The position numbers and the translations under genes are program-made. This document shows positions 1 through 64,000 of a stretch of DNA of 64,000 nt, one piece after another. The notes below the pieces were generated by a model. The model did not search any database. It was not told the DNA's origin and saw only the letters and a program-made list of their open reading frames with translations. The stretch is from Owenia fusiformis. Lineage: Eukaryota. The stretch lies in the NCBI GenBank assembly GCA_903813345.2, contig CAIIXF020000001.1, forward strand, positions 10,726,001 through 10,790,000, given 5' to 3'. The stretch's first letter is position 1. The number at the start of each line of letters is the position of its first letter.

Positions 1-3000
1 AAATTATATTGGAACAATACCAAGTCATACATTTATACATCTGCATACTAAATCACTGATTGGCATTTGTTGTACATCTTGAAATATGAACGCTAAAGTA
101 GAACTTGAAATTGCTGACTGTTCAATTTCACGTTATATTGATTACATTGGGATTTCGCGATAACTGCTATCTTTGAAAGTGTATAACTTCAGTTCTAGAT
201 AAGCTTATTCCATGATTTTATTTGAAAGATAATAGATTAGCAGCGAAGCATTTTTTGGCACCAAAGAAATTATTGTGAAAGAGAATTGACAATTTATCAC
301 AAAATGTCAAAAATTCACACCTCCTAGGTCACGTTGACCTCGAGTTGACCTTTGTCGACCCCCTTTTTTAAAAAATCAAAAATTTTCTGAAGAGGAAATT
401 GAATAAGGTTTAAAACAATACCAACAGATTGAAATCAGACAAGTAATAAAAAATCGCAGGGGGACCCCCCCTTCCCCTTGCGACTTAGAAGTTAACTCTA
501 CTAGTAGAGTACTATAATGATGCATGATAAGCCGATCGTATTGAGCAATTCGGCGAAACCGCTTGTACCGAAAACAAATTGTTAAATCAATTTGGTAGTT
601 GAATTAGTATAGGTTACATCTGCATTGTACCATTGTCGTGGGCATGAAGACAATGAGAGTTGATGGAACAAGCGATCACTGAGATTTAATCAATTTAAAG
701 TATCTGAACCTCTTGGATGAATTGGGTAGAACGACAACTCAGTCAATGGGAGCTTATATTCGAAAATTAATGAATTAATATATTCTAAATAATAATTATT
801 TCTGAAGTAAATCCACCTACCAATATTTAAGGAATGTCTTTTTTGGTTATTTCCATTAGTTTCGTAATCTGCCAATAAAGCTTTTCTTCCTTCTATGGGA
901 CCTGATAACATTTTGTGAATCAGCATGTTTTCGCTGTTTCGCATTTCGTGTAGTGTATCTATGATATTTCCTAATGGATTGTCCTGTCAAGAGCAAAATA
1001 ACACAACGAATAAATTTTGATTTTAGCAAGTACTTTTCATTCCTGTTCAAGAGAGACAATCTGAAACAATTTTGTGAATTGTCCCAAATATTGTTATCCT
1101 CTAAGTCGCAATGGCGCAAATGAAATACAAGATGAACTATATGTTCACTGCCTTACCTGTTTCGTAAAAGATCGCTTCGTTCGTGAGATTGTAGCAGCTT
1201 CGTTTACAGAGATGAAGAAGCAACTGAAGACGAGGAAGGAAATCATATCCTGCTTTCCTCCCATTTTCTAGTTACTCCCGGTGCTAGTCTAAAAAACGTC
1301 TCTGCTGAGCTGCGTCGTTTTCCAAAGAGCGCTTCTTGTTAGTGATTATTGCGCCAAATAACAAGGTCCGGGTGAATATATCTAAATATATCCCATTACA
1401 TACTCCTCGTTGGATCTATATATCTTGTTAAATTCAATTGAATAAAACTAATGATAATACACAGGTATACTAAAATAGGATAACGCCCGGCTAAAGTGCG
1501 CTCCGAATGTGTGTGATTTATACTTCTTTTAGTAGTGATTTGAAACGAGAAACATCTCGCATCCTTTTATGACAGAACGTAGGGAAGCCTCGGGTCATTT
1601 TTAACATCGGAGTATCGAGATGTACCCAACTCCTACCCGTAAAACTGACGTAGAAATTAGGATTATCGTATCATCAAAGCTATTTTTGTCATGACAATTT
1701 CATTTAGGCCTTTACTTGGACATATATTGCGTCATGAAAATCAACATATTTATTACAAACCTACACTTTATTAATTATTAATTCAATAAACTAAATTAAT
1801 TTACTTCATTGTTTATTTATGATTAATTGCATTCATTTTTTCAAAACAATTATTTGATTAGTCTATATAATATACTATACTAGTACTAATGCTCCGAAAT
1901 CGGAGAAATTAAAAGAAAAACGACTTCGCTATTTCAGTACGATGTTACTAATCACAGGATAATCATTCTGATTTATAAGTCTCTCTTTCATCTATAAAGC
2001 GTGTTCCAAGGGATAGTAAAGACTGTTGATCCCACAATGCAGGATAATAGACTATTTGCAATGTATGCGGTTGTCTATGACATTTAAATATATTTTGTTC
2101 CACAGTATTCAATTAAATATATTATGTAAAATTTAACTGTTGGCGTTCATACACCCATTTGGGTGTCGTGGCATATACAAATGTAAATGTACAGGGTGTT
2201 TCATAATGACCGTCCCCCATCCACAGCCAATCCTAGATCACGTGGCCCCATAATCTAAATGACATAGTAAAGGTTTTTTAATGGATTTTTATTTCAGTTC
2301 AAAAAAGACATATAGTAAAGGTTATTTAATTCTGGACTTATGTGCCAAATGTTAGCATGCCTGGTCAATGAAAACATAATTTGTAAACTTATGTTTGATA
2401 GTCACTTTACCCTCAGTTTATGTGATTTGTGGCTACCATTTTTAATGGATTAAAGAGAGGAGCATATTGCTATATAATCCATTGAATCACCAAGAGCTCT
2501 CTGGGTAATTCTTTGAAATATTTAATACTTTTGTTTTTCAAATATCATTGGGATATATCTCCAGCATCCATCAAATGTTATACGTTTATTGTACATAACT
2601 TTATATAATAGTGTACATGTATTGAGGCATGGTTATCATAGCTGTTTGCAGGGCACGTGGCTAATTTTGGAAAAAACGTAGCTATCAGATTCTATGCTAA
2701 ATGTAAAATGGGTACCTTTTGTAGAGGGGTATAGCAAGTTGTGAAGACTATTGAGCCTATTCAAAATTGTTTTAATTAGTCCGGATCTAGAATTGAACAA
2801 GCTTTCATATGATATATAACATATGCTGGTATGCTATTTGGGATTGGTGGTTACTGCTCAGGTCGATATAGTAAAATAAATGCCTTCTAATCTAGCACTA
2901 ATACCCCTAGGACAGGCCCGGTAAGGTGGTTATAATACAATTACAATTTACAATACAATATAAATACAATACAATAGTAATTACAGTTTTCGCAAAGATG

Positions 3001-5116
3001 GATATGACGTGTACTTCATAATATTAAGAAAAATGAAATGCCATTAACCGCAAGATCAGTCTCAGTCGTAAATTCCGCTGGGATACGTGGCTATTTTTTC
3101 CATGCGTAGACATCTATGTTGCATTGAAATTTGACAATGATATTTGAGATTGATTTGACTTTGTTGATATTAGATTACCATATATTTGCATTCGTTCGAC
3201 TTCACTTCTTAAAAGAGAGCCTCATCTTTCTCTACATCTAGTCTGTGCGCAGGGTAATATTAGATATCTAGATGAGATAATTCTAAATCAAAGTTATCTT
3301 GGCTGCACTCTTGAATCACAAAATTCCAAGTAAGTCCCAGAAGGATTTTTATATTATTTTATAAAACTGCCCCAAACCGAATGCGAATAATCGACAAGGA
3401 GACATGATACGACAAAAATGAAATCAGTTGCTGGACAAAATGTTTGCTCCTCCCTTGGCCTATTCATAGTTATGCGTTAGATAAAGACCTCCTCCGGGTA
3501 GAGACAGTGGAGAATCGCCATGATGACAATAATAAGGACTTCAAACTAAAGAAATCATGCATGATTTTGAACAAAATGAATACGTTCACTGAAGATCCAT
3601 GCGACTGAATGAGAGGGTTACTGGTGCCGTAACCACAAAATAAAATTTACTTTATTAAAAGATGTCTCTGTTTTCCTAGAATCGTAAGGAGAAAGCTGAT
3701 CGTAGGATGCAACAGTTATTCATCGTGTAATATGTTTTTTCATCAAGAACCTACCCAATATCAAACTATTGTCGTTGTTAAGTATCTAGCCCATTTTTAA
3801 TTTGACTCTCTAGACGGATTTTTATATTTATATTGTAAAGTATTAAATATACTTAAATGGGCTTTTTATGCTATTTTATGCTGTTTTGACTTATGACTTC
3901 GAAATTAAGGAAAGAAACTCATAAGAGAAAAGAATTATGCACTGTTCTTTATCCTGTGGGTTTACTATAGAATTATGCCTCTGTAACGAATCTGCATATG
4001 CATTTGCATTATGTTCTGTGTGTGGTTATACGCTAGTCATTCACGGGGTTCGCTTCTGTTTACCACACATACGGTGCCCTGCCTCCTCACTCATCAATCA
4101 TCCAACATGACAAATTCTAGCAAAAGATTCTATGCTATTGACACTATTAATTTTCAACGGTTCGCCTGCCTTTTCTACGTCTGTCTAACCCTAAAGAAGT
4201 CAGCCAGGAGCCGTAAAAGTGTCATCTGCTTGCATCTGACAAATGGGGACACAAAATATTAAGAACAAGTGAAGTATATATCGATGCGACATTTCTAGTT
4301 TTAGATGGCTAACTTTGAGCAATAATACATGTTTATCAGTTTTAATTGGCGTTAATTTACGGAAACGGATCGCTTATCAGTAGAGAGGCAAATCGTCCCA
4401 GGAATCAAAGTGACGAATCGGATATATCCTAGTTTATTGCCATTAATACCTGCAATTAAAACGATAAGTTGATTAGAAATAACAACAAACACTTATCTCC
4501 GTAAATTTCCAGAATTTTCATCAAGCAAATGGACAATTGGATACGAGGATAATATTTTATGAGAAATCAGTTTCATCAACCAAATGGACGATTGAATACT
4601 AGGAAAATTTATGAGATTTAACTTTTAAGACTTATCTGACATAATTACAAAAGTAATCGTCGTGTTGTTTTGTCGTCACGCTTCTGTGGAAACCATCACG
4701 TACGCTTCCTATATGTGGGCAAAACACATTATTTAGATGGTATCAAACCGTATCTCAACACATTATTTCAGCATTTAGTAGAGGTTAAATATACCCTAAG
4801 GAAACGTTTTTTGTTTCGAATGACTTTTTAGCGTGTTGACTAAGAAACCCAGTGGTGGGAAAAACCCATATAGGCTCTATAAACTCGACCAACCCAGACC
4901 AACCACATAGTAAGAAACTCGAAATATTTCGGCAAATCTGATGGGGTTTTCTCTTGCTAGCTAGATTACAGTGTATGTTTCTAAAGCCACCATCTGCGTA
5001 GCACACTTACAGGGTGGTAGCTAGTTTCAAACAGAGATCGCTAAGGATTAGACGCTCCATCGCTCAGCGGGATAACTCAAATATATACCTTATTTAGGAT
5101 GTATTACTATAGAACA

Positions 5117-5199
5117 ATGCAGAAGAAACACCTGTATACCTTACTGATGTTCATGTTACTCTTGGAAGAATGTTATGCTGCAGCGGGAATAAAATGGCT
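5117..5199 (+). CDS. Wnt4: Wnt4 exon 1 (signal peptide)
   Basis: ATG at 5117, hydrophobic N-terminus ending IKW-L, donor GTAAGT at 5200; phase 2 matches exon 2. Confidence 0.85.
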
Positions 5200-8100
5200 G
5201 TAAGTTAGATACAACTACTTACTTAAATTATCTGTTTGCAAAACCGCTCATTAATTAGGAACTACATACCCCTATTGACGTTCTGTTTTCTTTGGAGCTG
5301 AAATGCACGGATAGCAATGACAGCTTTGAAGATATATAGGAAACAGTTACTAACGCTCAAATTGATTTTAATGAATATTTTGATTTTGTAAGAATTGTAA
5401 GAATTCTTTATTTCAGTTATTTTGTTCTTTTTGTTATTTTCTTTTCATAATTCATTTTTTGGCATCATACTTTCGTCGGTGTACAAATTTTAGTTTACCC
5501 GTATCTGTTTTTCTGATTTGACTTTTAAACATCTATGATGAATGGGAAATGACTTTAATATTCTGACATGCTTGTCACTAATGCACATTAAGGTACACTT
5601 ATACCTTTATTTTTAATCACTGACAACCATACTATAATTGTGAAGAGTGAAAAGCGTCTGAGATATCTTGTCAAGCCATGTTATAAATTCAAAGAATCGT
5701 TATTTAAATATTTCAAATGATAAATGAGTCATTTACTGCATGGTATGCATGTTTTTAATGATATCAAATTAGTATACACTGATACGGAACATATACGCTG
5801 ATGAGACGTTTTATCATTTTTCAAATCGGTCTTCCAACAGACCCCCATATAATCATTATGAAAAGGTACAAATTTCTGTAGATGTAAATTCATCCAAATT
5901 TTGCATATTTAAAACCAAACATAATATTAGACAGGCTCTAGTTGTACGACAAGATGTACGGTGTAAATTCTGCATTTAACCAAAGCTGGCTCTGTAAAAT
6001 TCAATGTTCGACATTTGTAAACGTGGAAATGATAATTTAAGACTGATGATGAATGGTGTCATAATGACAAATTGCCCCGGCCTTCAACTGCAACCAGCAA
6101 ATTATCACAAACACATTTCAATGAACGAAAGAATGTTCCAAGCTCTAAATCAACTTTGTTGAATCCGAGTAGTGCTAGGGGCTACTGAGTATGATTTTCC
6201 CCACCTTTTGAGATCCTGACAGGAACTTGAAGTTCAACCCCTTAGCTAATCTATTTTGTTATTTTCCACACTGTTCTTCCAGTTAATTACTTCACTCATG
6301 CATTGGTGGAATCAAAATTGTAATTATCATAAAAGAACTTGGAAAACTTGTGCAGTCGATTCTTAAATGTCTGGGATTGTGGGTGTTTTCTGGTTGAAAG
6401 TACGTATACGACCCTTATATGTACATTACTTGTAGGGCTCTTGGATTATCACAGACCATACCACGTATACAAGATGAAACAATTTGTGATAAACTAACTG
6501 GACTAGTGAAGAAACAAAAACACATCTGCAGACAACAAATAGAGGTGATGGACAGCGTCAAACTCGGAGCGTCCATGGCTATTAAAGAATGCCAGTTCCA
6601 GTTCAGAAATAGACGCTGGAACTGCAGTACCGTGGACCCCGTATCTGTCTTCGGTAATATTTTGAATCAAGGTAAGGGTGCTGGTAGTATGCATCCTGAA
6701 CCTTACAGGCCTGTTTAACAATTTGAGAATTAAAGGATGGGTCCCGTCTCTGGCCTAGGTCTCTTCGGTGTTCTGCTCCACCATACCAACCTTATCAAAC
6801 TTGTTCACAGCAGTCACATGTTAGCATGTTAGCCAAATCGTGTACCCATTAGATATTTTCAAAAATCATCTTCATTATCGAGAATTGGACCCATCCTTTA
6901 ACCATGGGCTTTCAACTTTTCTGTATTGTCATAATTATGATGAATTCCTTTTTTATTAAATTATCAACATGCATGGAGATAATCATGTTTTTATTTTCGA
7001 GTTCTTTCTTTAAATCATCCATAAAAAGTAAAAAAAAGATCTTTTTGGAATGTGTACATTCTACAATTTTGAAAACCCAAAGGCAATGCTTATGTATGTG
7101 AACTATCGGAAGTTGCCTACCCTTCTAGTTGAAAGTGAAGGCCCGTGCTTTAACCAACTACTGTCTGAATCTAGAAAGTCTGGAACAAGAATAAACAAAT
7201 GAAAATTTATATAATAAAAATCTTAATAATTAAATAGAGTGAAGTGTGTGGGGATAGTATTTAAGATGTCAACTGTGGAAATTACTTTACAACTCGTCCA
7301 TGATTGGGTAGACAAAAATAACCTTGTAAAACTGGTTCCTCGGGGTATATAATTTCGTGACAATAAGTTTGTGTGCATGTAATCTGGAAACAAATACAAT
7401 ATAACGTTAATGTCGTGACTCATAGTGCCCTGTCTCTTTACTTACCACTAGACATACCTGTAATTAAATCCCAGGTTAATTAAAAGTATAGTTCAATAGT
7501 TCAATATTGATGGTTTTTATTTCCAAATTTAGAATGACATCATAAAAACGTGACCCTATAGTTTTTCATTAGATCACTAGACCATGAATATACCTACACT
7601 CCCCTCCATAAGTTTGGCAACCTTTTTTCTCCATTGAACTACGTGTTAAAGCCTCTTTACGTTTGAATTTTTATTTACTTAACCGGCGATGAAATAACTA
7701 ATAATATTAATGGAAACGTAATTTGACTTTATTTCCAATACCTCCAAATTTTCTCAATTTTTTTCCTCAATTACAATAGGTCGAAAATTGATGATAAATT
7801 TGATGAATTTTTGAAAATCGTCATTCCCATGTAATCCAATGGGAAATGGAGGGTTCGGGGCAAATCTGAAATTAGGATATCGTTTCAGTAAAAGATTCAG
7901 CAAAAAATATTTTTATATAGAAAATTGAATTGTCTAACTTTTTTGAACACTAAGTGTTTAGTTTATTTGATGAATATTAAAGTTACAGCGCTTCAAAGTC
8001 ATTTTTGAAAATAATTTTTCGCCTCCTGTGTTATTTCAATGGGAGAGTTTTTTTGAAAAACAATTTTGACTTTAAAGCCCTATAACTTTGTTGAACCTGA

Positions 8101-11100
8101 AGAAACATATCAATTTTTTGTTAAATAAAGTTAGCAAATTCAATTACCTGCCTAACTCGTATTTTTCGCAAGGACTCGGATGGATGGATATTCTGTCATA
8201 TGACTTGCGGCAAACCTACCATTTCCCATTGGTTAACATGGAAATGTCGATTTTCAAAAATTCATCAAATTCATCATCAATTTTCGACCTACTGTAATTG
8301 AGGAAAAAAATTGAGAAAACTTGGAGGTATTGGAATTAAAGTCAAATTACGTTTCCATCAATAGTATAAGTATTTTCATCGCAGGTTAAGTAAATAAAAA
8401 TTAAAAGGTAAAGAGGCTTTAACACGTAGTTCAATGGGGGAAAAAAGGTTGCCAAACTTATGGAGGGGAGTGTACGTACCAGAACTTAGATGACTAGAAA
8501 TCATCAAGTCAAGTCATCATAATTCTTATTCATTTAGAAACTATTTTTACCTTGTTTACAGTGCACGTCAACGATCCGGTACAAAATGAAAATCAGAGGG
8601 TCACAAATGTCAAAGGATAGGTATCGATATGGTGAACTGAATTCAACAATGTTTTTCTATTAAACCAATTATTGAAAACATTCTGTAAAAAACACGGTAT
8701 TTTATGTAATGTTGACTGATTGACAACAATTTAATGCGAAAATTATTTAGAAATATTTTATATAACTGTTTTTGTTTACATTTTTGTTTTTTAATGCAAT
8801 TGTTTTTGCTCCTTTCTACCAATTCTTGAGAATGAAATAAAATGTCTTTCCGAATCTTGTTGGAACAAAATAGCATATACAACATGTTTTTTGACCTATC
8901 AATATAATAGTTATACAAACGAAATTTTGGTTGATTTTAAAAAAGTATTCAAAAAATTAAAACAAAATCAAGATAAACCTTTTATTTCATTAACAAGATA
9001 CTTTTTTAAAATCAACCAAAATTTCCTTTGTACAATAACAATATTGAGAGACCTAAACATGTTGTGTTTATCTCGTTGTTTTGTTCCAATAAGGTTCGGA
9101 AAGATGTTTCATTTCACAAGATGGAAACATGATACCAAGAACAAAACAAATGTTTGTGTTTTCTAAAACAATATAGATGAACGTATATATATATTTTTCA
9201 AATTATACTGTTACCATTCAAAAGATGACCATTCAATTGACGAGGTGTTAAATTTTTAGATTTTTTATGACTGGTTTAAGAGAAACGTGTGTTCAAAAAG
9301 TTCACCATATCGATTCCACTCCTTTCCGAAAATAGCATAATATGGTAACACCTGTAAAACCATGTGAATAGTCTAGCTACAACCCCGTGACCACAAGGTT
9401 GTTAGAGTAGATAGTACAGGGTTCTGAAGCAAGACTACCATGTGAATATTCTTATGTCATTTCTCTGAAACAATTATATTTCTTATCAAGTATACTCCAT
9501 TTCAGGTACTAGAGAAGTTGCCTTTGTGCATTCAATATCGTCTGCAGGCGTCTCACATACCGTCACCCGAGCTTGCAGTTCCGCGAAGCTTACGAAATGC
9601 GGATGTGACCGGACGGTTAGGGGACGGAGTTCCAAGGGATTTGATTGGGCTGGATGCTCGGATAACATCGCATACGGAAATGCATTCTCCAAGACGTTTG
9701 TAGACGCTAGAGAGCGGGGGAGAAAGGGGGATGGGGGAAGATCGTTGATGAACTTACACAATAATGAGGCTGGTAGACAAGTAAGTCCTACAATGTTATT
9801 GTCACAAGTATCCAGATTAAGGTTAAGATTGAGCAGAAGAGTAACATGGCAATGGGGCCTGTACCCACACATTAAAAAGTTAATGAATTGACTCAAATAA
9901 TGTGAGAAAACAAAGGAGTTGACTGAAATCCTCCATTTTCATTGGTTCATTGGTTAAATAATCTGACATTTTAAGAGTAATACGACGCAGAAATGCCAGT
10001 CACAAAGTAGCCCCATTCTTGCTATCTAAAAACTATTTTCCAAACTATTCATACCAAGAACTGAATATTTTTGAAGTGCCTGGTTCAACACACCCTTACC
10101 AGCGATATTCCCAGTGAATCCATTTGTCATTGTCCATGTATACATAACAAGGTCAGCGTGAATGAGAACAAGAGCATGACGTTGGTATTTATTTAGGGTG
10201 ATTTGGGGAATACCCTTTGACCCAGGGGCTGTCAGTAAAAACCATCCTCTATGGATCTGGAATAATATAACAGTTTAATATTGATACGATCTTAATGACC
10301 TCAATTAACCTTTATGGCATTTTACTGGAGTTTACGAAAGAAATGTCAGGTATGAAAGGTAGATAATAATACATCTTGAAAAAAACTCGATAAAAGAATA
10401 TCTCTTATTACCTACCCTTTGCATTCGTCTGACTTGGTTCCTCAAAAGAAATCGTCGTCTTTGTCGTAAGTACGTTTAGAACTAAACTCCGCGCTCGGGG
10501 TAATTTCTTATTTTATAGAGATGGATAGTTAAAATTCCTTTCATAGCAGGCCCGGAGCCAGGATTTGCCAAGGGGTTGTTCAGTTTTCAAAAGTTTCCAG
10601 GGGGGTTCACATTTGACAATTTTGGCCCAAATATGGCTAAAATCACTTGAGAAGTGATAAAAATGGTGAAAAACTGCATGATTTTGAAAGAATTTTTGGT
10701 CAGGGGGGGGGGGGTTCGCTGGCTACGGGCCTGCATAGGATATTAGTTTATTGTGCTTAGACAAGCTCCTGGTTATAATTTGTTATTCTTTATTTTCATG
10801 TCATGATACTGTCGTTGACAAAATCCATTTTGAAAGTCAGTAAGTCAAACTGAATATATATAGTAATAGGTTTGTGTGTCTAGAACATTTCATAATTGAA
10901 CAGAAAAACCTCAGAGTTTTCACAAAAAATATTGCCCCTTATCGACAAATCGATAAATGTGCTTATGTTTAAAAACTCCAATTACAAATTGGTAAATAAA
11001 AGATACATACATACATACTATGAAATCATTTGTGACATTTATCTCAGCTTTCCAATGGTGTATTGAAACTTAGCTTAATGCTGATAGAATTATCTAATCT

Positions 11101-14100
11101 CTTACCTCAGAGTACATGTAAATAACGAATTTATTTCTTTATTGAGGGTATTTCGAGATAAATTATCAGAATTTGATTAGAGATTGGGGGATTAACTCAT
11201 TATATTCCTGGTGGTGTGACTTTGACATTGACGAATTGCAGAATTATTCCTAAATCTACCGGGAATAATTACGTGTGTACTGGAATATTTTCTTATTTTT
11301 TCAGTTCACCTTACAAACCCCACGTTTCAAACAGTAATGTATTTCTATGTTCTCACTTCTACTGTTGCCCAATATCTGACATATTACTGCTCTAGCTCTG
11401 GGCTGTTTGCGCCAGGAAAACATAAACTTATCTGTTTTGTATTTAACGCTTTGATGCGCTTTTCTGCCCAAATCTTCCGACGTTAATTGTGTGAATGATA
11501 CAAATGCCAGAGTTGCATTTGCGATACTTCTAGGTATCATGTCCCGCCTCCAGGCGGCTCTAACGATGATACACTAAAAACGGATCTGATAATCCTTGGG
11601 AGGTTTCAATTTGATCTAGAAAAAACTTTAAAATGTAAACTTTTGGTTATTTTTTACATGTCTTATTTGTTTTTGCTCAGTTGTGATTCAGTTCTTGTTG
11701 ATTTGATTGGAATTCATTGTTTTTGCATATCTTACAGATAATAGTAGTTCGACTGGAACATGTTTTAATTAATTACCACAATGAGAAACACGCGCAGAGA
11801 GTTGTTCTGAGGTAGGGTCTTACAGCTGAAGAATCGCAGATTTTTAGATACATATCACTCTGAGGATACAGTCTACGACAGCTGTATGCGAGATTAACAT
11901 TCGTCTTACATGTCAGGGCACCAAGCATTTGTTGAAGAGCCACGGGTCTTCGTTTATTTACTTGGAATCCTGATACATAATATCTAATTAAAGAAAGCTG
12001 CTTTAAGTATGAGGAACCCATCTCTGAACAAGTTGTGGTTGCTAACCGTGTCTCGAAACGACGCGAAGCAAGGCGTATCATTGCATTTATAATCCAGAGA
12101 GAGATGAAACCTGTCAAATGCTCTGATGATATTGTTGCTAAACATTTCTGTGGCTCCTGGGCTCTTATTACAGTCATAACAAAAGTCAGAGAGGAGGTTC
12201 ATTCACAGTTCTGTGATCTCTCTGTGATGGTCGTTCCGGTGGCCACCAATTGGAACTTGCTGTGACGCACGATGGTCGTTCGTGGCCACCAATTGGAACT
12301 TGCTGTGACACACCATGGTCGTTCGTGGCCACCAATTGGAACTTGCTGTGATACACGATGGTCGTTCGTGGCCACCAATTGAAACTTCCTGCAACACATG
12401 ATGGTCGTTCTTGGCCAACAATTGAAACTCGCTGCCACAGTTTTCATTGAACAATTTGATGTGCAATGCCAATGACATTAGTTTGGTTGTGATTGTCCAA
12501 CGAAAAATAACTCAGTTGAAGAATGCTGCTTTATATATCGTCATTCGTTGAAAGAATGGAGTTCATTGACTAATGGCTGGTGGTTCCCAGAATTAGGATC
12601 CGGGTTGTCAATGTATATACTTAAGACTTTATTACATTGACGATGTGGGGTGGCCAAATGAACCATTAAATAACATCATCAGGGCAACTATACGAGGTTT
12701 ATCTCCCTATTACTCAGCCTGAGTCAAGTTCTACGATGTTGTAAACATTCTTAATTACAAATGCCCTCGTATTATCTGTTACCGTACCCTTAAATCCAGC
12801 GTAATTAGTTGTAACTCGTCCCTAAAGTGAGGCTCGACGAGGGCTGTCTTTGAACTTTGTGGTTTAAGGTCATAAAATAAAAAAGTAGTTAGATACCTCT
12901 TTTAAACATTGTTAAGTACACCGCTTGGTTACTACTTTGCACTGCAAGTTCTCTTCGAAGAGAATTACAATATATAAAATGTATAGTATGAAGATTTGAG
13001 AAATTGATTTCTCCTTAAATCCACAAAATACAAATATTACAACAGGTATAAGATGTAATTTTTCGAAGGGGTCTAATTTTTTATGCTTTGTCTCAAAGAA
13101 TCAATTTTGAGCGATATCACAAACAAGAAATGTGCCAAAAGTCGAAATTCGGTCAACCAGCTCATGACAAAGGTTGATCATAGAATGCTCCACTCATCTT
13201 TCATTCTTTTACGATTGATTCTATTTTTAGATCGATCAGGCCTAAAAATAACTTATTTCAAATTAACTATGTTCATCTACTGTCTTGATGAAATATAATG
13301 ACGTAATTGGGCTTGTATTTTCTATTGCTATGTTGTGCCAGTCCATCAGCGGCTTATCAAAAACACGTCTTTAACACTTGGAATCTTTGCAGAATAACTG
13401 CGCGTTTTGCAAAAATTCAGACAAGGCTTTCAGACATAAATTTGACACATGCTTCCAACCGTCATCAGGTTTGGATTGTTCAGCAGACGCTATGTCAAAA
13501 TAGAAGCATTTGAGAAGTATCTACCATTGACAAGTTGTGCTTTAAACTTGAGGTTATCATTAATTAAAGGAATCTTCAACAGGTGCTCTTTTTCACCTGG
13601 ATGACGATACATAAACAATAAACAGTCTGCATCATGTTACACCGTTGGGGAAATATTTTGAAACATGTTATACCTCTAAGCATACTGTTATAGCAATGAT
13701 CTCACGTTCAGTCTGGGAGAGTTTGAAGGTCCATAGACTTGTATCAACAGTATTTCTCCCCCAACTAGTAGGACTTATATATATTGGATAAATGCGGTTG
13801 AATAATTACACACGAAATGAATAACAAAAACCCAAAACATTGAAACCAAGTCTCTGGAAAGATCACAAATAGTAGGTAAAGTTTTGATAAAATTCCCCAT
13901 TAGATGATGGGAGGTCAAATCTGTGTGTAAGTTTAGGCTTACCGGCCTTTCCTTCATGTTCAATTTCTGGATATGGTCAAATAAACAAATGGACCTTCGG
14001 ATGTATCCTCAAACATTTCCATTTGGCAGAAACAATGTTCAAAAGCAAATGGACATATATCACTCAGAATATATAGACTACAGATGGTCTGGTGTGTTTC

Positions 14101-17100
14101 TCTTATTGTTCACAAGAGTAGGTACTATCTGTGGACTGGAGCGGGCAGAACCACTTTTGACGTTTGACCAGCGTATGGCTGGTTTTATCAGATACTACCC
14201 TATTACCAGCATTTACTATGGGTCAGTGCTTCTCAGATGCTTCATGACTTCATTCTGAAGTATCCACTAGTGATTTTATCTTGCATTCTATTGAAGGAAT
14301 GATGTTATCTGGCGTTCTATTGACAGACATAATGTTCATTTGTGCCTGATGTTGAAAGATAGCGATATTTCCAAGACGTGGTAAATAGAAAATGATCTAG
14401 AGTCAAGAGTAGCACTTGGCTCGCCTCAGTACTATAACCATACTATACCAACCAAGTAAACTTTAAAAACACCATATCATGTCTTGATAACTTTCAAATA
14501 TTTCAGTCCAATGTGCTGTCAGTCAAATGTTTCCCTATCTCGCAAGCATCCTCTTTAGTAATGATATTTGCAACATTTTATGTTCCCTGAAACTGATGCC
14601 TAATAATTCTTGTCAGATTTCTGTCAGATGTTTACCACAAATAAATCGCTATTGTAAGAGTTGTTGATTTTGAAATTGAAATATCGCTATTTAAATCAGT
14701 AAGTCAGGAAATGGTTATTTTTATAATAGTTTGTCTCAGATACTAGTAGTTGAGAAATAGCGAAGTTTGTTGTTTATAGCGCACTAGTATTTTAGCTAAA
14801 GACTACGAAGTGTTGACTACGAAGAAGGTTTAGGCAGTTACATATATCTAATGAAAAGTCAGGATTAGAACAAAATCATATTCTCTGACCTTAAAAACTG
14901 ATGACTTTAAACACGAATCGCAAAATTGCTATATTGCCAGAAAATCTGACAGATTTGCATAGCCTATATGGCTTAAACTTTGTTTAGTTTATGCATAGGG
15001 AGCTAGGTTAGATTATTAATAGAAAAAACAAAGAAAAACAATCATATGGTTATAAATAATCTGTCAGTCATTGATAATTCCCAAGAGCATTGCCTAATCT
15101 GGCCGAGACGGTACATTTTGGCTGATCATGGTTTTCTGACTTTGTTTCATGATTGACAAGCAGGTATCTTAATTGGCGTGGGAGGAGAGAATCTTAACAC
15201 CGTGATTTTCACATAGAACGATCTACTGTCTGTTTGTGGCATTATAATGGTCTGTCACAATTATTGCCCCTGAGCGACTCCGAAATTGTGACACAGGTCG
15301 ATCTCAGGGTCAACAGGATTGGGGAAATCACATCATGATAAACCATGACATCTCATTTCTTCTCAGCCTTGAGATGTTTCTGGTGAAAAATGAAGATGTT
15401 GCGGCAAAATCGGCAAATAATTTGTCCAATCTTGGCTATATGATTCATCCCCGGGGATTTATCCCTATGTATTATAAGGCCATTAACAGAAGTAGTTATT
15501 AGCGTGTAGGTAGACGGTTCTGCTGATGAAGGCGGTTCACAACCCACATACAAACCTAGCTACCGGATACTGAAATATTCATTTGTACTTTATTAATTGT
15601 CTGTTGCATTTAGATCAGTGGTTGTTTGATAGATGATGCTCCTATCTAGCATTCCACCTGGTCTGATGTCAGTCAGAGTAGGAGCTAATTAAATTAAGTA
15701 TTGTTTCTCCTCTATCTAGCCTCGTGAACTGATAATTTCGTTCATCTGATGGCTCTTTAATTAAGATAAATGCGTTAGGTCTAAAATAGCGAAAGGTTAT
15801 AATGCTTTCGCCTTACTTCTCCCGTCCTGTTTATCAAATAAAATAACGAACATCACAACATTCCTAATTCCCGATCATTCAACACCAAACTACTTTTAAC
15901 CAATGAGTCTCAGCCATGCGTTAAATTTCATCCTTTTTAGATTCCTGCAATTTTAATTTGAAGGAATTTGGGGTGTTTTGGTGCAATATGCACCAGCAAC
16001 AATATCCATGATTGAAGCAATGCCATTTGAACAATTGAGAAAAGTGTTTACGGTCGTTAATATGCTGCTTTTGTCGGTATAGGCAGATACATATTGACTG
16101 TTTCTTAAAAAAATCTAAATTTAGGCTGACAGAAATAATTTAATTGTTTGTGGGTACATGTTCGTCTACATTTAATGTTTTTTCATCACCAGTAGACCGT
16201 AAAACAGGTACGTCTTGTTTAGGTAAAATGAAATGATTAACGGTCTTGGTACTTGGTTTGTGTAAAAGTAGGAAGTACTAAAAGACGCATTCACTTGGAA
16301 ATGTGTACAGACGTATCACTCCTATGACTATAAGCATCTTCGGATAAGCTTCCCCTAACTTTGTTTATGTTAAAACCGTGTTAATAGAAATGAACCGAAA
16401 CTAAAAACGTTTAACCTTTACTTGATGTTCATGCAGATTCAATAGAACTAAGGAAGCAATACAGACTTTGTCAATGACTGTTTCTGAGGCTAATACACTT
16501 AAGGGACCAGAAAGTAAATGGGATCCAATGATGTATTTAGCAGATCATACTCTATGTCCATGTGTGACATAGATGAGATATATCCCATTCGTAAATTGAT
16601 TATCAATTATGTTATGTACGTGTTTAGAATGTCAATTAGTGACATACATCCCAATGCAAGATCCCTGTGTTCCATCAATCGTTGGCAATATTGTAATTGT
16701 TTTTACGTTCAAACCCAGGTTTTGACATATGAGAAACTGGTTTGTTTCTCAATAACAATCGGCAGTTTCAAGCTAAGAGGGATTTACAAACAAATCTGGA
16801 CTTATTTCCAAACATGATCCGGGAAATACAGCGTTCATTGAGGGAATGTGTCAGGGATCAGTCAGCACGGGAAGGCAGCCATGACAAATGAGTGGCAAAT
16901 GCTTATAGAACATTAAAGATCATATCACCCATAGCCTGCCAAAGCAACCCGTCTCCCTCGAGAAAAACAACATGACATCTAGTCTTGAAATGCAAAAACG
17001 AGTTTAAAACATGGAGATAGCCATACATAAAGGAAACAGACAAAGAAAAACCAATGTGTGATGTGTAGAAATTCAGAAAAATATAAATTCTCTCAGATTG

Positions 17101-20100
17101 TTTAGAAAAGAAAGGGAGTCAAGAATGGGCAGAGGGGAATTTAAGAACAAGCAATCGCTTATTTACAGTCTCGGTTGAACCATGTATTTTGGTATTGTTT
17201 TCCAATTCCTTTTGAAATGTAAGTAAGGTAGTTGATTTAAGAAATGTCTAACTGTTTTTTTTCCCAAACATAACAGTTGATTTTCAAGCCATAATATACA
17301 GAAGGTCCCTTTAAAATGGGCAACTCTCTCCTGCAATCTTGCCATTTTTAATTGTCCAGGTACCATTTACAAAAGTATGACTGTCACTGTATTTTAAACA
17401 TAGGAGTTTGCCTGTACATTGTATCTTAAAGTAGAAATGTTTTTTGATCAAGTATATCAAATCAGAATACGTAATTACCAAAAAAACTTTGCAGTTTAAA
17501 TGGGTATCAGATTAACTTGGATCTGACTATACGTGACTGATATTCATTTCAATACCCAATGCGGTCATAGAGATCATACCATCAGCACCAAAACTGTAGG
17601 TTCATTTGAGATACTCAAAAAGTAGAAAATTATTGCTATAGACTGAGTATCATTCCTTCCAATCTTACTCGCATGTACAAGGGGCTCCATCGCTTCTTCT
17701 GCAGCAATAAAGGTCTAAAAGTCACATTTAGATAACTAATGAATGCAGTTAGCAATATAGCTGAAGACCATAAATATGGTACATCGCCCTCTCATGCCGA
17801 ATAACCATTTAAAAACTGATTTGGAACATAAAAAGAGTTTCTGAAGATATGCCAGTGATCATTGATTTGTCAAATCAGTCATGGTCATCCATTACTGTTT
17901 TAATAGTCACTTTTATCAATCAAACAACTCGTGGTTTTATCTCTTCTCGGGCGATCACATTTTGATGTACTAACACACAAGATAACCGAACTCCCACCTT
18001 CAAAAACGTGTTTGGTGAAATAAATCATAATGTAATTTAAATAAAATATATGAGACCCCGGTAGAATAAAGTCTGCTCATTTTGATCCATCGTTTTACCG
18101 AACAACTCGTTCGTGGTCATAATTGCGGTTTTTTCTTTGACTGCTTCAAAGAGGTTTCTAAAATCTATGGCAAGTACCTTAAGAAATCCTCGAAATTCTC
18201 ATAAAATGCTCATAGAATTTTGAGTTAATTTGTTATTAATGTTTTTTGCTCTTCACTTATGAAGGAAAGTAGGGTACTTGAAGATGCTGGTATCGTTAGA
18301 ATGCGATTCTCCCTCTATAGAGCTGCTATACAGACGTGCCTTTACCGATATATCGTCTATCAATAGAGCCTTCATCCATTAGCTCAATTTTACAGCTATT
18401 TCATTCTTATTTTATCTAAATACTGCTGCATTTTATATGGACCTCCAAGGTATTTAATTGTGGAATAAAAATGCGCTGACAAATCTCTTATAGTTCTAAG
18501 GCTCTGTTTTAAATTTACGACAGCCTAACGCTCGTCATGTGGTTCTGACTTACCTTTATCCGCCTTATCATAATTCGGGGAGATTTGACGAGGTTACGCC
18601 ATGATACATTCGTTGATAATGCCATATAGATTATAGGGAGTACTGTTATACATTAAAACTGACACCCCTTTCTATGTTCTATATCAACAGATTTACAGAA
18701 ACAAGATGCCATAGCTGTAACGCTAAATTGATGATACGCAGGTACACGTTAGACAAGACATTACACGTGTGATGATGGTAACTGAAACTGAGAACAAACC
18801 AACAAAGCCGTGGAGTCATAAAGTTAAATCCGCATCATTTATCATCTAGACATGCCACAATTTCGCACACGAAAAAACCTTTACAAACCCAAACACTGAC
18901 ACTGACATTTTAAACAGGATTTACACCTTAATTTTAGATTTTTATATGAAAAACTGATTTATGACTTTCCCGTACCTGTGTATTAGTCCTTCTTACAGAA
19001 ACTAGTCGTTTATCATAGTCCTTTTGAGAAATGTCGACCTTTACCTAAGTGACACTTCAATAAATTTGACTTATTTTAAATCTTAATAACCGCAATTTTT
19101 TTTAATTCCAACATTGACGAAATACAACTGTAAAAGTCAGAGTGCCACGGTGCTATCTTATTTAAGATTACAAGTTGCCATTCAGTACCATTCTTCGTGA
19201 TCCCCCTCCACAATTCTGAAGAATGAAAAAAATATTTGATTATCAGGAAATCTGTCGTATGCTTCGGGGATCGTGCTCCGGGGTCAAAACAAGATCATAT
19301 ACGGTTTAACTGAGCGTGAGGATGACACTGCCACATTTGCTGTTCTCATTTGCGACGGTAGAATTATTTGTCGTTCTGTACATTTTCAAATAAGTAAGAT
19401 ATATTTAAACAAACTGAAATAAAGCTCAACAGGTCCACATACACTCACGTAGACAAATGTTTAAAGTGAGCATATGTTTATGAACGTAATTCAGTGCGAA
19501 GGCAACGTACTTGGGGAACTTAAGCAAGTGAAGTCAGTTTTACTTCATCATAGGTACTATCAGTCAATAGTACAAACTCTATCACTAGTTTTTCGAAATT
19601 ATTTGACGTCAATAGAAATCCTTAGATCAACCAAAATTATTCATTATAGTTAGCGGTAAACAGCGGTGTTTCAGTAGCGGCCAGCAGTTCACCGGTAGCA
19701 GTCAACAAAAGTTACCAGTGACAACAGTACACTGTAGCGGTCAACAGTATACCGTAGCGGTCAACTGTCGGTGTATTGTTGACTTTTAATTAACCAATCA
19801 AAACTGAGTACTGAAACCAGGGTGTTAACAAAGCTGATGACTTAACGCACGAATGAGTATTATTGAAGTAACTGATTAATCCAGGTCTTGTTTAAAACTC
19901 ATGTCTGTACTCCGAACTGTAATGACCCTGAAACATCAAGGTCGGTGATACCCTGAAATATAGAAACTTCATTAGGAAGTCGGAATCGAATATAACAGAT
20001 GGTTAAGGTTGAATAAGTAAAGGTTAGCTGGGTCGGTCCTCCAGGCGTGATTTTATTTCGTTTTCGCCAGTGTTTACATGTTTTCTGGAGGATGGTTCTT

Positions 20101-20850
20101 GTTCACGGGGTTCGGTGTCTGATGCATTCAATACTGGATTCGTCATCAATTCTGCCTCTTCAGCTCTGGAACAATGTGGTTGAATTGTTCGAGTAAATAG
20201 TTTTCTCTTTTCTAGAAGGATCTGGCTGGTTGATTCCTCTCATCAGTTCCACTGAGATGACGAGAGCTGCCATCTTTAAAAGCGTATATATTGTTCTACT
20301 TTACAATCGGAACCTATGATTTTACCTGATGACCCTTGATCTTGTTGAAAATTATTAATATGTGCCATCTTTGTGCTTTCAGGTTATAGACGACAACATG
20401 CGTGTGGAGTGTAAATGTCACGGCGTTTCGGGTACATGCGAGCTGAAAACCTGCTGGAGGGCAATGCCCACTTTTAGAACTGTGGGTGAAAAGCTGAAGG
20501 AGAAATTTGATGGCGCAACAGAGGTTGAACAAAGACGGATTGGAACACGAAGACAGCTTCTACCTAAAAATCCCCAGTTCAAACCTCATACAGGTTCCGA
20601 CCTGGTGTATTTAGTCCCATCTCCTGATTATTGTGAGATGGACCCACATACAGGGTCAATAGGGACAAGCGGACGGTTGTGCAGTAAAGCATCTAAAGCT
20701 ATAGACGGTTGTGACTTAATGTGTTGCGGAAGGGGGTTCACTACACGTGTTAAAACAGTGACTGAGAGATGCATGTGCAAGTTTCATTGGTGTTGTTATG
20801 TGAAATGTAAGGAATGCCAGAGAGAAGTAGAGGAACACACGTGTTTATGA
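5117..20850 (+). CDS. Wnt4: Wnt4, complete gene, 4 coding exons (5117-5199, 6436-6671, 9506-9780, 20383-20850), 353 aa
   Basis: The exons join in frame over GT-AG introns (phases 2,1,0). Signal peptide [21 protein letters not shown]. Wnt motifs: [54 protein letters not shown] (palmitoleoylated Ser), [43 protein letters not shown] and [13 protein letters not shown] are Wnt4-type. Confidence 0.95.
6436..6671 (+). CDS. Wnt4: Wnt4 exon 2
   Basis: TGTAG acceptor, reads ALGLSQ...[16 protein letters not shown]...NQ, GTAAGG donor. Confidence 0.95.
6920..7134 (+). repeat. Dispersed repeat; second copy at ~37646-37862
   Basis: About 215 bp (TCTGTATTGTCATAATTATGATGAATTCC...GTTGCCTACCCTTCTAGTTGAAAG) recurs in the same orientation in a NAGLU intron. 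Confidence 0.8.
7597..8472. mobile_element. Tc1/mariner-type MITE with long TIRs in Wnt4 intron 2
   Basis: TIR CACTCCCCTCCATAAGTTTGGCAACC...; about 230 bp arms, near-perfect; TA on both flanks; no ORF. Confidence 0.85.
9506..9780 (+). CDS. Wnt4: Wnt4 exon 3
   Basis: TTTCAG acceptor, reads [16 protein letters not shown]...[17 protein letters not shown] donor. Confidence 0.95.
10547..10733. mobile_element. Short MITE (CAGGCCCG...CGGGCCTG); related inverted copy at ~30390-30562
   Basis: About 15 bp imperfect TIR, flanked by direct repeat CATAG/CATAG, with a poly-G tract inside. A reverse-complement homologue lies in a NAGLU intron. Confidence 0.7.
12226..12435. repeat. Minisatellite, 43-bp unit, about 5 copies
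   Basis: GATGGTCGTTCGTGGCCACCAATTGGAACTTGCTGTGACACAC repeated in tandem with no spacers. Confidence 0.95.
20383..20850 (+). CDS. Wnt4: Wnt4 exon 4 (terminal)
   Basis: TTTCAG acceptor, reads [17 protein letters not shown]...EEHTCL then TGA. Confidence 0.97.
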
Positions 20851-21166
20851 AAAACGTGAAATTCATCCACTTATCCATCCTCATTCCATACATCTAGACA
20901 GAGATTACCCTGCGACCGATAGAGCACACACGCTATGCAAACTGACGAAAAACAACAGACATTGGTGCCACGTGGCTGGTGCTGACTGCTGATCGTGCCC
21001 AACATATCAGTAGTCAGTGACGAATTATTTAAGTATACTCCAAAAGTGCCTGCAAAGTACGACATGTCGTTTGATGTCGACTGAAAAAATATTTGCGACG
21101 AAGAACTGCTGACTCGACGACCTTTTAATAATACCATCATCGTACGTGTACGTCCAGAAAAATGTC

Positions 21167-21337
21167 ATTATCTTCGAGAACCAAATACGCAGTCTCAAAT
21201 ACGTAACATTATCTTCGAGAACCAAATACGCAGTCTCAAATACGTAACATTATCTTCGAGAACCAAATACGCAGTCTCAAATACGTAACATTAGGCCTAT
21301 CTTCGAGAACCAAATACGCAGTATCAAATACGTAACA
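21167..21337. repeat. Minisatellite, 41-bp unit, 4 copies, in the presumptive Wnt4 3' UTR
   Basis: TCTTCGAGAACCAAATACGCAGTCTCAAATACGTAACATTA repeated in tandem. Confidence 0.95.
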
Positions 21338-21495
21338 CATTTCGGATGACTACATTTTTCATGGGTTCTGAAATATTAGAAACTGTCTCCCATTTAAAAT
21401 AATGTAACTGAAATTAGTATAATATGAGCCTTCCAGGAAGCTCACACTGAAATAAAAGATAGCTGATTCAAAAAGTAACATTATCCTTTGCTAAT

Positions 21496-21634
21496 ACCTT
21501 GGTCACATTTGCTCCGATTTTCACTACGGCGCCCGGCCGATTGAGTATTTTGTTCAAAATTGAATACAATATTGAGCAAAACACTCAATCGGCCGGGCGC
21601 CGGCCGATAGATCGGAGCAAATGTGACCCAGGCA
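21496..21634. mobile_element. Palindromic PIF/Harbinger-like MITE; second copy at ~28887-29025
   Basis: Near-perfect hairpin CCTTGGTCACATTTGCTCCGAT...ATCGGAGCAAATGTGACCCAGGC with TAA/TTA flanks. Confidence 0.75.
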
Positions 21635-22041
21635 TTATCTATTGTAGATCTACTAGTGAAAATGAGTAATCTAATAGCATAAATAGTGAGTTGTTTTTTA
21701 CAAGTTTAAGTTCTGCAGTCACCAGTAAATACTAAATACTGAAGATTATATCTGCATGTCACGTAGTTCATGTGTATGACATTACGCAACTGAAGACGCG
21801 ATTTATTTAGTAGAAAATAACAATTTCGTATTCAGTTGCGTTTTTAAAATGTATTAATATATCAAGAAAATAGGTTATATAACCTTTTTTGTACACACAG
21901 CTTGTAAAAATGTAAATATGAAAATATCTGGTTTATATCATTTCGTTATCGTATTTAAGTTTTAATAATATTATTTATACTGTAAACATATTGAGTGCAG
22001 TTAAGTATTTCATTAACGATGTGAATGTCATTGAAACTGTA

Positions 22042-22074
22042 AATAAAAGTAGATATGTGAGTACATAGAAATAA
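22042..22074 (+). terminator. Candidate Wnt4 polyadenylation signals
   Basis: AATAAA at 22042 and 22069 (another at 21452), after an AU-rich tract with ATTTATTTA at 21801. Confidence 0.4.
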
Positions 22075-22516
22075 ATGCCTTTTTAAAAACATTGTTCCAT
22101 ATTTGATTAGATTGACATTATGACTAAGCCGTCTTTATCCTATTGCAAAAGTAACCAAGAGTTTAGCAGCTATGAGCTAATAAAAAAGTTTGAAAACAAT
22201 TCAAAAAGCCCGCGCTCAATCACTTTTATAACTTTTTTGATTGGATGATTCTTGTGATGTCATGTTGTAGAACTATAGAAAACATGCATTGATCAGCCAA
22301 TGGTGCAGACATGCCGTTTTTGTATTTTCTTATGGCCAGTATGACCATATAATCAGACATGCCATCCATTTGACACACTATTTTGTGAAATTCACAAATA
22401 GCTAGCTAGGCAAGGTGTGTCCAATTCCAGCTAATCTGAACCTAGTATTTCATATAACTGCAGCGCATTATATCAACAATCACCGCATCCAAGGTTGACT
22501 CTTTGTGTGGTTGTTA

Positions 22517-22864
22517 AAGCTAAGTTCACACCAACGGCCCTGTGATGGCGCTTTAAAGCTTTGCATGGCGCTTTGAAGCTCCATCAAAGCGCCGTTGGTG
22601 TGAACTTAAGCTAAGTTCACACCAACGGAGCTTTGATGGCGCTTAAATGCGGCGTGCAAATCGGCTTTGCACGCCGCATTAAAGCGCCATCAAAGCGTCG
22701 TTAGTGTGAACTTAGCTTTAGTGACATGGTAGAGAATATTTTGCAATGTGTGAATTAGTTCACACCAACGGCGCTTTGATGGCGCTTTATAAAGAGGCGT
22801 GCAAATCGGCTTTGCACGGCGCTTTAAAGCACTATCAAAGCGCCATTGGTGTGATCTTAGCTTT
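22517..22864. mobile_element. Cluster of three related palindromic MITEs (AGCTAAGTTCACACCAACGG...)
   Basis: Three hairpins of about 90-110 bp share termini GTTCACACCAACGG / CGTTGGTGTGAACTTAG. TAA/TTA flanks suggest PIF/Harbinger. Confidence 0.75.
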
Positions 22865-23628
22865 AAGCCCAAGACTCAGAGATGCATTGTGGAATGACCA
22901 TTCTTTTCAGGCATTGTTTCCTAAAATTAATACTCAATGCTGCGTTCTCGTGCAAATTGGGAAGCACCATTTTCAAGGAATGGTCTTTCGACATTGAACT
23001 GAGTCCATGGCTTAAATCATTAAGTATGCAACTGAATACCATCCTTATAGTAGGATGACAAAAAACTAAAAATACATCAGTGCATTTACCAAGCTTAGGG
23101 CAAAGAAATTATTTTCATTATATCAAAATCACATTGCAGTTGGCAACTAACAATTGCTGCACCTCGAATACTTTGGGATTGTTCACATTGTCCAAAGGGC
23201 TTAATATCAATTAGAGGCTCGTCAAAAATGCAGATGACTTTACGTAATGTTTGAAATGTTTATGCACATTGTATTTTCATTTATTTCAATTGATTTGATC
23301 AATCGGGGCCTAACGTGAAACGGTAAGTAACTAAATTGACCATTATGTATCGTATGTTTAGTAACCAGGAATTCATCAGAGACATACCAGTAGTCTTCGC
23401 GTTTGGTTACTTGTAAGTTAAGGAAGGTCCTACCGCGAGTATCGCAGACTCAGGAGCGAAATGTTTCGTGACGTGTAACGTAACTTCAAAAATATAGTTT
23501 GTAGGTTTCCAGAACACAAAGTTAAACATGGTTTGATATAAAGTTGCTATAATCAAAAATGAATATGAGCTTCGTTGTCTCAACAGTTGCGTTGCGGTCT
23601 TCTCGATTAGTTGGTTCATTTGCAGAAA

Positions 23629-24664
23629 ATGGTAAGCTCGTCAGTTTTAGCTGTGCTTTGCATTGCCTTGGTGGGATGTGTTCTCGCAGACCCTGCTCAT
23701 AGGTCTCATCACGGACACCACGCTCATGGTCATAGCGTTCATGGACACGGTCATCACGTTCATGGTCACGGTCATCACGTTCATGGCCACGCACATCATT
23801 CACATGGACACAGAGCTCACGGACACCATGGATCTCACCACGGACATCATTATGGTTATGGTATGCATAAATATAATTAGCCTAATATCTGTTCTTTTTT
23901 CTCGCGATACATATAATAAAAACACAATATAATGCCAAAATTCATTGAAATCATCAGGTTTATATTCGTTATTATATATGTCATGATATAGTGACAAACG
24001 AAAAAATAGTACTTTTAAAATGACAATTTTTTTGTCCATATAGTACTACATACTTGGATGAAGTACTGGCCATCCTGGCTATAACAAAACGAAAAAGGTC
24101 ACTTTTAAAATGCCAATATTATCTGCCTAATATCTTGACTGATGATTCGTTCTATCATTGTTACGATAGTTCTCCGACTCTTTCGGAAATTCCATCACTC
24201 CAATTTTCAGCTCCTCTTGGTAGATTACGCTTACCCCATCTCCCTACCTCATTTATCAAATTTTCCTGATCATACATCTCATTCTCTCTCAAGTTTATGA
24301 CGCCATGTCTCATCTCCCTAGTCTTGTAACCCCAGTGACCCCATCCGGCTCCTTTCTTTCTAGCACCACGGTAAATCACCCAAAACTTAAAGAATGTTTC
24401 AATCTATGTAACGCAATTACTTTCATTCTTCTAGACCCCTGCAAGGGACGAGATGACATGGAGTATAACCTTGACGCCGCCTTCCGCGCTAAATTCCCCT
24501 ACGCCGTACCCGCCTGTAGCTTCGTGAAGTGCCACGGTGGTAGAAGCTTCCTACAGTGGTGTGCCAAGGGAACGATGAACGATGAATGGGGACGTGGGTT
24601 CTGCTTATACCAGGACAATGTTGGTAGATGTGGCAAGCCTTTCCCCGGATACGGCCATCATTAG
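23629..24664 (+). CDS. Secreted His/Gly-rich protein with C-terminal six-Cys chitin-binding type-2 (CBM14/peritrophin-A)-like domain; exons 23629-23860 and 24435-24664; 153 aa
   Basis: Signal peptide MVSSSVLAVLCIALVGCVLA. 28 His in the next 57 residues, with VHGHGHH repeats. Phase-1 intron G|GTATGC...TTCTAG|AC joins in frame to DPCKGRDD...CSFVKCHGGRSFLQWCAKGT...GFC...RCGKPFPGYGHH*. Cys spacing is C-x24-C-x4-C-x9-C-x13-C-x8-C. Confidence 0.8.
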
Positions 24665-26470
24665 GAGTTATATACTTGAATATAAATGATTCCCTAATTG
24701 AGATTGGAACTGTTAATTATGATTTTAACTAAATATATAACATTATTTAGTTAAAAATGTTTTGTTAGAATGGATAGGATATATGATACATAAATGCACA
24801 AGTGAAAGGATTTAAGACTTACTGGTCCATGGGTATTTGCTCTTGTCCAATATTCTTACTTCTCTATATTCTTATTATGATTTGACCAATTTTGGTGATT
24901 TATTCAAGGCATGTATAAGGAAAGACATACTTGAGATCCAGATATCCCCTTTTACCATATACTTTAAATAAAATATTATTTGATATAGTGCATATGTTTG
25001 GTGTTTATTTTTACTAATGATGACTAATAAGTCCTATTAAAATACAAGTTTCTCCCTGTATACTGCTGCATGGCATAGCTTTGGCACAGAAGAACTGCTA
25101 CAATATTACATTTTCAAATAGACAATTGCAGATGGTCTGTAAGTCCATGATTCATGGACAATATACATAGAGAACAGTCCATACTGCAAAATTCAATAAG
25201 AAGACATGCTTTAACAAAACAGAACTACATCCTTCATGATCCACCACTATTCCTCAATTGTCATTGTTACAAGGCTTATAGCTGGTAATGGCTTTCACAA
25301 AATAGAAACTACTTATTTTCTGCGTTATGTCTCTGAATATGATAATGTACTACTAAATGTACAACGTTTACGATACTACAGTACTACTATTATGCTGTTC
25401 TCCAATATTATCTAGTATTATCATTTTCATTTTCCAAGAAAAATATTATCTTCAATAATACTTGATCAATGGAAAATCATTACTTGTAAAATTCAATCAA
25501 TTGAGGTCGTTCGAGTATTTATCTTTCCTTCCAAATAAAAAATGAAGTACAAAAATATCAATTTAGTAAAAATATATTTAAATGCAAAATGTTTACTTTG
25601 AGAGACTTTTTCTTATACATTCACATCACTAAAACCATGTAAATGGCAATATAAAGTTTGCCGTCCAAATCTAGCAGTTGTACACCCTCCCCTCTCAACA
25701 ATAATGAAATATGATATTGTTGATTTGCTTTTCAAGAAATCAGCATTTATCACTAATGAAATTAACTTTTTTTCAACAACGTTTGATATTTGGGCACCAT
25801 CTCTTATTGTATGAGTTGAGTATCACAGGCAATATCAGTTGCACCCTTTGCATTTGTTCAACGTCACTTCTTAAAAGAGAGCTTCATCTTCTAGTTTATA
25901 ACTAGACTTTGCATGCAGGGTATTATCAGTTGTATATAGTTTTACAAATAAGGTTAACATCTATATGTATGTAAGTAAAATTAGCCAACCCTGGTGCATA
26001 TAATAGTACTATATATCTTTATATATTCATACATAATGATTTAATGTTCATATTTGACAGGTTTATCAAATCTGTACAAGATCTGTTCAAAAATTGCACT
26101 GCTTAAGTCCTAACAGGAAGTAAAAGGGATACAGAAAAAATGGCTATTCTCTAAAACGTCTAACAGTTAAGACTTTCACATAATCATTCGATTTTTAGTG
26201 GTTATCTGCAAAAACAGATTTTTCAATTCTAATGAATTTAGAATTTCTGAATCTTCAATGTCCAATAACTTCAATAACTAAATTAATGACTGCAAGGAAA
26301 ACATTGGCATGAATAGATCACACTCAGTAACCCTTAATTTCCTTTATTAAAATGACTGTGCTGAACAAATTGTTCATGCATAGTATCAAATAACAATTTT
26401 TTCAAAGATACAATAGTACTATGAGCTAAATATTTTGCATAGAATGTTCAGTATCATCATATTAGGCAGT

Positions 26471-29400
26471 TTACAAGTATACCATATCAACACTGTTTCC
26501 TACATTTTCAAACTGCATTTGGAACTTCCTGGCAAACTTCACAAATTTCTTGCCCTTTCTTGTGAGCTTAGGGAGTTTCTTGAAGTAGAGTTTGCTGGAC
26601 CTTGTGAGTGTCTTTGGTCGATACTTGGAATGTATTGTTGTTGAGATCTGGTACGAGTCACCTGGAAACAAATACAATAATGGTTGAAAAAGATATAATA
26701 GAAGGTATAACAGGGAGAAATTAGCCAGAATAACAAAACATTGCCATGTAAGGAGATCACACAATAAAAAATGTAAAAGAATAATATGATGAGAACTGGG
26801 GGGGGGGGGGGGGGGGCAGAACAATTCCTATCTGAAATTTAGACTGACAACATACATATATATGTGGATTATTTTCTGTGATTGAAGAAGTTCATATTCA
26901 AAATCTCCCAATACTTTAATTCAGGTTACGTTTTCCTGATACATGTATCATACTCGTACAAAGCAATGGAGTCCTATTAATTACATCATTGCTGAAAACA
27001 TATTTATTACACCTACCTGTCTCAGTGATGGGATATGTCTTGCCATTTTGAACAAATGCAAGTTCTACTTTCTGGAACACCTCTTCTCTAAATGCTGTAG
27101 CATTATATGGCACACCCTACAACATAATACCAATTTTAAGCAAGGTATATTATCTGACAAAGCCTACAATATAATATCATTTGAAACTTGGCATGGTGTG
27201 TATCATTCACCCTTCTGTCTTATTTGGAGATAAACTTCAGCATTTTTGGAACTGACTGAATGTTGGTGCATACTAGTTTCACACTAGTTTGAGCATGAAT
27301 AAAACTTTCTTGAAAATTGAATAGAATGGCACACTATACAACATAATCCAATGTGCACAATAAGAGACAAATACAGTAGACTGTTTTAACAAACAAGACA
27401 CAGACTGAAAATATCACAACCCTCTGTCATTCTATTCATGTCTTTGTTTTTATTCTCAGAATCATACCTTTGACACTGAATCCATGAGGTATGAAGAAAA
27501 TAATTGCCATCTAGGTTTGTAGTAATCCATGACAAGACCAGACCATTGTTTGTTGGCATAGTCCAGAATCTTAACAAAAAGAAAAGCTGTATTATTAATT
27601 CATTCAAAATGGTATTCATGCTACAGTAACACCTGTCTTAGTCAACACCTCTCTCTAGTGAACACCTGTCTGAACACCTACCAACACTGAATAATATTTC
27701 TCAGCAAAAAATGTTCAATATACCCAGGTTTTACTGTATCAGAATAAAACAAAAAAAACTTGGATCAAAATATCTTTGTATTTATTCTTCTTGCACATAT
27801 AAGACATTATTTCAATGTCCGACCATAATAGGCTGCAACAAAAGGGAGGAAAGGGTTTAATCTTCATAAAATTACTCACACCAAGAGAACTATAACAATA
27901 ATATAACATTAACATATCAATGTTTATGAAATCCAAAGGAAAAAAACATGATCCCCACAATGATTCATTCAATGCAAGATTTTGTAGTTTTAATTTTTAA
28001 TTTGAAAAAATCTGAAAATGCAGCCTCAGTAACCTACCTCACCATTGGGCCCCCATGTAGTTATCTGGTATCTTGCATTCAGGTCATATTGCTGTTTCTC
28101 TTTTGGGTTGACTCCCAGAGCCTGAGCTGAGGCAAGCCATTTGCCAAGCATGAAATGTTCATCTGTGGCAAGCACCTGATCTAGATCTTCTAGGAGGTCA
28201 AGTAGGGCTCCTATCGCATTCCTGGTAATACAGTACATTAAAATACAACCCTGTTAATACATTAAAACACAATCATATTCGAGATTCACATAAAAGAATG
28301 ACTGAATTTTACAGTACACGTATTTATAATATTTAGCATGTGTTCCTTCCACTTCACTGATTGGTCGAGAAAGGGTCAGTGTGGTAGATTTAAAATGATT
28401 TATTACCCGGACTGTCACAGGCACCAATCTTTGGGGCAGGGCTACTAAACTGTAATACGGTCTATACTAGGCAGAGGGTACTTCATAACTAGACTCTGCG
28501 CGCAGGGTAGTTGCGTGGAATATTTGGACAAAATTTATGTAATGCAGCCAGTCTGTCCAGCAGTACAGAACAATGAGAATATCTCATTTTTCAAGGTGCG
28601 ATAAAAATAGTAAACGCCTTACAGGAGGGCATCCTGATCTTTGTTCTTGTAGGCAGTGATGAGGTCTGTGTACTTCTGTATAGAGATAACCTGTAGACTC
28701 TGCCTTGTCAGATCCACCAAGTCATACCTAAATATATAAAAGGAAATATGTAACATTGATCACAAATCTCTGAGCATGAATGAAACCAGGGATAAAGAAA
28801 CCAGTGGTTCAATACCACAACATTCCTCACTACTTAAAATTCATTTTATTGTTGTAACCATGGAAATCATGATGTCATAGTTGTAATGCCTGGGTCACAT
28901 TTGCTGCGATTCACCGGCCGGCGCCTGGCCGGTTGAGTATTTTGTTCAAAATTGAATACATTTCTGAGCAAAATACTCAATAAGCCAGGTGCCGTAGTGA
29001 AAATCGAGTAAAAGTGACCAAGGCATTAGAGACAAACTCCAAAATTCTTAATTTAAGAAATTCTTCTAGTAATGAACCCCATTATAGATTACCATAGTAT
29101 GAAATTTGAAAATCAAATTGGTAAGCGAGAAAACCCTGTAGATGAATTCTCTAACACTGCATATAAACTTAGAGGATGTTTTCAGGGTATAATAAGCATA
29201 TTTCAAAGACACCAAAAATTCTTTATTTAAAATGGATATGAATACAGCCATTACAAAATGATTCACAGTTTATTATAGCTTTGGGATTGCATTTACAGTT
29301 TGTAATCTTTCTTTACCAAACAAATCATCATCAATGTGTAAAGGAATGATAGTAGTGTCATATATTCTTACTTGAACAGTTTGCTCATTGAGAATGGTTT

Positions 29401-32400
29401 TGACTGAGCAGCCATGATCATGTTATCCCAGGCCATTAGGACATCATTAGGGTCATACCACACCTAGAAGGAAATGTGGATGTTATTTCTGTAGTATGCA
29501 GTCATCTACTAATATGACATGTATGTAATATATGTAACTATGGCAACGTTGCAATTTACTACCTTTTAAAGAATTCATACGCTTAAACTGAATCTTTTTG
29601 TGCACATTAAAATAAATGTGTATTTCTAAAATTTGTACATTAGACTAAATAATAAATGTTGGTTAGTTGTGTTTCTGATATTCTATATGTGTTTAATACT
29701 GTACACAGGGTGTGAAGAAATTATTGGTGGAATATTTTCACCAATAAATCTTCCTGCCATCAGATATTATAAACATTGAAATAAAATGATTCATAGTTTA
29801 TTCTGATTTGTTCAATTACATCAAAACCGCTTAAATCCAAAATTCAATAAAATCCATGATTTGATATCTAAATTAATCCCATGGCTTATCTAATAGCAGG
29901 GCTTATATAAAACAAATATACAAGTTTATTAAAACCTACCGCTGGTTTAATGCTCAAACTAGGACGAGACTTGAATATTTGACGACTTGCAAAGTTGGAA
30001 TAGCCTGTTGTGCAATTCAATATACCACTCTAGCAAACATGCAAGAAAAATGAAACATGCAGCTACTAAAAGTGTCTCAAAATACAGAAACGTGGGATTA
30101 ACGTAACACAACCAAAGAATTGCACGAGAGACAAAAAACTCATTAAATACATGTAGCAGCTATAACACCTGTCCTTAAGGTAATTTTCAGTCCATGATGA
30201 CATTACATTTGCTGCACAAGATTGTTGTCTGAGTTCTTTAACACTCGATGCAATAGGTTGAGGGTTGGCCCATGGAGTAACAAGCACATAATAACAAAGG
30301 AAACCAACACAATGTTGATAATGTACAAATGGGGCCAAGCAGTGAGACATTTGATTGATGCCTTATATTATTCTTGCTGCTATGCCCGAACCCTCCGAAC
30401 CCCCCCCCCCACCAAAAATTCTTTCAAAATCATGCAGTTTTTCACCATTCTGAGCACTTATCATGTGATTTTGGCCATTTTTGGGCTAAAGTTGTAAAAG
30501 TGACCCCCCTGGAATTTTTTAAAGTGTGAACCCCCTCTTGGCAAATCCTGGCTACAGGACTGTTACTAAGCCATGCAAGCGAGCGTATTACAACACAAAT
30601 CTGGACTCACGCTTTGCTTGATATCAAGTCGTGGCCTCACAATAACTTGAATGCCATCTTGGCCTACTGTGGCCCCATTGGTACAGTTCAGCACTGAGTA
30701 CTAGATTAGTATGCATGACATACATGTAGTGATGTAGTGATTCCACAAACATGTATACCAGGTACATGCACAATTTGCACATAATGTGGCTCAAAGTAAT
30801 TGCTCATCAGTCAACCACAAGCAGTTTTTCAGTAAAACTTGAATACAATTTTGTATGGTGGTGGTATTGAAATGGGGGCCTGTATCTGATGTTAAGTAAA
30901 CTTGGCGTGATAAAACTGTGCCCATGAACAAAACTGGTACAGCTTTCCCATATTGTCAAATTTGATACTGCTAACCCATTAAGCTCCTGGTGGTTGACTA
31001 ACACGTCAAGAGCTAACTCCATGTCCACCATAAAGCCAGAAGGCATAATCATAAGGATATTCATGTATGTGGTTCCCAAGTGGTCAGAAAATAGATACAA
31101 GACTAGCATTGTTATCTCATTAGTACAAGCACTCAAAGGGGTCTAAAAGCCAATTATAAAAGCAGATACAGCCTCTAAAATATCAGACACACTGAAAAGG
31201 ATATTACTGTTGAAGTGTCTTCAACAACATCTCAACTCACTGTCTGCTTCATGTCCAGTCTTGGAGAGAGAATGATCTGAATGCCTTGGGGACCATCTTT
31301 GACTCCAGCTCCATTGAATACAGAGTTCTACGGAGAACATGCAGACATTGATTGTAATTAATACTTATGTAGCATAATGTTAGCAGAGGGGTATAGACAG
31401 AGGGAGATAACTAAATACTTTGCAGTTGTATTGAGCTCTTAAATATTGTTAGTATTAATGTTTAAAAACTGGGAAGGAACTCTGCCCTGGTGTAATGCTG
31501 ATGGTTCATTCAAAGCAATATATTTTCTGATATGCACAATGAATGACATGATTAAATGGTAAATGGAATAAATCATTTAAGCAACTTTAGGGACACTTCC
31601 TTCAAAGTTTAAAAGCTGAGCAGAAAAGCACATTATAAAACTAGATAATGGCAACTCCGCGGAGTAGCAAATCCCAACGAACAAAATATCAATTAGCGAA
31701 TTCCAATCAATTATACTCATTACTTTGGTTAAAATTGAAAAAATTAGATTTTAGAATTGCGAATTCCTGCAAAGCAGCCATTTTGAATTTTCTGAGATAC
31801 AAATCTGAAAAATAATACCATAATTGTGATCTACTCCAAAATTCCTTCAATTTGAGTATAATATAGCCATACTTTGAAGGGATCGAAAAATTATTGCGAA
31901 ATCGTACATTAGACGGCCATTTTGAATTTTACGAGGCTCGAATCAGAAAAAAGATACAATATTTGCAATCTGCTCTTAATTGCCTTTCATTTGAGTATAA
32001 TAAAGCTATACTTTAGAAAGATCTAAAATTTAGCGAAAATTTCTGTTTTCCTGTCCCCCCATACACGGCCCCTGTGGGTCAGGATGAAAAACACGGAATA
32101 CATGTGAAATAGATAAATGTTGTGAATATACTACCAAAATTTCAAACAATAATATTAATTACTTTGGTTCAGAATGAAAAATTTATGATTTTTGTGAAAA
32201 AGTCCCGTCATTTTTAAAGCGGCGGCCATCTTGAAAAATTTACACCAATATACATCTTTCCACTAAATATGAGAAAATCCGTCTACTAGTATTTGAGTTA
32301 ACTTCCGGACAGACGGACGGACTGACTGACTGACGGACGGACAGACGGATGGACGGAGGGCTTCACTATATCCCTACCGAACTTCGTTTGTTGGGATAAA

Positions 32401-35400
32401 AAGAAAGAGGGCTTCTATCAAAACATTAAAGATGCATTATACCATAGCTTTCTCGCCCAGACAATCAACGATGTCCCTTTGTTTGCTTATATAATATCTC
32501 ACATACCATGGATATATCTTGAGAATAACTTATGGGTATATTATTGCCAAAACATTGAAATACTGTACGCCCGGTATTATTCGCGTGCGATTAACTTTCA
32601 CGCTTTTCGCGATTATCGTCGCGAAATTGCCAATTAAATCCCCGGGAATTTGTTATTACTACTATTAGTAGTACAGTACTGTGCAACTCCAGAATGGCTC
32701 CCAGAATGCAACATTGATACTCTCACGATTCTTGATGTTGTGAGTACAAAATTCGAATAACTACTATTCTAGTAATACAAAATTCGAATAACTACTATTC
32801 TAGTAATACAAAATACGAATTCAAACTGCTTTTTCGTTTTAAAATAAGACCGAAATTAACGATGCGATAATAGAAGTTGATATGCAACTTGCCGATGATA
32901 AAGATCCCAGTTATTGTATATCTGATCCAACTATGACATCAGGTAAGTCGCAATTACTGTACATCTACTAGTAATTTAGCTTGAGAATTCCGAGAATAAT
33001 GAATTTCAAACTAGTGAAATTCGGGAAATTTAATAGCCGCGAAACCTTTTTTTTGCAAAATTCGCGAAATTAAAGCTCGCGAATAATACCCGGCGTACAG
33101 TAATCAACAGAACAACCAACCTCTGGAATTAAACAGAATCGATTCCTCGGCTAGCGAGGGGAATCCCCGTTTAGTCACACAAGCGCCCAAACACGCCTTG
33201 AACCAAGCAGCCAATCAGGTTCATGATAAACAAATTCAATGACCAATCAAATAACAGGAGGATTTTCCTGGTATATTTAAACTTCAGATTGAATCAATTT
33301 CTGTTAAAATAATTAGATCGGTCAGCACAATTGCAAAATTAACACTGAAAGCGGGGGATTTAAGACTTCTTCTTTGGTAAGTAGATGGGTGAATATGTGG
33401 TTAGGCTCAATATGCAAAAAGGTCCAGAGGGATCTTGATTGTGCTATCCTATGGTATAGAGCCTCTTTAAGATGCAGCTAACTGAGATTTAAACAGATGA
33501 AGGACTTAATGCAAGGCCACATGCTCCTTTGCACTTTGAATAGCAAGATGCAAGCTATATGTAAGAAGCACTGGCCCATGGTTATTATTATGCACTGTAT
33601 CTATTTTGCTCTTAACCCATGGTTGATCGAAAGTTTCTAAATACATTTGCCATCTGATGGATGTTCTCACTTGGCTTGTAGACTCCAGAGATTCTCCTGG
33701 TGAGAACCTTGGCTTGAGAGATTAAAATGGTATAATTCAACCAGAAGAGCAGAGGACAACTGTACAGATGTCACAATGGGTGAAGAACAAAATAGGTATC
33801 ACATCAATCACACAAGACATGTTTGTTTGGACACACATGCAAGACACACATAACATACATCAATGGATAGTCTCTTTGAGGGTCTCTTGCTGATGACATT
33901 TTTCCTACCATGGTGCTTCAAGCCATCTGTAGCATTCAATATACCTGACTAGAGTAGAATGACACACAGGATAATACATAATATACCTAACACCATAGGT
34001 TTCAAGCACATGTAGATTGACCAGATTTCTCCAAACAAAATAGTCATAAAGTTAAAACATGCAAACCAAATGTAAATCTGAAAAATCAACTGATCTGCAG
34101 ATCTGCAACTTCATGGTGTTTGAAGAAATTAAATAGACTCCAATAACATTTTGACTTTAGAGGATATTTCATAGAAACATGGATTTCCACTTCAATTTAA
34201 AATCTAAGCTTATGTTTCCTCCTTCATTGGTGCCAACTAAAAAATGAAAATAATATTGAAACATTCTGAAAAGATAAAAAAGTTTTAAAGATGAATTTAT
34301 GCATAAATATTAATTTAACTTAAAATATGACTGAAACTACATGTACATGTAGGTCTAAACAAATATGAGTGTTAACAAGTTTATCAATTTTGGTTACTTT
34401 TTTGTTTTTACTTCTTTTGTCTAACTTACCGCTAATAAAGTCCAAGCCTTTTCAATGTTATCATTTGTTCCAGTATATCGTCTCTTCACAAAAGCAGCAA
34501 CCCTAAGTAATACAAGAAATATGTGTAAATGAATAAGTATATGTACATTTATATTATGGACACTGGTTGACAGACATTATAATAAATTTGAACTTATGAT
34601 ATACCAAATTAAAGATAAGTAAATCCCCTATCAATTGGTATATAATATGACATATTTTCAAAAATAAAATCAATATTTATTTTTGAAATACAAGTGTTCA
34701 ATTTTTTTGGACCACCCTGTAGATTTAAACTATTGTTGACCTCTCAAAATGAGAATTGTATATGTAGCTGTAAACCAAAAGTAACTGAGTGAGATTCACT
34801 TTCTAATATATACTTGTACACCTATCTAGAGGTAAACTGGCTAAATTGTATACATCAAATGTTATCCAAGAATTCACATTAAATAGACAGGACTAGAAGT
34901 ATTCAAACCCAGGAAGGCGTACTGTTATCAGTCGTCTAATCTCAAAAGATCAGATCATCAGAAAATCCTTGTAAAATACCTACATGTGTGAACATCTAAA
35001 TAAAATAAACCTCTTGATATGAACTCTTCAAATAATTCAACCAATATTCATTTGAGACTAATTTTACCGTAATTGCAGTTACAACTTACCAGTCCATGAT
35101 ATTCCTTGGTTCTGTTCTCCAGATATTCTCATTCATGAACTCATAGACCATGTTGTTCTGATTGATCCCCTCTGGTGTAAGGCCTGTACCAATCATAGTG
35201 CTGTCAGTGAAGTTTCTACCAACAAATGGATTCTGAAATTACAAGAATAATATCCAACTTTAATGATGTAAAAGTTACAAGACACGTTCGGTGTTTTGAC
35301 CTACAAATCAAAACGTTCAGAGTAAAGAAATCTGTTCTAATTCAATAAGTGGTACCACAAAATTATGATTTGGATCAATAGATCAGCTCGGAGGCCAGTG

Positions 35401-38400
35401 GGATATTTACATTACTACCATTCTACTTCATTAACAATTTCAAATTACATGAATGAGGGACCCATTTTATGAAAGCACATTTAAGTGCAAAAAATATATG
35501 TATTTTCCATTCTTGCTCCAATACCTTATTGATGCTCTCAAGATTGCCAAACATTTGGTTGTTGCCTCCAAAGTTGTGCAACATGCACCAGATGAAGGGC
35601 TGGCCGTAGTAGGATTCCAATCTCTGGTATTGAGGTGACAGCTCTGCCATCAGGTCCAATACAATCATATGTCCCTGCAAGATGAATATATAAAGTAATT
35701 ATGAGAAGGGGCCTGACAAGGTAATCATGATGCATCCAGAAATCTTAGTCTTAATCAATCGCTTAAATTGATGAGTTTGTTGAATCACTGATTTGTTGTT
35801 TTTGTGGGATGGTGAATTTATCCAAACAGTGAATAACATATCTTCGACTTTTGAGCCTATAGGAATGATTGCATTTACACATCCTTGCAATGGTTGCATC
35901 AAGTAGAGTATGTGTCTATGTCATACCTGTGGGACACCAGTCAGAAGTGCCTTAGCTTGGGGAGGCTTCCAGAATCCACTGAGGAACAGCCAACCCTGCA
36001 TAAGCCTATGAACAGGTACAACATGGAAACAATATCAATATTACATTTAATGTTTCTAGTGCTTTAAGTTCTTTAAGGATTTGGCTGATAAAAAATATGT
36101 GATTTATAGACAACGACAAGCTTAATATAGGAATGAAAATTGCATGCAACTGATTTTCCACAAGAAAAATAGTCAGCATTTTGAAACAAACAGTTTTTTT
36201 AACACAACAAGCCCTTTATAGAAAAGTTCTAAAAATGAAATAATTTAAATTGAGATAAACTAAATAATAAGCCTCCATAGTAGCAAACAGACAGTCATCT
36301 TTCAGTTTGATATTTTAACCACGCACAGATTTTCTATATTCCGAAATAAACTTAGTTCAGCTGATGGGATAACCAAAATCTAACCAACCATATTGCCTGT
36401 GAGTCTCCTGCTATCATAGCATCATACACAGCTTTACTAGTTGATGATAGGTAGGCAGGATCACTAGACTTGGGGGTCATCTCATTGAATGTATCTGTGT
36501 TGTAGATATGGCTGGTGTAGTTGAACTCTTTGATGTACTGGAAAAAATAATTATGAAATGTTCCCTAATTTGATAATTCTTTTATTGGTATCAATGTATC
36601 AAATTGAACTTGTTAATATAATACAACTTCAAATGTTAATATTAAAATGTCAAAATTCATGCACCTTTGACAAATTCCAATCTTATTTGTTGAATAACAT
36701 GTACAAAATAATTATGAAATGTTCCCTAAATTGATAATTCTTTTATTGGTATCAATGTATCAAATTGAACTTGTTAATATAATACAACTTTCAAATGTTA
36801 ATATTAAAATGTCAAATTTCATGCACCTTTGACAAATTCCAATCTTATTTGTTGAATAACATGTACAAAATAATTATGAAATGTTCCCTAAATTGATAAT
36901 TCTTTTATTGGTATCAATGTATCAAATTGAACTTGTTAATATAATACAACTTTCAAATGTTAATATTAAAATGTCAAATTTCATGCACCTTTGACAAATT
37001 CTCATCTTATTTGTTGAATAACATGTACATGTTTATTTGGCACCTAATACTCCTTTTTGGGGGTCATAGCCATTATAACCTGTATTTATGTTACATAGAT
37101 TTAAATATAAAAAATGAATATCTACTATGAAAACACATAAAAACAATCATACCTCCTTGATAAAATCCCCTCCTATTTGTTGAAACAGCTTATCATTTGG
37201 GTCTAAGAGATATGTGCTGAAAATAAGAATAACTAACTAACTGGATGTACATGCAGGTTTCGACAATGTAGTTTGTCATGTAAATGAGCAAATATAGCTT
37301 TGTAGTATAATGGTATTTTTGAGGAAATACACTGGAGCAAGTAAGATTTTACGACAGGGAATTTCACACACTGTTGACTCATGGGCTTTCAATTAGAAGG
37401 GTATGCAACTCTGTGTTGTAAACCTTCAAATGAGCAGTGCCATGCTTCCCTTTTTGTGGTAATATTTCAAAAAGTATTTGATAAATGTATATGTTTTAGT
37501 ATTATTTTGAATAAAAATCAATTTTCAATATGATTAAAGCATAAAATATGTTCAGTCTCATGTAAAAGTAAACAAGAGTATTGCATGGGTAATTATTCAA
37601 GAACACATTCCAATAAAAACATAATTTGTGGGAGAATGTTCACTCTCTGTATTGTCATAATTATGATGAATTCCATTTTTTATTAAATTATCAACATGTA
37701 TGTAGGTGATCATGTTTTTATTTTTGAGTTATTTCTTTAAATCATCCCTAAAAAGTAAAAAATAGGATTTTCTTGGAATGTGTACATTCTCCAATCCTTA
37801 AAACCCAAAAGGCAATGCTTATGTATGAAATATGGGAAGTTGCCTACCCTTCTAGTTGAAAGCCCATGGTTGACTCAAAGAAGGCAGGCAATTTAACAGG
37901 ATTTCAATAAAATTAACATATTTTTCTGGAGAAATGTTTATCTAAATGAATTCAAATTGTGTTGACTATCTTTGAAGCTGACCTACCAGCAGTATTGGTC
38001 CTTGAATCCTCCCCAGTCACTGAGGCGAGTTATACTGGAATTTGGGAACAGCCTGGAATTCAGCAACATCACATACCAGTATAAGTGTTAACCATGGAGA
38101 AAACAATTTACAACTTATAGGCGAGTGCCTCTCATGGTGATATACATTTCAGTATAAGAGGACATTACAAACAAAATTTTCTCAAGTTAAATCATCTCTC
38201 TTTCTATAGCAATAAACTTGACTACAAAGAAGAAATATATATATTATGAACTGATAATGTAAATGAAAACAGAGAGGTGATCAAATATATCTATAGCTCA
38301 TATATATATGTGTACAGGCATTACCTCGTTAGGCCCTTTGGCACATGTCCAGCAAAGGCTGGGAGAACAGGTGTCATTCCAAACACTGCCATTCTCTCGA

Positions 38401-41400
38401 GAATCTTGTGTTGGAGGGCCAGTTGTTGTTGGTGCCAGTTGTCAGAGAGGGGACCACCCCATCCTCGAATGTTACCCATCCTGGCCCTGAAGATTTAAAA
38501 CAGTAAATGCAGTCCCCTGAGTGTTATGTTAAAATAGAGAGTTATAAGCAAGTGGTATGTTTGTGGAGACGACTGTGTTTAATTCATCTTTTTAACTTAT
38601 TGCCTTTTGTCATGGGCGTAGCGCCTGTTACGCACAGAATGCCCGTGTGTACCAATTGTTTCAAGATTTTTCAAAAACTAGGCCTTTAAAAGCGTATTTA
38701 TTTATGATTGTTAATATTGTGTAAATAGGCAATTCTTCAGATAGCCAGATAATTTCTATATTTTGTAATCTTCAATTAATACAGTTTGTCCAAGCATATC
38801 CATCGATATCGTTTTGTTTTTCTGGTCCTTTAAAATCAATGTTTCAAGATAGATTCGACGCACTGTGCTTATTTCATGTCCACATGGACGATTTTGTAAT
38901 CAACAGAGAAAGTGTCTTAGATATATGGGCCAGAAGGAAGCCAAGGAGGCTTGCTTTAGCCTTGAACTGAGCTTTTGCCAGTTTACCATGGACATTACAT
39001 TTGACCTGAGACCCTTGGTGAAGACTGCAAATGAATTGGAAAAAATAAAATTTGCTAAAATGCATCAATTTATTTGCACATTTTCTGATAACTCCGTATT
39101 TTTAACGATTTTGTTTTGTCAGAATTGAATTATCTAAAGTTAAAAAAACACTCAGATTGTATCAAATAACGTCTCTGAAAAAAATTTGGCGGGGGAACAT
39201 GCCCCCGACCCCCAATATGCGCGGCCGTTGGCCACGCAGTCAGGCATCAGCGAGTGCGTACCAACTCAAAAAATAGCCCTACGCCCATGACAGTAAACAG
39301 ATATTTATGATATTCCATTTTAACAAATGATTCAAATGAAAACAAATATATGTACGAGGGGTGATCAGGAATTTCTGGACCGTTGGTTCTATTTTTGCCA
39401 TTTTCTATCCTTTCTTTGTGATTTGTTCACACAATATATATAGGATCACACCCTGAAGATTTCATTGTTCTATGACATCATTATCCTATTATTTTTGTTA
39501 CCATGGTAAGCGGTGATGCAACAAAGTGGAGCTCAGAAAAAATACCAAAGAAAAATCAACAGTAATTTTATATGATGTTTGGACACTGTATTCATTGCTG
39601 AATATTTGACTGTATTATAGGTTGTATTATTTCATTTAGTATTTTCATTAATGTTCATAGTAGCTGTCATTATTCTTCCATTAATTCTAATCCTTCAAAG
39701 AAGTTGCCAGCATTTTGTAAGCATTTGTTATGCCTTTTCACCTAGTCCCAAAAGATGTGATACAGGCCATCCTTGACTACTTTGTAACATGGTGTGTGAA
39801 TTCTCGAATGATCTCATTACTGTCCTCAAAGTTCACTGTTCCACAACTGGATGACTCTAACTGCAGTTAGCTTCATTCAAGATGGTGGACAAAATTCGTT
39901 CGTTTTCGATAAATCTCCAATTACAGCCAAACCAAGCTGAATCTTGATCCCAAAAGTTTCGCCATGCAAACTAATAAAGATATGATTGTAAACAACCACA
40001 AATAAAGGCTCACGCACCCGCGATATTAGAGAAATTGAAAGAAAACGGCTTCACTTAGAATGACTCTAACTGAAGTTAGTGATGACGTAGGAATGAAGCT
40101 AACTGAAACGGGGAATGAAGCTAACTCAATGGGATGAATATATGGACGGCCCTGTCTGTTGTTATAAGATATCTAAATGTTATTGACTGTTGTTATTGGT
40201 TGTAGCCATTTGTATTTTGACATGGAGTGAGTTTCTATTCAATCCCATGGCCGGTGATCGTAGAAATTGGACGGAGGGGGAGCAGACAAATTCTGGTAGA
40301 AATTTCAACAAATCTAGAAAATTTACTTTTTCAAGACAAAATTTAGTTTACGATTGAATGGCCAAATGAATAGGCTTACGGTATGGTAAAATATTGTAAG
40401 TATTCTAGGATTAAAGAATATGATGTAAAAGGCGAAATGCCGCAAACGTCCGAAAGTCAATGTTTTGCTAGTCAAGCAAGAATGGTCTACACGACCTGTA
40501 ATTAAAAAACGCCACCATGGAACATTGCAGTATTCTTATTTTAGGTTTACTGAAGACAGATACAGAGACCAGACTCCAACGGATAGGAACAACCAAACTA
40601 AAACCCCAACACAGAGAGATCACACAACACAACCGAACACAACCAAATAAACTCACCCGACTAGGCACAACCGACCACCTATCTTAACATAATCGGGCAC
40701 AACCCGCTACCACCCCTAATTTAACGATCAGGCACAACCAACCACATAACACAATCGGACTCAACCAGATACCTAACCTGACTGGGCACAACCTGCCCCC
40801 CGACCAGCATAACAAAATCACAACATAACACAACGCATTTTAAAATTAACATAACACAATAAGGCACAACTCGAAACCAGGCTAAATAAACAACCAGACA
40901 CAACCCAACTACAAGCCAACAACACAATACGACACAACCCAATACTACAACCTTAGTTTAACCTCCGAAAACACAACCAATTGTCAAATATACGCAACAC
41001 AATTTGGCACAACCAAATAATAAAACAACAAAACCAAAACACAACCCATAATGGACAAAGAACTACACAATTTTACACAAAACAATCAAAACACAATCAG
41101 GCACAACCGAACTGGAACACAAAAACACCCAACCAACACTCTCTGAAAACAACACCAATCACGCAACACAATCTGACACAACCACATACTTCATCCTACT
41201 GGGCACAACCCGCTACCGACCAGCACAACACAATTACAACATAACACAACCACTTTGAAATTAACATAACTTAATGAGACACAACCCGATACCAAACTTA
41301 CACAACACATCCAGGCTCAACCAGACAAACAACCACCAAAACACAATCGACTATCAAACTAACACAATGGAACACAACCAAACAACAAACCAACACAATA

Positions 41401-44400
41401 CAACATAGCCAACGAGACCGAATTCAAATCAACCCATTGTTGAATCATTACAACACAACCTGACACCAACCACAGTAACAGAGTCAGTCACAACCCAATA
41501 CTAAATCAATTAAATTACACTATTAAATACAATCAGGCACAATCTACAAACACAACCAAACTATGATACCAATTTACTTAGCACCCAACTAACTGTCTCC
41601 AACTGGAGACAATCCCAAAACAAAACCTAACCCAGCAAAACAACATTCTCTAGAAACCAATAACAATCCCGCGAAACGCGTAACCTGAACAGGAAAAAGT
41701 AGCCCTCACTATATTCTTAACCTTTTTTCTTTGGCCGCTGATGAGAAACATATCATGGAATACCCCCATGAGTTCGAAACATCTTGGGCCCTTATTATGA
41801 CCAACATATAAGGGAGAGGATCCGCAACAGGATCGAGATGTCCGGCCGCTCTACATTAATGACAATAGGAGATGTCACCACTAATGGCATCATCCTAGGA
41901 TCAACTAAATATACTCTACCTGTCACATAAGAACTGACAATGGTTTGGGGAAACTTAGATACTAGACCATATCTCCCAGGTCCAATCAACGAGACCTCTA
42001 ACCAATTACTCAGATGCGAGTAGTTAGTTACCAGTTTCGCCACCAGGTGGCTGAGTCGGGGGAAATAACATGGCAGGGTATTACAAAATTCCCTTAAACT
42101 TGAATATTCATCAGTTTTAGTGGTTCATTTTTCATACTACCCTTATGTATCTGATAGTTATACAAATTAAAATATGTCCAGTAAACTGGTAAAGGAAAAT
42201 ATTATCTGCTCAACACAAGAAAAGATATTTAACTTTTTGTGATTTTACAACATGGGCTCTATGGGGAATCCCCCCGACCTAGAATTCACATTTTCAAAGA
42301 AAACTAAATTTTCAAAGTTGATAAACTCTTTTCAAAACCACATTTCTAGATGTAATTCTAGGCTACATGTAGATTCCAAATATGACATCAGTTTGACTGA
42401 ATTTTGAATTTTTGATGACGTAAATCAAGATTATTTCTACTCGCATCTAGTCTATTGACACAGATTGCATGACCATGCGTGTCCATAAAAGGTAATGTCT
42501 CAAGACATGGTCTAAGCCACCACTCCCAACACTATACACCACACCAACTACTTAATATTTACACAGAACAATTAACCACCAGTACCATGGGAAGGCATCA
42601 TCTGTGGTCACGTGGTTACATAACAAGACAAAGCCCAGTGCGTATGGCAAAACACAGTCTCTCACAAATAATCTAATTAATTAAGGAAATGTGTTCGAAG
42701 TTTAAAAAAGGGATAATAAGAAGGTGAATTCTGTCATAAGCAATAATTTAGTAAACCGTATACACTTATATTATTTTGATAATGCACTGACTGAACAAAT
42801 AAAAATGAACATTGCCTTTAACTGCATGTCTTCAATATTCAGGTTGCTACATCATTGTATACAATATTGTTGCTTCACGATAAAAGAAACCCTTTTTATC
42901 CATCATTCGCTTACAATTTAGAATGATAATATTCTCCGGTGCTATTTGAATCGGGGGGGGGGGTGCTTTTTGATAGTTTTGTTTAGAAAATCGTGCGAAA
43001 AGTGCTCAGAGTGGTGAAAACCTGCGGGAATTAATTTCTGGCCAGGGAGGGGGAAACTACCGAACCTCCAGCTTCCCCTGGTTACGGAACTGCTTATTGG
43101 TAATTTGTATAGCCCATTATAAATCTCCATTCAGTTAGAGTCATCAATGGTGAAATCTGTGTTGGAGTTAGCTTCTTATCAACCTCAGTTAGAGTCATTC
43201 TAAGTGAAGCCGTTTTCTTTCAATTTCTCTAATATCGCGGGTGCTTGAGCCTTGATTTGTGGTTGTTTACAATTATATATTTTTTAGTTTGCATGGCGAA
43301 ACTTTTGGGATCAAGATTCAGCTTGGTTTGGCTGTAATTGGAGATTTATCGAAAACGAACGAATTTTGTCCACCATCTTGAATGAAGCTAACTGCAGTTA
43401 GAGTCATCCAGTTGTGGAACAGTGAAAGTTGATACCTCGTAATTTGTTTTTCACTGTGGGGAAAAGATAGAAATCATAGCCAGCTAAGTCTGGAGAATAC
43501 AGTGTGTGTGGTACACGGCCACAACCGATGAAATCAATCACATTTTGTAGGATAAGAGGGTCTGTATCACGTCTTTCAGAACTGGGTGAAAAGGCATAAC
43601 AAATACTTACAAAATAATGCTAACTACTTTGAAGGATTAGAATTGACGAATAATGACAGCTACTATGAACATTAATGAAAATACTTAATGAAATAATACA
43701 ACCTACTACAGTACATGTATGTCACATATTCAGCAATGAATACAGTGTCCAAACATCATATGAAATTACTGTTGATTTTTCAAACTCTAGTATTTTTCCT
43801 GAGCTCCACCTTGGTGCGTTACAGATTACCATGGTAACGAAAATAACAGGATAATGATGTCATAGAACAGTGAAATACTCATGGTGTGATCCTATATATT
43901 TGGGTTATATTGTGTGAAAAAATCACTAAGAAAGGATAAAAATGGCAAAAATAGAGCCAACGGTCCAGAAATTCCTGATCACCCCTCGTACAAATAGAAA
44001 ACTAATATATTTACCAAGCAAAAAATGCAGGACCACCAAAATGTTCATCAACCTCTGCTCTTGTTAGGCCTAACTTCATATAAACCTACATTGAAATCAA
44101 CACTAAAATACTCTACATTATCAAAATCATTTAAAGTTTTTAATTTATGTTTAGAAGCATCTTTGGTTCTCTCTATTTGCAGCTGTTAAATGGGTGAATA
44201 TGGTCGAGAGAAGTTATACATCTTTTAATAGGAAGACAGTGGTTTATTTTGCATGTAGCATGCTTATAAGGAAAAGTTGATACTTCATGCATTAGTGAGT
44301 GCTTTACATGACATTGAATATTTGTTAAAATTAGTTTGTGATGTTGTGTTTTTCATGTTTATAAAACCAAAGCTAAGCATTTTTAATTTACCACTATCAG

Positions 44401-47400
44401 ATATTAGTGGTATATGTATTAAATGAATTAACAATGTATGAGATATCATACCTTTTGCCATATGGCTTCCTGCCCATTGAAAGCAAGTGGTAGGTTAATA
44501 CCACTGAGAGCCATCCAATCAATCTCTTCCTCCCATCTTGCCCAGTCCCACCAAGCGAATGAGTAACTCACTGTACACACATTCTGATAGTAACGGAACC
44601 TGGTGAAAAATCAGATTTTGCATTTGGAAAGAATTTAATAAGAATGCACAAGACATCATATTGTATTAGAGTCATGACATGGAAACTAAACAAAAGATGC
44701 TAAATCAGTCGATCTGAACCAACATTCATATTTAAATATGTGTGAGAATGCCATAAAAGATATGATTAGACACTAATGTAAATGTAAACTTTGATTTTTT
44801 TGTCAGAACAAAATTAAATAAAATTGTTCCTAAGTAGATGTACTCAATTCAAAGAAATGAAAGGAATAAGCATTGTATCTAAGAACCTATCATTTGATGT
44901 CTTCTTCACTCCAGGGTATGGTACTCGAGGCATGGGGGTGGGAATATTGAGCTGTCTCCCTCCCCAGGATATGTGGCACCCACAATAATACTTAAGGTAA
45001 TAATGCAAGCCCCAGGCAGCAGCTACTCCACTAGTGCCCTGGATTTGTAGCTGGCCACTCATAGTTGAGATCTGCATGGAGATAGAAAACTCTTTAACTG
45101 TTTTAATTTAATAATGATTATTCATCCTAAACTACAATAAAGTACAATAATAAAGTAAACTTTTAAAGGTCTAGTCTAGGTTGAATACATAAGTGTGATG
45201 ACAGGCACATGTATACAATTAAAAAATATATATTTCAATAGAAATCATGCTGAAATGGATTTGATCTCAAACCTGGAAGGTGTCTTTATTGACAGGTCCT
45301 AACTTTTTATCCACTGACACATAAAAACTGTTGGTGAGGTTGGGAAGTAGTCGACCAATCATATCCATGACAGCCTTTGCCTGTTGCTGTTCTGGGGTAT
45401 CTGTCACCAAGTGGTCAAGAGTTGGGAATTCTAAAATGAAGGCATAATTTTCTTAAATGTCGGGTTCCTAGAATTAGATCTAGCATAAGCAACCTCTACA
45501 AAAAAACGACCTAAGCCAGAACATAAAGTGTTACATGTTAATGATTCATAGAGACTGTATGTAATTCCTAGAGTGCAATTTCCAGGTGAATTCAATAGGG
45601 AAATAATCAAATTGTGTCTTCAGATTAACTTTGCTCTCTTTTCAGAGGAATTTGAGAAAATGTGCTGAGTAAGCCACTCCTGCTAAGTAAAACAAAAATA
45701 TTATAAATATTTTATGATGCTGCATGTATGCCTAATATTGATATCACAAAATCATATACTGTTAACTGTAGTGACATTTGGTTGGCAAAACATTTATCTT
45801 TTCATTCACATTGCTTCTAGTTTCCAGGTTCAGTGCAATATACAGATTTGCAAAATTGCAAGCTTTATTGACAGCTGCAGAAATAATATCCATGGTTTTA
45901 TTCTTTCAGATAAGTAATAATTTTAAAGCTTTATTGATTTAATTTTGTCAAGTAAAGTTTCTTTATGAAATGAGCTGATTTGCAAAGAAATTGAATTTTA
46001 TTCATGCATTCAGATTTAATTAATTGGGCTGCCATGTGTTAGCTCACTTCTCATTATTTCATGATTTATATGGCAACATGCAATGGGTTTCAAATGAGTC
46101 TGGGTCCTTTAACAGTACATATATGAATTACCTCCGTCACATATGCTATTTGGTATTATTTCCATGCCCAATAGCAATTCTATGGCTACAGTAGAGATTC
46201 TATGGTCAGGAGATACATTAGCAGTCACATTTGGTATATGGAGAAATCAAATTAAAAATTTATTTTAATAAAAGATAATCAAAACGTTGTTCCAGGGCTT
46301 CCTCAATATCATTATGTGCAATTTTTTCAAAGTATCTCTTAATAAGAATGTTTCCATGTAAAGTTGAAGTTTGTGCTAGTACTTTTCCAAAACCTGACAG
46401 TCCTTCGTAGTGCTTACATAGAATGTACATTTTGTAGCAATCATGTTTGTCAAGCCTATTTGAAAAGGTGTTTCCAGTCTGAATGTATACATCAACACTA
46501 CATTAGAATCATGATGTAATGATTTTGTATTTTTCCATTTTGCTTATGACTGTATATTTGTATATAAAACACATTTAAATAACTGTATAGTGACCCACGT
46601 GTCGGAGAGACTGACATATATAAGAGTCAATAAAAGAATATATATATATATATATACATGGATTGTTTATACATCATGTACATGTACATGCATTTCCTCT
46701 ATTCAAAATGACAGTGTGGCTCTCAACAAGTATACAAATCACTTACCTCTGCATGAGACATTGTCACCACATAGAATTATGAGCAGCCCAGAAAGGCATA
46801 TGGCAACCTGAAAATTGAAAAATGATTCCCAGATGTACATGTAGATATCCTTTACATGCTACATGTACTCTTTCTGGGCATTAATCAAACATAAAAATAA
46901 GCAATCATAGGATCCCAAAATTACGAGAGGCCCCAGGGTTGCTGCACAATTAAAACTATTTTTTCCGAAATACTCAAATATTTTGCATCTAAGGTATCAA
47001 TGTATTTTTCCAAATAGTATTGTATTATGGTCCTTTGATTGCCTATTTCTATGGTTTGATTCATGGACTTAGAAAAAGACAGGAAACTCCAATTAATTTA
47101 ACAACTGTCTCAACCTCAAAAACAGCATTACATAAAAGTCTGCCCTATAAAGATATCCTGAAGTACAAAAGGTATCTTTGCACAAATGGTCTCATTTGAA
47201 ACCATGATAAGGTTAAAGTGGGAACAATTTCCGCTCAAGTTGTATTCAATGATCCCGGCATGTTGAAAAAATACTTTGAATAACGTTACAAGACTTCAGA
47301 AACTGTCTATTTATTATTTTTGCAACTAAAACTTGTCCACACACATCTTTTGATAGGTAACAGGGAGAGAAAATTCACCAATTTCATCGTCTTCTTCACA

Positions 47401-48652
47401 TATGCCATTTCTCACTATGAATACTGGGAAATTATGAAAAAACTTGTGAAAGTGCTTGTGCGGTCCAGCGAGTTAAGCGCTGATATCGATAGATGGCGTA
47501 TGTAAATAAAAAGTTGTTAATGATGGTGTCAGTCGAAAAGACAAGCCAAGTCTACTGTACATAAAAATAATAGTCAAACATATAGGTGAAGATAAACGCA
47601 GATAATGTTACATGTACATGTATGTTATGAATTCAACGTTGGAATGTACCCCTAATCGCTCCTTCAGTCAAAATGTAAAAATTGTGAATTAGGAATTTCA
47701 AAAATTTGTCAGTTCTACTGGTTGATAAATATGGCCACATCCATACATTTTAATAAAATAAGAATAAGGAAGAATAGATGTTAAACCAAACATCAACCTG
47801 TTAGCTCAGAAAAAGGTAAAATTTGTTCATTTTTTCTAGATGGGCTTTGTTGAACCTTTAAATTGGTAACTTTATGTATATTCAATGTACAGCGAGTATA
47901 CTGAGTATACATTTTAATAGATACTGTTTCAATTGCAAAGAACAATTCCTTAAACCATTCTTGGAAATATTTTGAATAATGCTTTTTTAACCAAGTTTCT
48001 TTAGTATAATCTAGGCTGAACTTCAGTCCATTTCAATGAATTGGACAATGGTTTGTGTGTCAATAAAACTTCAAAAATGATGGGGCCCAATAATTGCGAT
48101 CAAAAGACCAAAGTGCTGTTTCATATGGGGAAATATTTATACATTCATATAAGCAAAACATTAGTTTATTCCAGAAAAATTAGTTTAATGTGCCTCTTGT
48201 AAATTAGGAAGTTTCAGCCATATTAATTTTTTGAAAATTACTTGTCACAGAGAAGCATCAAAATACAAGAGGCCACATTTTTATAGGCCAATCCACAAGC
48301 AATCAAGGATGTACAAATGTGTTTCACATAAAATACGAATGCATTTTTCTCCTGATACTGCATAGTGGTCTTTTGGTTGATAATTTTTTAAGGTTTTACT
48401 TTTAGATGCATATGACCCAAATTGCCCAAATTGGGCAAAATGAAAAATAGAAAAAAAATTATCAGCAACACAGAACCTCATTTTATAGTCATACTCGACA
48501 ATGCATAGGTATCAAAAATATGTTACAAGTTTTGAGGATGATTAGAAGAAGCCAATTGTGCATTTTGATACATAATGTTTGCTCGAACAAGTATCATAAT
48601 TAACAGAAGAATAATTTAAACAAATATTTACCTGAAAAGACATTGACGCCAT
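26471..48652 (-). CDS. NAGLU: Alpha-N-acetylglucosaminidase (GH89), complete gene, about 797 aa, 21 exons
   Basis: Exons in transcript order: 48632-48652, 46747-46807, 45273-45430, 44887-45071, 44452-44599, 44015-44085, 38325-38486, 37987-38052, 37153-37216, 36389-36537, 35927-36005, 35525-35674, 35090-35232, 34430-34502, [one of four variants], 29372-29463, 28623-28727, 28038-28221, 27468-27569, 27017-27116, 26471-26661. All introns are GT-AG and phase-consistent. Motifs: [47 protein letters not shown] and TPEGI (the two catalytic Glu), [52 protein letters not shown]. Confidence 0.95.
27624..27736. mobile_element. 113-bp pogo/Tigger-type mini-element
   Basis: TA|CAGTAACACCTG...CAGGTTTTACTG|TA with internal AACACC repeats; same terminus type as the element at 49821-54027. 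Confidence 0.6.
29940..30029 (-). CDS. NAGLU: NAGLU alternative exon 15d ([30 protein letters not shown])
   Basis: TGCTAG acceptor, GTAGGT donor, 90 nt, phase 0-0; shares SGILN with 15a. Confidence 0.78.
30611..30700 (-). CDS. NAGLU: NAGLU alternative exon 15c ([30 protein letters not shown])
   Basis: ATCTAG acceptor, GTGAGT donor, 90 nt, phase 0-0. Confidence 0.78.
31241..31327 (-). CDS. NAGLU: NAGLU alternative exon 15b ([29 protein letters not shown])
   Basis: CCGTAG acceptor, GTGAGT donor, 87 nt, phase 0-0; clearly paralogous to 15c. Confidence 0.75.
31639..32400. mobile_element. Helentron-associated (HINE/DINE-1/pearl-like) non-autonomous element
   Basis: Begins AACTAGA, has internal GCCATTTTGAA repeats and a (GACG/GACA/GACT)n microsatellite at ~32307-32356, and ends in a stem-loop CCCTACCGAACTTCGTTTGTTGGG followed by an A-run. 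Confidence 0.6.
32563..33100. mobile_element. TA-flanked MITE (Tc1/mariner/pogo superfamily)
   Basis: TA|CTGTACGCCCGGTATTATTCGCG...CGCGAATAATACCCGGCGTACAG|TA; internal 31-bp tandem duplication at ~32750-32820. Confidence 0.75.
33859..33948 (-). CDS. NAGLU: NAGLU alternative exon 15a ([30 protein letters not shown])
   Basis: CTCTAG acceptor, GTATGT donor, 90 nt, phase 0-0, no stop; matches the S-V-Y-N-C...R-P-S segment of NAGLU. Confidence 0.75.
36544..37027. repeat. Tandem repeat, about 161-bp unit, 3 near-identical copies, abutting a NAGLU splice acceptor
   Basis: Units start at ~36544, 36705 and 36867 with AAAATAATTATGAAATGTTCCCTAA. Confidence 0.95.
38611..39289. mobile_element. Probable MITE with CATGGGCGTAG termini
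   Basis: Inverted TGTCATGGGCGTAG / CTACGCCCATGACA; no clear TSD. Confidence 0.5.
39834..43424. mobile_element. Non-autonomous DNA transposon with CACTG termini, about 240-bp near-identical TIRs and a 6-bp TSD
   Basis: AAAGTT|CACTGTTCCACAACTGGATGACTCTAAC...GTTAGAGTCATCCAGTTGTGGAACAGTG|AAAGTT; internal ACAAC-rich tract; no transposase ORF. Confidence 0.85.
40560..41660. repeat. Degenerate (ACAAC/ACACAACC)-rich low-complexity array
   Basis: Strong A/C strand skew with recurring GGCACAACC and ACACAACC units. Confidence 0.85.
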
Positions 48653-48670
48653 TTTGGACAGTCATGTGAT
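48645..48670 (-). promoter_or_regulatory. Candidate NAGLU promoter motifs: M-box/CLEAR-like GTCATGTGAT (48661-48670) and YY1-like GCCATTTT over the start codon
   Basis: TCATGTGA lies about 9 bp upstream of the ATG; AAAATGGCG spans the ATG. Motif match only. Confidence 0.45.
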
Positions 48671-48853
48671 GGAATAGTCTCAGACCAAAATCGAATCATT
48701 AACATCAACAAATATATTACGTATTGATATATCTGGAGGCAATGTAATAAAAAGATTATCATTATTTATTCAATGAAAATGTAAATCACATATATGTTTT
48801 ATTTCGAATGGCTTTATTTACAAATATTAAGGAATCTTACATTTTCGGTCGTC

Positions 48854-48925
48854 GGGGATGTAGCTCAGCGGTAGAGCGCTTGCTTCGCATGTAAGAGGCC
48901 CCGGGTTCAAATCCCGGCATCTCCA
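48854..48925 (+). tRNA. trnA-CGC: tRNA-Ala (anticodon CGC)
   Basis: 72-nt cloverleaf GGGGATG...CATCTCCA with G3:U70 pair, A box TAGCTCAGCGG, anticodon arm CTTGC-TTCGCAT-GTAAG, B box GGTTCAAATCC, and TTTT terminator at 48931. Confidence 0.97.
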
Positions 48926-50181
48926 TACTGTTTTGAAAAATTCAATATTGTTCTGACAATCACAATCCCCAGACTATCACAATCGCTGGCAATCACAGGG
49001 AGAAACGGGAAATTGAAAAAAACTACTTCAGATTTTAGAAACTCAAAAGCTTTCATTGGTGTCTTTCACTCATCTCAAACTAGAAAGGAAACCACATTCT
49101 GTTTTGTAAGATACATTAGAAACGTGTCTTCTAGAAGGCCATGATTTCCTATGAAACTCTTGATCATGCCATTTTTCAATAAATCGTTGAGAAAGATTTA
49201 TTGATTATTATTCTCATTCCATTGAGCATTGATTGAAATGGAAAACAAGTAGTCATACAAGAGCCATGGACTGATTACAGTAAACTTTTAAATGTTTGGA
49301 AAAAATATTGGGCCAAAAAAGGCCCCAAAAAGTGGGCCTTTTTGGTCATTTCTGGGCCTTTAAAAGCCTTATTTTTTAATTTCAGGCCAAATTTTGAAGA
49401 AAATGGGCCTCAAAATTTCAAAATTTGGGCCCACTTTTGGGTTTTAGTTTTTTTCTCTGATCTGAAATTTGCCCCCCCCCCCCCGTTTGTTGGTTCCCAG
49501 ATCCGCCCCTGCAAAATAAGCAATCAAATGACTATATTGCAACAGTATATGAAAAAATAGAAACATATGTACAAGTCCTATATTTCAGATAGTTATGTAT
49601 AATGTGCAGCAAATCTGTGGCCTTTTGTAATTTAGGGAGTTTCAGCCATCTTAATTTCGAAAATAACATGGCAGAGAAGCATCAAAATATAAGAGGCCAC
49701 AGATATGATAGCTAAACTACAAAACAAACTAAAATATACAAACGTTAGGACATGTTTCTACTTTTACATATTCTGTTTCAATATGGTGCTTTAATTGCTT
49801 ACTTTTTAAGATTCAAAGTACAGTAAAACCTGTATATCTGAACACCTGGCTAATCCGAACACCTTCCAATTTGAATACTTTTTTCGGTCCCATTTTTTCC
49901 TCCCATTGACTCCCATGTTAAATGAACCTTGAAATCTGAACACCTCCTAATCTGAACAGTGAACAACCAGATATGAAAAAGTGACCTGTCTAATCTGAAC
50001 ATTTTTATCAGAAATCAAATGTCTGGACATTTCAATAATAGCCACATATTGAGTCAATGTTATTGTTGTTATTTATCTTTACATATACATGTACAATGTA
50101 ATCAAAGAACCAATAAAAAGGCCTTTGACAGTACATGGATACGAGGCCTGTTCCATAAGTTATATAATTGTGGTATAAATG

Positions 50182-50953
50182 CACGGGGTACCATCGAATA
50201 ATTTTGGCAACGTACCGGAGAACGACATTTTACTAAGAAATGGCAATAATTTAGCACAACATATTTTTTAACTAGAGTTCTATTTTGATTTTGACAAAAG
50301 TAAGTATTCCATGCAATAACTATTTCATTCATGAGTTTGTAGGAATTCTGTTGGAACCCAGTTCTGATCAAGTACGAAGTTATTGAAATCGGCGCAGACG
50401 GACTTTACTCCGAAAGATGGTTTTTCGATTATAACTTAAAAACATACGGGATTGTTCGAATGCGTATTTATTAATATACATGCTTTAAATCATATATTTC
50501 ATTTTTTTAAATTATATAATTCAACTGATCTGCTCCGGTTACGTTCCCAGCTCCGGTTACGTTCCTAAGTAATATTTTTAAAACTTTTTTTTTAATTAAA
50601 CAAATCAGAGTCGTGTGAATCGGAAATAACAGAATTATTCAATAGTATAAGGACTATTCTGTACTTTTTTCAAAAGTCTATACTTAAATGTTGTAAAAAG
50701 TTATAATCGAAAAACCATCTTTCGGAGTAAAGTCCGACTGCGCCGATTTCAATAACTTCGTACTTGATCAGAACTGGGTTCCAACAGAATTCCTACAAAC
50801 TCAGGATTGAAATAGCCATTGCATGGAATACTTACTTTTGTCAAAATCAAAGTAGAACTCTAGTTAAAAAATATATTGTGCTAAATTATTGCCATTTCTT
50901 AGTAAAATGTCGTTCTCCGGTACGTTGCCAAAATTAATCGATGGTACCCCGTG
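50182..50953. mobile_element. Transib-like MITE inserted in the LINE RT
   Basis: AAATG|CACGGGGTACCATCG...CGATGGTACCCCGTG|AAATG; about 260-bp TIRs; 5-bp TSD. Confidence 0.85.
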
Positions 50954-50975
50954 AAATGGTTTATGTTGGAGGCTC

Positions 50976-52409
50976 TTGTATCAATCATATAACAAGTATA
51001 AATGTAAGGTTTTTGTAGATGGTATTTTATCGGATACTTTTCCTGTTAATAGAGGTGTTCACCAGGGCGGGATATGTTCTATGTTTCTCTACCAGTTCTT
51101 TATAGCAGACCTTTTGCAACAACTGGTAGATTCGGCAAAAGGAGTAAGAATTGGTGAAACGTCTGTAGCATGTCCAGCATACGCTGATGATATTGCCTTA
51201 ATTGCAAACAATCCAGAAAATCTAAATGCTCTGTTGAGCATTGCTGACATGTATAGTAAAAGGTGGAGGTTTGAGTTTCATCCAGGAAAATGTGTAGTGC
51301 TTAAGTTTGGTACAAACAAAAATGCTTTTTGTGAATGCAAATTAGGAGAGAATATTCTAAAAGTAGAAAAATCTGCTATACATGTTGGCATACCTTTAGG
51401 CAAAAGCTCAGAGCATGTATCAAATTTGATTTCACGCAGTAAAAGAAAATTCTTTTCTCTGCTTGGTTTAGGAGCAAATGTAGGTAGCTTAAATCCTCTG
51501 CTAGCTTCCAAGTTATACTGGAGTTTTTGCTTCCCAACAATGACGTATGGCAGCTCTGTAACGCAATATTCAATAACCGAAATTGAGTCTATGGAGGATG
51601 CACATAGATCCATTGGCAAGAGAATACAAAGCTTCCTGGTAAATACCCCTGACCCGATGGCGATAAAACCACTCGGATGGCTTTCAGTTCAAGCGCGAAT
51701 CGATGTAGATCGCCTTATGTTCATCTGGTTCGTCTTATCGTTACCGGTACAATGTATTTATAAAATTGTATGCATTTATCGACTGTTGAGTATAATCCAC
51801 ATTGGAACCTATCGCTCAAGTAAATCTCCATTGGTCTCAATGTGGGAAACAACAATGAAATACGACCTACATGGGGACGTTTTGAATATGATAACTACTG
51901 CTAAGACACCACTCAAATGTGTCTGGAAGAGAAAAGTCATGAACGTTGTCCAGTCGTTTGAGATGAGACGCTTTTTCGTTCTTAGCTCCTTATATCCAAC
52001 ACTGAGACCAATTTTGAGATGTTTCACTGTTTTAAAACCATTTTTATGGTGGGAAGTTGCCAGGCGTTTTCCAAGACGCTTACCACAATGTAAAGTTATA
52101 ATGAAAATGATATCAGGAACATACAGGATATTTAATTACGGACAACCAATGTCTGAACGAGTATGCTTACTATGCAATTTAAATGTCACTGAAGACGTAC
52201 AGCATTTTTTACTATTGTGCCCAGCGTATATAGATATAAGATACAATCTATTTAGTGAATTATATAAACTAGGAGTCAACAACTTTTGTGAATTCATATG
52301 TTTCATTTTCGGTGGAGGGAGCGAATATGATCCTGAAATAATGCTTCCATTGCTGGACACGATATATGAAATGCACAAAAGAAGGGATTACCTTCTTAAA
52401 TCCTTGTAA
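50976..52409 (+). pseudogene. LINE reverse transcriptase ORF fragment (477 codons, uninterrupted)
   Basis: RT motifs QGG and YADD and a CCHC-type C-terminal motif; the endonuclease and N-terminal RT subdomains are missing. Confidence 0.9.
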
Positions 52410-53388
52410 ATAATAGCATTCTCTGACATATGAGCATATTAATTTTGCTCATCTAACATACATATAACTTGTAGTATTTTTCGTATATTTATTTTTGTAA
52501 CATATTTATGTATATGTACTCATCTTGTAGATGGTAAATAAAATAACATAACATAACATAACATAATACTGTCCTAATTGACTTATTTAGTCTCAGTGAC
52601 ATCCTTAACATCCTTATTTGTGGAAAACAACAGGATGATTTGAAAAGGTGTGAATACACGAGTTAATTGGTTTATCATATTAGAAAAGAACTGAATGTTT
52701 TATGTTTGGATTAAGAGAAAGGTGTGAATCAAGAAGATAAATGATTTATCATTATTGGAAATTACCTGGATGTTTTTGATTTGGATTAAGAGAAAGGTGA
52801 GAATCTGGGAGATAATTGGTTTATCCTTATTGTAAATTAACTGGATGTTTTTGATTTGGATTATGAACAGGTCTTAGATGTTTTATATCCCATGGGTCTG
52901 TTATGATAGCCAAGATTCAATCAGTAAATGTTTTATAATCATAAAGACAACACAGACACAATTGCAGACAAGATTTCACGAGAAAGAGAAAAAATTCAGC
53001 TTCGTATTATCCTATCACTAAAATGCCTCCTAAAAAGGGAGGATTATACATCGTCTCGAATGAACACTCATGAAAAATTCTTTTTACTTGAAAAGGATAT
53101 CTACTCAAATATTGTTAATGCTAAAAGTGCCAAAAAACAAACAACAATGAAGGACTTTTTCAAGCAAACGTAAAGCAGTGCTATATAACCATAATATGGG
53201 ATAAGTCATTTGAGAAGCATAAGATTTCGTAGGAGACTATCATATACTTATACTGTCAGTGTATTACAAATTTTTTGCCAAAATATAAGTTATTTTTACT
53301 AAAATAATGAAATTGTTCAAAATGTAAATAAAAATAGCATATAGGCTATAGGCCTATTGTAGAATAAACAGCATGTATTGTTTTCTTA

Positions 53389-53800
53389 GGAGAGGCATCA
53401 AAAGATCAATGTCTGATAGAAAACTAAATAAATCTAGTTTGGGGGGGGAGGGGGTCAAAGCTATTTCAGTTTGCTATCCGACAAATTTCAACATTTAAAT
53501 TTTTCGCAATTTCGACTCAAAATGCCTTGGAATGGTTTAAAAATAAAGACTTTACCAGATGCCTTCTTCACCAAGATGCATGCAACATGGAATATTATGC
53601 CTATTGTTGTTGGCACATGTTTTAAGAATCATAAATAAGTTATAGTACTGGCCCCATGAAAGTCCAAATTGAGTCGCTAAAACATGTGAAAAGTCCGCGA
53701 TCAACTTTCATTGTATTTAGTTTTGAGGGGGAGGGGGGGTCCAACTCAAAACTAGATTTATTTAGTTTCCTATCAGACATTGAACTTTTGATGCCTCCCC
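53389..53800. mobile_element. PIF/Harbinger-like MITE inside the pogo element
   Basis: TTA|GGAGAGGCATCAAAAGATCAATGTCTGATAG...CTATCAGACATTGAACTTTTGATGCCTCCCC|TTA; about 52-bp TIR, 3-bp TSD. Confidence 0.8.
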
Positions 53801-54296
53801 TTACTTAATATTAAGTGTTCAATATATAGTGGACTGAACAATGAAAACATCCTTGGCCCAAGAGTAATTCATTGCATTACATTATATGATATGAAAGCAG
53901 TGAAGGACCGATCTTGAAGGATGAATGAAAATGCCCCCGACCAACAAAATCCTGGAAATTTGAACACCTGCCAATTTGAACGCTTTTGGCTGGTCCCATG
54001 GGTGTTCGGATTAGACAGGTTTTACTGTAGCTCCAAATATTTAAAATTTTACTGAAGGCGTTGTTTCAAACTTTGCAAGAGAAGTGTAACATCGAGTGCT
54101 ACCGAGCCGAGTTAAGGAAACAACACCTGAGTGGAATGAATCAGTCAAAATACATTAAAAGAATATGTATTTAAGGAACTTTTTGCAAGGGTCAATCCAT
54201 CCAACACTTGTCCTACATAAGCACTTGGCTTGTTATTCCCTATGATACTATTTATAGATTTTTACTCGATCAACTGTGACATTAATCAGCTTATCG

Positions 54297-54964
54297 TGTG
54301 CAGTATGGCAAGTGATTTTAGACAGTCATATCTTTCACCATGTGTACTTTCTGGCCATAAATACAGTGTTTTTTATTAAAACAATATGTTTTCTTTCAAG
54401 TCGAAGTCCCCATAATAGTAAAATATCAATCTAACTCTATGATAAATTATGGATTAGGGCCCAACCTTGGCGCTTTTTAAAAAATATATCGAAAAACATT
54501 ACAAAAACATATCGAAAGTCTCCTCTACACTATATTAACAATTTCTGAAAAGGGATCGATGGGTATTGAAATGCGTTAAGTTAAAAACCACATATCCCAT
54601 GTTATTTTCCCATAGGGAAAACTCGTATGTCTATTGTTTTCAGCAATTGATATCTTCAAAACTAAACTTTCAATACCATTCTAATTTTGAAGATGTTTTA
54701 GAGCCCTTGTTGAATAATCTTTTGATGCAATAAAAATCAGAAAAAGAAGATCCTCTTTTGTTTAAATAGGCTCAATACTGTGAAAAAATGTTGACATGGG
54801 GTCCCCATTCATAATTTTTCGAATTGTTCGATTGATCTTTTTATCATCATGGGTACTTCACTTGAAAGAAAACATATTGTTTTAATAAAAAACACTGTTT
54901 TTATGCCCAAAAAGTACTCATGGTGAAAGATATGACCGTCTAAAATTACTTGCCATACTGCACA
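54297..54964. mobile_element. Foldback/MITE with about 150-bp inverted arms
   Basis: TGTGCAGTATGGCAAGTGATTTTAGAC... versus ...GTCTAAAATTACTTGCCATACTGCACA. Confidence 0.7.
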
Positions 54965-55667
54965 TGGTCTTTTAGAACCTCTCTGGTGCAGTCTGAACAT
55001 ATCTCAGCACAACATCCCCAATAATAAAAACAAGAAAATTGTGCTTTTATGAAAATAGCTTGACTTTGACTAAAAAACGTTGACTAAAATTTTACTAAAA
55101 TATACATTTCACACTTATTCTTCAAAGAATATTTCCGAAATAAAATATAGTTTATTTATGTGTCGCAAGCAATAAATAATACATTTGAATGTTTTTTAAT
55201 AAAATTAAAAACATTGCTTGATGTAGACTAGATAATGACATAGTATCATTTCTGTCATTATTACATTTTGGCTTTACTTAGCTCTCAAGAGCTTTCAATT
55301 TTAGGATCGGTTTTAAATCTAAAAAATTCTGGGAAAAGGGGGGGGGGGTCGCCCCAACGGCCTTCCCAGGCCCTTTTGACGGCCCGAGGTTGCGCCTGAG
55401 AAATCCAAGCCATATGCACCAATGCCACCACAGATGGCAGAGTTTTTCTTAGGAAATTCATCCTAAATAAATAGTAAATGGAGTATTTCTTTATGTATTT
55501 CCTAAGCAAAATTCTGTCATCTTTGTGAATGCCACATTCAGTGTATCCTATTTCTTGAAAATTGAAGAGTGCTAAAATTGCGAACACAACACAAAATTAC
55601 TAACGTTTGCTTTTTAACGGAACAAGTTCGAAGTCTGTGGGGTCAAAGTTCACAAAGAAAAGAAAAC

Positions 55668-55711
55668 ATGCCAGGTGAAGAAAGATTGTCTACTAAAAAC
55701 CCTCTTGCAAG
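55668..55711 (+). CDS. Thioesterase-like gene, probable shared exon 1 (MPGEERLSTKNPLAR)
   Basis: AAACATG start context, AAG|GTACGT donor; phase 2 matches the next exon. Confidence 0.55.
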
Positions 55712-56082
55712 GTACGTAAGACTTGATTTATAAATGTACGTTGTGTTGGCGTTAAAATGATACGTGCTTTTTTTACTACATGCCATTGATTTAAGCAAGT
55801 TCAGCGTTGTAGATATGAATATTGAAAATATTTGGCTGCAAAGTTCAACAAAAATTTTGATATTTTCTTCAAATCAAAAGTTCACGTTAATTTCATCAAA
55901 TATTCTCTTATGTAATGAGACATAGTCAAAGTTAGTTTTATAACTTTGACGGTCTTTATGTATTATGATCCAGTGTCAGCCTAGAATGATAAATGCATGG
56001 GAGGCCATCGTGTGTAAGTCACCCCTCCCTATTATCCCGTGCCAGGACTATAGTCCTGAACCGAGCGCAATCTTTTGCCTTT

Positions 56083-56496
56083 ACGATTACAACTTGGGAG
56101 AATTATCTACGCCCCTTACACTTAAGATACCTATCTTAATGTATTATAGAACTCAAAATATAACTTCTAATATATTGGAACCGCCGATTGTCTGGGTATA
56201 TCGGCAGAACGGGAACATTTTTCTTTTTCATCGAGATTCCATCACTTTTCAAGATGGCTGTTGGATTTAAAAGGGGATTCCCAGAAGTGGCTAGGAAGTA
56301 CCAATAAATGGAGGAATTTGACGGTTGAAATAAGTTAAATATTACACGCAAACATTGCGATCAAAAATGAAATTTCTTCGTTCTGCCGATAAACCCAGAC
56401 AACTACACGAAATGCATGCTAAAATACCAAGGAATCTATTGAAGTAGGTATCTTAAGTTTAAGGGGCATGGATAATTCTCCCAAGTTGTAATCTTA
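56083..56496. mobile_element. MITE with about 57-bp inverted arms in thioesterase intron 1
   Basis: GATTACAACTTGGGAGAATTATC...CTTAAGATACCTA versus TAGGTATCTTAAG...GATAATTCTCCCAAGTTGTAATC. Confidence 0.65.
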
Positions 56497-56750
56497 CAGG
56501 CCTATAGACCTATATTAGCCTATGCAAAAAATATTAGAGGGGGGGGGGGGGGGTGGGTGGTGCAAATATTTGCAAATATCTGCATGCTTAAGCTCCACTT
56601 AATGTCCTGTACTTGGCAATATTCAAAGTCATTCTTTAAGAAAATATATTTACATATCAGATATATACAAAAGGTTTGTATCAAGGAGAAATGAACATAC
56701 CAGTATGATGCATAAAAGAAAGATTATTAGGAAAAATTGTATGCTTTTAG

Positions 56751-56842
56751 GAGGTTCAACTTGCAAGTGAAAATGAATCCTGAGAAAACCAGGGCAGAAG
56801 TCATTCTACCAGGTCTTTCCTACGATGACTTTGACAGAACAG
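56751..56842 (+). CDS. Thioesterase-like gene, shared exon 2 (RFNLQVKMNPEKTRAEVILPGLSYDDFDRTG)
   Basis: CTTTTAG acceptor, CAG|GTAATG donor (phase 1). Encodes the first-hotdog Y-D-x-D-x-x-G motif that all three downstream ORFs lack. Confidence 0.75.
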
Positions 56843-57852
56843 GTAATGGCACAAGGAATTTTAAGAAAAACATTTTCAACATTTTATGAAAAATGATCCT
56901 AATATTCACACATAGCTAGGCAAGGTGTGTCAGATTCCAGACAATCCAAACAGAGTATTCACATAATGAACAATGTGTGAAATATCAACAACACATGCAA
57001 GGTCACTAGTTAAACAGTTGTCATGGGGATGGATGGATTTTTCACATTGGATTTGATGACTTACCAACTTGACTCTTGCAAAAAATTTAATTAAAATGTG
57101 TTCTTATTTTGGGCTTAAATCCTTAAATATTTTGAAAAATCACATTTAGCTGGACATGCACTTTCTGACCAATGAGAACAATGTTTAACCATGTGTAATA
57201 TGAAATGATAGTCAGTGTGTATGGCTTTTTTTTGCTTTACAATATATGTGGGTGTGACAACTAACATTTTATTTTACAAAAAGCTCAACATTTGAAATTA
57301 AGTTGAAAAGTTTCGCAGAGCTCATTTTGATTTGGCCTTGGGTGTATTAGAGAAGTATATTGCAATGCAGTTATATGAAAAAGCATGTTCTGATTGGCTG
57401 AAGTTTGACACACCTTGCCTAGGTACATGCAAATAGGTTATTTCTGATCAGACATAAGGGATAGTATTCAGATGGTGACAGTTGTGGAAAACAAAGGTAA
57501 GATAATAATTAACCCCTCCCACTCCCTTTTGATATTGATTTGCCTTTCACTTCATTTTTTCAAAATTCAAAATTTCCAAAAATCATAATTTACCACTTCC
57601 CTTTAAAATGATTGACCCTGCTACTTGACCAATGTTGATATCTGGACAGCATTCCTAACTGAGGGGTTTCACTAGAATTTCTCACAACAGGCTAAATAAA
57701 TAAAAACAACACGCAAAATTAATGGAAATCATAAATTTAACATGGAAAAGTTCCTAAAAACAACAGGCGATTTTGTGAAAACAACCAATGAAAATCGCCT
57801 GTTGCCAGCTGCTAATGAAACCCCTGCTAACTGTGCATAAATTGGCTTCCAG

Positions 57853-58601
57853 GTAATGTGAGTATATGGAAGATCTCAAAGCTGTTTGAAAGTGCAAGGC
57901 TCCTCGTCTCATTGTCTGGCAATTACCTTGACTTTCATAAATTGATGGCAAATGATGGAACAATGTTTATCCGGTCTGGACATTACATAATATCTGATGT
58001 ATTATACCAATCAGCAGCTATCAACTGGCCCCTCAAGGCTACGACCAGTCTATCGTTCATTGGACGCACATCCACTAACCTCACAATTGAAATACGGGAA
58101 CAGTTGACCAATCAACATGTCGGAAGTCTCGAGTTCCAGTATGTTTATGTGAATCGCACAAATCGTAAATCGCAAGCTTTTCCTGATTGGTTCATCCAGA
58201 AGTACAGGCCACTTACAACTCTGGAAACAAGGCCTGATACGATGGCACCGTTATCACTACCAAGCAAAACATTTTCTTATGATGTCACTGTTCAATATAG
58301 CGACACTGACCGAAATGGGCATACAAACCAATCATCTTACTTAAAATATGGAATGGACGCAGCAACGAGTGCCTCCTTAGGGGGTGAATTCCATAACTTC
58401 AAACAAGACATGTGTATGTACCATGTCCAAGACTTCCAAGCTCTATATACAGGGGAAAGTCTGGTTAAAGATCAACTTGTTATACATACATGGGAAGATG
58501 GAACAAGAAAAGATTTACTGTTCTTTCAAATTCACAAAAATAACCGAGCAATATTTCACTGTAGGCTTACTCTTTGTAATCCAGCTTCAGCAAAGTTATA
58601 A
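57853..58601 (+). CDS. Double-hotdog acyl-ACP/acyl-CoA thioesterase-like, terminal exon 3A (ends -AKL, PTS1)
   Basis: CTTCCAG acceptor, phase 1. Motifs YVYVNRTNRKSQAFPDWF, VQYSDTDRNGHTNQSSY, YTGES. AATAAA at 58687 and 58795. Confidence 0.85.
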
Positions 58602-59885
58602 TTTGAATGACCAACTTCAAAAGTCATTGAGATGTGACTATTTCGTAAATTTATAAGAACATTCCAACAATTTCTATTTATAATTAAATAAATCAGAGGA
58701 CAGGCAGTCTGAACACTGTAACTTATTTGTGGAAATGCATTTCTTGCATTATTGCAAGCCAAACAAGTCGAACAAACATACAGTTTGGACCATAAATAAA
58801 TGAGTAGTCGATTTTCTTTCACAATTTAATTTCCAAACCATGGTCATTTTAAAGCCCATAGTTTCCAATATTGTCTAAATACATATCCCCTAAAATTTAT
58901 ATATTTTACAATTTGTATACTCTCATTCACTGATGTATGGCTTCTATTTTTAACATGAGAAATCTACAGCAAATCCATGACTCATTTATTCATGCTCCAG
59001 ACTGTATATGTAATATTGCAATTGAGGAATCAAAATGTGGGTCTTTCAAAGGAGATTTGAATGGGCAAGTAGTGCTGACTGTAATTTGTTTAATGTTGAG
59101 GATTTAACAGTTAGAAGAATCTAGTTACATTACATACAGGAATTAAATTGTTATTTTGTTCGTGAAAATATAGTTTTTAACTGAAGTTCAAGTTGATGGC
59201 TTATCACCATTTTCTAATTCTGATAATATGGGGAGAAGGGAACTTTGTTTTTACTATTGTCAACACTTGAACATCATCCCTTACAGGTCCATACTAGCAC
59301 ATAAAGTTAGATCTAATCACATTGCTGGTCCAATCTTCATACAGCAAACTATACTTTATAAACTACACATGGGTGTCAGAAAATATAACTTGAATTGGTC
59401 AATATACAATGTACCGATATATTGCCATTGCCACTAGACCCACATTTTGATTTATTTGACATTGTTGAGATAAGTAGCTCAGAATAATTTATCTTTCTTG
59501 TCTAAGTTATCAGTAATTTTGACATAGCCTACACAACATATATAGAATATATACAGAGTTTTTCAAACTGTACAATGTTTTCTGAAACAAAGTCCATGTG
59601 TTCAACTTTTCACACCTTTGCATGTTTTACTGTCTGTCACTTTGAACAAAACTTAAAATACATTCCACATGTTATAGTAATTAATAATGTACATTGTATA
59701 CATTATTTGTAAATATTAATGGAGTCATATTCCATATGTGCCAAAGCATTTGTTGTTTTAATAAATTCAGTCAAGTACTAGTTGATAAAATTATGTTAAT
59801 TTTACATGCGGATAATTACATGCACATACTAATGCTATCTAGAAGCATCAATAATCAGAATGATTTTGCAGGATGTAATTACCTA

Positions 59886-60245
59886 GAATGATGTGCAGGA
59901 TATATCACTCAGAATGATTGTGCAGGATGTATCATTTAGAATAATTGTGCAGACTGTATCATTAAGAATGATTGTGCAACATGTATCACTTAGAATGATT
60001 GTTCATCATGTATCACTTAGAATGATTGTGCAACATGTATCACTTAGATTTGTGCAGTATTTATCTCTTGGAATGATTGTACAGTTTGCTTCACTCAGAA
60101 TAATCGTGCAGCATAAATCACTCAAAATGATTATACAGCATCTTTCAGAATGATTGTGTAACAGGCATCACCCAGAAAGATTGTGCAGCATGTATGGTTT
60201 ACAATAATTGTGCTGCATGCAACACTCAAACTGATTATGCAGCAA
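59886..60245. repeat. Minisatellite, about 27-bp unit, about 13 degenerate copies
   Basis: AGAATGATTGTGCAACATGTATCACTT repeated in tandem; accounts for the spurious ORF 59893-60153. Confidence 0.9.
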
Positions 60246-60419
60246 GTACGATAGATTACTTCAAAAAATAGTTTGTAATTTTAGGATGAAAATTATCTGT
60301 TTTTATACAGCACCTTTAACATTGAACAGGTTTTTCTATACTTTCAACTGGTAAATCATGTGTTTACATTACATATATACCATTACAGTAACATCAGTTA
60401 ACAACTTGTCTTCTTCCAG

Positions 60420-61171
60420 GAAATGTTAGTCTAACTAAGCTACTAGCAAGAATTTCTTCAACTCAAATGCTGTTTGAGCTTGGCAATGAGCACAGTGATT
60501 TCTGGATGCTAATCAACTCATCGCCAGCTCTGTTTTTTGTGAGGTCGATGAAATACAGGATAAACGAGGAATTGTATTCCATGAAAAAACATGGTCCAGA
60601 TCATACATTTGTGTGTATATGGCAAGCTATATCCACTGGCATTTCCTCCAGATATCTTCGATATGACCTCACTTTAAATGGAAAGGAAATGGTTACTCTA
60701 TTCGGCCAGGATGTTTATGTTTCTAAGGAAACCAAACGCCCCACCCGATTGCCCGAGTGGTATAGAAACAAGGTGAAAACAGCAAATGGAACTGCGAAAA
60801 GGAATATGGCCCAGTTGATTAGGCCCATTCAAGCTTTCCAGTACAACATGGTTGTGACTCCTTCAGATATTGATATGTATAATCACGTAACAAATTCAGC
60901 ATATATTAGGTATTGTCTTGATGCTGGCTATCAAGCAGGAATATCAGGATTTTATAGAAATCTCCCCGGAGATATTGCCCAATACCGCTGCAAGGAGATT
61001 GAACAACTTTATGATGGGGAGAGTAACCTTGGGGAGGAACTATGTGTTTATACATGGGACACTGAAGAAGAAAAGGATACATTGTATTTCCAAATAGCCA
61101 ATGAGAAAGGACGTCCAATTCATCATTGCATTTTAAGATTTTATCAAGGAAGAGCTTCAAGTAAACTCTGA
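60420..61171 (+). CDS. Double-hotdog thioesterase-like, terminal exon 3B (ends -SKL, PTS1)
   Basis: TTCTTCCAG acceptor, phase 1, reads GNVSLTKLL.... Motifs VYVSKETKRPTRLPEW, VTPSDIDMYNHVTNSAY, YDGES. Confidence 0.85.
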
Positions 61172-61261
61172 AACAAACTAGGTCAGTTTCACTCCCTTTT
61201 CAAAGTATGTATGTGAAAGATGCAGAGTACCAAGATTAACTTTTTATGACTGATCAAAGTA

Positions 61262-62272
61262 CAGGGTGGTCCAAAAAAAGTGAACCCCTGCAACAAGCTA
61301 TATTTTTCTTAATACATGCATGAAAACACATTTCATATTATCACATGTTGAAGAGAAAGGTCTAAAATTTGGTTGATGCCATAATCTATTCTCAGTCTTA
61401 AATTTTGAAGAAATTACAAAAGTGTAACAAACATGCCTGAAAATTAGATATTGTACAAAATTTTACAAATGTGATTCTTGGAAATTTTTGAAACACATTG
61501 GATGATCTTAAACAGCTTTCAGTTAGAGATACAAGTTTAAAACCCTACCATTTGACAAAAGGGACACTATTTAAGCAGAAAACACATTTCACACTTTCAT
61601 TGATCATTTTGAAGCAGTTTTAACTGTTTAACAGTTCAGGGGTATGTTACCGACACCAACAGTTAGAGGGGGGGGGGGGGGCTCTTATCTTATGGAAGGA
61701 ATTTGCCCCCTGTGACCAGGAATCTGATAATCCCTTCATCAAATATCTTTAAAAAATCAAAAGAAAATCCAATTTCTAATGTTTTGAGCCATACTTAATT
61801 AGAATTGGTCCATGATTTATGAAGATATTGACATTTCAAGATCATATAGGGGTATGCTCGCGATTTCACAGGAAAATGTTTTCATCTGTGGAAGCTTGGC
61901 ACATTTCTTTGGATCACAATAACTTTGCAACAAACAAAGGTAGGATGCTAGTTTTAAGCCATAATGTGCAGGATTTAAAATTGAACAAAGTCAGAAAATA
62001 TTAGTTCTTTAAGACTGCAGCTTAAAAAATTCTCATGGGAAAGGTGTTGAAGGGTTGAAGAATCGCGGATATTGAAAATCACATTTTATCCATTTTCAGT
62101 AATATTTGGTTAGGGCTTATAATTTCTGCAAATTTTAAGACTAAGAAAAATGTATGGAACCAACATAAATTTTAGACCTTCCTCTACAACATAGGAAAAT
62201 AAAAAAGAATTCCTGCAAGTAATCAGGGAAATATGGCCCGTTGCAGGGGTTCACTTTTTTTGGACCACCCTG
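61262..62272. mobile_element. Tc1/mariner-type MITE
   Basis: TA|CAGGGTGGTCCAAAAAAAGTGAACCCCTGCAAC...GTTGCAGGGGTTCACTTTTTTTGGACCACCCTG|TA; the same terminus also occurs near 34702-34721. Confidence 0.85.
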
Positions 62273-62958
62273 TATACAACATAATCCCTCTAGTTAGTTC
62301 ACAGTTACAATGAGTGATCATGTGACTTTTATGATGAATATGGTCCCAAGAAAACATGAAGTTAAATGCATTCGTTTTGATTATCTCCACAACAAAATGA
62401 CGATTGATGATTGTATTTAGTGCAGAGGAAGAAATACTGAGCTGTAGAGTATGTAAAACTTAGTGAACAGCAAAAAAGATTATCTGCAGTATTTTTTCTA
62501 GATTTTTTGGATATGTGCTAATTGGAATCTCCTAATAGCTTTCCCTTTTAGAGAGAATATGGTATTCAAAATATATACCAATAACATTTTTTATTAATTA
62601 CTTTTGTACATTCTTAACTTGATGTCTTTCATGAAAACTCTCTATTCCATGATCAGATTGTTTGTGCAGGTCAGTGGTCTTTGACATATTTCTATACACA
62701 TATTTTAATGAATGCTTAAGCCTTGGTCACATTTACTCTATAGTGGGCATGGAGTGGCAGCTTCACAAAATTGATATTGAAAACCCACATTATACTGCTT
62801 ATCCCTATATTTTATGCTGCATATTTTCTCAATTTTTGGAAGCTATGGTTGCCATACCATATGGTTGCTGTAGATCAGATGTTACTGAGACATTGGTTGA
62901 TTTATGTTAACTTGATAATTATTTTTAAATTATTTTGTTAATTTCTCATGTTCTTCAG

Positions 62959-63728
62959 GTGGACTGAACATCTTCAACATAGCGAAAAAATTCAGCAATG
63001 CACGTTCTTCGAGTTTTTACTCTGACATATCATCTTTGTTGACACTTACCTCAAGGGGAACTCATGTCACGTTTGAGCGGGCATCTAATTACAGAATCAG
63101 CGAAAAGTTCTTTGAATTGCATAATCCACAATTTAGTGGTGAACTTGGTGGATATCTTAGCTTTGAAAAAATCAAAGATCGTCAAATATATGTGGAAGAC
63201 AAGCTGGTGTCAGTGGGAAACTCTTCAATATGTCTCGCCTCATCGATAATACACAATGGGGAGGCGATTGCCACTTTTGAGAGTCAGGTAGTGCACGTTG
63301 ATTGGAATTCACGCAAAGCTGTCCCACTTCCTGTTTGGTTCACTGAAAAATATCGGGAATTCATGAAAATTTCAAAGATAAAATTTACAACAAATATGAA
63401 CAAACCAAACAGCTCTTATTCATACAGTATCAAAGTGTCCGCAAGTGATTTGGACATGAATAATCATGTGAACATGGCTATTTACCTCCGGTATTGCTTA
63501 GATGCAGGGTATATGGCATGTAAAGATGGCGCTTATGAGGGTTTTGAGGGAGATCTTTTGACATATAAAGTGCAGAAATCGTCATGTCTGTTCTTTGGTG
63601 AAAGTGTACTTGAGGCATTGCTGTCTGTGTATACATGGGAAGATAGTACACAGAAAAATTTAATACATTTCCAAATTGAAAATAGTGATGAGAAATTAGT
63701 ATATTTCTGTTCTATGTGGTTTCATTAA
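62959..63728 (+). CDS. Double-hotdog thioesterase-like, terminal exon 3C (no PTS1)
   Basis: GTTCTTCAG acceptor, phase 1, reads GGLNIFNIAKKFSNAR.... Motifs VHVDWNSRKAVPLPVWF, VSASDLDMNNHVNMAIY (close to FatA/B DLDMNQHVNN), FFGES. AATAAA at 63867. Confidence 0.85.
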
Positions 63729-64000
63729 TTAGAACATACAAGGTGGGCCCAAAATGCAATCCAAATTAGCAATAGTGTACAATCAGAATGGGTAACATTT
63801 TTTCCCACCCTGTGTAACCATAAGTTTTAAATTCCTCTAAAGCATTTCTTGTTTAGAATATTTTTGAATAAAAAGAAAAGTCCAACAATTCTCAAAAAGT
63901 TGTGTCCTGAGGGAAATATGGATATCTTACTGAGGGCCCAGAGGGTCCTAGGTAAGATAACATATTTTCCGAGGGATATACTATCCTATAATTCAAAACA

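Follow-up and report, generated by a model that had tools for sequence, protein, structure and literature searches.

The window, a stretch of 64,000 nucleotides from the annelid Owenia fusiformis, contains a NAGLU (GH89) gene on its minus strand. Neighbouring exons in the window match the Pfam families PF12971 (1.5e-19), PF05089 (4.7e-15 and 3.1e-19), and PF12972 (1.6e-20), and the three-domain architecture of GH89 (NAGLU_N, NAGLU TIM barrel, and NAGLU_C) is present. The annotated protein, P0003, aligns with human NAGLU (4XWH) over residues 41–752 with an E-value of 2.3e-239. It keeps the catalytic pair, as the Owenia motifs TFNEM and TPEGI align with human TFNEM (Glu316) and APEGI (Glu446), which are reported as the catalytic residues of the human enzyme (PMC12938346). 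The Pfam matches and the alignment to 4XWH bear out the identification as NAGLU made by an earlier sequence-only reading of this DNA; the gene is a GH89 alpha-N-acetylglucosaminidase gene, with predicted enzymatic activity.

Two constitutive exons enclose a cluster of four variant exons, all on the minus strand. The upstream constitutive exon (34430..34502, 73 nt) ends in ...EKAWTLLA with a gtaagt donor and is placed by tblastn of P0003, by sequence, and by reads spliced from 34430 into a, b, and d. The downstream one (29372..29463, 92 nt) starts with VWYDPND and is placed by sequence and by its joint to the next exon. Between them lie exon a (33859..33948, 90 nt, donor gtatgt, NAT sequon), exon b (31241..31327, 87 nt, donor gtgagt, without a sequon), exon c (30611..30700, 90 nt, donor gtgagt), and exon d (29940..30029, 90 nt, donor gtaggt, NCT sequon). 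Exons a and d are supported by sequence, profile match, and RNA joints, exon b by tblastn of P0003, sequence, and RNA joints, and exon c by sequence and profile match. The sequence-only reading had placed both neighbours and all four variants correctly: each variant is stop-free, in phase 0-0, and has AG before and GT after it. The four homologous exons thus lie side by side, share one phase, are of near-equal length, and have splice sites of their own; the public annotation (P0003) uses exon b as the sole variant. The introns through the cluster measure 481, 2,531, 540, 581, and 476 nt. The a–b intron owes its 2,531 nt to repeat and transposon insertions at 31640..33530, which include 28-nt terminal inverted repeats at 32561–32588 and 33075–33102 and are covered by reads at very high, multi-copy depth on either strand.

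That the four exons encode the same NAGLU segment, as proposed from the sequence, is supported by a profile built from 92 homologues and searched against the 2,942 six-frame open reading frames of at least 15 amino acids in the whole window. The top four matches are exactly the four exons (E-values of 1.7e-4, 1.7e-4, 0.014, and 0.029; next match 0.88); of the four, exon b alone was in the profile seed. Pairwise alignments of a–d, b–c, and c–d score above 2,000 of 2,000 shuffles. The copies are 17–50% identical in protein, and frame, length, and splice sites are nonetheless kept. The proposed division into two sub-pairs holds clearly for b/c (15/30 identical, sisters at 100/91) but less so for a/d, whose 10/30 identical residues equal the figure for c–d. 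Exon a most resembles the annotated exon of Capitella and Tubulanus, and its match to the Capitella exon (13/30) exceeds that to any Owenia paralogue; the best outside match of exon d is in Paralvinella. The net charge (K+R-D-E) is +5 for a, which has two histidines in addition, +1 for b, +1 for c, and +4 for d, and an N-x-T sequon is found in a, c, and d and is missing from b, in line with the described basic character of a, the low charge of b/c, and the lack of a sequon in b.

Splicing was followed in three stranded RNA runs used as raw reads (X13, X14, and X15, of which about 6%, 6%, and 12%, respectively, were used) and in a fourth run from another study, X6, used as contigs. In X13, X14, and X15, respectively, exon a was joined to the upstream exon by 1, 3, and 0 reads and to the downstream exon by 4, 5, and 3 reads; the corresponding counts are 0, 2, 7 and 0, 0, 2 for exon b, and 0, 0, 3 and 0, 1, 1 for exon d. 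The constitutive control, the joint from the downstream exon to the next, has 5, 4, and 14 reads. Contigs of X6 contain all six joints of a, b, and d to either neighbour. The skipped lengths (481, 4395, 3102, 1778, 4400, and 476) correspond to GT-AG introns or lie at most 1 nt off, and all reads have the orientation expected of a gene on the minus strand. In the RNA runs and X6 contigs, exons a, b, and d are each spliced directly to both 34430 and 29463, and they are very probably real alternative exons that are used singly. The count of junction reads from 34430 through each variant to 29463, which had been suggested as a check, thereby returned reads for these three exons but, among the 15 of 87 joints listed, none for c. 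Variant usage differs among the runs, with a Monte Carlo p of ~0.007 for 32 junction reads that are not independent.

Exon c is silent in the RNA data examined. There is no depth over 30616–30839 in X13, X14, and X15, no splice joint of c among the 15 of 87 joints listed, and in X6 only an unspliced contig with a depth of 25.5, which is at intron level (neighbouring intron contigs, 36.7 and 41.3). We consider it just short of an even bet that the cluster is effectively three-way, with exon c decaying as a silent pseudo-exon left over from the b/c duplication instead of serving as a fourth, condition-specific variant. In addition to the RNA data, its polypyrimidine tract is the weakest of the four (11/20), and the X6 contig carries a non-synonymous variant at 30631, which changes Arg to Gly in RPRLD (codon read by hand). 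Moreover, an intronic arm at 30322..30337 (minus strand) is complementary at 15 of 16 positions to 30670–30685 within the exon and could mask it. Decay is countered by an open frame of exactly 90 nt, an AG acceptor and consensus gtgagt donor, framework residues (SV-N-T, RP-L) that are kept despite 50% divergence from b, and a flanking UGCAUG pair of its own; furthermore, the RNA evidence on c comes from only four samples, at 6–12% depth and of unspecified tissue or stage.

The exon swap is not unique to Owenia. RefSeq isoform models contain alternative versions of the same NAGLU exon in 11 of the 15 genera examined, comprising snails, oyster, insects, and acorn worm; these sets are automatic Gnomon models and share the Owenia exon boundaries, after ...AW-LL-x and before [VIL]WY.... 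Littorina saxatilis has four single variants (X1–X4), Haliotis spp. have three, Patella vulgata has X1/X2, and Babylonia areolata has two genes with two variants each. Further sets were found in Biomphalaria and Physella, Ostrea edulis (X1/X3), Anabrus simplex (X4/X5), Periplaneta americana (X1/X3), Thrips palmi (X3/X4), and Glandiceps talaboti (X1/X2), where the swapped block takes in the preceding exon too. Several models carry exactly one exon version each, and some gene models of Haliotis, Anabrus, Thrips, and Biomphalaria pfeifferi contain two copies in tandem. Unlike these invertebrates with their multiple isoform models, Owenia is annotated with exon b alone. Its b/c exons are a lineage-specific pair, and its variants lie outside the mollusc variant clades (31 columns). 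The sequence-only reading knew of no description of such a cluster in NAGLU; our literature searches likewise found no paper on an alternative NAGLU exon, but the versions were already present in the RefSeq models, including the four-way Littorina set.

The variable segment aligns to R499–S528 of human NAGLU, where helical domain III begins (4XWH alignment; the numbering offsets for 4XWH and 2VC9 were verified on the catalytic Glu316/Glu446 and Glu483/Glu601). Human Ala508 falls inside the swapped segment and is described as a GlcNAc contact from docking on 4XWH, not from a complex structure (PMC12938346). The 3' end of the segment aligns to residues 679–685 of the Clostridium perfringens enzyme CpGH89, the site of the Trp685 loop, which is said to set aglycone specificity (PMC8225759). 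The proposed location near the active-site entrance agrees with the R499–S528 alignment, the docking contact, and the Trp685 loop. Framework residues are kept across the variants, namely the initial S-V/I-x-N and the R/S-P of human R520-P521. The residue equivalent to Ala508 (a, Leu; b, Lys; c, Ala; d, Tyr) lies in the divergent middle stretch, and the C-terminal tail, where the C. perfringens enzyme inserts its Trp685 loop, is also divergent.

These features suggest a scheme in which tandem duplication of one 90-nt NAGLU exon produced four diverged copies. As the swapped segment holds the Ala508 position and adjoins the site of a specificity loop, one gene would thus make isoenzymes with the same catalytic pair that differ in pocket walls or entrances, charge (+5 to +1), and N-glycan (none in b). 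Such isoenzymes would probably accept different alpha-GlcNAc-capped glycans, or accept them differently well. A functional difference at the substrate site among the isoforms has nearly even odds, and differing substrate specificity is plausible; literature searches found no activity data on any invertebrate NAGLU isoform. It seems unlikely that the variants are real but functionally near-neutral, as redundant copies with the same substrate choice that differ at most in folding, glycosylation, or stability. Near-neutrality would fit the alignment, in which this segment varies more across animals than the rest of its region, and the fact that a single copy suffices in vertebrates and holometabolous insects. 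However, the copies are kept intact at 17–50% identity, and mollusc variant types fall into cross-species clades, a sign that they have been retained since early gastropod or bivalve splits (31 columns only). In addition, variant usage is sample-dependent, regulatory motifs are concentrated at the variant exons, and the segment includes a residue reported from docking as part of the pocket and abuts a loop described as setting specificity.

The motifs in question are UGCAUG elements, a pattern that was noticed post hoc. On the sense strand, eight copies occur in 5.3 kb, compared with 1.1 expected from shuffles or 2.8 from the window's own rate, and seven lie within 120 nt of the four variant exons versus four at 19 constitutive exons. 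A motif scan of the minus strand placed them 115 nt upstream of the acceptor of a (34058..34063, within a 21-nt stretch that is 81% identical to one upstream of d), 18 nt downstream of the donor of a (33836..33841), 16 nt upstream of the acceptor of b (31338..31343), 70 nt upstream of the acceptor of c (30765..30770), 34 nt downstream of the donor of c (30572..30577), and, as a pair, 32 and 14 nt upstream of the acceptor of d (30038..30061). (U)GCAUG elements are therefore concentrated in the intronic flanks of the alternative exons. Rbfox-type proteins would steer variant choice through these motifs. According to the position rule described for Fox-1, an element represses from upstream of an exon and enhances from downstream (PMC2777236); the motifs close upstream of b and d would be in the repressive position, and those just downstream of a and c in the activating one. 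We propose Rbfox control of variant choice tentatively, from the motif pattern.

Competition between RNA pairings, as in Dscam exon 6, with the palindrome CUACAUGUACAUGUAG as docking site and CUACAUGUA-like selectors upstream of the variants, is a markedly improbable basis for exclusivity. The palindrome, a perfect one of 16 nt at 34337..34352 (minus strand), lies 78 nt downstream of the upstream exon and is a weak docking-site candidate within the control range. Copies of CUACAUGUA precede c by 29 nt and d by 127 nt. Three of the five occurrences of CTACATGTA on the minus strand of the window fall in the cluster (at +78 relative to the upstream exon, -29 relative to c, and -127 relative to d), and a copy with one mismatch is located at -67 relative to a. 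For duplexes of the palindrome with the 150 nt preceding each exon, the energies are -21.3 (a), -21.4 (c), and -18.6 kcal/mol (d); however, 62 control intron windows gave -14.4 +/- 3.2 with a minimum of -25.4, and these energies are therefore not outliers. Exon b, a well-used variant, scores just -12.8, no ungapped stems that link the first or the last intron to the other introns exceed shuffles, and the candidate stems are short (9–13 bp) and AU-rich. Overall, the stem searches and duplex energies revealed no convincing docking/selector set above background.

Nothing hard-wired enforces exclusivity, since the introns span 476–2,531 nt, all are of the U2-type GT-AG class, and the exon lengths of 90 and 87 nt are multiples of three. 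It is nevertheless very doubtful that the exons are independent cassettes, with transcripts containing at least two copies or none being common: double inclusion would remain in frame, steric, U2/U12, and NMD mechanisms are all inapplicable, and some RefSeq models of other species contain two copies or none (Haliotis asinina X1/X2, Anabrus X1-3/X7 and X6, and Thrips X2), but the best-supported variant joints, a to downstream (12 reads) and upstream to b (9), are the reverse of those expected if a and b were included together, X13 has appreciable depth in exon a alone (b bin 0.14, d 0) with joints to both neighbours, and the summed upstream-to-variant and variant-to-downstream reads (16 each) are of the same order as those of the constitutive joint (23). 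The 15 of 87 joints listed include no variant-to-variant and no all-skipping joint; the constitutive joint 34502/35089 is likewise absent among them. The pattern of joint counts favours one variant per transcript. We conclude that the locus is a genuine cluster of mutually exclusive exons, three of them working variants, and give the proposed scheme as a whole a probability of roughly 0.7. The four-way exclusivity of the sequence-only reading is supported for a, b, and d, each joined directly to both neighbours, but not for c, which lacks RNA depth and a listed joint.

Dscam exons 4, 6, and 9 and similar clusters consist of more than two homologous exons of equal length between constitutive exons and are controlled by docking and selector sequences. 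The Owenia cluster shares the arrangement of more than two near-equal homologous exons between two constitutive ones, but it is far smaller and has no docking/selector set above background. A likeness in flanking motifs is offered by exons 4a/4b/4c of C. elegans unc-32, 5A/5B of egl-15, and IIIb/IIIc of vertebrate FGFR2, which are described as tandem homologous exons with tissue-specific single choice, steered by (U)GCAUG elements that bind Fox-1, ASD-1, or Rbfox (PMC2777236; PMC3585155). The likeness comprises tandem homologous exons and flanking (U)GCAUG, the latter known in Owenia as a motif pattern alone. Ligand specificity in FGFR2 and egl-15 depends on which exon is used, to which the proposed substrate specificity in Owenia would be a parallel. 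In contrast to a receptor or a V-ATPase subunit, Owenia NAGLU is a soluble lysosomal glycosidase, and its variants are all in frame and so provide no NMD back-up, unlike that group. Within GH89 itself, the CpGH89 Trp685 loop (680–686) occupies the same spot as the 3' end of the Owenia swapped segment in the alignment. None of the Owenia variants contains an equivalent Trp-containing insertion. The loop reportedly limits the aglycone to GlcNAc-alpha-1,4-Gal, and activity on GlcNAc-alpha-1,4-GlcA is reported to have doubled when it was deleted (PMC8225759). As described there, it provides a precedent for substrate tuning at this position of the GH89 fold, by a fixed insertion in the bacterial enzyme as opposed to an alternative exon in Owenia.

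The gene that carries the cluster lies on the minus strand of this window from the annelid Owenia fusiformis, where tblastn with P0003, the public annotated Owenia protein (796 aa; 'unnamed protein product [Owenia fusiformis]', NCBI), places ~20 exons of one gene between ~46816 and 26474. P0003 is 100% identical to a 50-residue window exon translation. The window exons match the Pfam families NAGLU_N, NAGLU TIM barrel and NAGLU_C, and the sequence of the human NAGLU crystal structure 4XWH aligns with P0003 at an E-value of 2.3e-239, with both catalytic glutamates aligned. These matches identify the gene as NAGLU, of glycoside hydrolase family 89. Between an upstream constitutive exon (34502..34430, ending in ...EKAWTLLA) and a downstream constitutive exon (29463..29372, starting with VWYDPND...), the same strand contains four variant exons: a (33948..33859, 90 nt), b (31327..31241, 87 nt), c (30700..30611, 90 nt) and d (30029..29940, 90 nt). 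All four are open and in phase 0-0, with AG before and GT after each, and their coordinates and peptides agree exactly with those of the sequence-only reading. A profile of the segment (the 29-30 residues encoded by one variant exon) was derived from 92 homologues, with exon b but not a, c or d in its seed, and run on all 2,942 six-frame window ORFs of at least 15 aa. The best four matches were exactly a-d (E-values 1.7e-4, 1.7e-4, 0.014 and 0.029); the fifth had an E-value of 0.88, so that these ORFs contain no fifth copy. No other duplicated NAGLU exons were found in the window. The public annotation of Owenia includes only variant b.

Several other features surround the gene. A Wnt gene (6398-20850, plus strand; last exon 20359-20850, Pfam wnt 2.1e-65) is arranged tail-to-tail with NAGLU. 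Upstream of NAGLU, a 484-aa ORF at 50955-52409 (plus strand) with a reverse-transcriptase domain (RVT_1, 6e-13) is a retrotransposon fragment. Three tandem single-exon paralogues of 256-269 aa (57831-58601, 60392-61171 and 62919-63728, plus strand) show weak thioesterase-like matches (4HBT_2 for each, plus Acyl-ACP_TE_C for the last two) and all end in -KL or similar. Finally, the ORF list contains a His/Gly-rich protein at 23611-23880 (plus strand) with a signal-peptide-like start followed by HGH-rich repeats.

The variants are old copies, with identities of 15/30 for b-c, 10/30 for both a-d and c-d, and 5-7/30 for the remaining pairs. An assembly or haplotype artefact is excluded, since the copies are only 17-50% identical. 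The proposed sub-pairs fared unequally: b and c are sisters at 100/91 in the segment tree, while the a/d pair is weaker and rests mainly on a common SGILN start. The differences in charge and glycosylation were borne out, with net charges of +5 for a (plus two His), +4 for d and +1 for both b and c, and an N-x-T sequon in a, c and d but not in b.

Use of the variants was followed in three stranded RNA raw-read runs (X13, X14 and X15), which were found by species label and aligned to window positions 28600-35300; about 6, 6 and 12 in 100 of each run, respectively, were read. In X13, X14 and X15, position 34430 is joined to a by 1, 3 and 0 reads, to b by 0, 2 and 7, and to d by 0, 0 and 3. Reads leading on to 29463 number 4, 5 and 3 from a, 0, 0 and 2 from b, and 0, 1 and 1 from d; the constitutive joint below the cluster has 5, 4 and 14. 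All six variant joints are also present, at a depth of 150-333, in X6, the contigs of a run from another study whose kind is not on record. Cross-mapping of reads between variants is ruled out, as the variants are too divergent at the 93% read threshold. The upstream joints have CT..AC ends on the plus strand, corresponding to GT..AG on the gene strand, and the three downstream joints are placed 3-5 nt off the canonical sites. Two of the downstream skips (4395 and 476) equal GT-AG introns and the third is within 1 nt (1778 versus 1777). Since the start of the downstream exon, GTGTG, resembles the intron starts after the variants (GTATG, GTGAG and GTAGG), we read this shift as alignment ambiguity.

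Since reads join each of a, b and d to both neighbours, these three are genuine alternative exons, each placed singly between the same neighbours among the 15 of 87 joints listed. These 15 lack the expected constitutive joint on the upstream side of the cluster, so variant-to-variant or all-skipping joints may exist among the others. Routine double inclusion of a and b is argued against by the strongest joints, which are a-to-downstream and upstream-to-b. Exon c is silent in these data: its depth is 0 in the portions of X13, X14 and X15 that were read, and in X6 it is covered by an unspliced contig only, at intron-level depth. The exclusivity put forward from the sequence for all four is therefore supported for a, b and d by the listed joints, none of which involves c. 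Usage varies by run, with X13 showing almost only a and X15 mostly b and d (Monte Carlo p ~0.007, based on 32 junction reads that are few and non-independent). The Owenia annotation is thus without at least two expressed isoforms.

The swapped segment corresponds to human R499-S528 in the alignment of P0003 with 4XWH, whose numbering offset (+23) was verified with Glu316 and Glu446. It includes R520 and P521, which we take to be disease sites in human NAGLU. A docking study on 4XWH lists Ala508 among the GlcNAc-contacting residues (PMC12938346). Ala508 is residue 10 of the segment, where the variants have Leu (a), Lys (b), Ala (c) and Tyr (d). At the other end, residues 679-685 of Clostridium perfringens GH89 (offset +25, verified with Glu483 and Glu601) span the exon junction, aligning to the final four segment residues and to the next exon's first two. 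In the bacterial enzyme, residues 680-686 form the Trp685 loop, which human NAGLU lacks; this loop is held to limit the aglycone to GlcNAc-alpha-1,4-Gal, and removing it doubled the activity on GlcNAc-alpha-1,4-GlcA (PMC8225759). The loop thus occupies the same spot as the 3' end of the Owenia swapped segment. Together, the docking contact and this alignment, rather than measured distances, support the earlier suggestion of a loop near the active-site entrance. Given the differing pocket residue, tail, charge and glycan, it is plausible that the isoforms differ in substrate preference. Separately, the NAGLU isoforms P0064 and P0185 of the sawfly Neodiprion differ by an 8-residue insertion (VGRRAGLL) directly after the segment exon, at the position of the bacterial Trp685 loop.

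How a single variant might be chosen was addressed through the introns of the cluster, which measure 481, 2,531, 540, 581 and 476 nt, the longest being swollen by transposon insertions. Intron lengths, donor types and exon lengths revealed no feature that would hard-wire exclusivity: U12-type introns are ruled out because every donor is U2-type, and all variant lengths are multiples of three. Ungapped stem scans of the first or last intron against the others found no docking or selector stems above shuffles. A perfect palindrome, CUACAUGUACAUGUAG, 78 nt below the upstream exon is a weak candidate for a docking site. Paired with the upstream regions of a, c and d, it gives predicted duplex energies of -21.3, -21.4 and -18.6 kcal/mol (-12.8 for b); the values for a, c and d fall within the spread of 62 control windows, which average -14.4 (sd 3.2) and go down to -25.4. 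Copies of CUACAUGUA precede c by 29 nt and d by 127 nt, and the cluster holds three of the five exact copies on the minus strand of the window.

The UGCAUG pattern stands out more than the palindrome. This motif has eight sense-strand copies in 5.3 kb, where 1.1 are expected from shuffles and 2.8 from the window's own rate, and seven copies lie within 120 nt of the four variants versus four at 19 constitutive exons of the same gene. Relative to the exons, they lie at -115 and +18 (a), -16 (b), -70 and +34 (c) and -32 and -14 (d). The introns preceding a and d share a 21-nt stretch around UGCAUG at 81% identity, even though protein identity of the two exons is only 33%. An upstream (U)GCAUG bound by Fox-1/Rbfox represses an exon and a downstream copy enhances it, and these factors act in several mutually exclusive choices, among them alpha-actinin, FGFR2 and egl-15 (PMC2777236) as well as unc-32 (PMC3585155). 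Combining this position rule with motif positions noticed post hoc, we propose Rbfox-type control of variant choice, in which presence of such a factor would favour a (and c) and repress b and d.

The cluster introns also contain repeats. The a-b intron is repeat-inflated (31640-33530), with a MITE-like element (28-nt terminal inverted repeats at 32561-32588 and 33075-33102), a GGAC-type microsatellite (32306-32365) and a 117-nt tandem pair (31777-32032). Highly expressed copies at other genomic sites are suggested by an RNA depth of several hundred and by a joint, present in all runs, that goes back 461 nt (32238 to 31778). In the c-d intron, a G-run/C-run repeat (30392-30615; ~200-fold depth on both strands, hundreds of loose ends) is presumably dispersed. 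A 16-nt inverted repeat (30670-30685 versus 30322-30337; 15/16 complementary, 332 nt apart) joins the 5' part of silent exon c to the downstream intron and may mask the exon or be due to chance.

Alternative versions of the same exon, with the same boundaries, occur in 11 of 15 genera compared through cluster members of named RefSeq and GenBank NAGLU proteins, a rate biased by selection on 'isoform' in the name. Isoforms X1-X4 of Littorina saxatilis carry four different single variants and Haliotis has three; further versions are found in Patella, Biomphalaria, Physella, Babylonia (two genes), Ostrea, Anabrus, Periplaneta, Thrips and the hemichordate Glandiceps, where the swapped block takes in the preceding exon too. 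None were seen in Zootermopsis, Pomacea and Aplysia. Some gene models of other species contain two copies in tandem, or none. The protein search returned 150 representative proteins, and across all 338 stored proteins the profile found two copies in 11, all already-known isoforms. A homologue search with P0003 residues 487-570 gave back only P0003 (one of nine candidates), with no further annelids and no Owenia transcript-derived proteins containing exon a, c or d, because the region is too divergent for shared 5-mers.

In the segment tree, which is weak (53 versions, only 31 columns), mollusc variant types group across species, as in the clades of Haliotis X5, Littorina X3 and Patella X1 (100/93) and of a Haliotis variant with Ostrea (99/89); this grouping indicates that the mollusc duplications are old. 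The Owenia variants b and c are more closely related to each other than to any other version. Exon a most resembles the one exon annotated in Capitella (13/30) and in Tubulanus (12/30), and exon d most resembles Paralvinella (13/32). Further swapped exons exist elsewhere in NAGLU of Periplaneta (P0035/P0153), Anabrus (isoform X2, P0152) and Ostrea (isoform X2, P0112): in the cockroach and cricket isoforms ...LKQNWVFVHNMLFWTTEKVRAYITAVPT alternates with ...MLQGWLFVNSMAFWGEAQTEAFLTSVPL, and the oyster isoform has an alternative block after HVPEATVL. In Owenia, each of these exons is present once.

Taken together, these results allow a joint reading, to which, as a whole, we give roughly one chance in four. 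The swappable exon would be an ancient module, dating back at least to the Cambrian in molluscs and perhaps to the bilaterian ancestor, that turns a single GH89 gene into a small family of lysosomal alpha-N-acetylglucosaminidases. Its members would differ in aglycone or charge preference (for example, for sulfated ends of heparan sulfate as against unsulfated or mucin-type alpha-GlcNAc caps) and be tissue-specific under Rbfox control, and the module would have been lost with intron loss in vertebrates and holometabolous insects. If this is true, NAGLU would be a rare housekeeping lysosomal hydrolase whose substrate specificity is set by alternative splicing. Should the isoforms differ in substrate choice, invertebrates would degrade alpha-GlcNAc-capped glycans with a splicing-generated enzyme family, and R499-S528 would be a natural specificity or stability 'cassette' of GH89. 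The occurrence of the swap in annelid, mollusc, insect and hemichordate models also offers a clean system for weighing repeated duplication against inheritance.

The cluster is unannotated in Owenia and appears undescribed: we found no description in the full-text literature, although supplementary tables of catalogues of mutually exclusive exons, which lie outside that scope, might list NAGLU for some species. The sequence-only reading, which knew of none, is borne out to this extent, but automatic gene models already imply the exon swap. Mutually exclusive exon clusters are well known, mostly from receptors, channels and muscle proteins, and the NAGLU cluster is of the standard kind that arises by tandem exon duplication. 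In NAGLU the exons exchange part of the wall or entrance of the substrate pocket in a lysosomal glycosidase, with the Sanfilippo B enzyme as its human orthologue, and swapping such an element of a lysosomal hydrolase is unusual.

What the first reader, a model, noticed from the sequence alone, without database searches (positions are those of the whole stretch)
55668..63728. One thioesterase locus, three enzymes: shared 5' exons plus an array of divergent ~750-nt terminal exons
Seen: the three thioesterase ORFs do not look like independent genes. Each starts right after a pyrimidine-rich CAG acceptor in the same phase 1 (57853, 60420, 62959) and lacks the start of the first hotdog motif. I find only one exon supplying that motif (56751-56842, ...GLSYDDFDRTG), and no copy of it between the ORFs. 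Splicing gives ...DFDRT-GNVSIWK (294 aa), -GNVSLTK (295 aa) and -GGLNIFN (301 aa). The exons are highly divergent yet all open, which suggests old, selected duplicates. Established: UGT1A and clustered protocadherins use variable FIRST exons on a constant 3' part, whereas Drosophila mod(mdg4) and lola use variable last exons. Inference: this is a constant-head/variable-body enzyme cassette in which about 85% of the protein, including the catalytic motif and substrate pocket, is swapped by last-exon choice. It may continue past the window end.
Basis: partly seen in the sequence, partly recalled or inferred. Interest (0 to 1): 0.88.

Follow-up and report, generated by a model that had tools for sequence, protein, structure and literature searches.

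The report
One thioesterase head, three alternative bodies
An annelid gene for a fat-cleaving enzyme seems to make three different enzymes by joining one short shared start to any of three very different large exons, a rare but already known way of diversifying an enzyme.

Summary
Three open frames of 256, 259 and 269 codons lie on the + strand (A 57853-58601, B 60420-61171, C 62959-63728). They are about 30% identical to each other and are acyl-ACP-thioesterase-like double hotdogs. Each begins at a CAG acceptor in phase 1 and lacks the family's conserved N-terminal strand and motif (PGLSYDDFDRTG). In the whole 64-kb window only exon 2 (56751-56842) encodes that motif, by two profile scans; about 63% of family heads would be caught.

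RNA reads confirm the exon 1>2 splice. A deposited protein equals head+B exactly and skips A.

No read junction from exon 2 into A, B or C reached the listing threshold, at depths of 0.3-5. Sharing of the head by A and C is therefore inferred, not shown. A and B end in -AKL and -SKL (peroxisomal signal); C does not.

Verdict: probably real (about 0.68). It is a new member of a known kind, like mosquito GSTD1.

The parts
55668..55711 (+). Exon 1, coding part (ATG at 55668, 44 nt, donor CAAG|gtacgt)
   Evidence: Sequence. A GT..AG joint 55711>56751 was seen in RNA reads, 1/4/1 reads in X14/X15/X16. These are the first 15 residues of deposited protein P0003.
56077..56501 (.). Inverted-repeat (MITE-like) element inside intron 1
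   Evidence: Arms of 69 nt, 86% complementary. Read depth is very high on both strands with many loose ends, so this is repeated DNA.
56751..56842 (+). Exon 2: the only head exon. It encodes ...AEVILPGLSYDDFDRT-G and has a phase-1 donor ACAG|gtaatg
   Evidence: It is the only hit of two head profiles in the 64-kb window (35.3 and 26.6 bits against noise of 6.3 and 7.1). In the AF2 model of P0003 it forms strand 29-35 and the motif loop of hotdog 1, at pLDDT about 90.
56903..57435 (.). Second inverted-repeat element, in the intron between exon 2 and A
   Evidence: Arms of 50 nt, 78% complementary.
57853..58601 (+). Body exon A (249 codons, ends -AKL then TAA). Its 3'UTR runs on to about 59.2-59.8 kb
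   Evidence: ORF. Pfam 4HBT_2 scores 27.5 bits against a cut-off of 25.5. A profile of the family's first 31 body residues hits 57852-57944 at 37.9 bits, E 2.7e-10, so coding starts at the acceptor and not at the annotated internal Met. Stranded RNA depth is 0.24-3.65 over the body (about 2-3.7 in X14 and X15, 0.24-0.3 in X16) and continues to 59815. Poly(A) signals lie at 58683, 58687, 58795, 59142 and 59760.
59857..60248 (.). 27-nt tandem repeat, 14.8 copies, in the A-B gap
   Evidence: TRF score 313. RNA depth is zero across 59816-60417 in all 3 RNA runs.
60420..61181 (+). Body exon B (762 nt; coding to TGA at 61169-61171, ends -SKL). Donor CTAG|gtcagt lies 10 nt after the stop
   Evidence: ORF. 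Head+B equals deposited protein P0003. A GT..AG joint 61181>62959 was seen in 2/4/0 reads. There is no AATAAA or ATTAAA between 61172 and 62198.
61260..62274 (.). About 1-kb element with terminal inverted repeats. It fills most of the B-C intron
   Evidence: Arms of 65 nt, 86% complementary, with nested arms. Read depth on both strands is repeat-like.
62959..63728 (+). Body exon C (256 codons, ends -MWFH then TAA, no PTS1). Poly(A) signal at 63867
   Evidence: ORF. Pfam 4HBT_2 scores 35.9 bits and Acyl-ACP_TE_C 24.9 bits. Stranded RNA depth is 1.2-4.8. Its sister in the tree is a headless unit from a second locus of the same species (99% local support).

Best explanation
This is one transcription unit of an annelid; a tool named the deposited protein as Owenia fusiformis. 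It encodes three acyl-ACP-thioesterase-like double-hotdog enzymes. All three share a 45-residue head from exon 1 and exon 2 and differ in a body of about 250 residues.

The head supplies the first beta-strand and the YDDFDRTG loop of hotdog 1. Each body supplies the rest of hotdog 1 and all of hotdog 2, including the D-x-D-x-N-x-H ... E catalytic motif.

Proposed isoforms:
- 1-2-A: 294 aa, ends -AKL. A is a true last exon with its own poly(A) signals.
- 1-2-B-C: 295 aa, ends -SKL. B is a cassette exon whose stop lies 10 nt before its donor, and C then serves only as 3'UTR.
- 1-2-C: 301 aa, with no peroxisomal signal.

The choice of acceptor therefore swaps about 85% of the enzyme and, by inference, its location: A and B peroxisomal, C not.

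Shown here: the three frames, the single head in the window, the 1>2 and B>C splices, + strand RNA over A, B and C, and a deposited protein equal to head+B.

Inferred: the 2>A and 2>C splices, peroxisomal import, and acyl-CoA (not acyl-ACP) as substrate with differing specificities.
For: Frames, phases and product lengths are confirmed.

All three bodies are under protein-level selection. Each frame is 250 or more codons open, with P about 4e-9 each. The catalytic columns are kept: D197 and H201 are invariant and E246 nearly so in 30 family members. These columns align to the DMDMNGHINN motif of a solved plant-type acyl-ACP thioesterase.

The family's mature proteins carry head plus body. 63 of 133 aligned homologues have 16 or more residues in the head columns. 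They include proteins read from unnamed contigs of 900-1347 nt, a length that suggests, but does not prove, mRNA.

The window holds a single head.

A's first 31 residues, upstream of the Met used by the public 218-aa model, match the family profile at E 2.7e-10, starting exactly at the acceptor codon.

Deposited protein P0003 equals exon 1 + exon 2 + B and skips A. I take it, by inference, to come from the species' genome paper. That paper's methods section describes a pipeline built on RNA-seq junctions and reports 99.29% of transcripts as RNA-supported.

Stranded RNA reads show the 55711>56751 and 61181>62959 joints, coverage of A, B and C, and zero depth across 59816-60417.

B lacks a poly(A) signal, whereas A and C have them.

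The AF2 model of head+B (pLDDT 88.5, pTM 0.87) integrates the head as a strand of hotdog 1. It matches acyl-ACP thioesterases 2ess, 4gak, 5x04 and FatA at E about 1e-16 with TM up to 0.83.

A second pair of neighbouring deposited proteins on the same chromosome repeats the pattern. CAH1774403 has a head and CAH1774405 is headless and C-like. The exon-2 parts of the two heads are 62% identical, against 25-37% for the bodies.
Against: No joint from 56842 to 57853, 60420 or 62959 was listed in any of the 3 RNA runs. The threshold was 3 reads, only 6-12% of each run was read, and depth was 0.3-5.

The only joint seen into C's acceptor comes from B's donor. A transcript with that joint cannot encode C: the frame reads SSKL*NKLGGLN.

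In run X14, C's depth (3.5-4.8) exceeds my estimate of about 2 for exon 2, scaled from a bin mean of 0.39. It also far exceeds B's depth of about 0.35.

The head scan would miss about 37% of family heads. The first 31 residues of B and C are themselves too divergent for the family profile, so a very divergent private head for C cannot be excluded.

In the limpet Patella, two tandem paralogues each have their own, slightly different head. Whole-gene duplication is thus the norm elsewhere.

The public annotation treats A as a separate 218-aa gene.
Confidence: 0.68

Rival explanations
1. The public annotation is essentially right. Only B uses the head, as a 1-2-B-C transcript. A is a separate nested gene translated from its internal Met (218 aa). 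C is merely 3'UTR or a decaying relic.
For: The deposited proteins are exactly these: P0003 is head+B and P0001 is A from its Met. C is absent from the deposited set and appears only as a genome-derived call. The only joint into C comes from B's donor, after B's stop. No 2>A or 2>C joint is listed.
Against: A's 31 residues upstream of that Met match the family profile at E 2.7e-10 from the acceptor codon onward. In the model they form the central hotdog helix. A protein starting at the Met would lack that helix and strand 1.

C has been open for 256 codons at 30% identity to its neighbours (P about 4e-9). It keeps the catalytic D, H and E columns. It has a sister unit at another locus, diverged to 37% identity yet also open. 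A UTR or relic would not stay open.

C's depth is about 10 times B's in X14. Most C RNA therefore does not pass through B.
Confidence: 0.12
2. These are three independent tandem genes. B and/or C have private promoters and private first exons, too divergent or too small to be recognised, in the gaps or overlapping A's 3'UTR.
For: Whole-gene tandem copies with their own heads exist in Patella (83% identical, heads differ at 3 of the first 17 residues) and in this species (CAH1773632/3). Head-scan sensitivity is only 39 of 62. C's depth exceeds the head's in one run.
Against: There is no + strand profile hit at all in either gap. The B-C gap is 1777 nt and is removed as one intron in the reads; 1015 nt of it is one inverted-repeat element. 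The 600 nt upstream of B have zero RNA depth in all 3 runs, and 392 nt of that stretch is a 27-nt tandem repeat. The deposited head+B protein already shows the head reaching over A.
Confidence: 0.1
3. This is a mod(mdg4)-like mechanism. The bodies are transcribed from their own promoters as headless pre-mRNAs and joined to the head transcript by trans-splicing.
For: In mod(mdg4) all isoforms arise by trans-splicing of common 5' exons to 3' exons that have independent promoters (abstracts seen). It would explain C RNA exceeding head RNA in X14.
Against: All parts lie on one strand, in order, within 8 kb, so cis-splicing suffices. B>C is joined in cis order. No reads mark a start upstream of B.
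Confidence: 0.04
4. B and C are also made as one four-hotdog fusion. This would happen by read-through of B's TGA, since the frame continues SSKL*NKLGGLN, or by use of the in-frame upstream donor CAA|gtaaac at 61160.
For: Exon B to its donor is 762 nt (0 mod 3), so the B>C joint keeps C in frame. An amphioxus model of 571 aa strings three headless units together.
Against: The observed joint uses 61181 and not 61160. I recall no known read-through motif that fits the stop's context, TGA followed by A; this was not tested. The amphioxus protein is an old automatic model and may be an artefact. C in such a fusion would still lack its head.
Confidence: 0.04

Closest known systems
Anopheles gambiae GSTD1 (aggst1-alpha), delta-class glutathione S-transferase
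   Same: It is an enzyme gene whose isoforms share a short 5' coding exon and take one of several alternative large 3' exons that encode most of the protein. [quoted passage not shown]
   Different: The enzyme fold and the phylum differ. The exon details (shared N-terminal exon, four 3' exons) are recalled from Ranson et al. 1998 PNAS; I saw only its title, in a reference list, and the paper is not held. Here one body (B) is an internal stop-carrying exon spliced on to the next body, and the bodies differ in a C-terminal targeting signal.
Drosophila mod(mdg4) and lola
   Same: [quoted passage not shown]
   Different: Those are BTB transcription/chromatin factors whose variable part is a C-terminal zinc-finger tail. 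In mod(mdg4) the joining is by trans-splicing from independent promoters. Here the variable part is about 85% of an enzyme, and cis-splicing is the simpler reading.
UGT1A and clustered protocadherins (recalled, no call)
   Same: One locus gives many proteins by combining a variable exon with constant exons.
   Different: The polarity is the mirror image: variable first exons with their own promoters on a constant 3' part.
Plant and bacterial acyl-ACP thioesterases (FatA/FatB; PDB 2ess, 4gak, 5x04, 9mqf)
   Same: The fold is the same double hotdog (Foldseek E about 1e-16, TM up to 0.83). The profile matches at E 1e-11 to 1e-7. The D-x-D-x-N-x-H motif lies in the second hotdog.
   Different: Sequence identity is 10-17%. 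These are animal proteins, and many end in a PTS1-like tripeptide. No acyl-ACP is known in animal peroxisomes (established knowledge), so the substrate is more likely acyl-CoA. None of the solved relatives is known to me to be built from alternative exons.
Whole-gene tandem paralogues of the same family (Patella caerulea SNE40_008968/9; CAH1773632/3 of this species)
   Same: Same family, in tandem arrangement.
   Different: Each of those copies has its own head, and the two Patella heads differ from each other. The window's three bodies have a single head between them.

Membership tests
Acyl-ACP thioesterase-like double hotdog (Pfam Acyl-ACP_TE / Acyl-ACP_TE_C, 4HBT_2 clan) | Two tandem hotdog domains in one chain | tested here: met
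   The AF2 model of head+B (pLDDT 88.5, pTM 0.87) shows two strand-helix-sheet units. The top Foldseek PDB matches are all acyl-ACP thioesterases, at E 2.8e-16 to 1e-13.
Acyl-ACP thioesterase-like double hotdog (Pfam Acyl-ACP_TE / Acyl-ACP_TE_C, 4HBT_2 clan) | Pfam model above its gathering score | tested here: met
   Acyl-ACP_TE_C: B 26.2 and C 24.9 against a cut-off of 21; A 19.2, which is below. 4HBT_2: A 27.5 and C 35.9 against 25.5; B 24.3, which is below. Of 30 family members, 26 match 4HBT_2 and 18 match Acyl-ACP_TE_C. The N-terminal Acyl-ACP_TE model stays below its cut-off in all three.
Acyl-ACP thioesterase-like double hotdog (Pfam Acyl-ACP_TE / Acyl-ACP_TE_C, 4HBT_2 clan) | Catalytic Asp/Asn/His (and Glu) motif in the C-terminal hotdog | tested here: met
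   The motif reads SDTDRNGHTNQ in A, SDIDMYNHVTN in B and SDLDMNNHVNM in C. D197 and H201 are invariant and E246 nearly so in 30 sequences. The motif aligns to DMDMNGHINN of 9mqf. Which residues are catalytic is recalled from the FatB literature, not tested.
Acyl-ACP thioesterase-like double hotdog (Pfam Acyl-ACP_TE / Acyl-ACP_TE_C, 4HBT_2 clan) | Hydrolyses acyl-ACP | not testable with these tools
   This needs an enzyme assay. The PTS1-like ends argue for acyl-CoA instead (inference).
Shared-5'-exon / alternative-3'-exon locus (GSTD1-, lola-like) | Only one copy of the 5' coding exons for several homologous 3' bodies | tested here: met
   Two profile scans of all six frames of the 64-kb window give one hit, at exon 2. 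Sensitivity is 39 of 62 in leave-one-out.
Shared-5'-exon / alternative-3'-exon locus (GSTD1-, lola-like) | All bodies start at acceptors of the same phase at the homologous codon | tested here: met
   Phase 1 at 57853, 60420 and 62959; the products are 294, 295 and 301 aa without a stop.
Shared-5'-exon / alternative-3'-exon locus (GSTD1-, lola-like) | Transcripts joining the shared donor to two or more acceptors | tested here: inconclusive
   No such joint was listed in 3 RNA runs at depth 0.3-5. Head>B is implied only by the deposited protein. Head>A and head>C are unobserved.
Shared-5'-exon / alternative-3'-exon locus (GSTD1-, lola-like) | Each body is a last exon with its own stop and poly(A) site | tested here: not met
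   All three have stops. A and C have AATAAA signals. B has none and is spliced on to C.
PTS1-targeted peroxisomal protein | C-terminal (S/A/C)-(K/R/H)-(L/M) tripeptide (consensus recalled) | tested here: met
   A ends -AKL and B ends -SKL, while C ends -WFH, which does not fit. The family consensus ends -SKL. Import itself was not tested.

The most novel reading that the evidence does not exclude
A 'one head, many bodies' design is an old and conserved feature of this invertebrate thioesterase family and not a local accident. It would be present at two or more loci of this annelid: the second is CAH1774403 with a head plus the headless C-like CAH1774405. It may also be present in amphioxus, where a model strings three headless units together.

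The shared head would be held at 62% identity while the bodies drift to 25-37%. Acceptor choice would decide both substrate specificity and peroxisomal versus cytosolic location. A chained B>C splice would allow one body exon to serve as the coding exon of one isoform and the 3'UTR of another.
Probability: 0.25. Interest if true: 0.6.

Novelty: new member of a known kind. Interest (0 to 1): 0.42.

Why it matters
If the three isoforms are real, this is a compact natural example of swapping almost a whole catalytic body on a fixed N-terminal strand. It also couples enzyme diversification to organelle targeting, because two bodies carry a PTS1-like end and the third does not.

It shows that public gene models at this locus are incomplete. 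A is truncated to 218 aa and C is not in the deposited set. Headless family members in other invertebrate annotations may hide the same design.

It also points to an uncharacterised family of animal acyl-ACP-thioesterase-like enzymes. Tools named members from an annelid, three molluscs, a nemertean, a hemichordate and amphioxus. My two literature searches found no paper on them.

Tried and rejected
- **RNA holders:** no RNA holder listed. The 13 holder rows are unrecorded or guessed.
- **Run X1:** it behaves like DNA, since its contigs cross exon borders unspliced. It says nothing on splicing.
- **Word-index search with A:** found only the window's own 218-aa model.
- **Search for short protein fragments carrying the head (P0003 residues 1-60, 'shorter'):** I hoped for transcript-derived head+A or head+C pieces; it found nothing.
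- **Whole genome:** none is held. I therefore could not look past base 64000 for further bodies or read the second locus.
- **phmmer of P0003 against PDB sequences:** nothing below E 0.42. The profile and the fold search were needed instead.
- **tblastn of the head peptide:** no second copy. This is a weak test at 30% identity. In that script my exon-1 end was 2 nt off, so the joined translations printed there are wrong; one search corrects them.
- **Docking/selector test:** I looked for RNA pairing between the intron after exon 2 and the regions upstream of each acceptor. RNAduplex gave loose structures with z of -2.3 for A, -2.8 for B and +0.5 for C against mononucleotide shuffles. I treat this as inconclusive and make no claim.
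- **Tree of 135 family rows (FastTree):** only C plus CAH1774405 is supported. A and B have no supported partner, so the order of duplications is open.
- **Earlier findings of this scan:** nothing by place, sequence or words.
- **Papers:** Ranson 1998 is not held. One search returned no paper. Searches for animal acyl-ACP thioesterases gave no relevant title among the 10 listed each.
- **Supplements of the genome paper:** not opened. Its expression tables might bear on A and B.

Full report
**What is in the sequence**

On the + strand there are three long stop-to-stop frames: 57831-58601, 60392-61171 and 62919-63728 (256, 259 and 269 codons). The DNA is about 34% G+C. Stops are expected every 13-14 codons, so a 250-codon open frame has a chance of about 4e-9.

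The three frames are homologous but very far apart. tblastn gives 27-31% identity. The alignment gives 33% and 32% identity with 43 invariant columns.

Pfam places them in the 4HBT_2 / Acyl-ACP_TE_C thioesterase group, each with at least one model above its gathering score.

None has an in-frame ATG ahead of its conserved part. Each conserved part begins directly behind a pyrimidine tract and CAG, at 57853, 60420 and 62959.

Upstream lie a 44-nt coding exon with an ATG (55668-55711, donor CAAG|gtacgt) and a 92-nt exon (56751-56842, donor ACAG|gtaatg, phase 1).

**Do the bodies need a head, and is there only one?**

A profile of the three bodies found 985 relatives at E<=0.001, 83 of them at E<=1e-30. 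Many are 280-295 residues long and carry, before the point that matches the exon junction, a conserved stretch such as PGLSYDDFDRTG. 63 of 133 aligned family members have 16 or more residues in those columns. Some of these proteins were read from unnamed contigs of only 900-1347 nt, a length that suggests, but does not prove, mRNA.

In an AlphaFold model of head+B (30-sequence alignment, pLDDT 88.5, pTM 0.87), the head forms strand 29-35 and the motif loop of the first hotdog. It lies just before the central helix, which the body supplies.

I built a 22-residue head profile from 28 homologues, leaving the window's own head out, and ran it against all 4649 six-frame fragments of the window. It hits exon 2 at 35.3 bits (E 1.4e-9) and nothing else above 6.3 bits. 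A wider profile of 62 heads gives 26.6 bits there and a noise ceiling of 7.1 bits. It gives no + strand hit at all in 58602-60419 or 61172-62958.

The limit of this test must be stated. In leave-one-out only 39 of 62 heads clear the noise by 3 bits. A profile of the first 31 body residues finds A (37.9 bits, E 2.7e-10, starting exactly at codon 57852) but not B or C. A very divergent private head could therefore escape.

**What fills the gaps**

- Most of the B-C gap is one element of about 1 kb with inverted ends (61260-62274).
- Two more such elements sit in the introns after exon 1 and exon 2.
- The A-B gap holds a 27-nt tandem repeat, 59857-60248.

**RNA**

Three stranded RNA runs labelled with the same species were laid on 55000-64000. 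Only 6-12% of each run was read, so depth is low. Depths below are first-mate-on-minus reads for X14/X15/X16; depth on the other orientation is about 0.

| Region | Depth (X14/X15/X16) |
|---|---|
| A body, two bins | 1.99, 1.68 / 2.98, 3.65 / 0.30, 0.24 |
| B body, two bins | 0.42, 0.29 / 0.84, 0.54 / 0, 0.73 |
| C body | 3.5-4.8 / 1.4-2.8 / 1.2-2.1 |

Coverage runs on past A's stop to about 59.2-59.8 kb. It is zero across 59816-60417 in all three runs.

Two clean GT..AG joints are listed:
- 55711>56751 (1/4/1 reads), which confirms the exon 1-exon 2 splice.
- 61181>62959 (2/4/0 reads).

The second joint was not foreseen. Its donor CTAG|gtcagt lies 10 nt behind B's TGA, and its acceptor is C's.

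No joint from 56842 into A, B or C reached the listing threshold of 3 reads. At these depths, and with a 92-nt exon whose reads would be divided among acceptors, that is uninformative.

**B is not a last exon**

AATAAA or ATTAAA signals follow A at 58683, 58687, 58795, 59142 and 59760, and follow C at 63867. There is none between B's stop and 62198, which lies inside the inverted-repeat element.

Together with the B>C joint, this makes B a cassette exon that carries its own stop, with C then serving as 3'UTR. Exon B is 762 nt long, so C stays in frame behind the stop: SSKL*NKLGGLN. I rate a read-through fusion as unlikely.

**Public models**

One tool named three deposited or genome-derived proteins from this place, on a 62.2-Mb contig:
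- P0003, 295 aa, 'unnamed protein product [Owenia fusiformis]', CAH1772957.1.
- P0001, 218 aa, which is A from an internal Met.
- P0002, which is C from its first codon, found only as a genome-derived call.

P0003 equals exon 1 + exon 2 + B letter for letter. The head therefore reaches over A in the deposited annotation.

I read the methods section of the species' genome paper (PMC9977687, section 18). It describes STAR, StringTie, Trinity and Mikado evidence, Augustus with intron hints, and PASA, with 99.29% of transcripts supported by RNA-seq. That these deposited proteins come from that annotation is my inference.

C's absence from the deposited set fits a 1-2-B-C model in which C is UTR. 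The 218-aa model for A is too short, because the 31 residues before its Met match the family from the acceptor onward.

**Family**

The model of head+B matches acyl-ACP thioesterases best: 2ess, 4gak, FatB 5x04 and FatA, at E about 1e-16, TM up to 0.83 and 10-17% identity. The family profile reaches the same entries by sequence, at E 1e-11 to 1e-7. The bodies' SD-x-D-x-N-x-H motif lies on DMDMNGHINN. D197 and H201 are invariant and E246 nearly so in 30 members. All of these residues lie in the variable body.

Named relatives come from Patella, Lottia, Biomphalaria, Tubulanus, Saccoglossus and Branchiostoma.

A ends -AKL and B ends -SKL, and the family consensus ends -SKL. C ends -MWFH. By the recalled PTS1 rule, A and B would be peroxisomal and C would not. 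In a peroxisome the substrate is more likely acyl-CoA than acyl-ACP (inference).

**Is the design local or older?**

In Patella two adjacent genes are 83% identical, and each has its own, slightly different head. This species also has a tandem pair with their own heads, CAH1773632/3. Whole-gene duplication is thus common in the family.

A second pair on the same chromosome repeats the window's pattern. CAH1774403 has a head. CAH1774405, two accessions on, is a headless model beginning MLPG-GLNI, which looks like a translated acceptor tract. That unit is C's sister in a tree of 135 rows, with 99% local support by FastTree.

The exon-2 parts of the two heads are 62% identical, against 25-37% for the bodies. 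I could not read that locus, because no genome is held.

**Comparison with known systems**

The closest precedent is an enzyme: Anopheles GSTD1. [quoted passage not shown] That the variants share a 5' exon and differ in the 3' exon is recalled from Ranson et al. 1998. I saw only its title, and the paper is not held.

mod(mdg4) also combines common 5' exons with variable 3' exons, but by trans-splicing from separate promoters (abstracts).

The present case differs in three ways: the enzyme family and phylum, the B>C chaining, and the coupling to a targeting signal. My searches found no paper on animal members of this thioesterase family among the titles listed.

**Verdict**

A single head serving several bodies is the best reading (about 0.68), but only head>B (through a deposited model) and B>C (through reads) have evidence beyond sequence logic.
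- It is a new member of a known kind. It is of moderate interest, and it shows that the public models at this locus are incomplete.

Noticed in passing
window 9469-9891 and 20359-20850 (+): Two open frames look like exons of a Wnt ligand gene. One reads CGCDR...[14 protein letters not shown]. The other reads [17 protein letters not shown] ... CCGRGF ... [14 protein letters not shown]. The names are from recall of the Wnt cysteine pattern and were not searched.
   Followed up: no
window 50955-52409 (+): A 484-codon open frame has a reverse-transcriptase-like stretch (…YADDIALIA…). It is probably a non-LTR retrotransposon fragment about 3 kb upstream of exon 1. It was not scanned against Pfam.
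   Followed up: no
window 40001-42000: There is a strong strand asymmetry of composition (GC skew -0.29, AT skew +0.34), unlike any other 2-kb bin of the window. TRF at score 80 or more found no tandem array there.
   Followed up: partly
window 61260-62274, 63743-63815, 56077-56501, 56903-57435, 57662-57830: Several inverted-repeat (MITE-like) elements crowd the introns and the flank of C. The ends of 61260-62274 (…GGTGGTCCAAAAAAAGTG…) resemble the short element directly behind C's stop (GGTGGGCCCAAAATG…TTTTTTCCCACCCTG). RNA reads from many other copies pile up on them on both strands.
   Followed up: partly
proteins P0037 / P0005 (CAH1774403.1 / CAH1774405.1), same 62.2-Mb contig, outside the window: A second locus of the same family seems to repeat the head-plus-headless layout. 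The headless model starts MLPG-GLNI, which looks like a translated acceptor tract. The locus could not be read.
   Followed up: partly
protein P0004 (Branchiostoma floridae, 571 aa): An amphioxus model strings three headless units of this family together. It is either an artefact of a headless tandem array or a real multi-unit protein.
   Followed up: no
window 52644-52863: A 75-nt tandem repeat, 2.9 copies, 83% matches.
   Followed up: no
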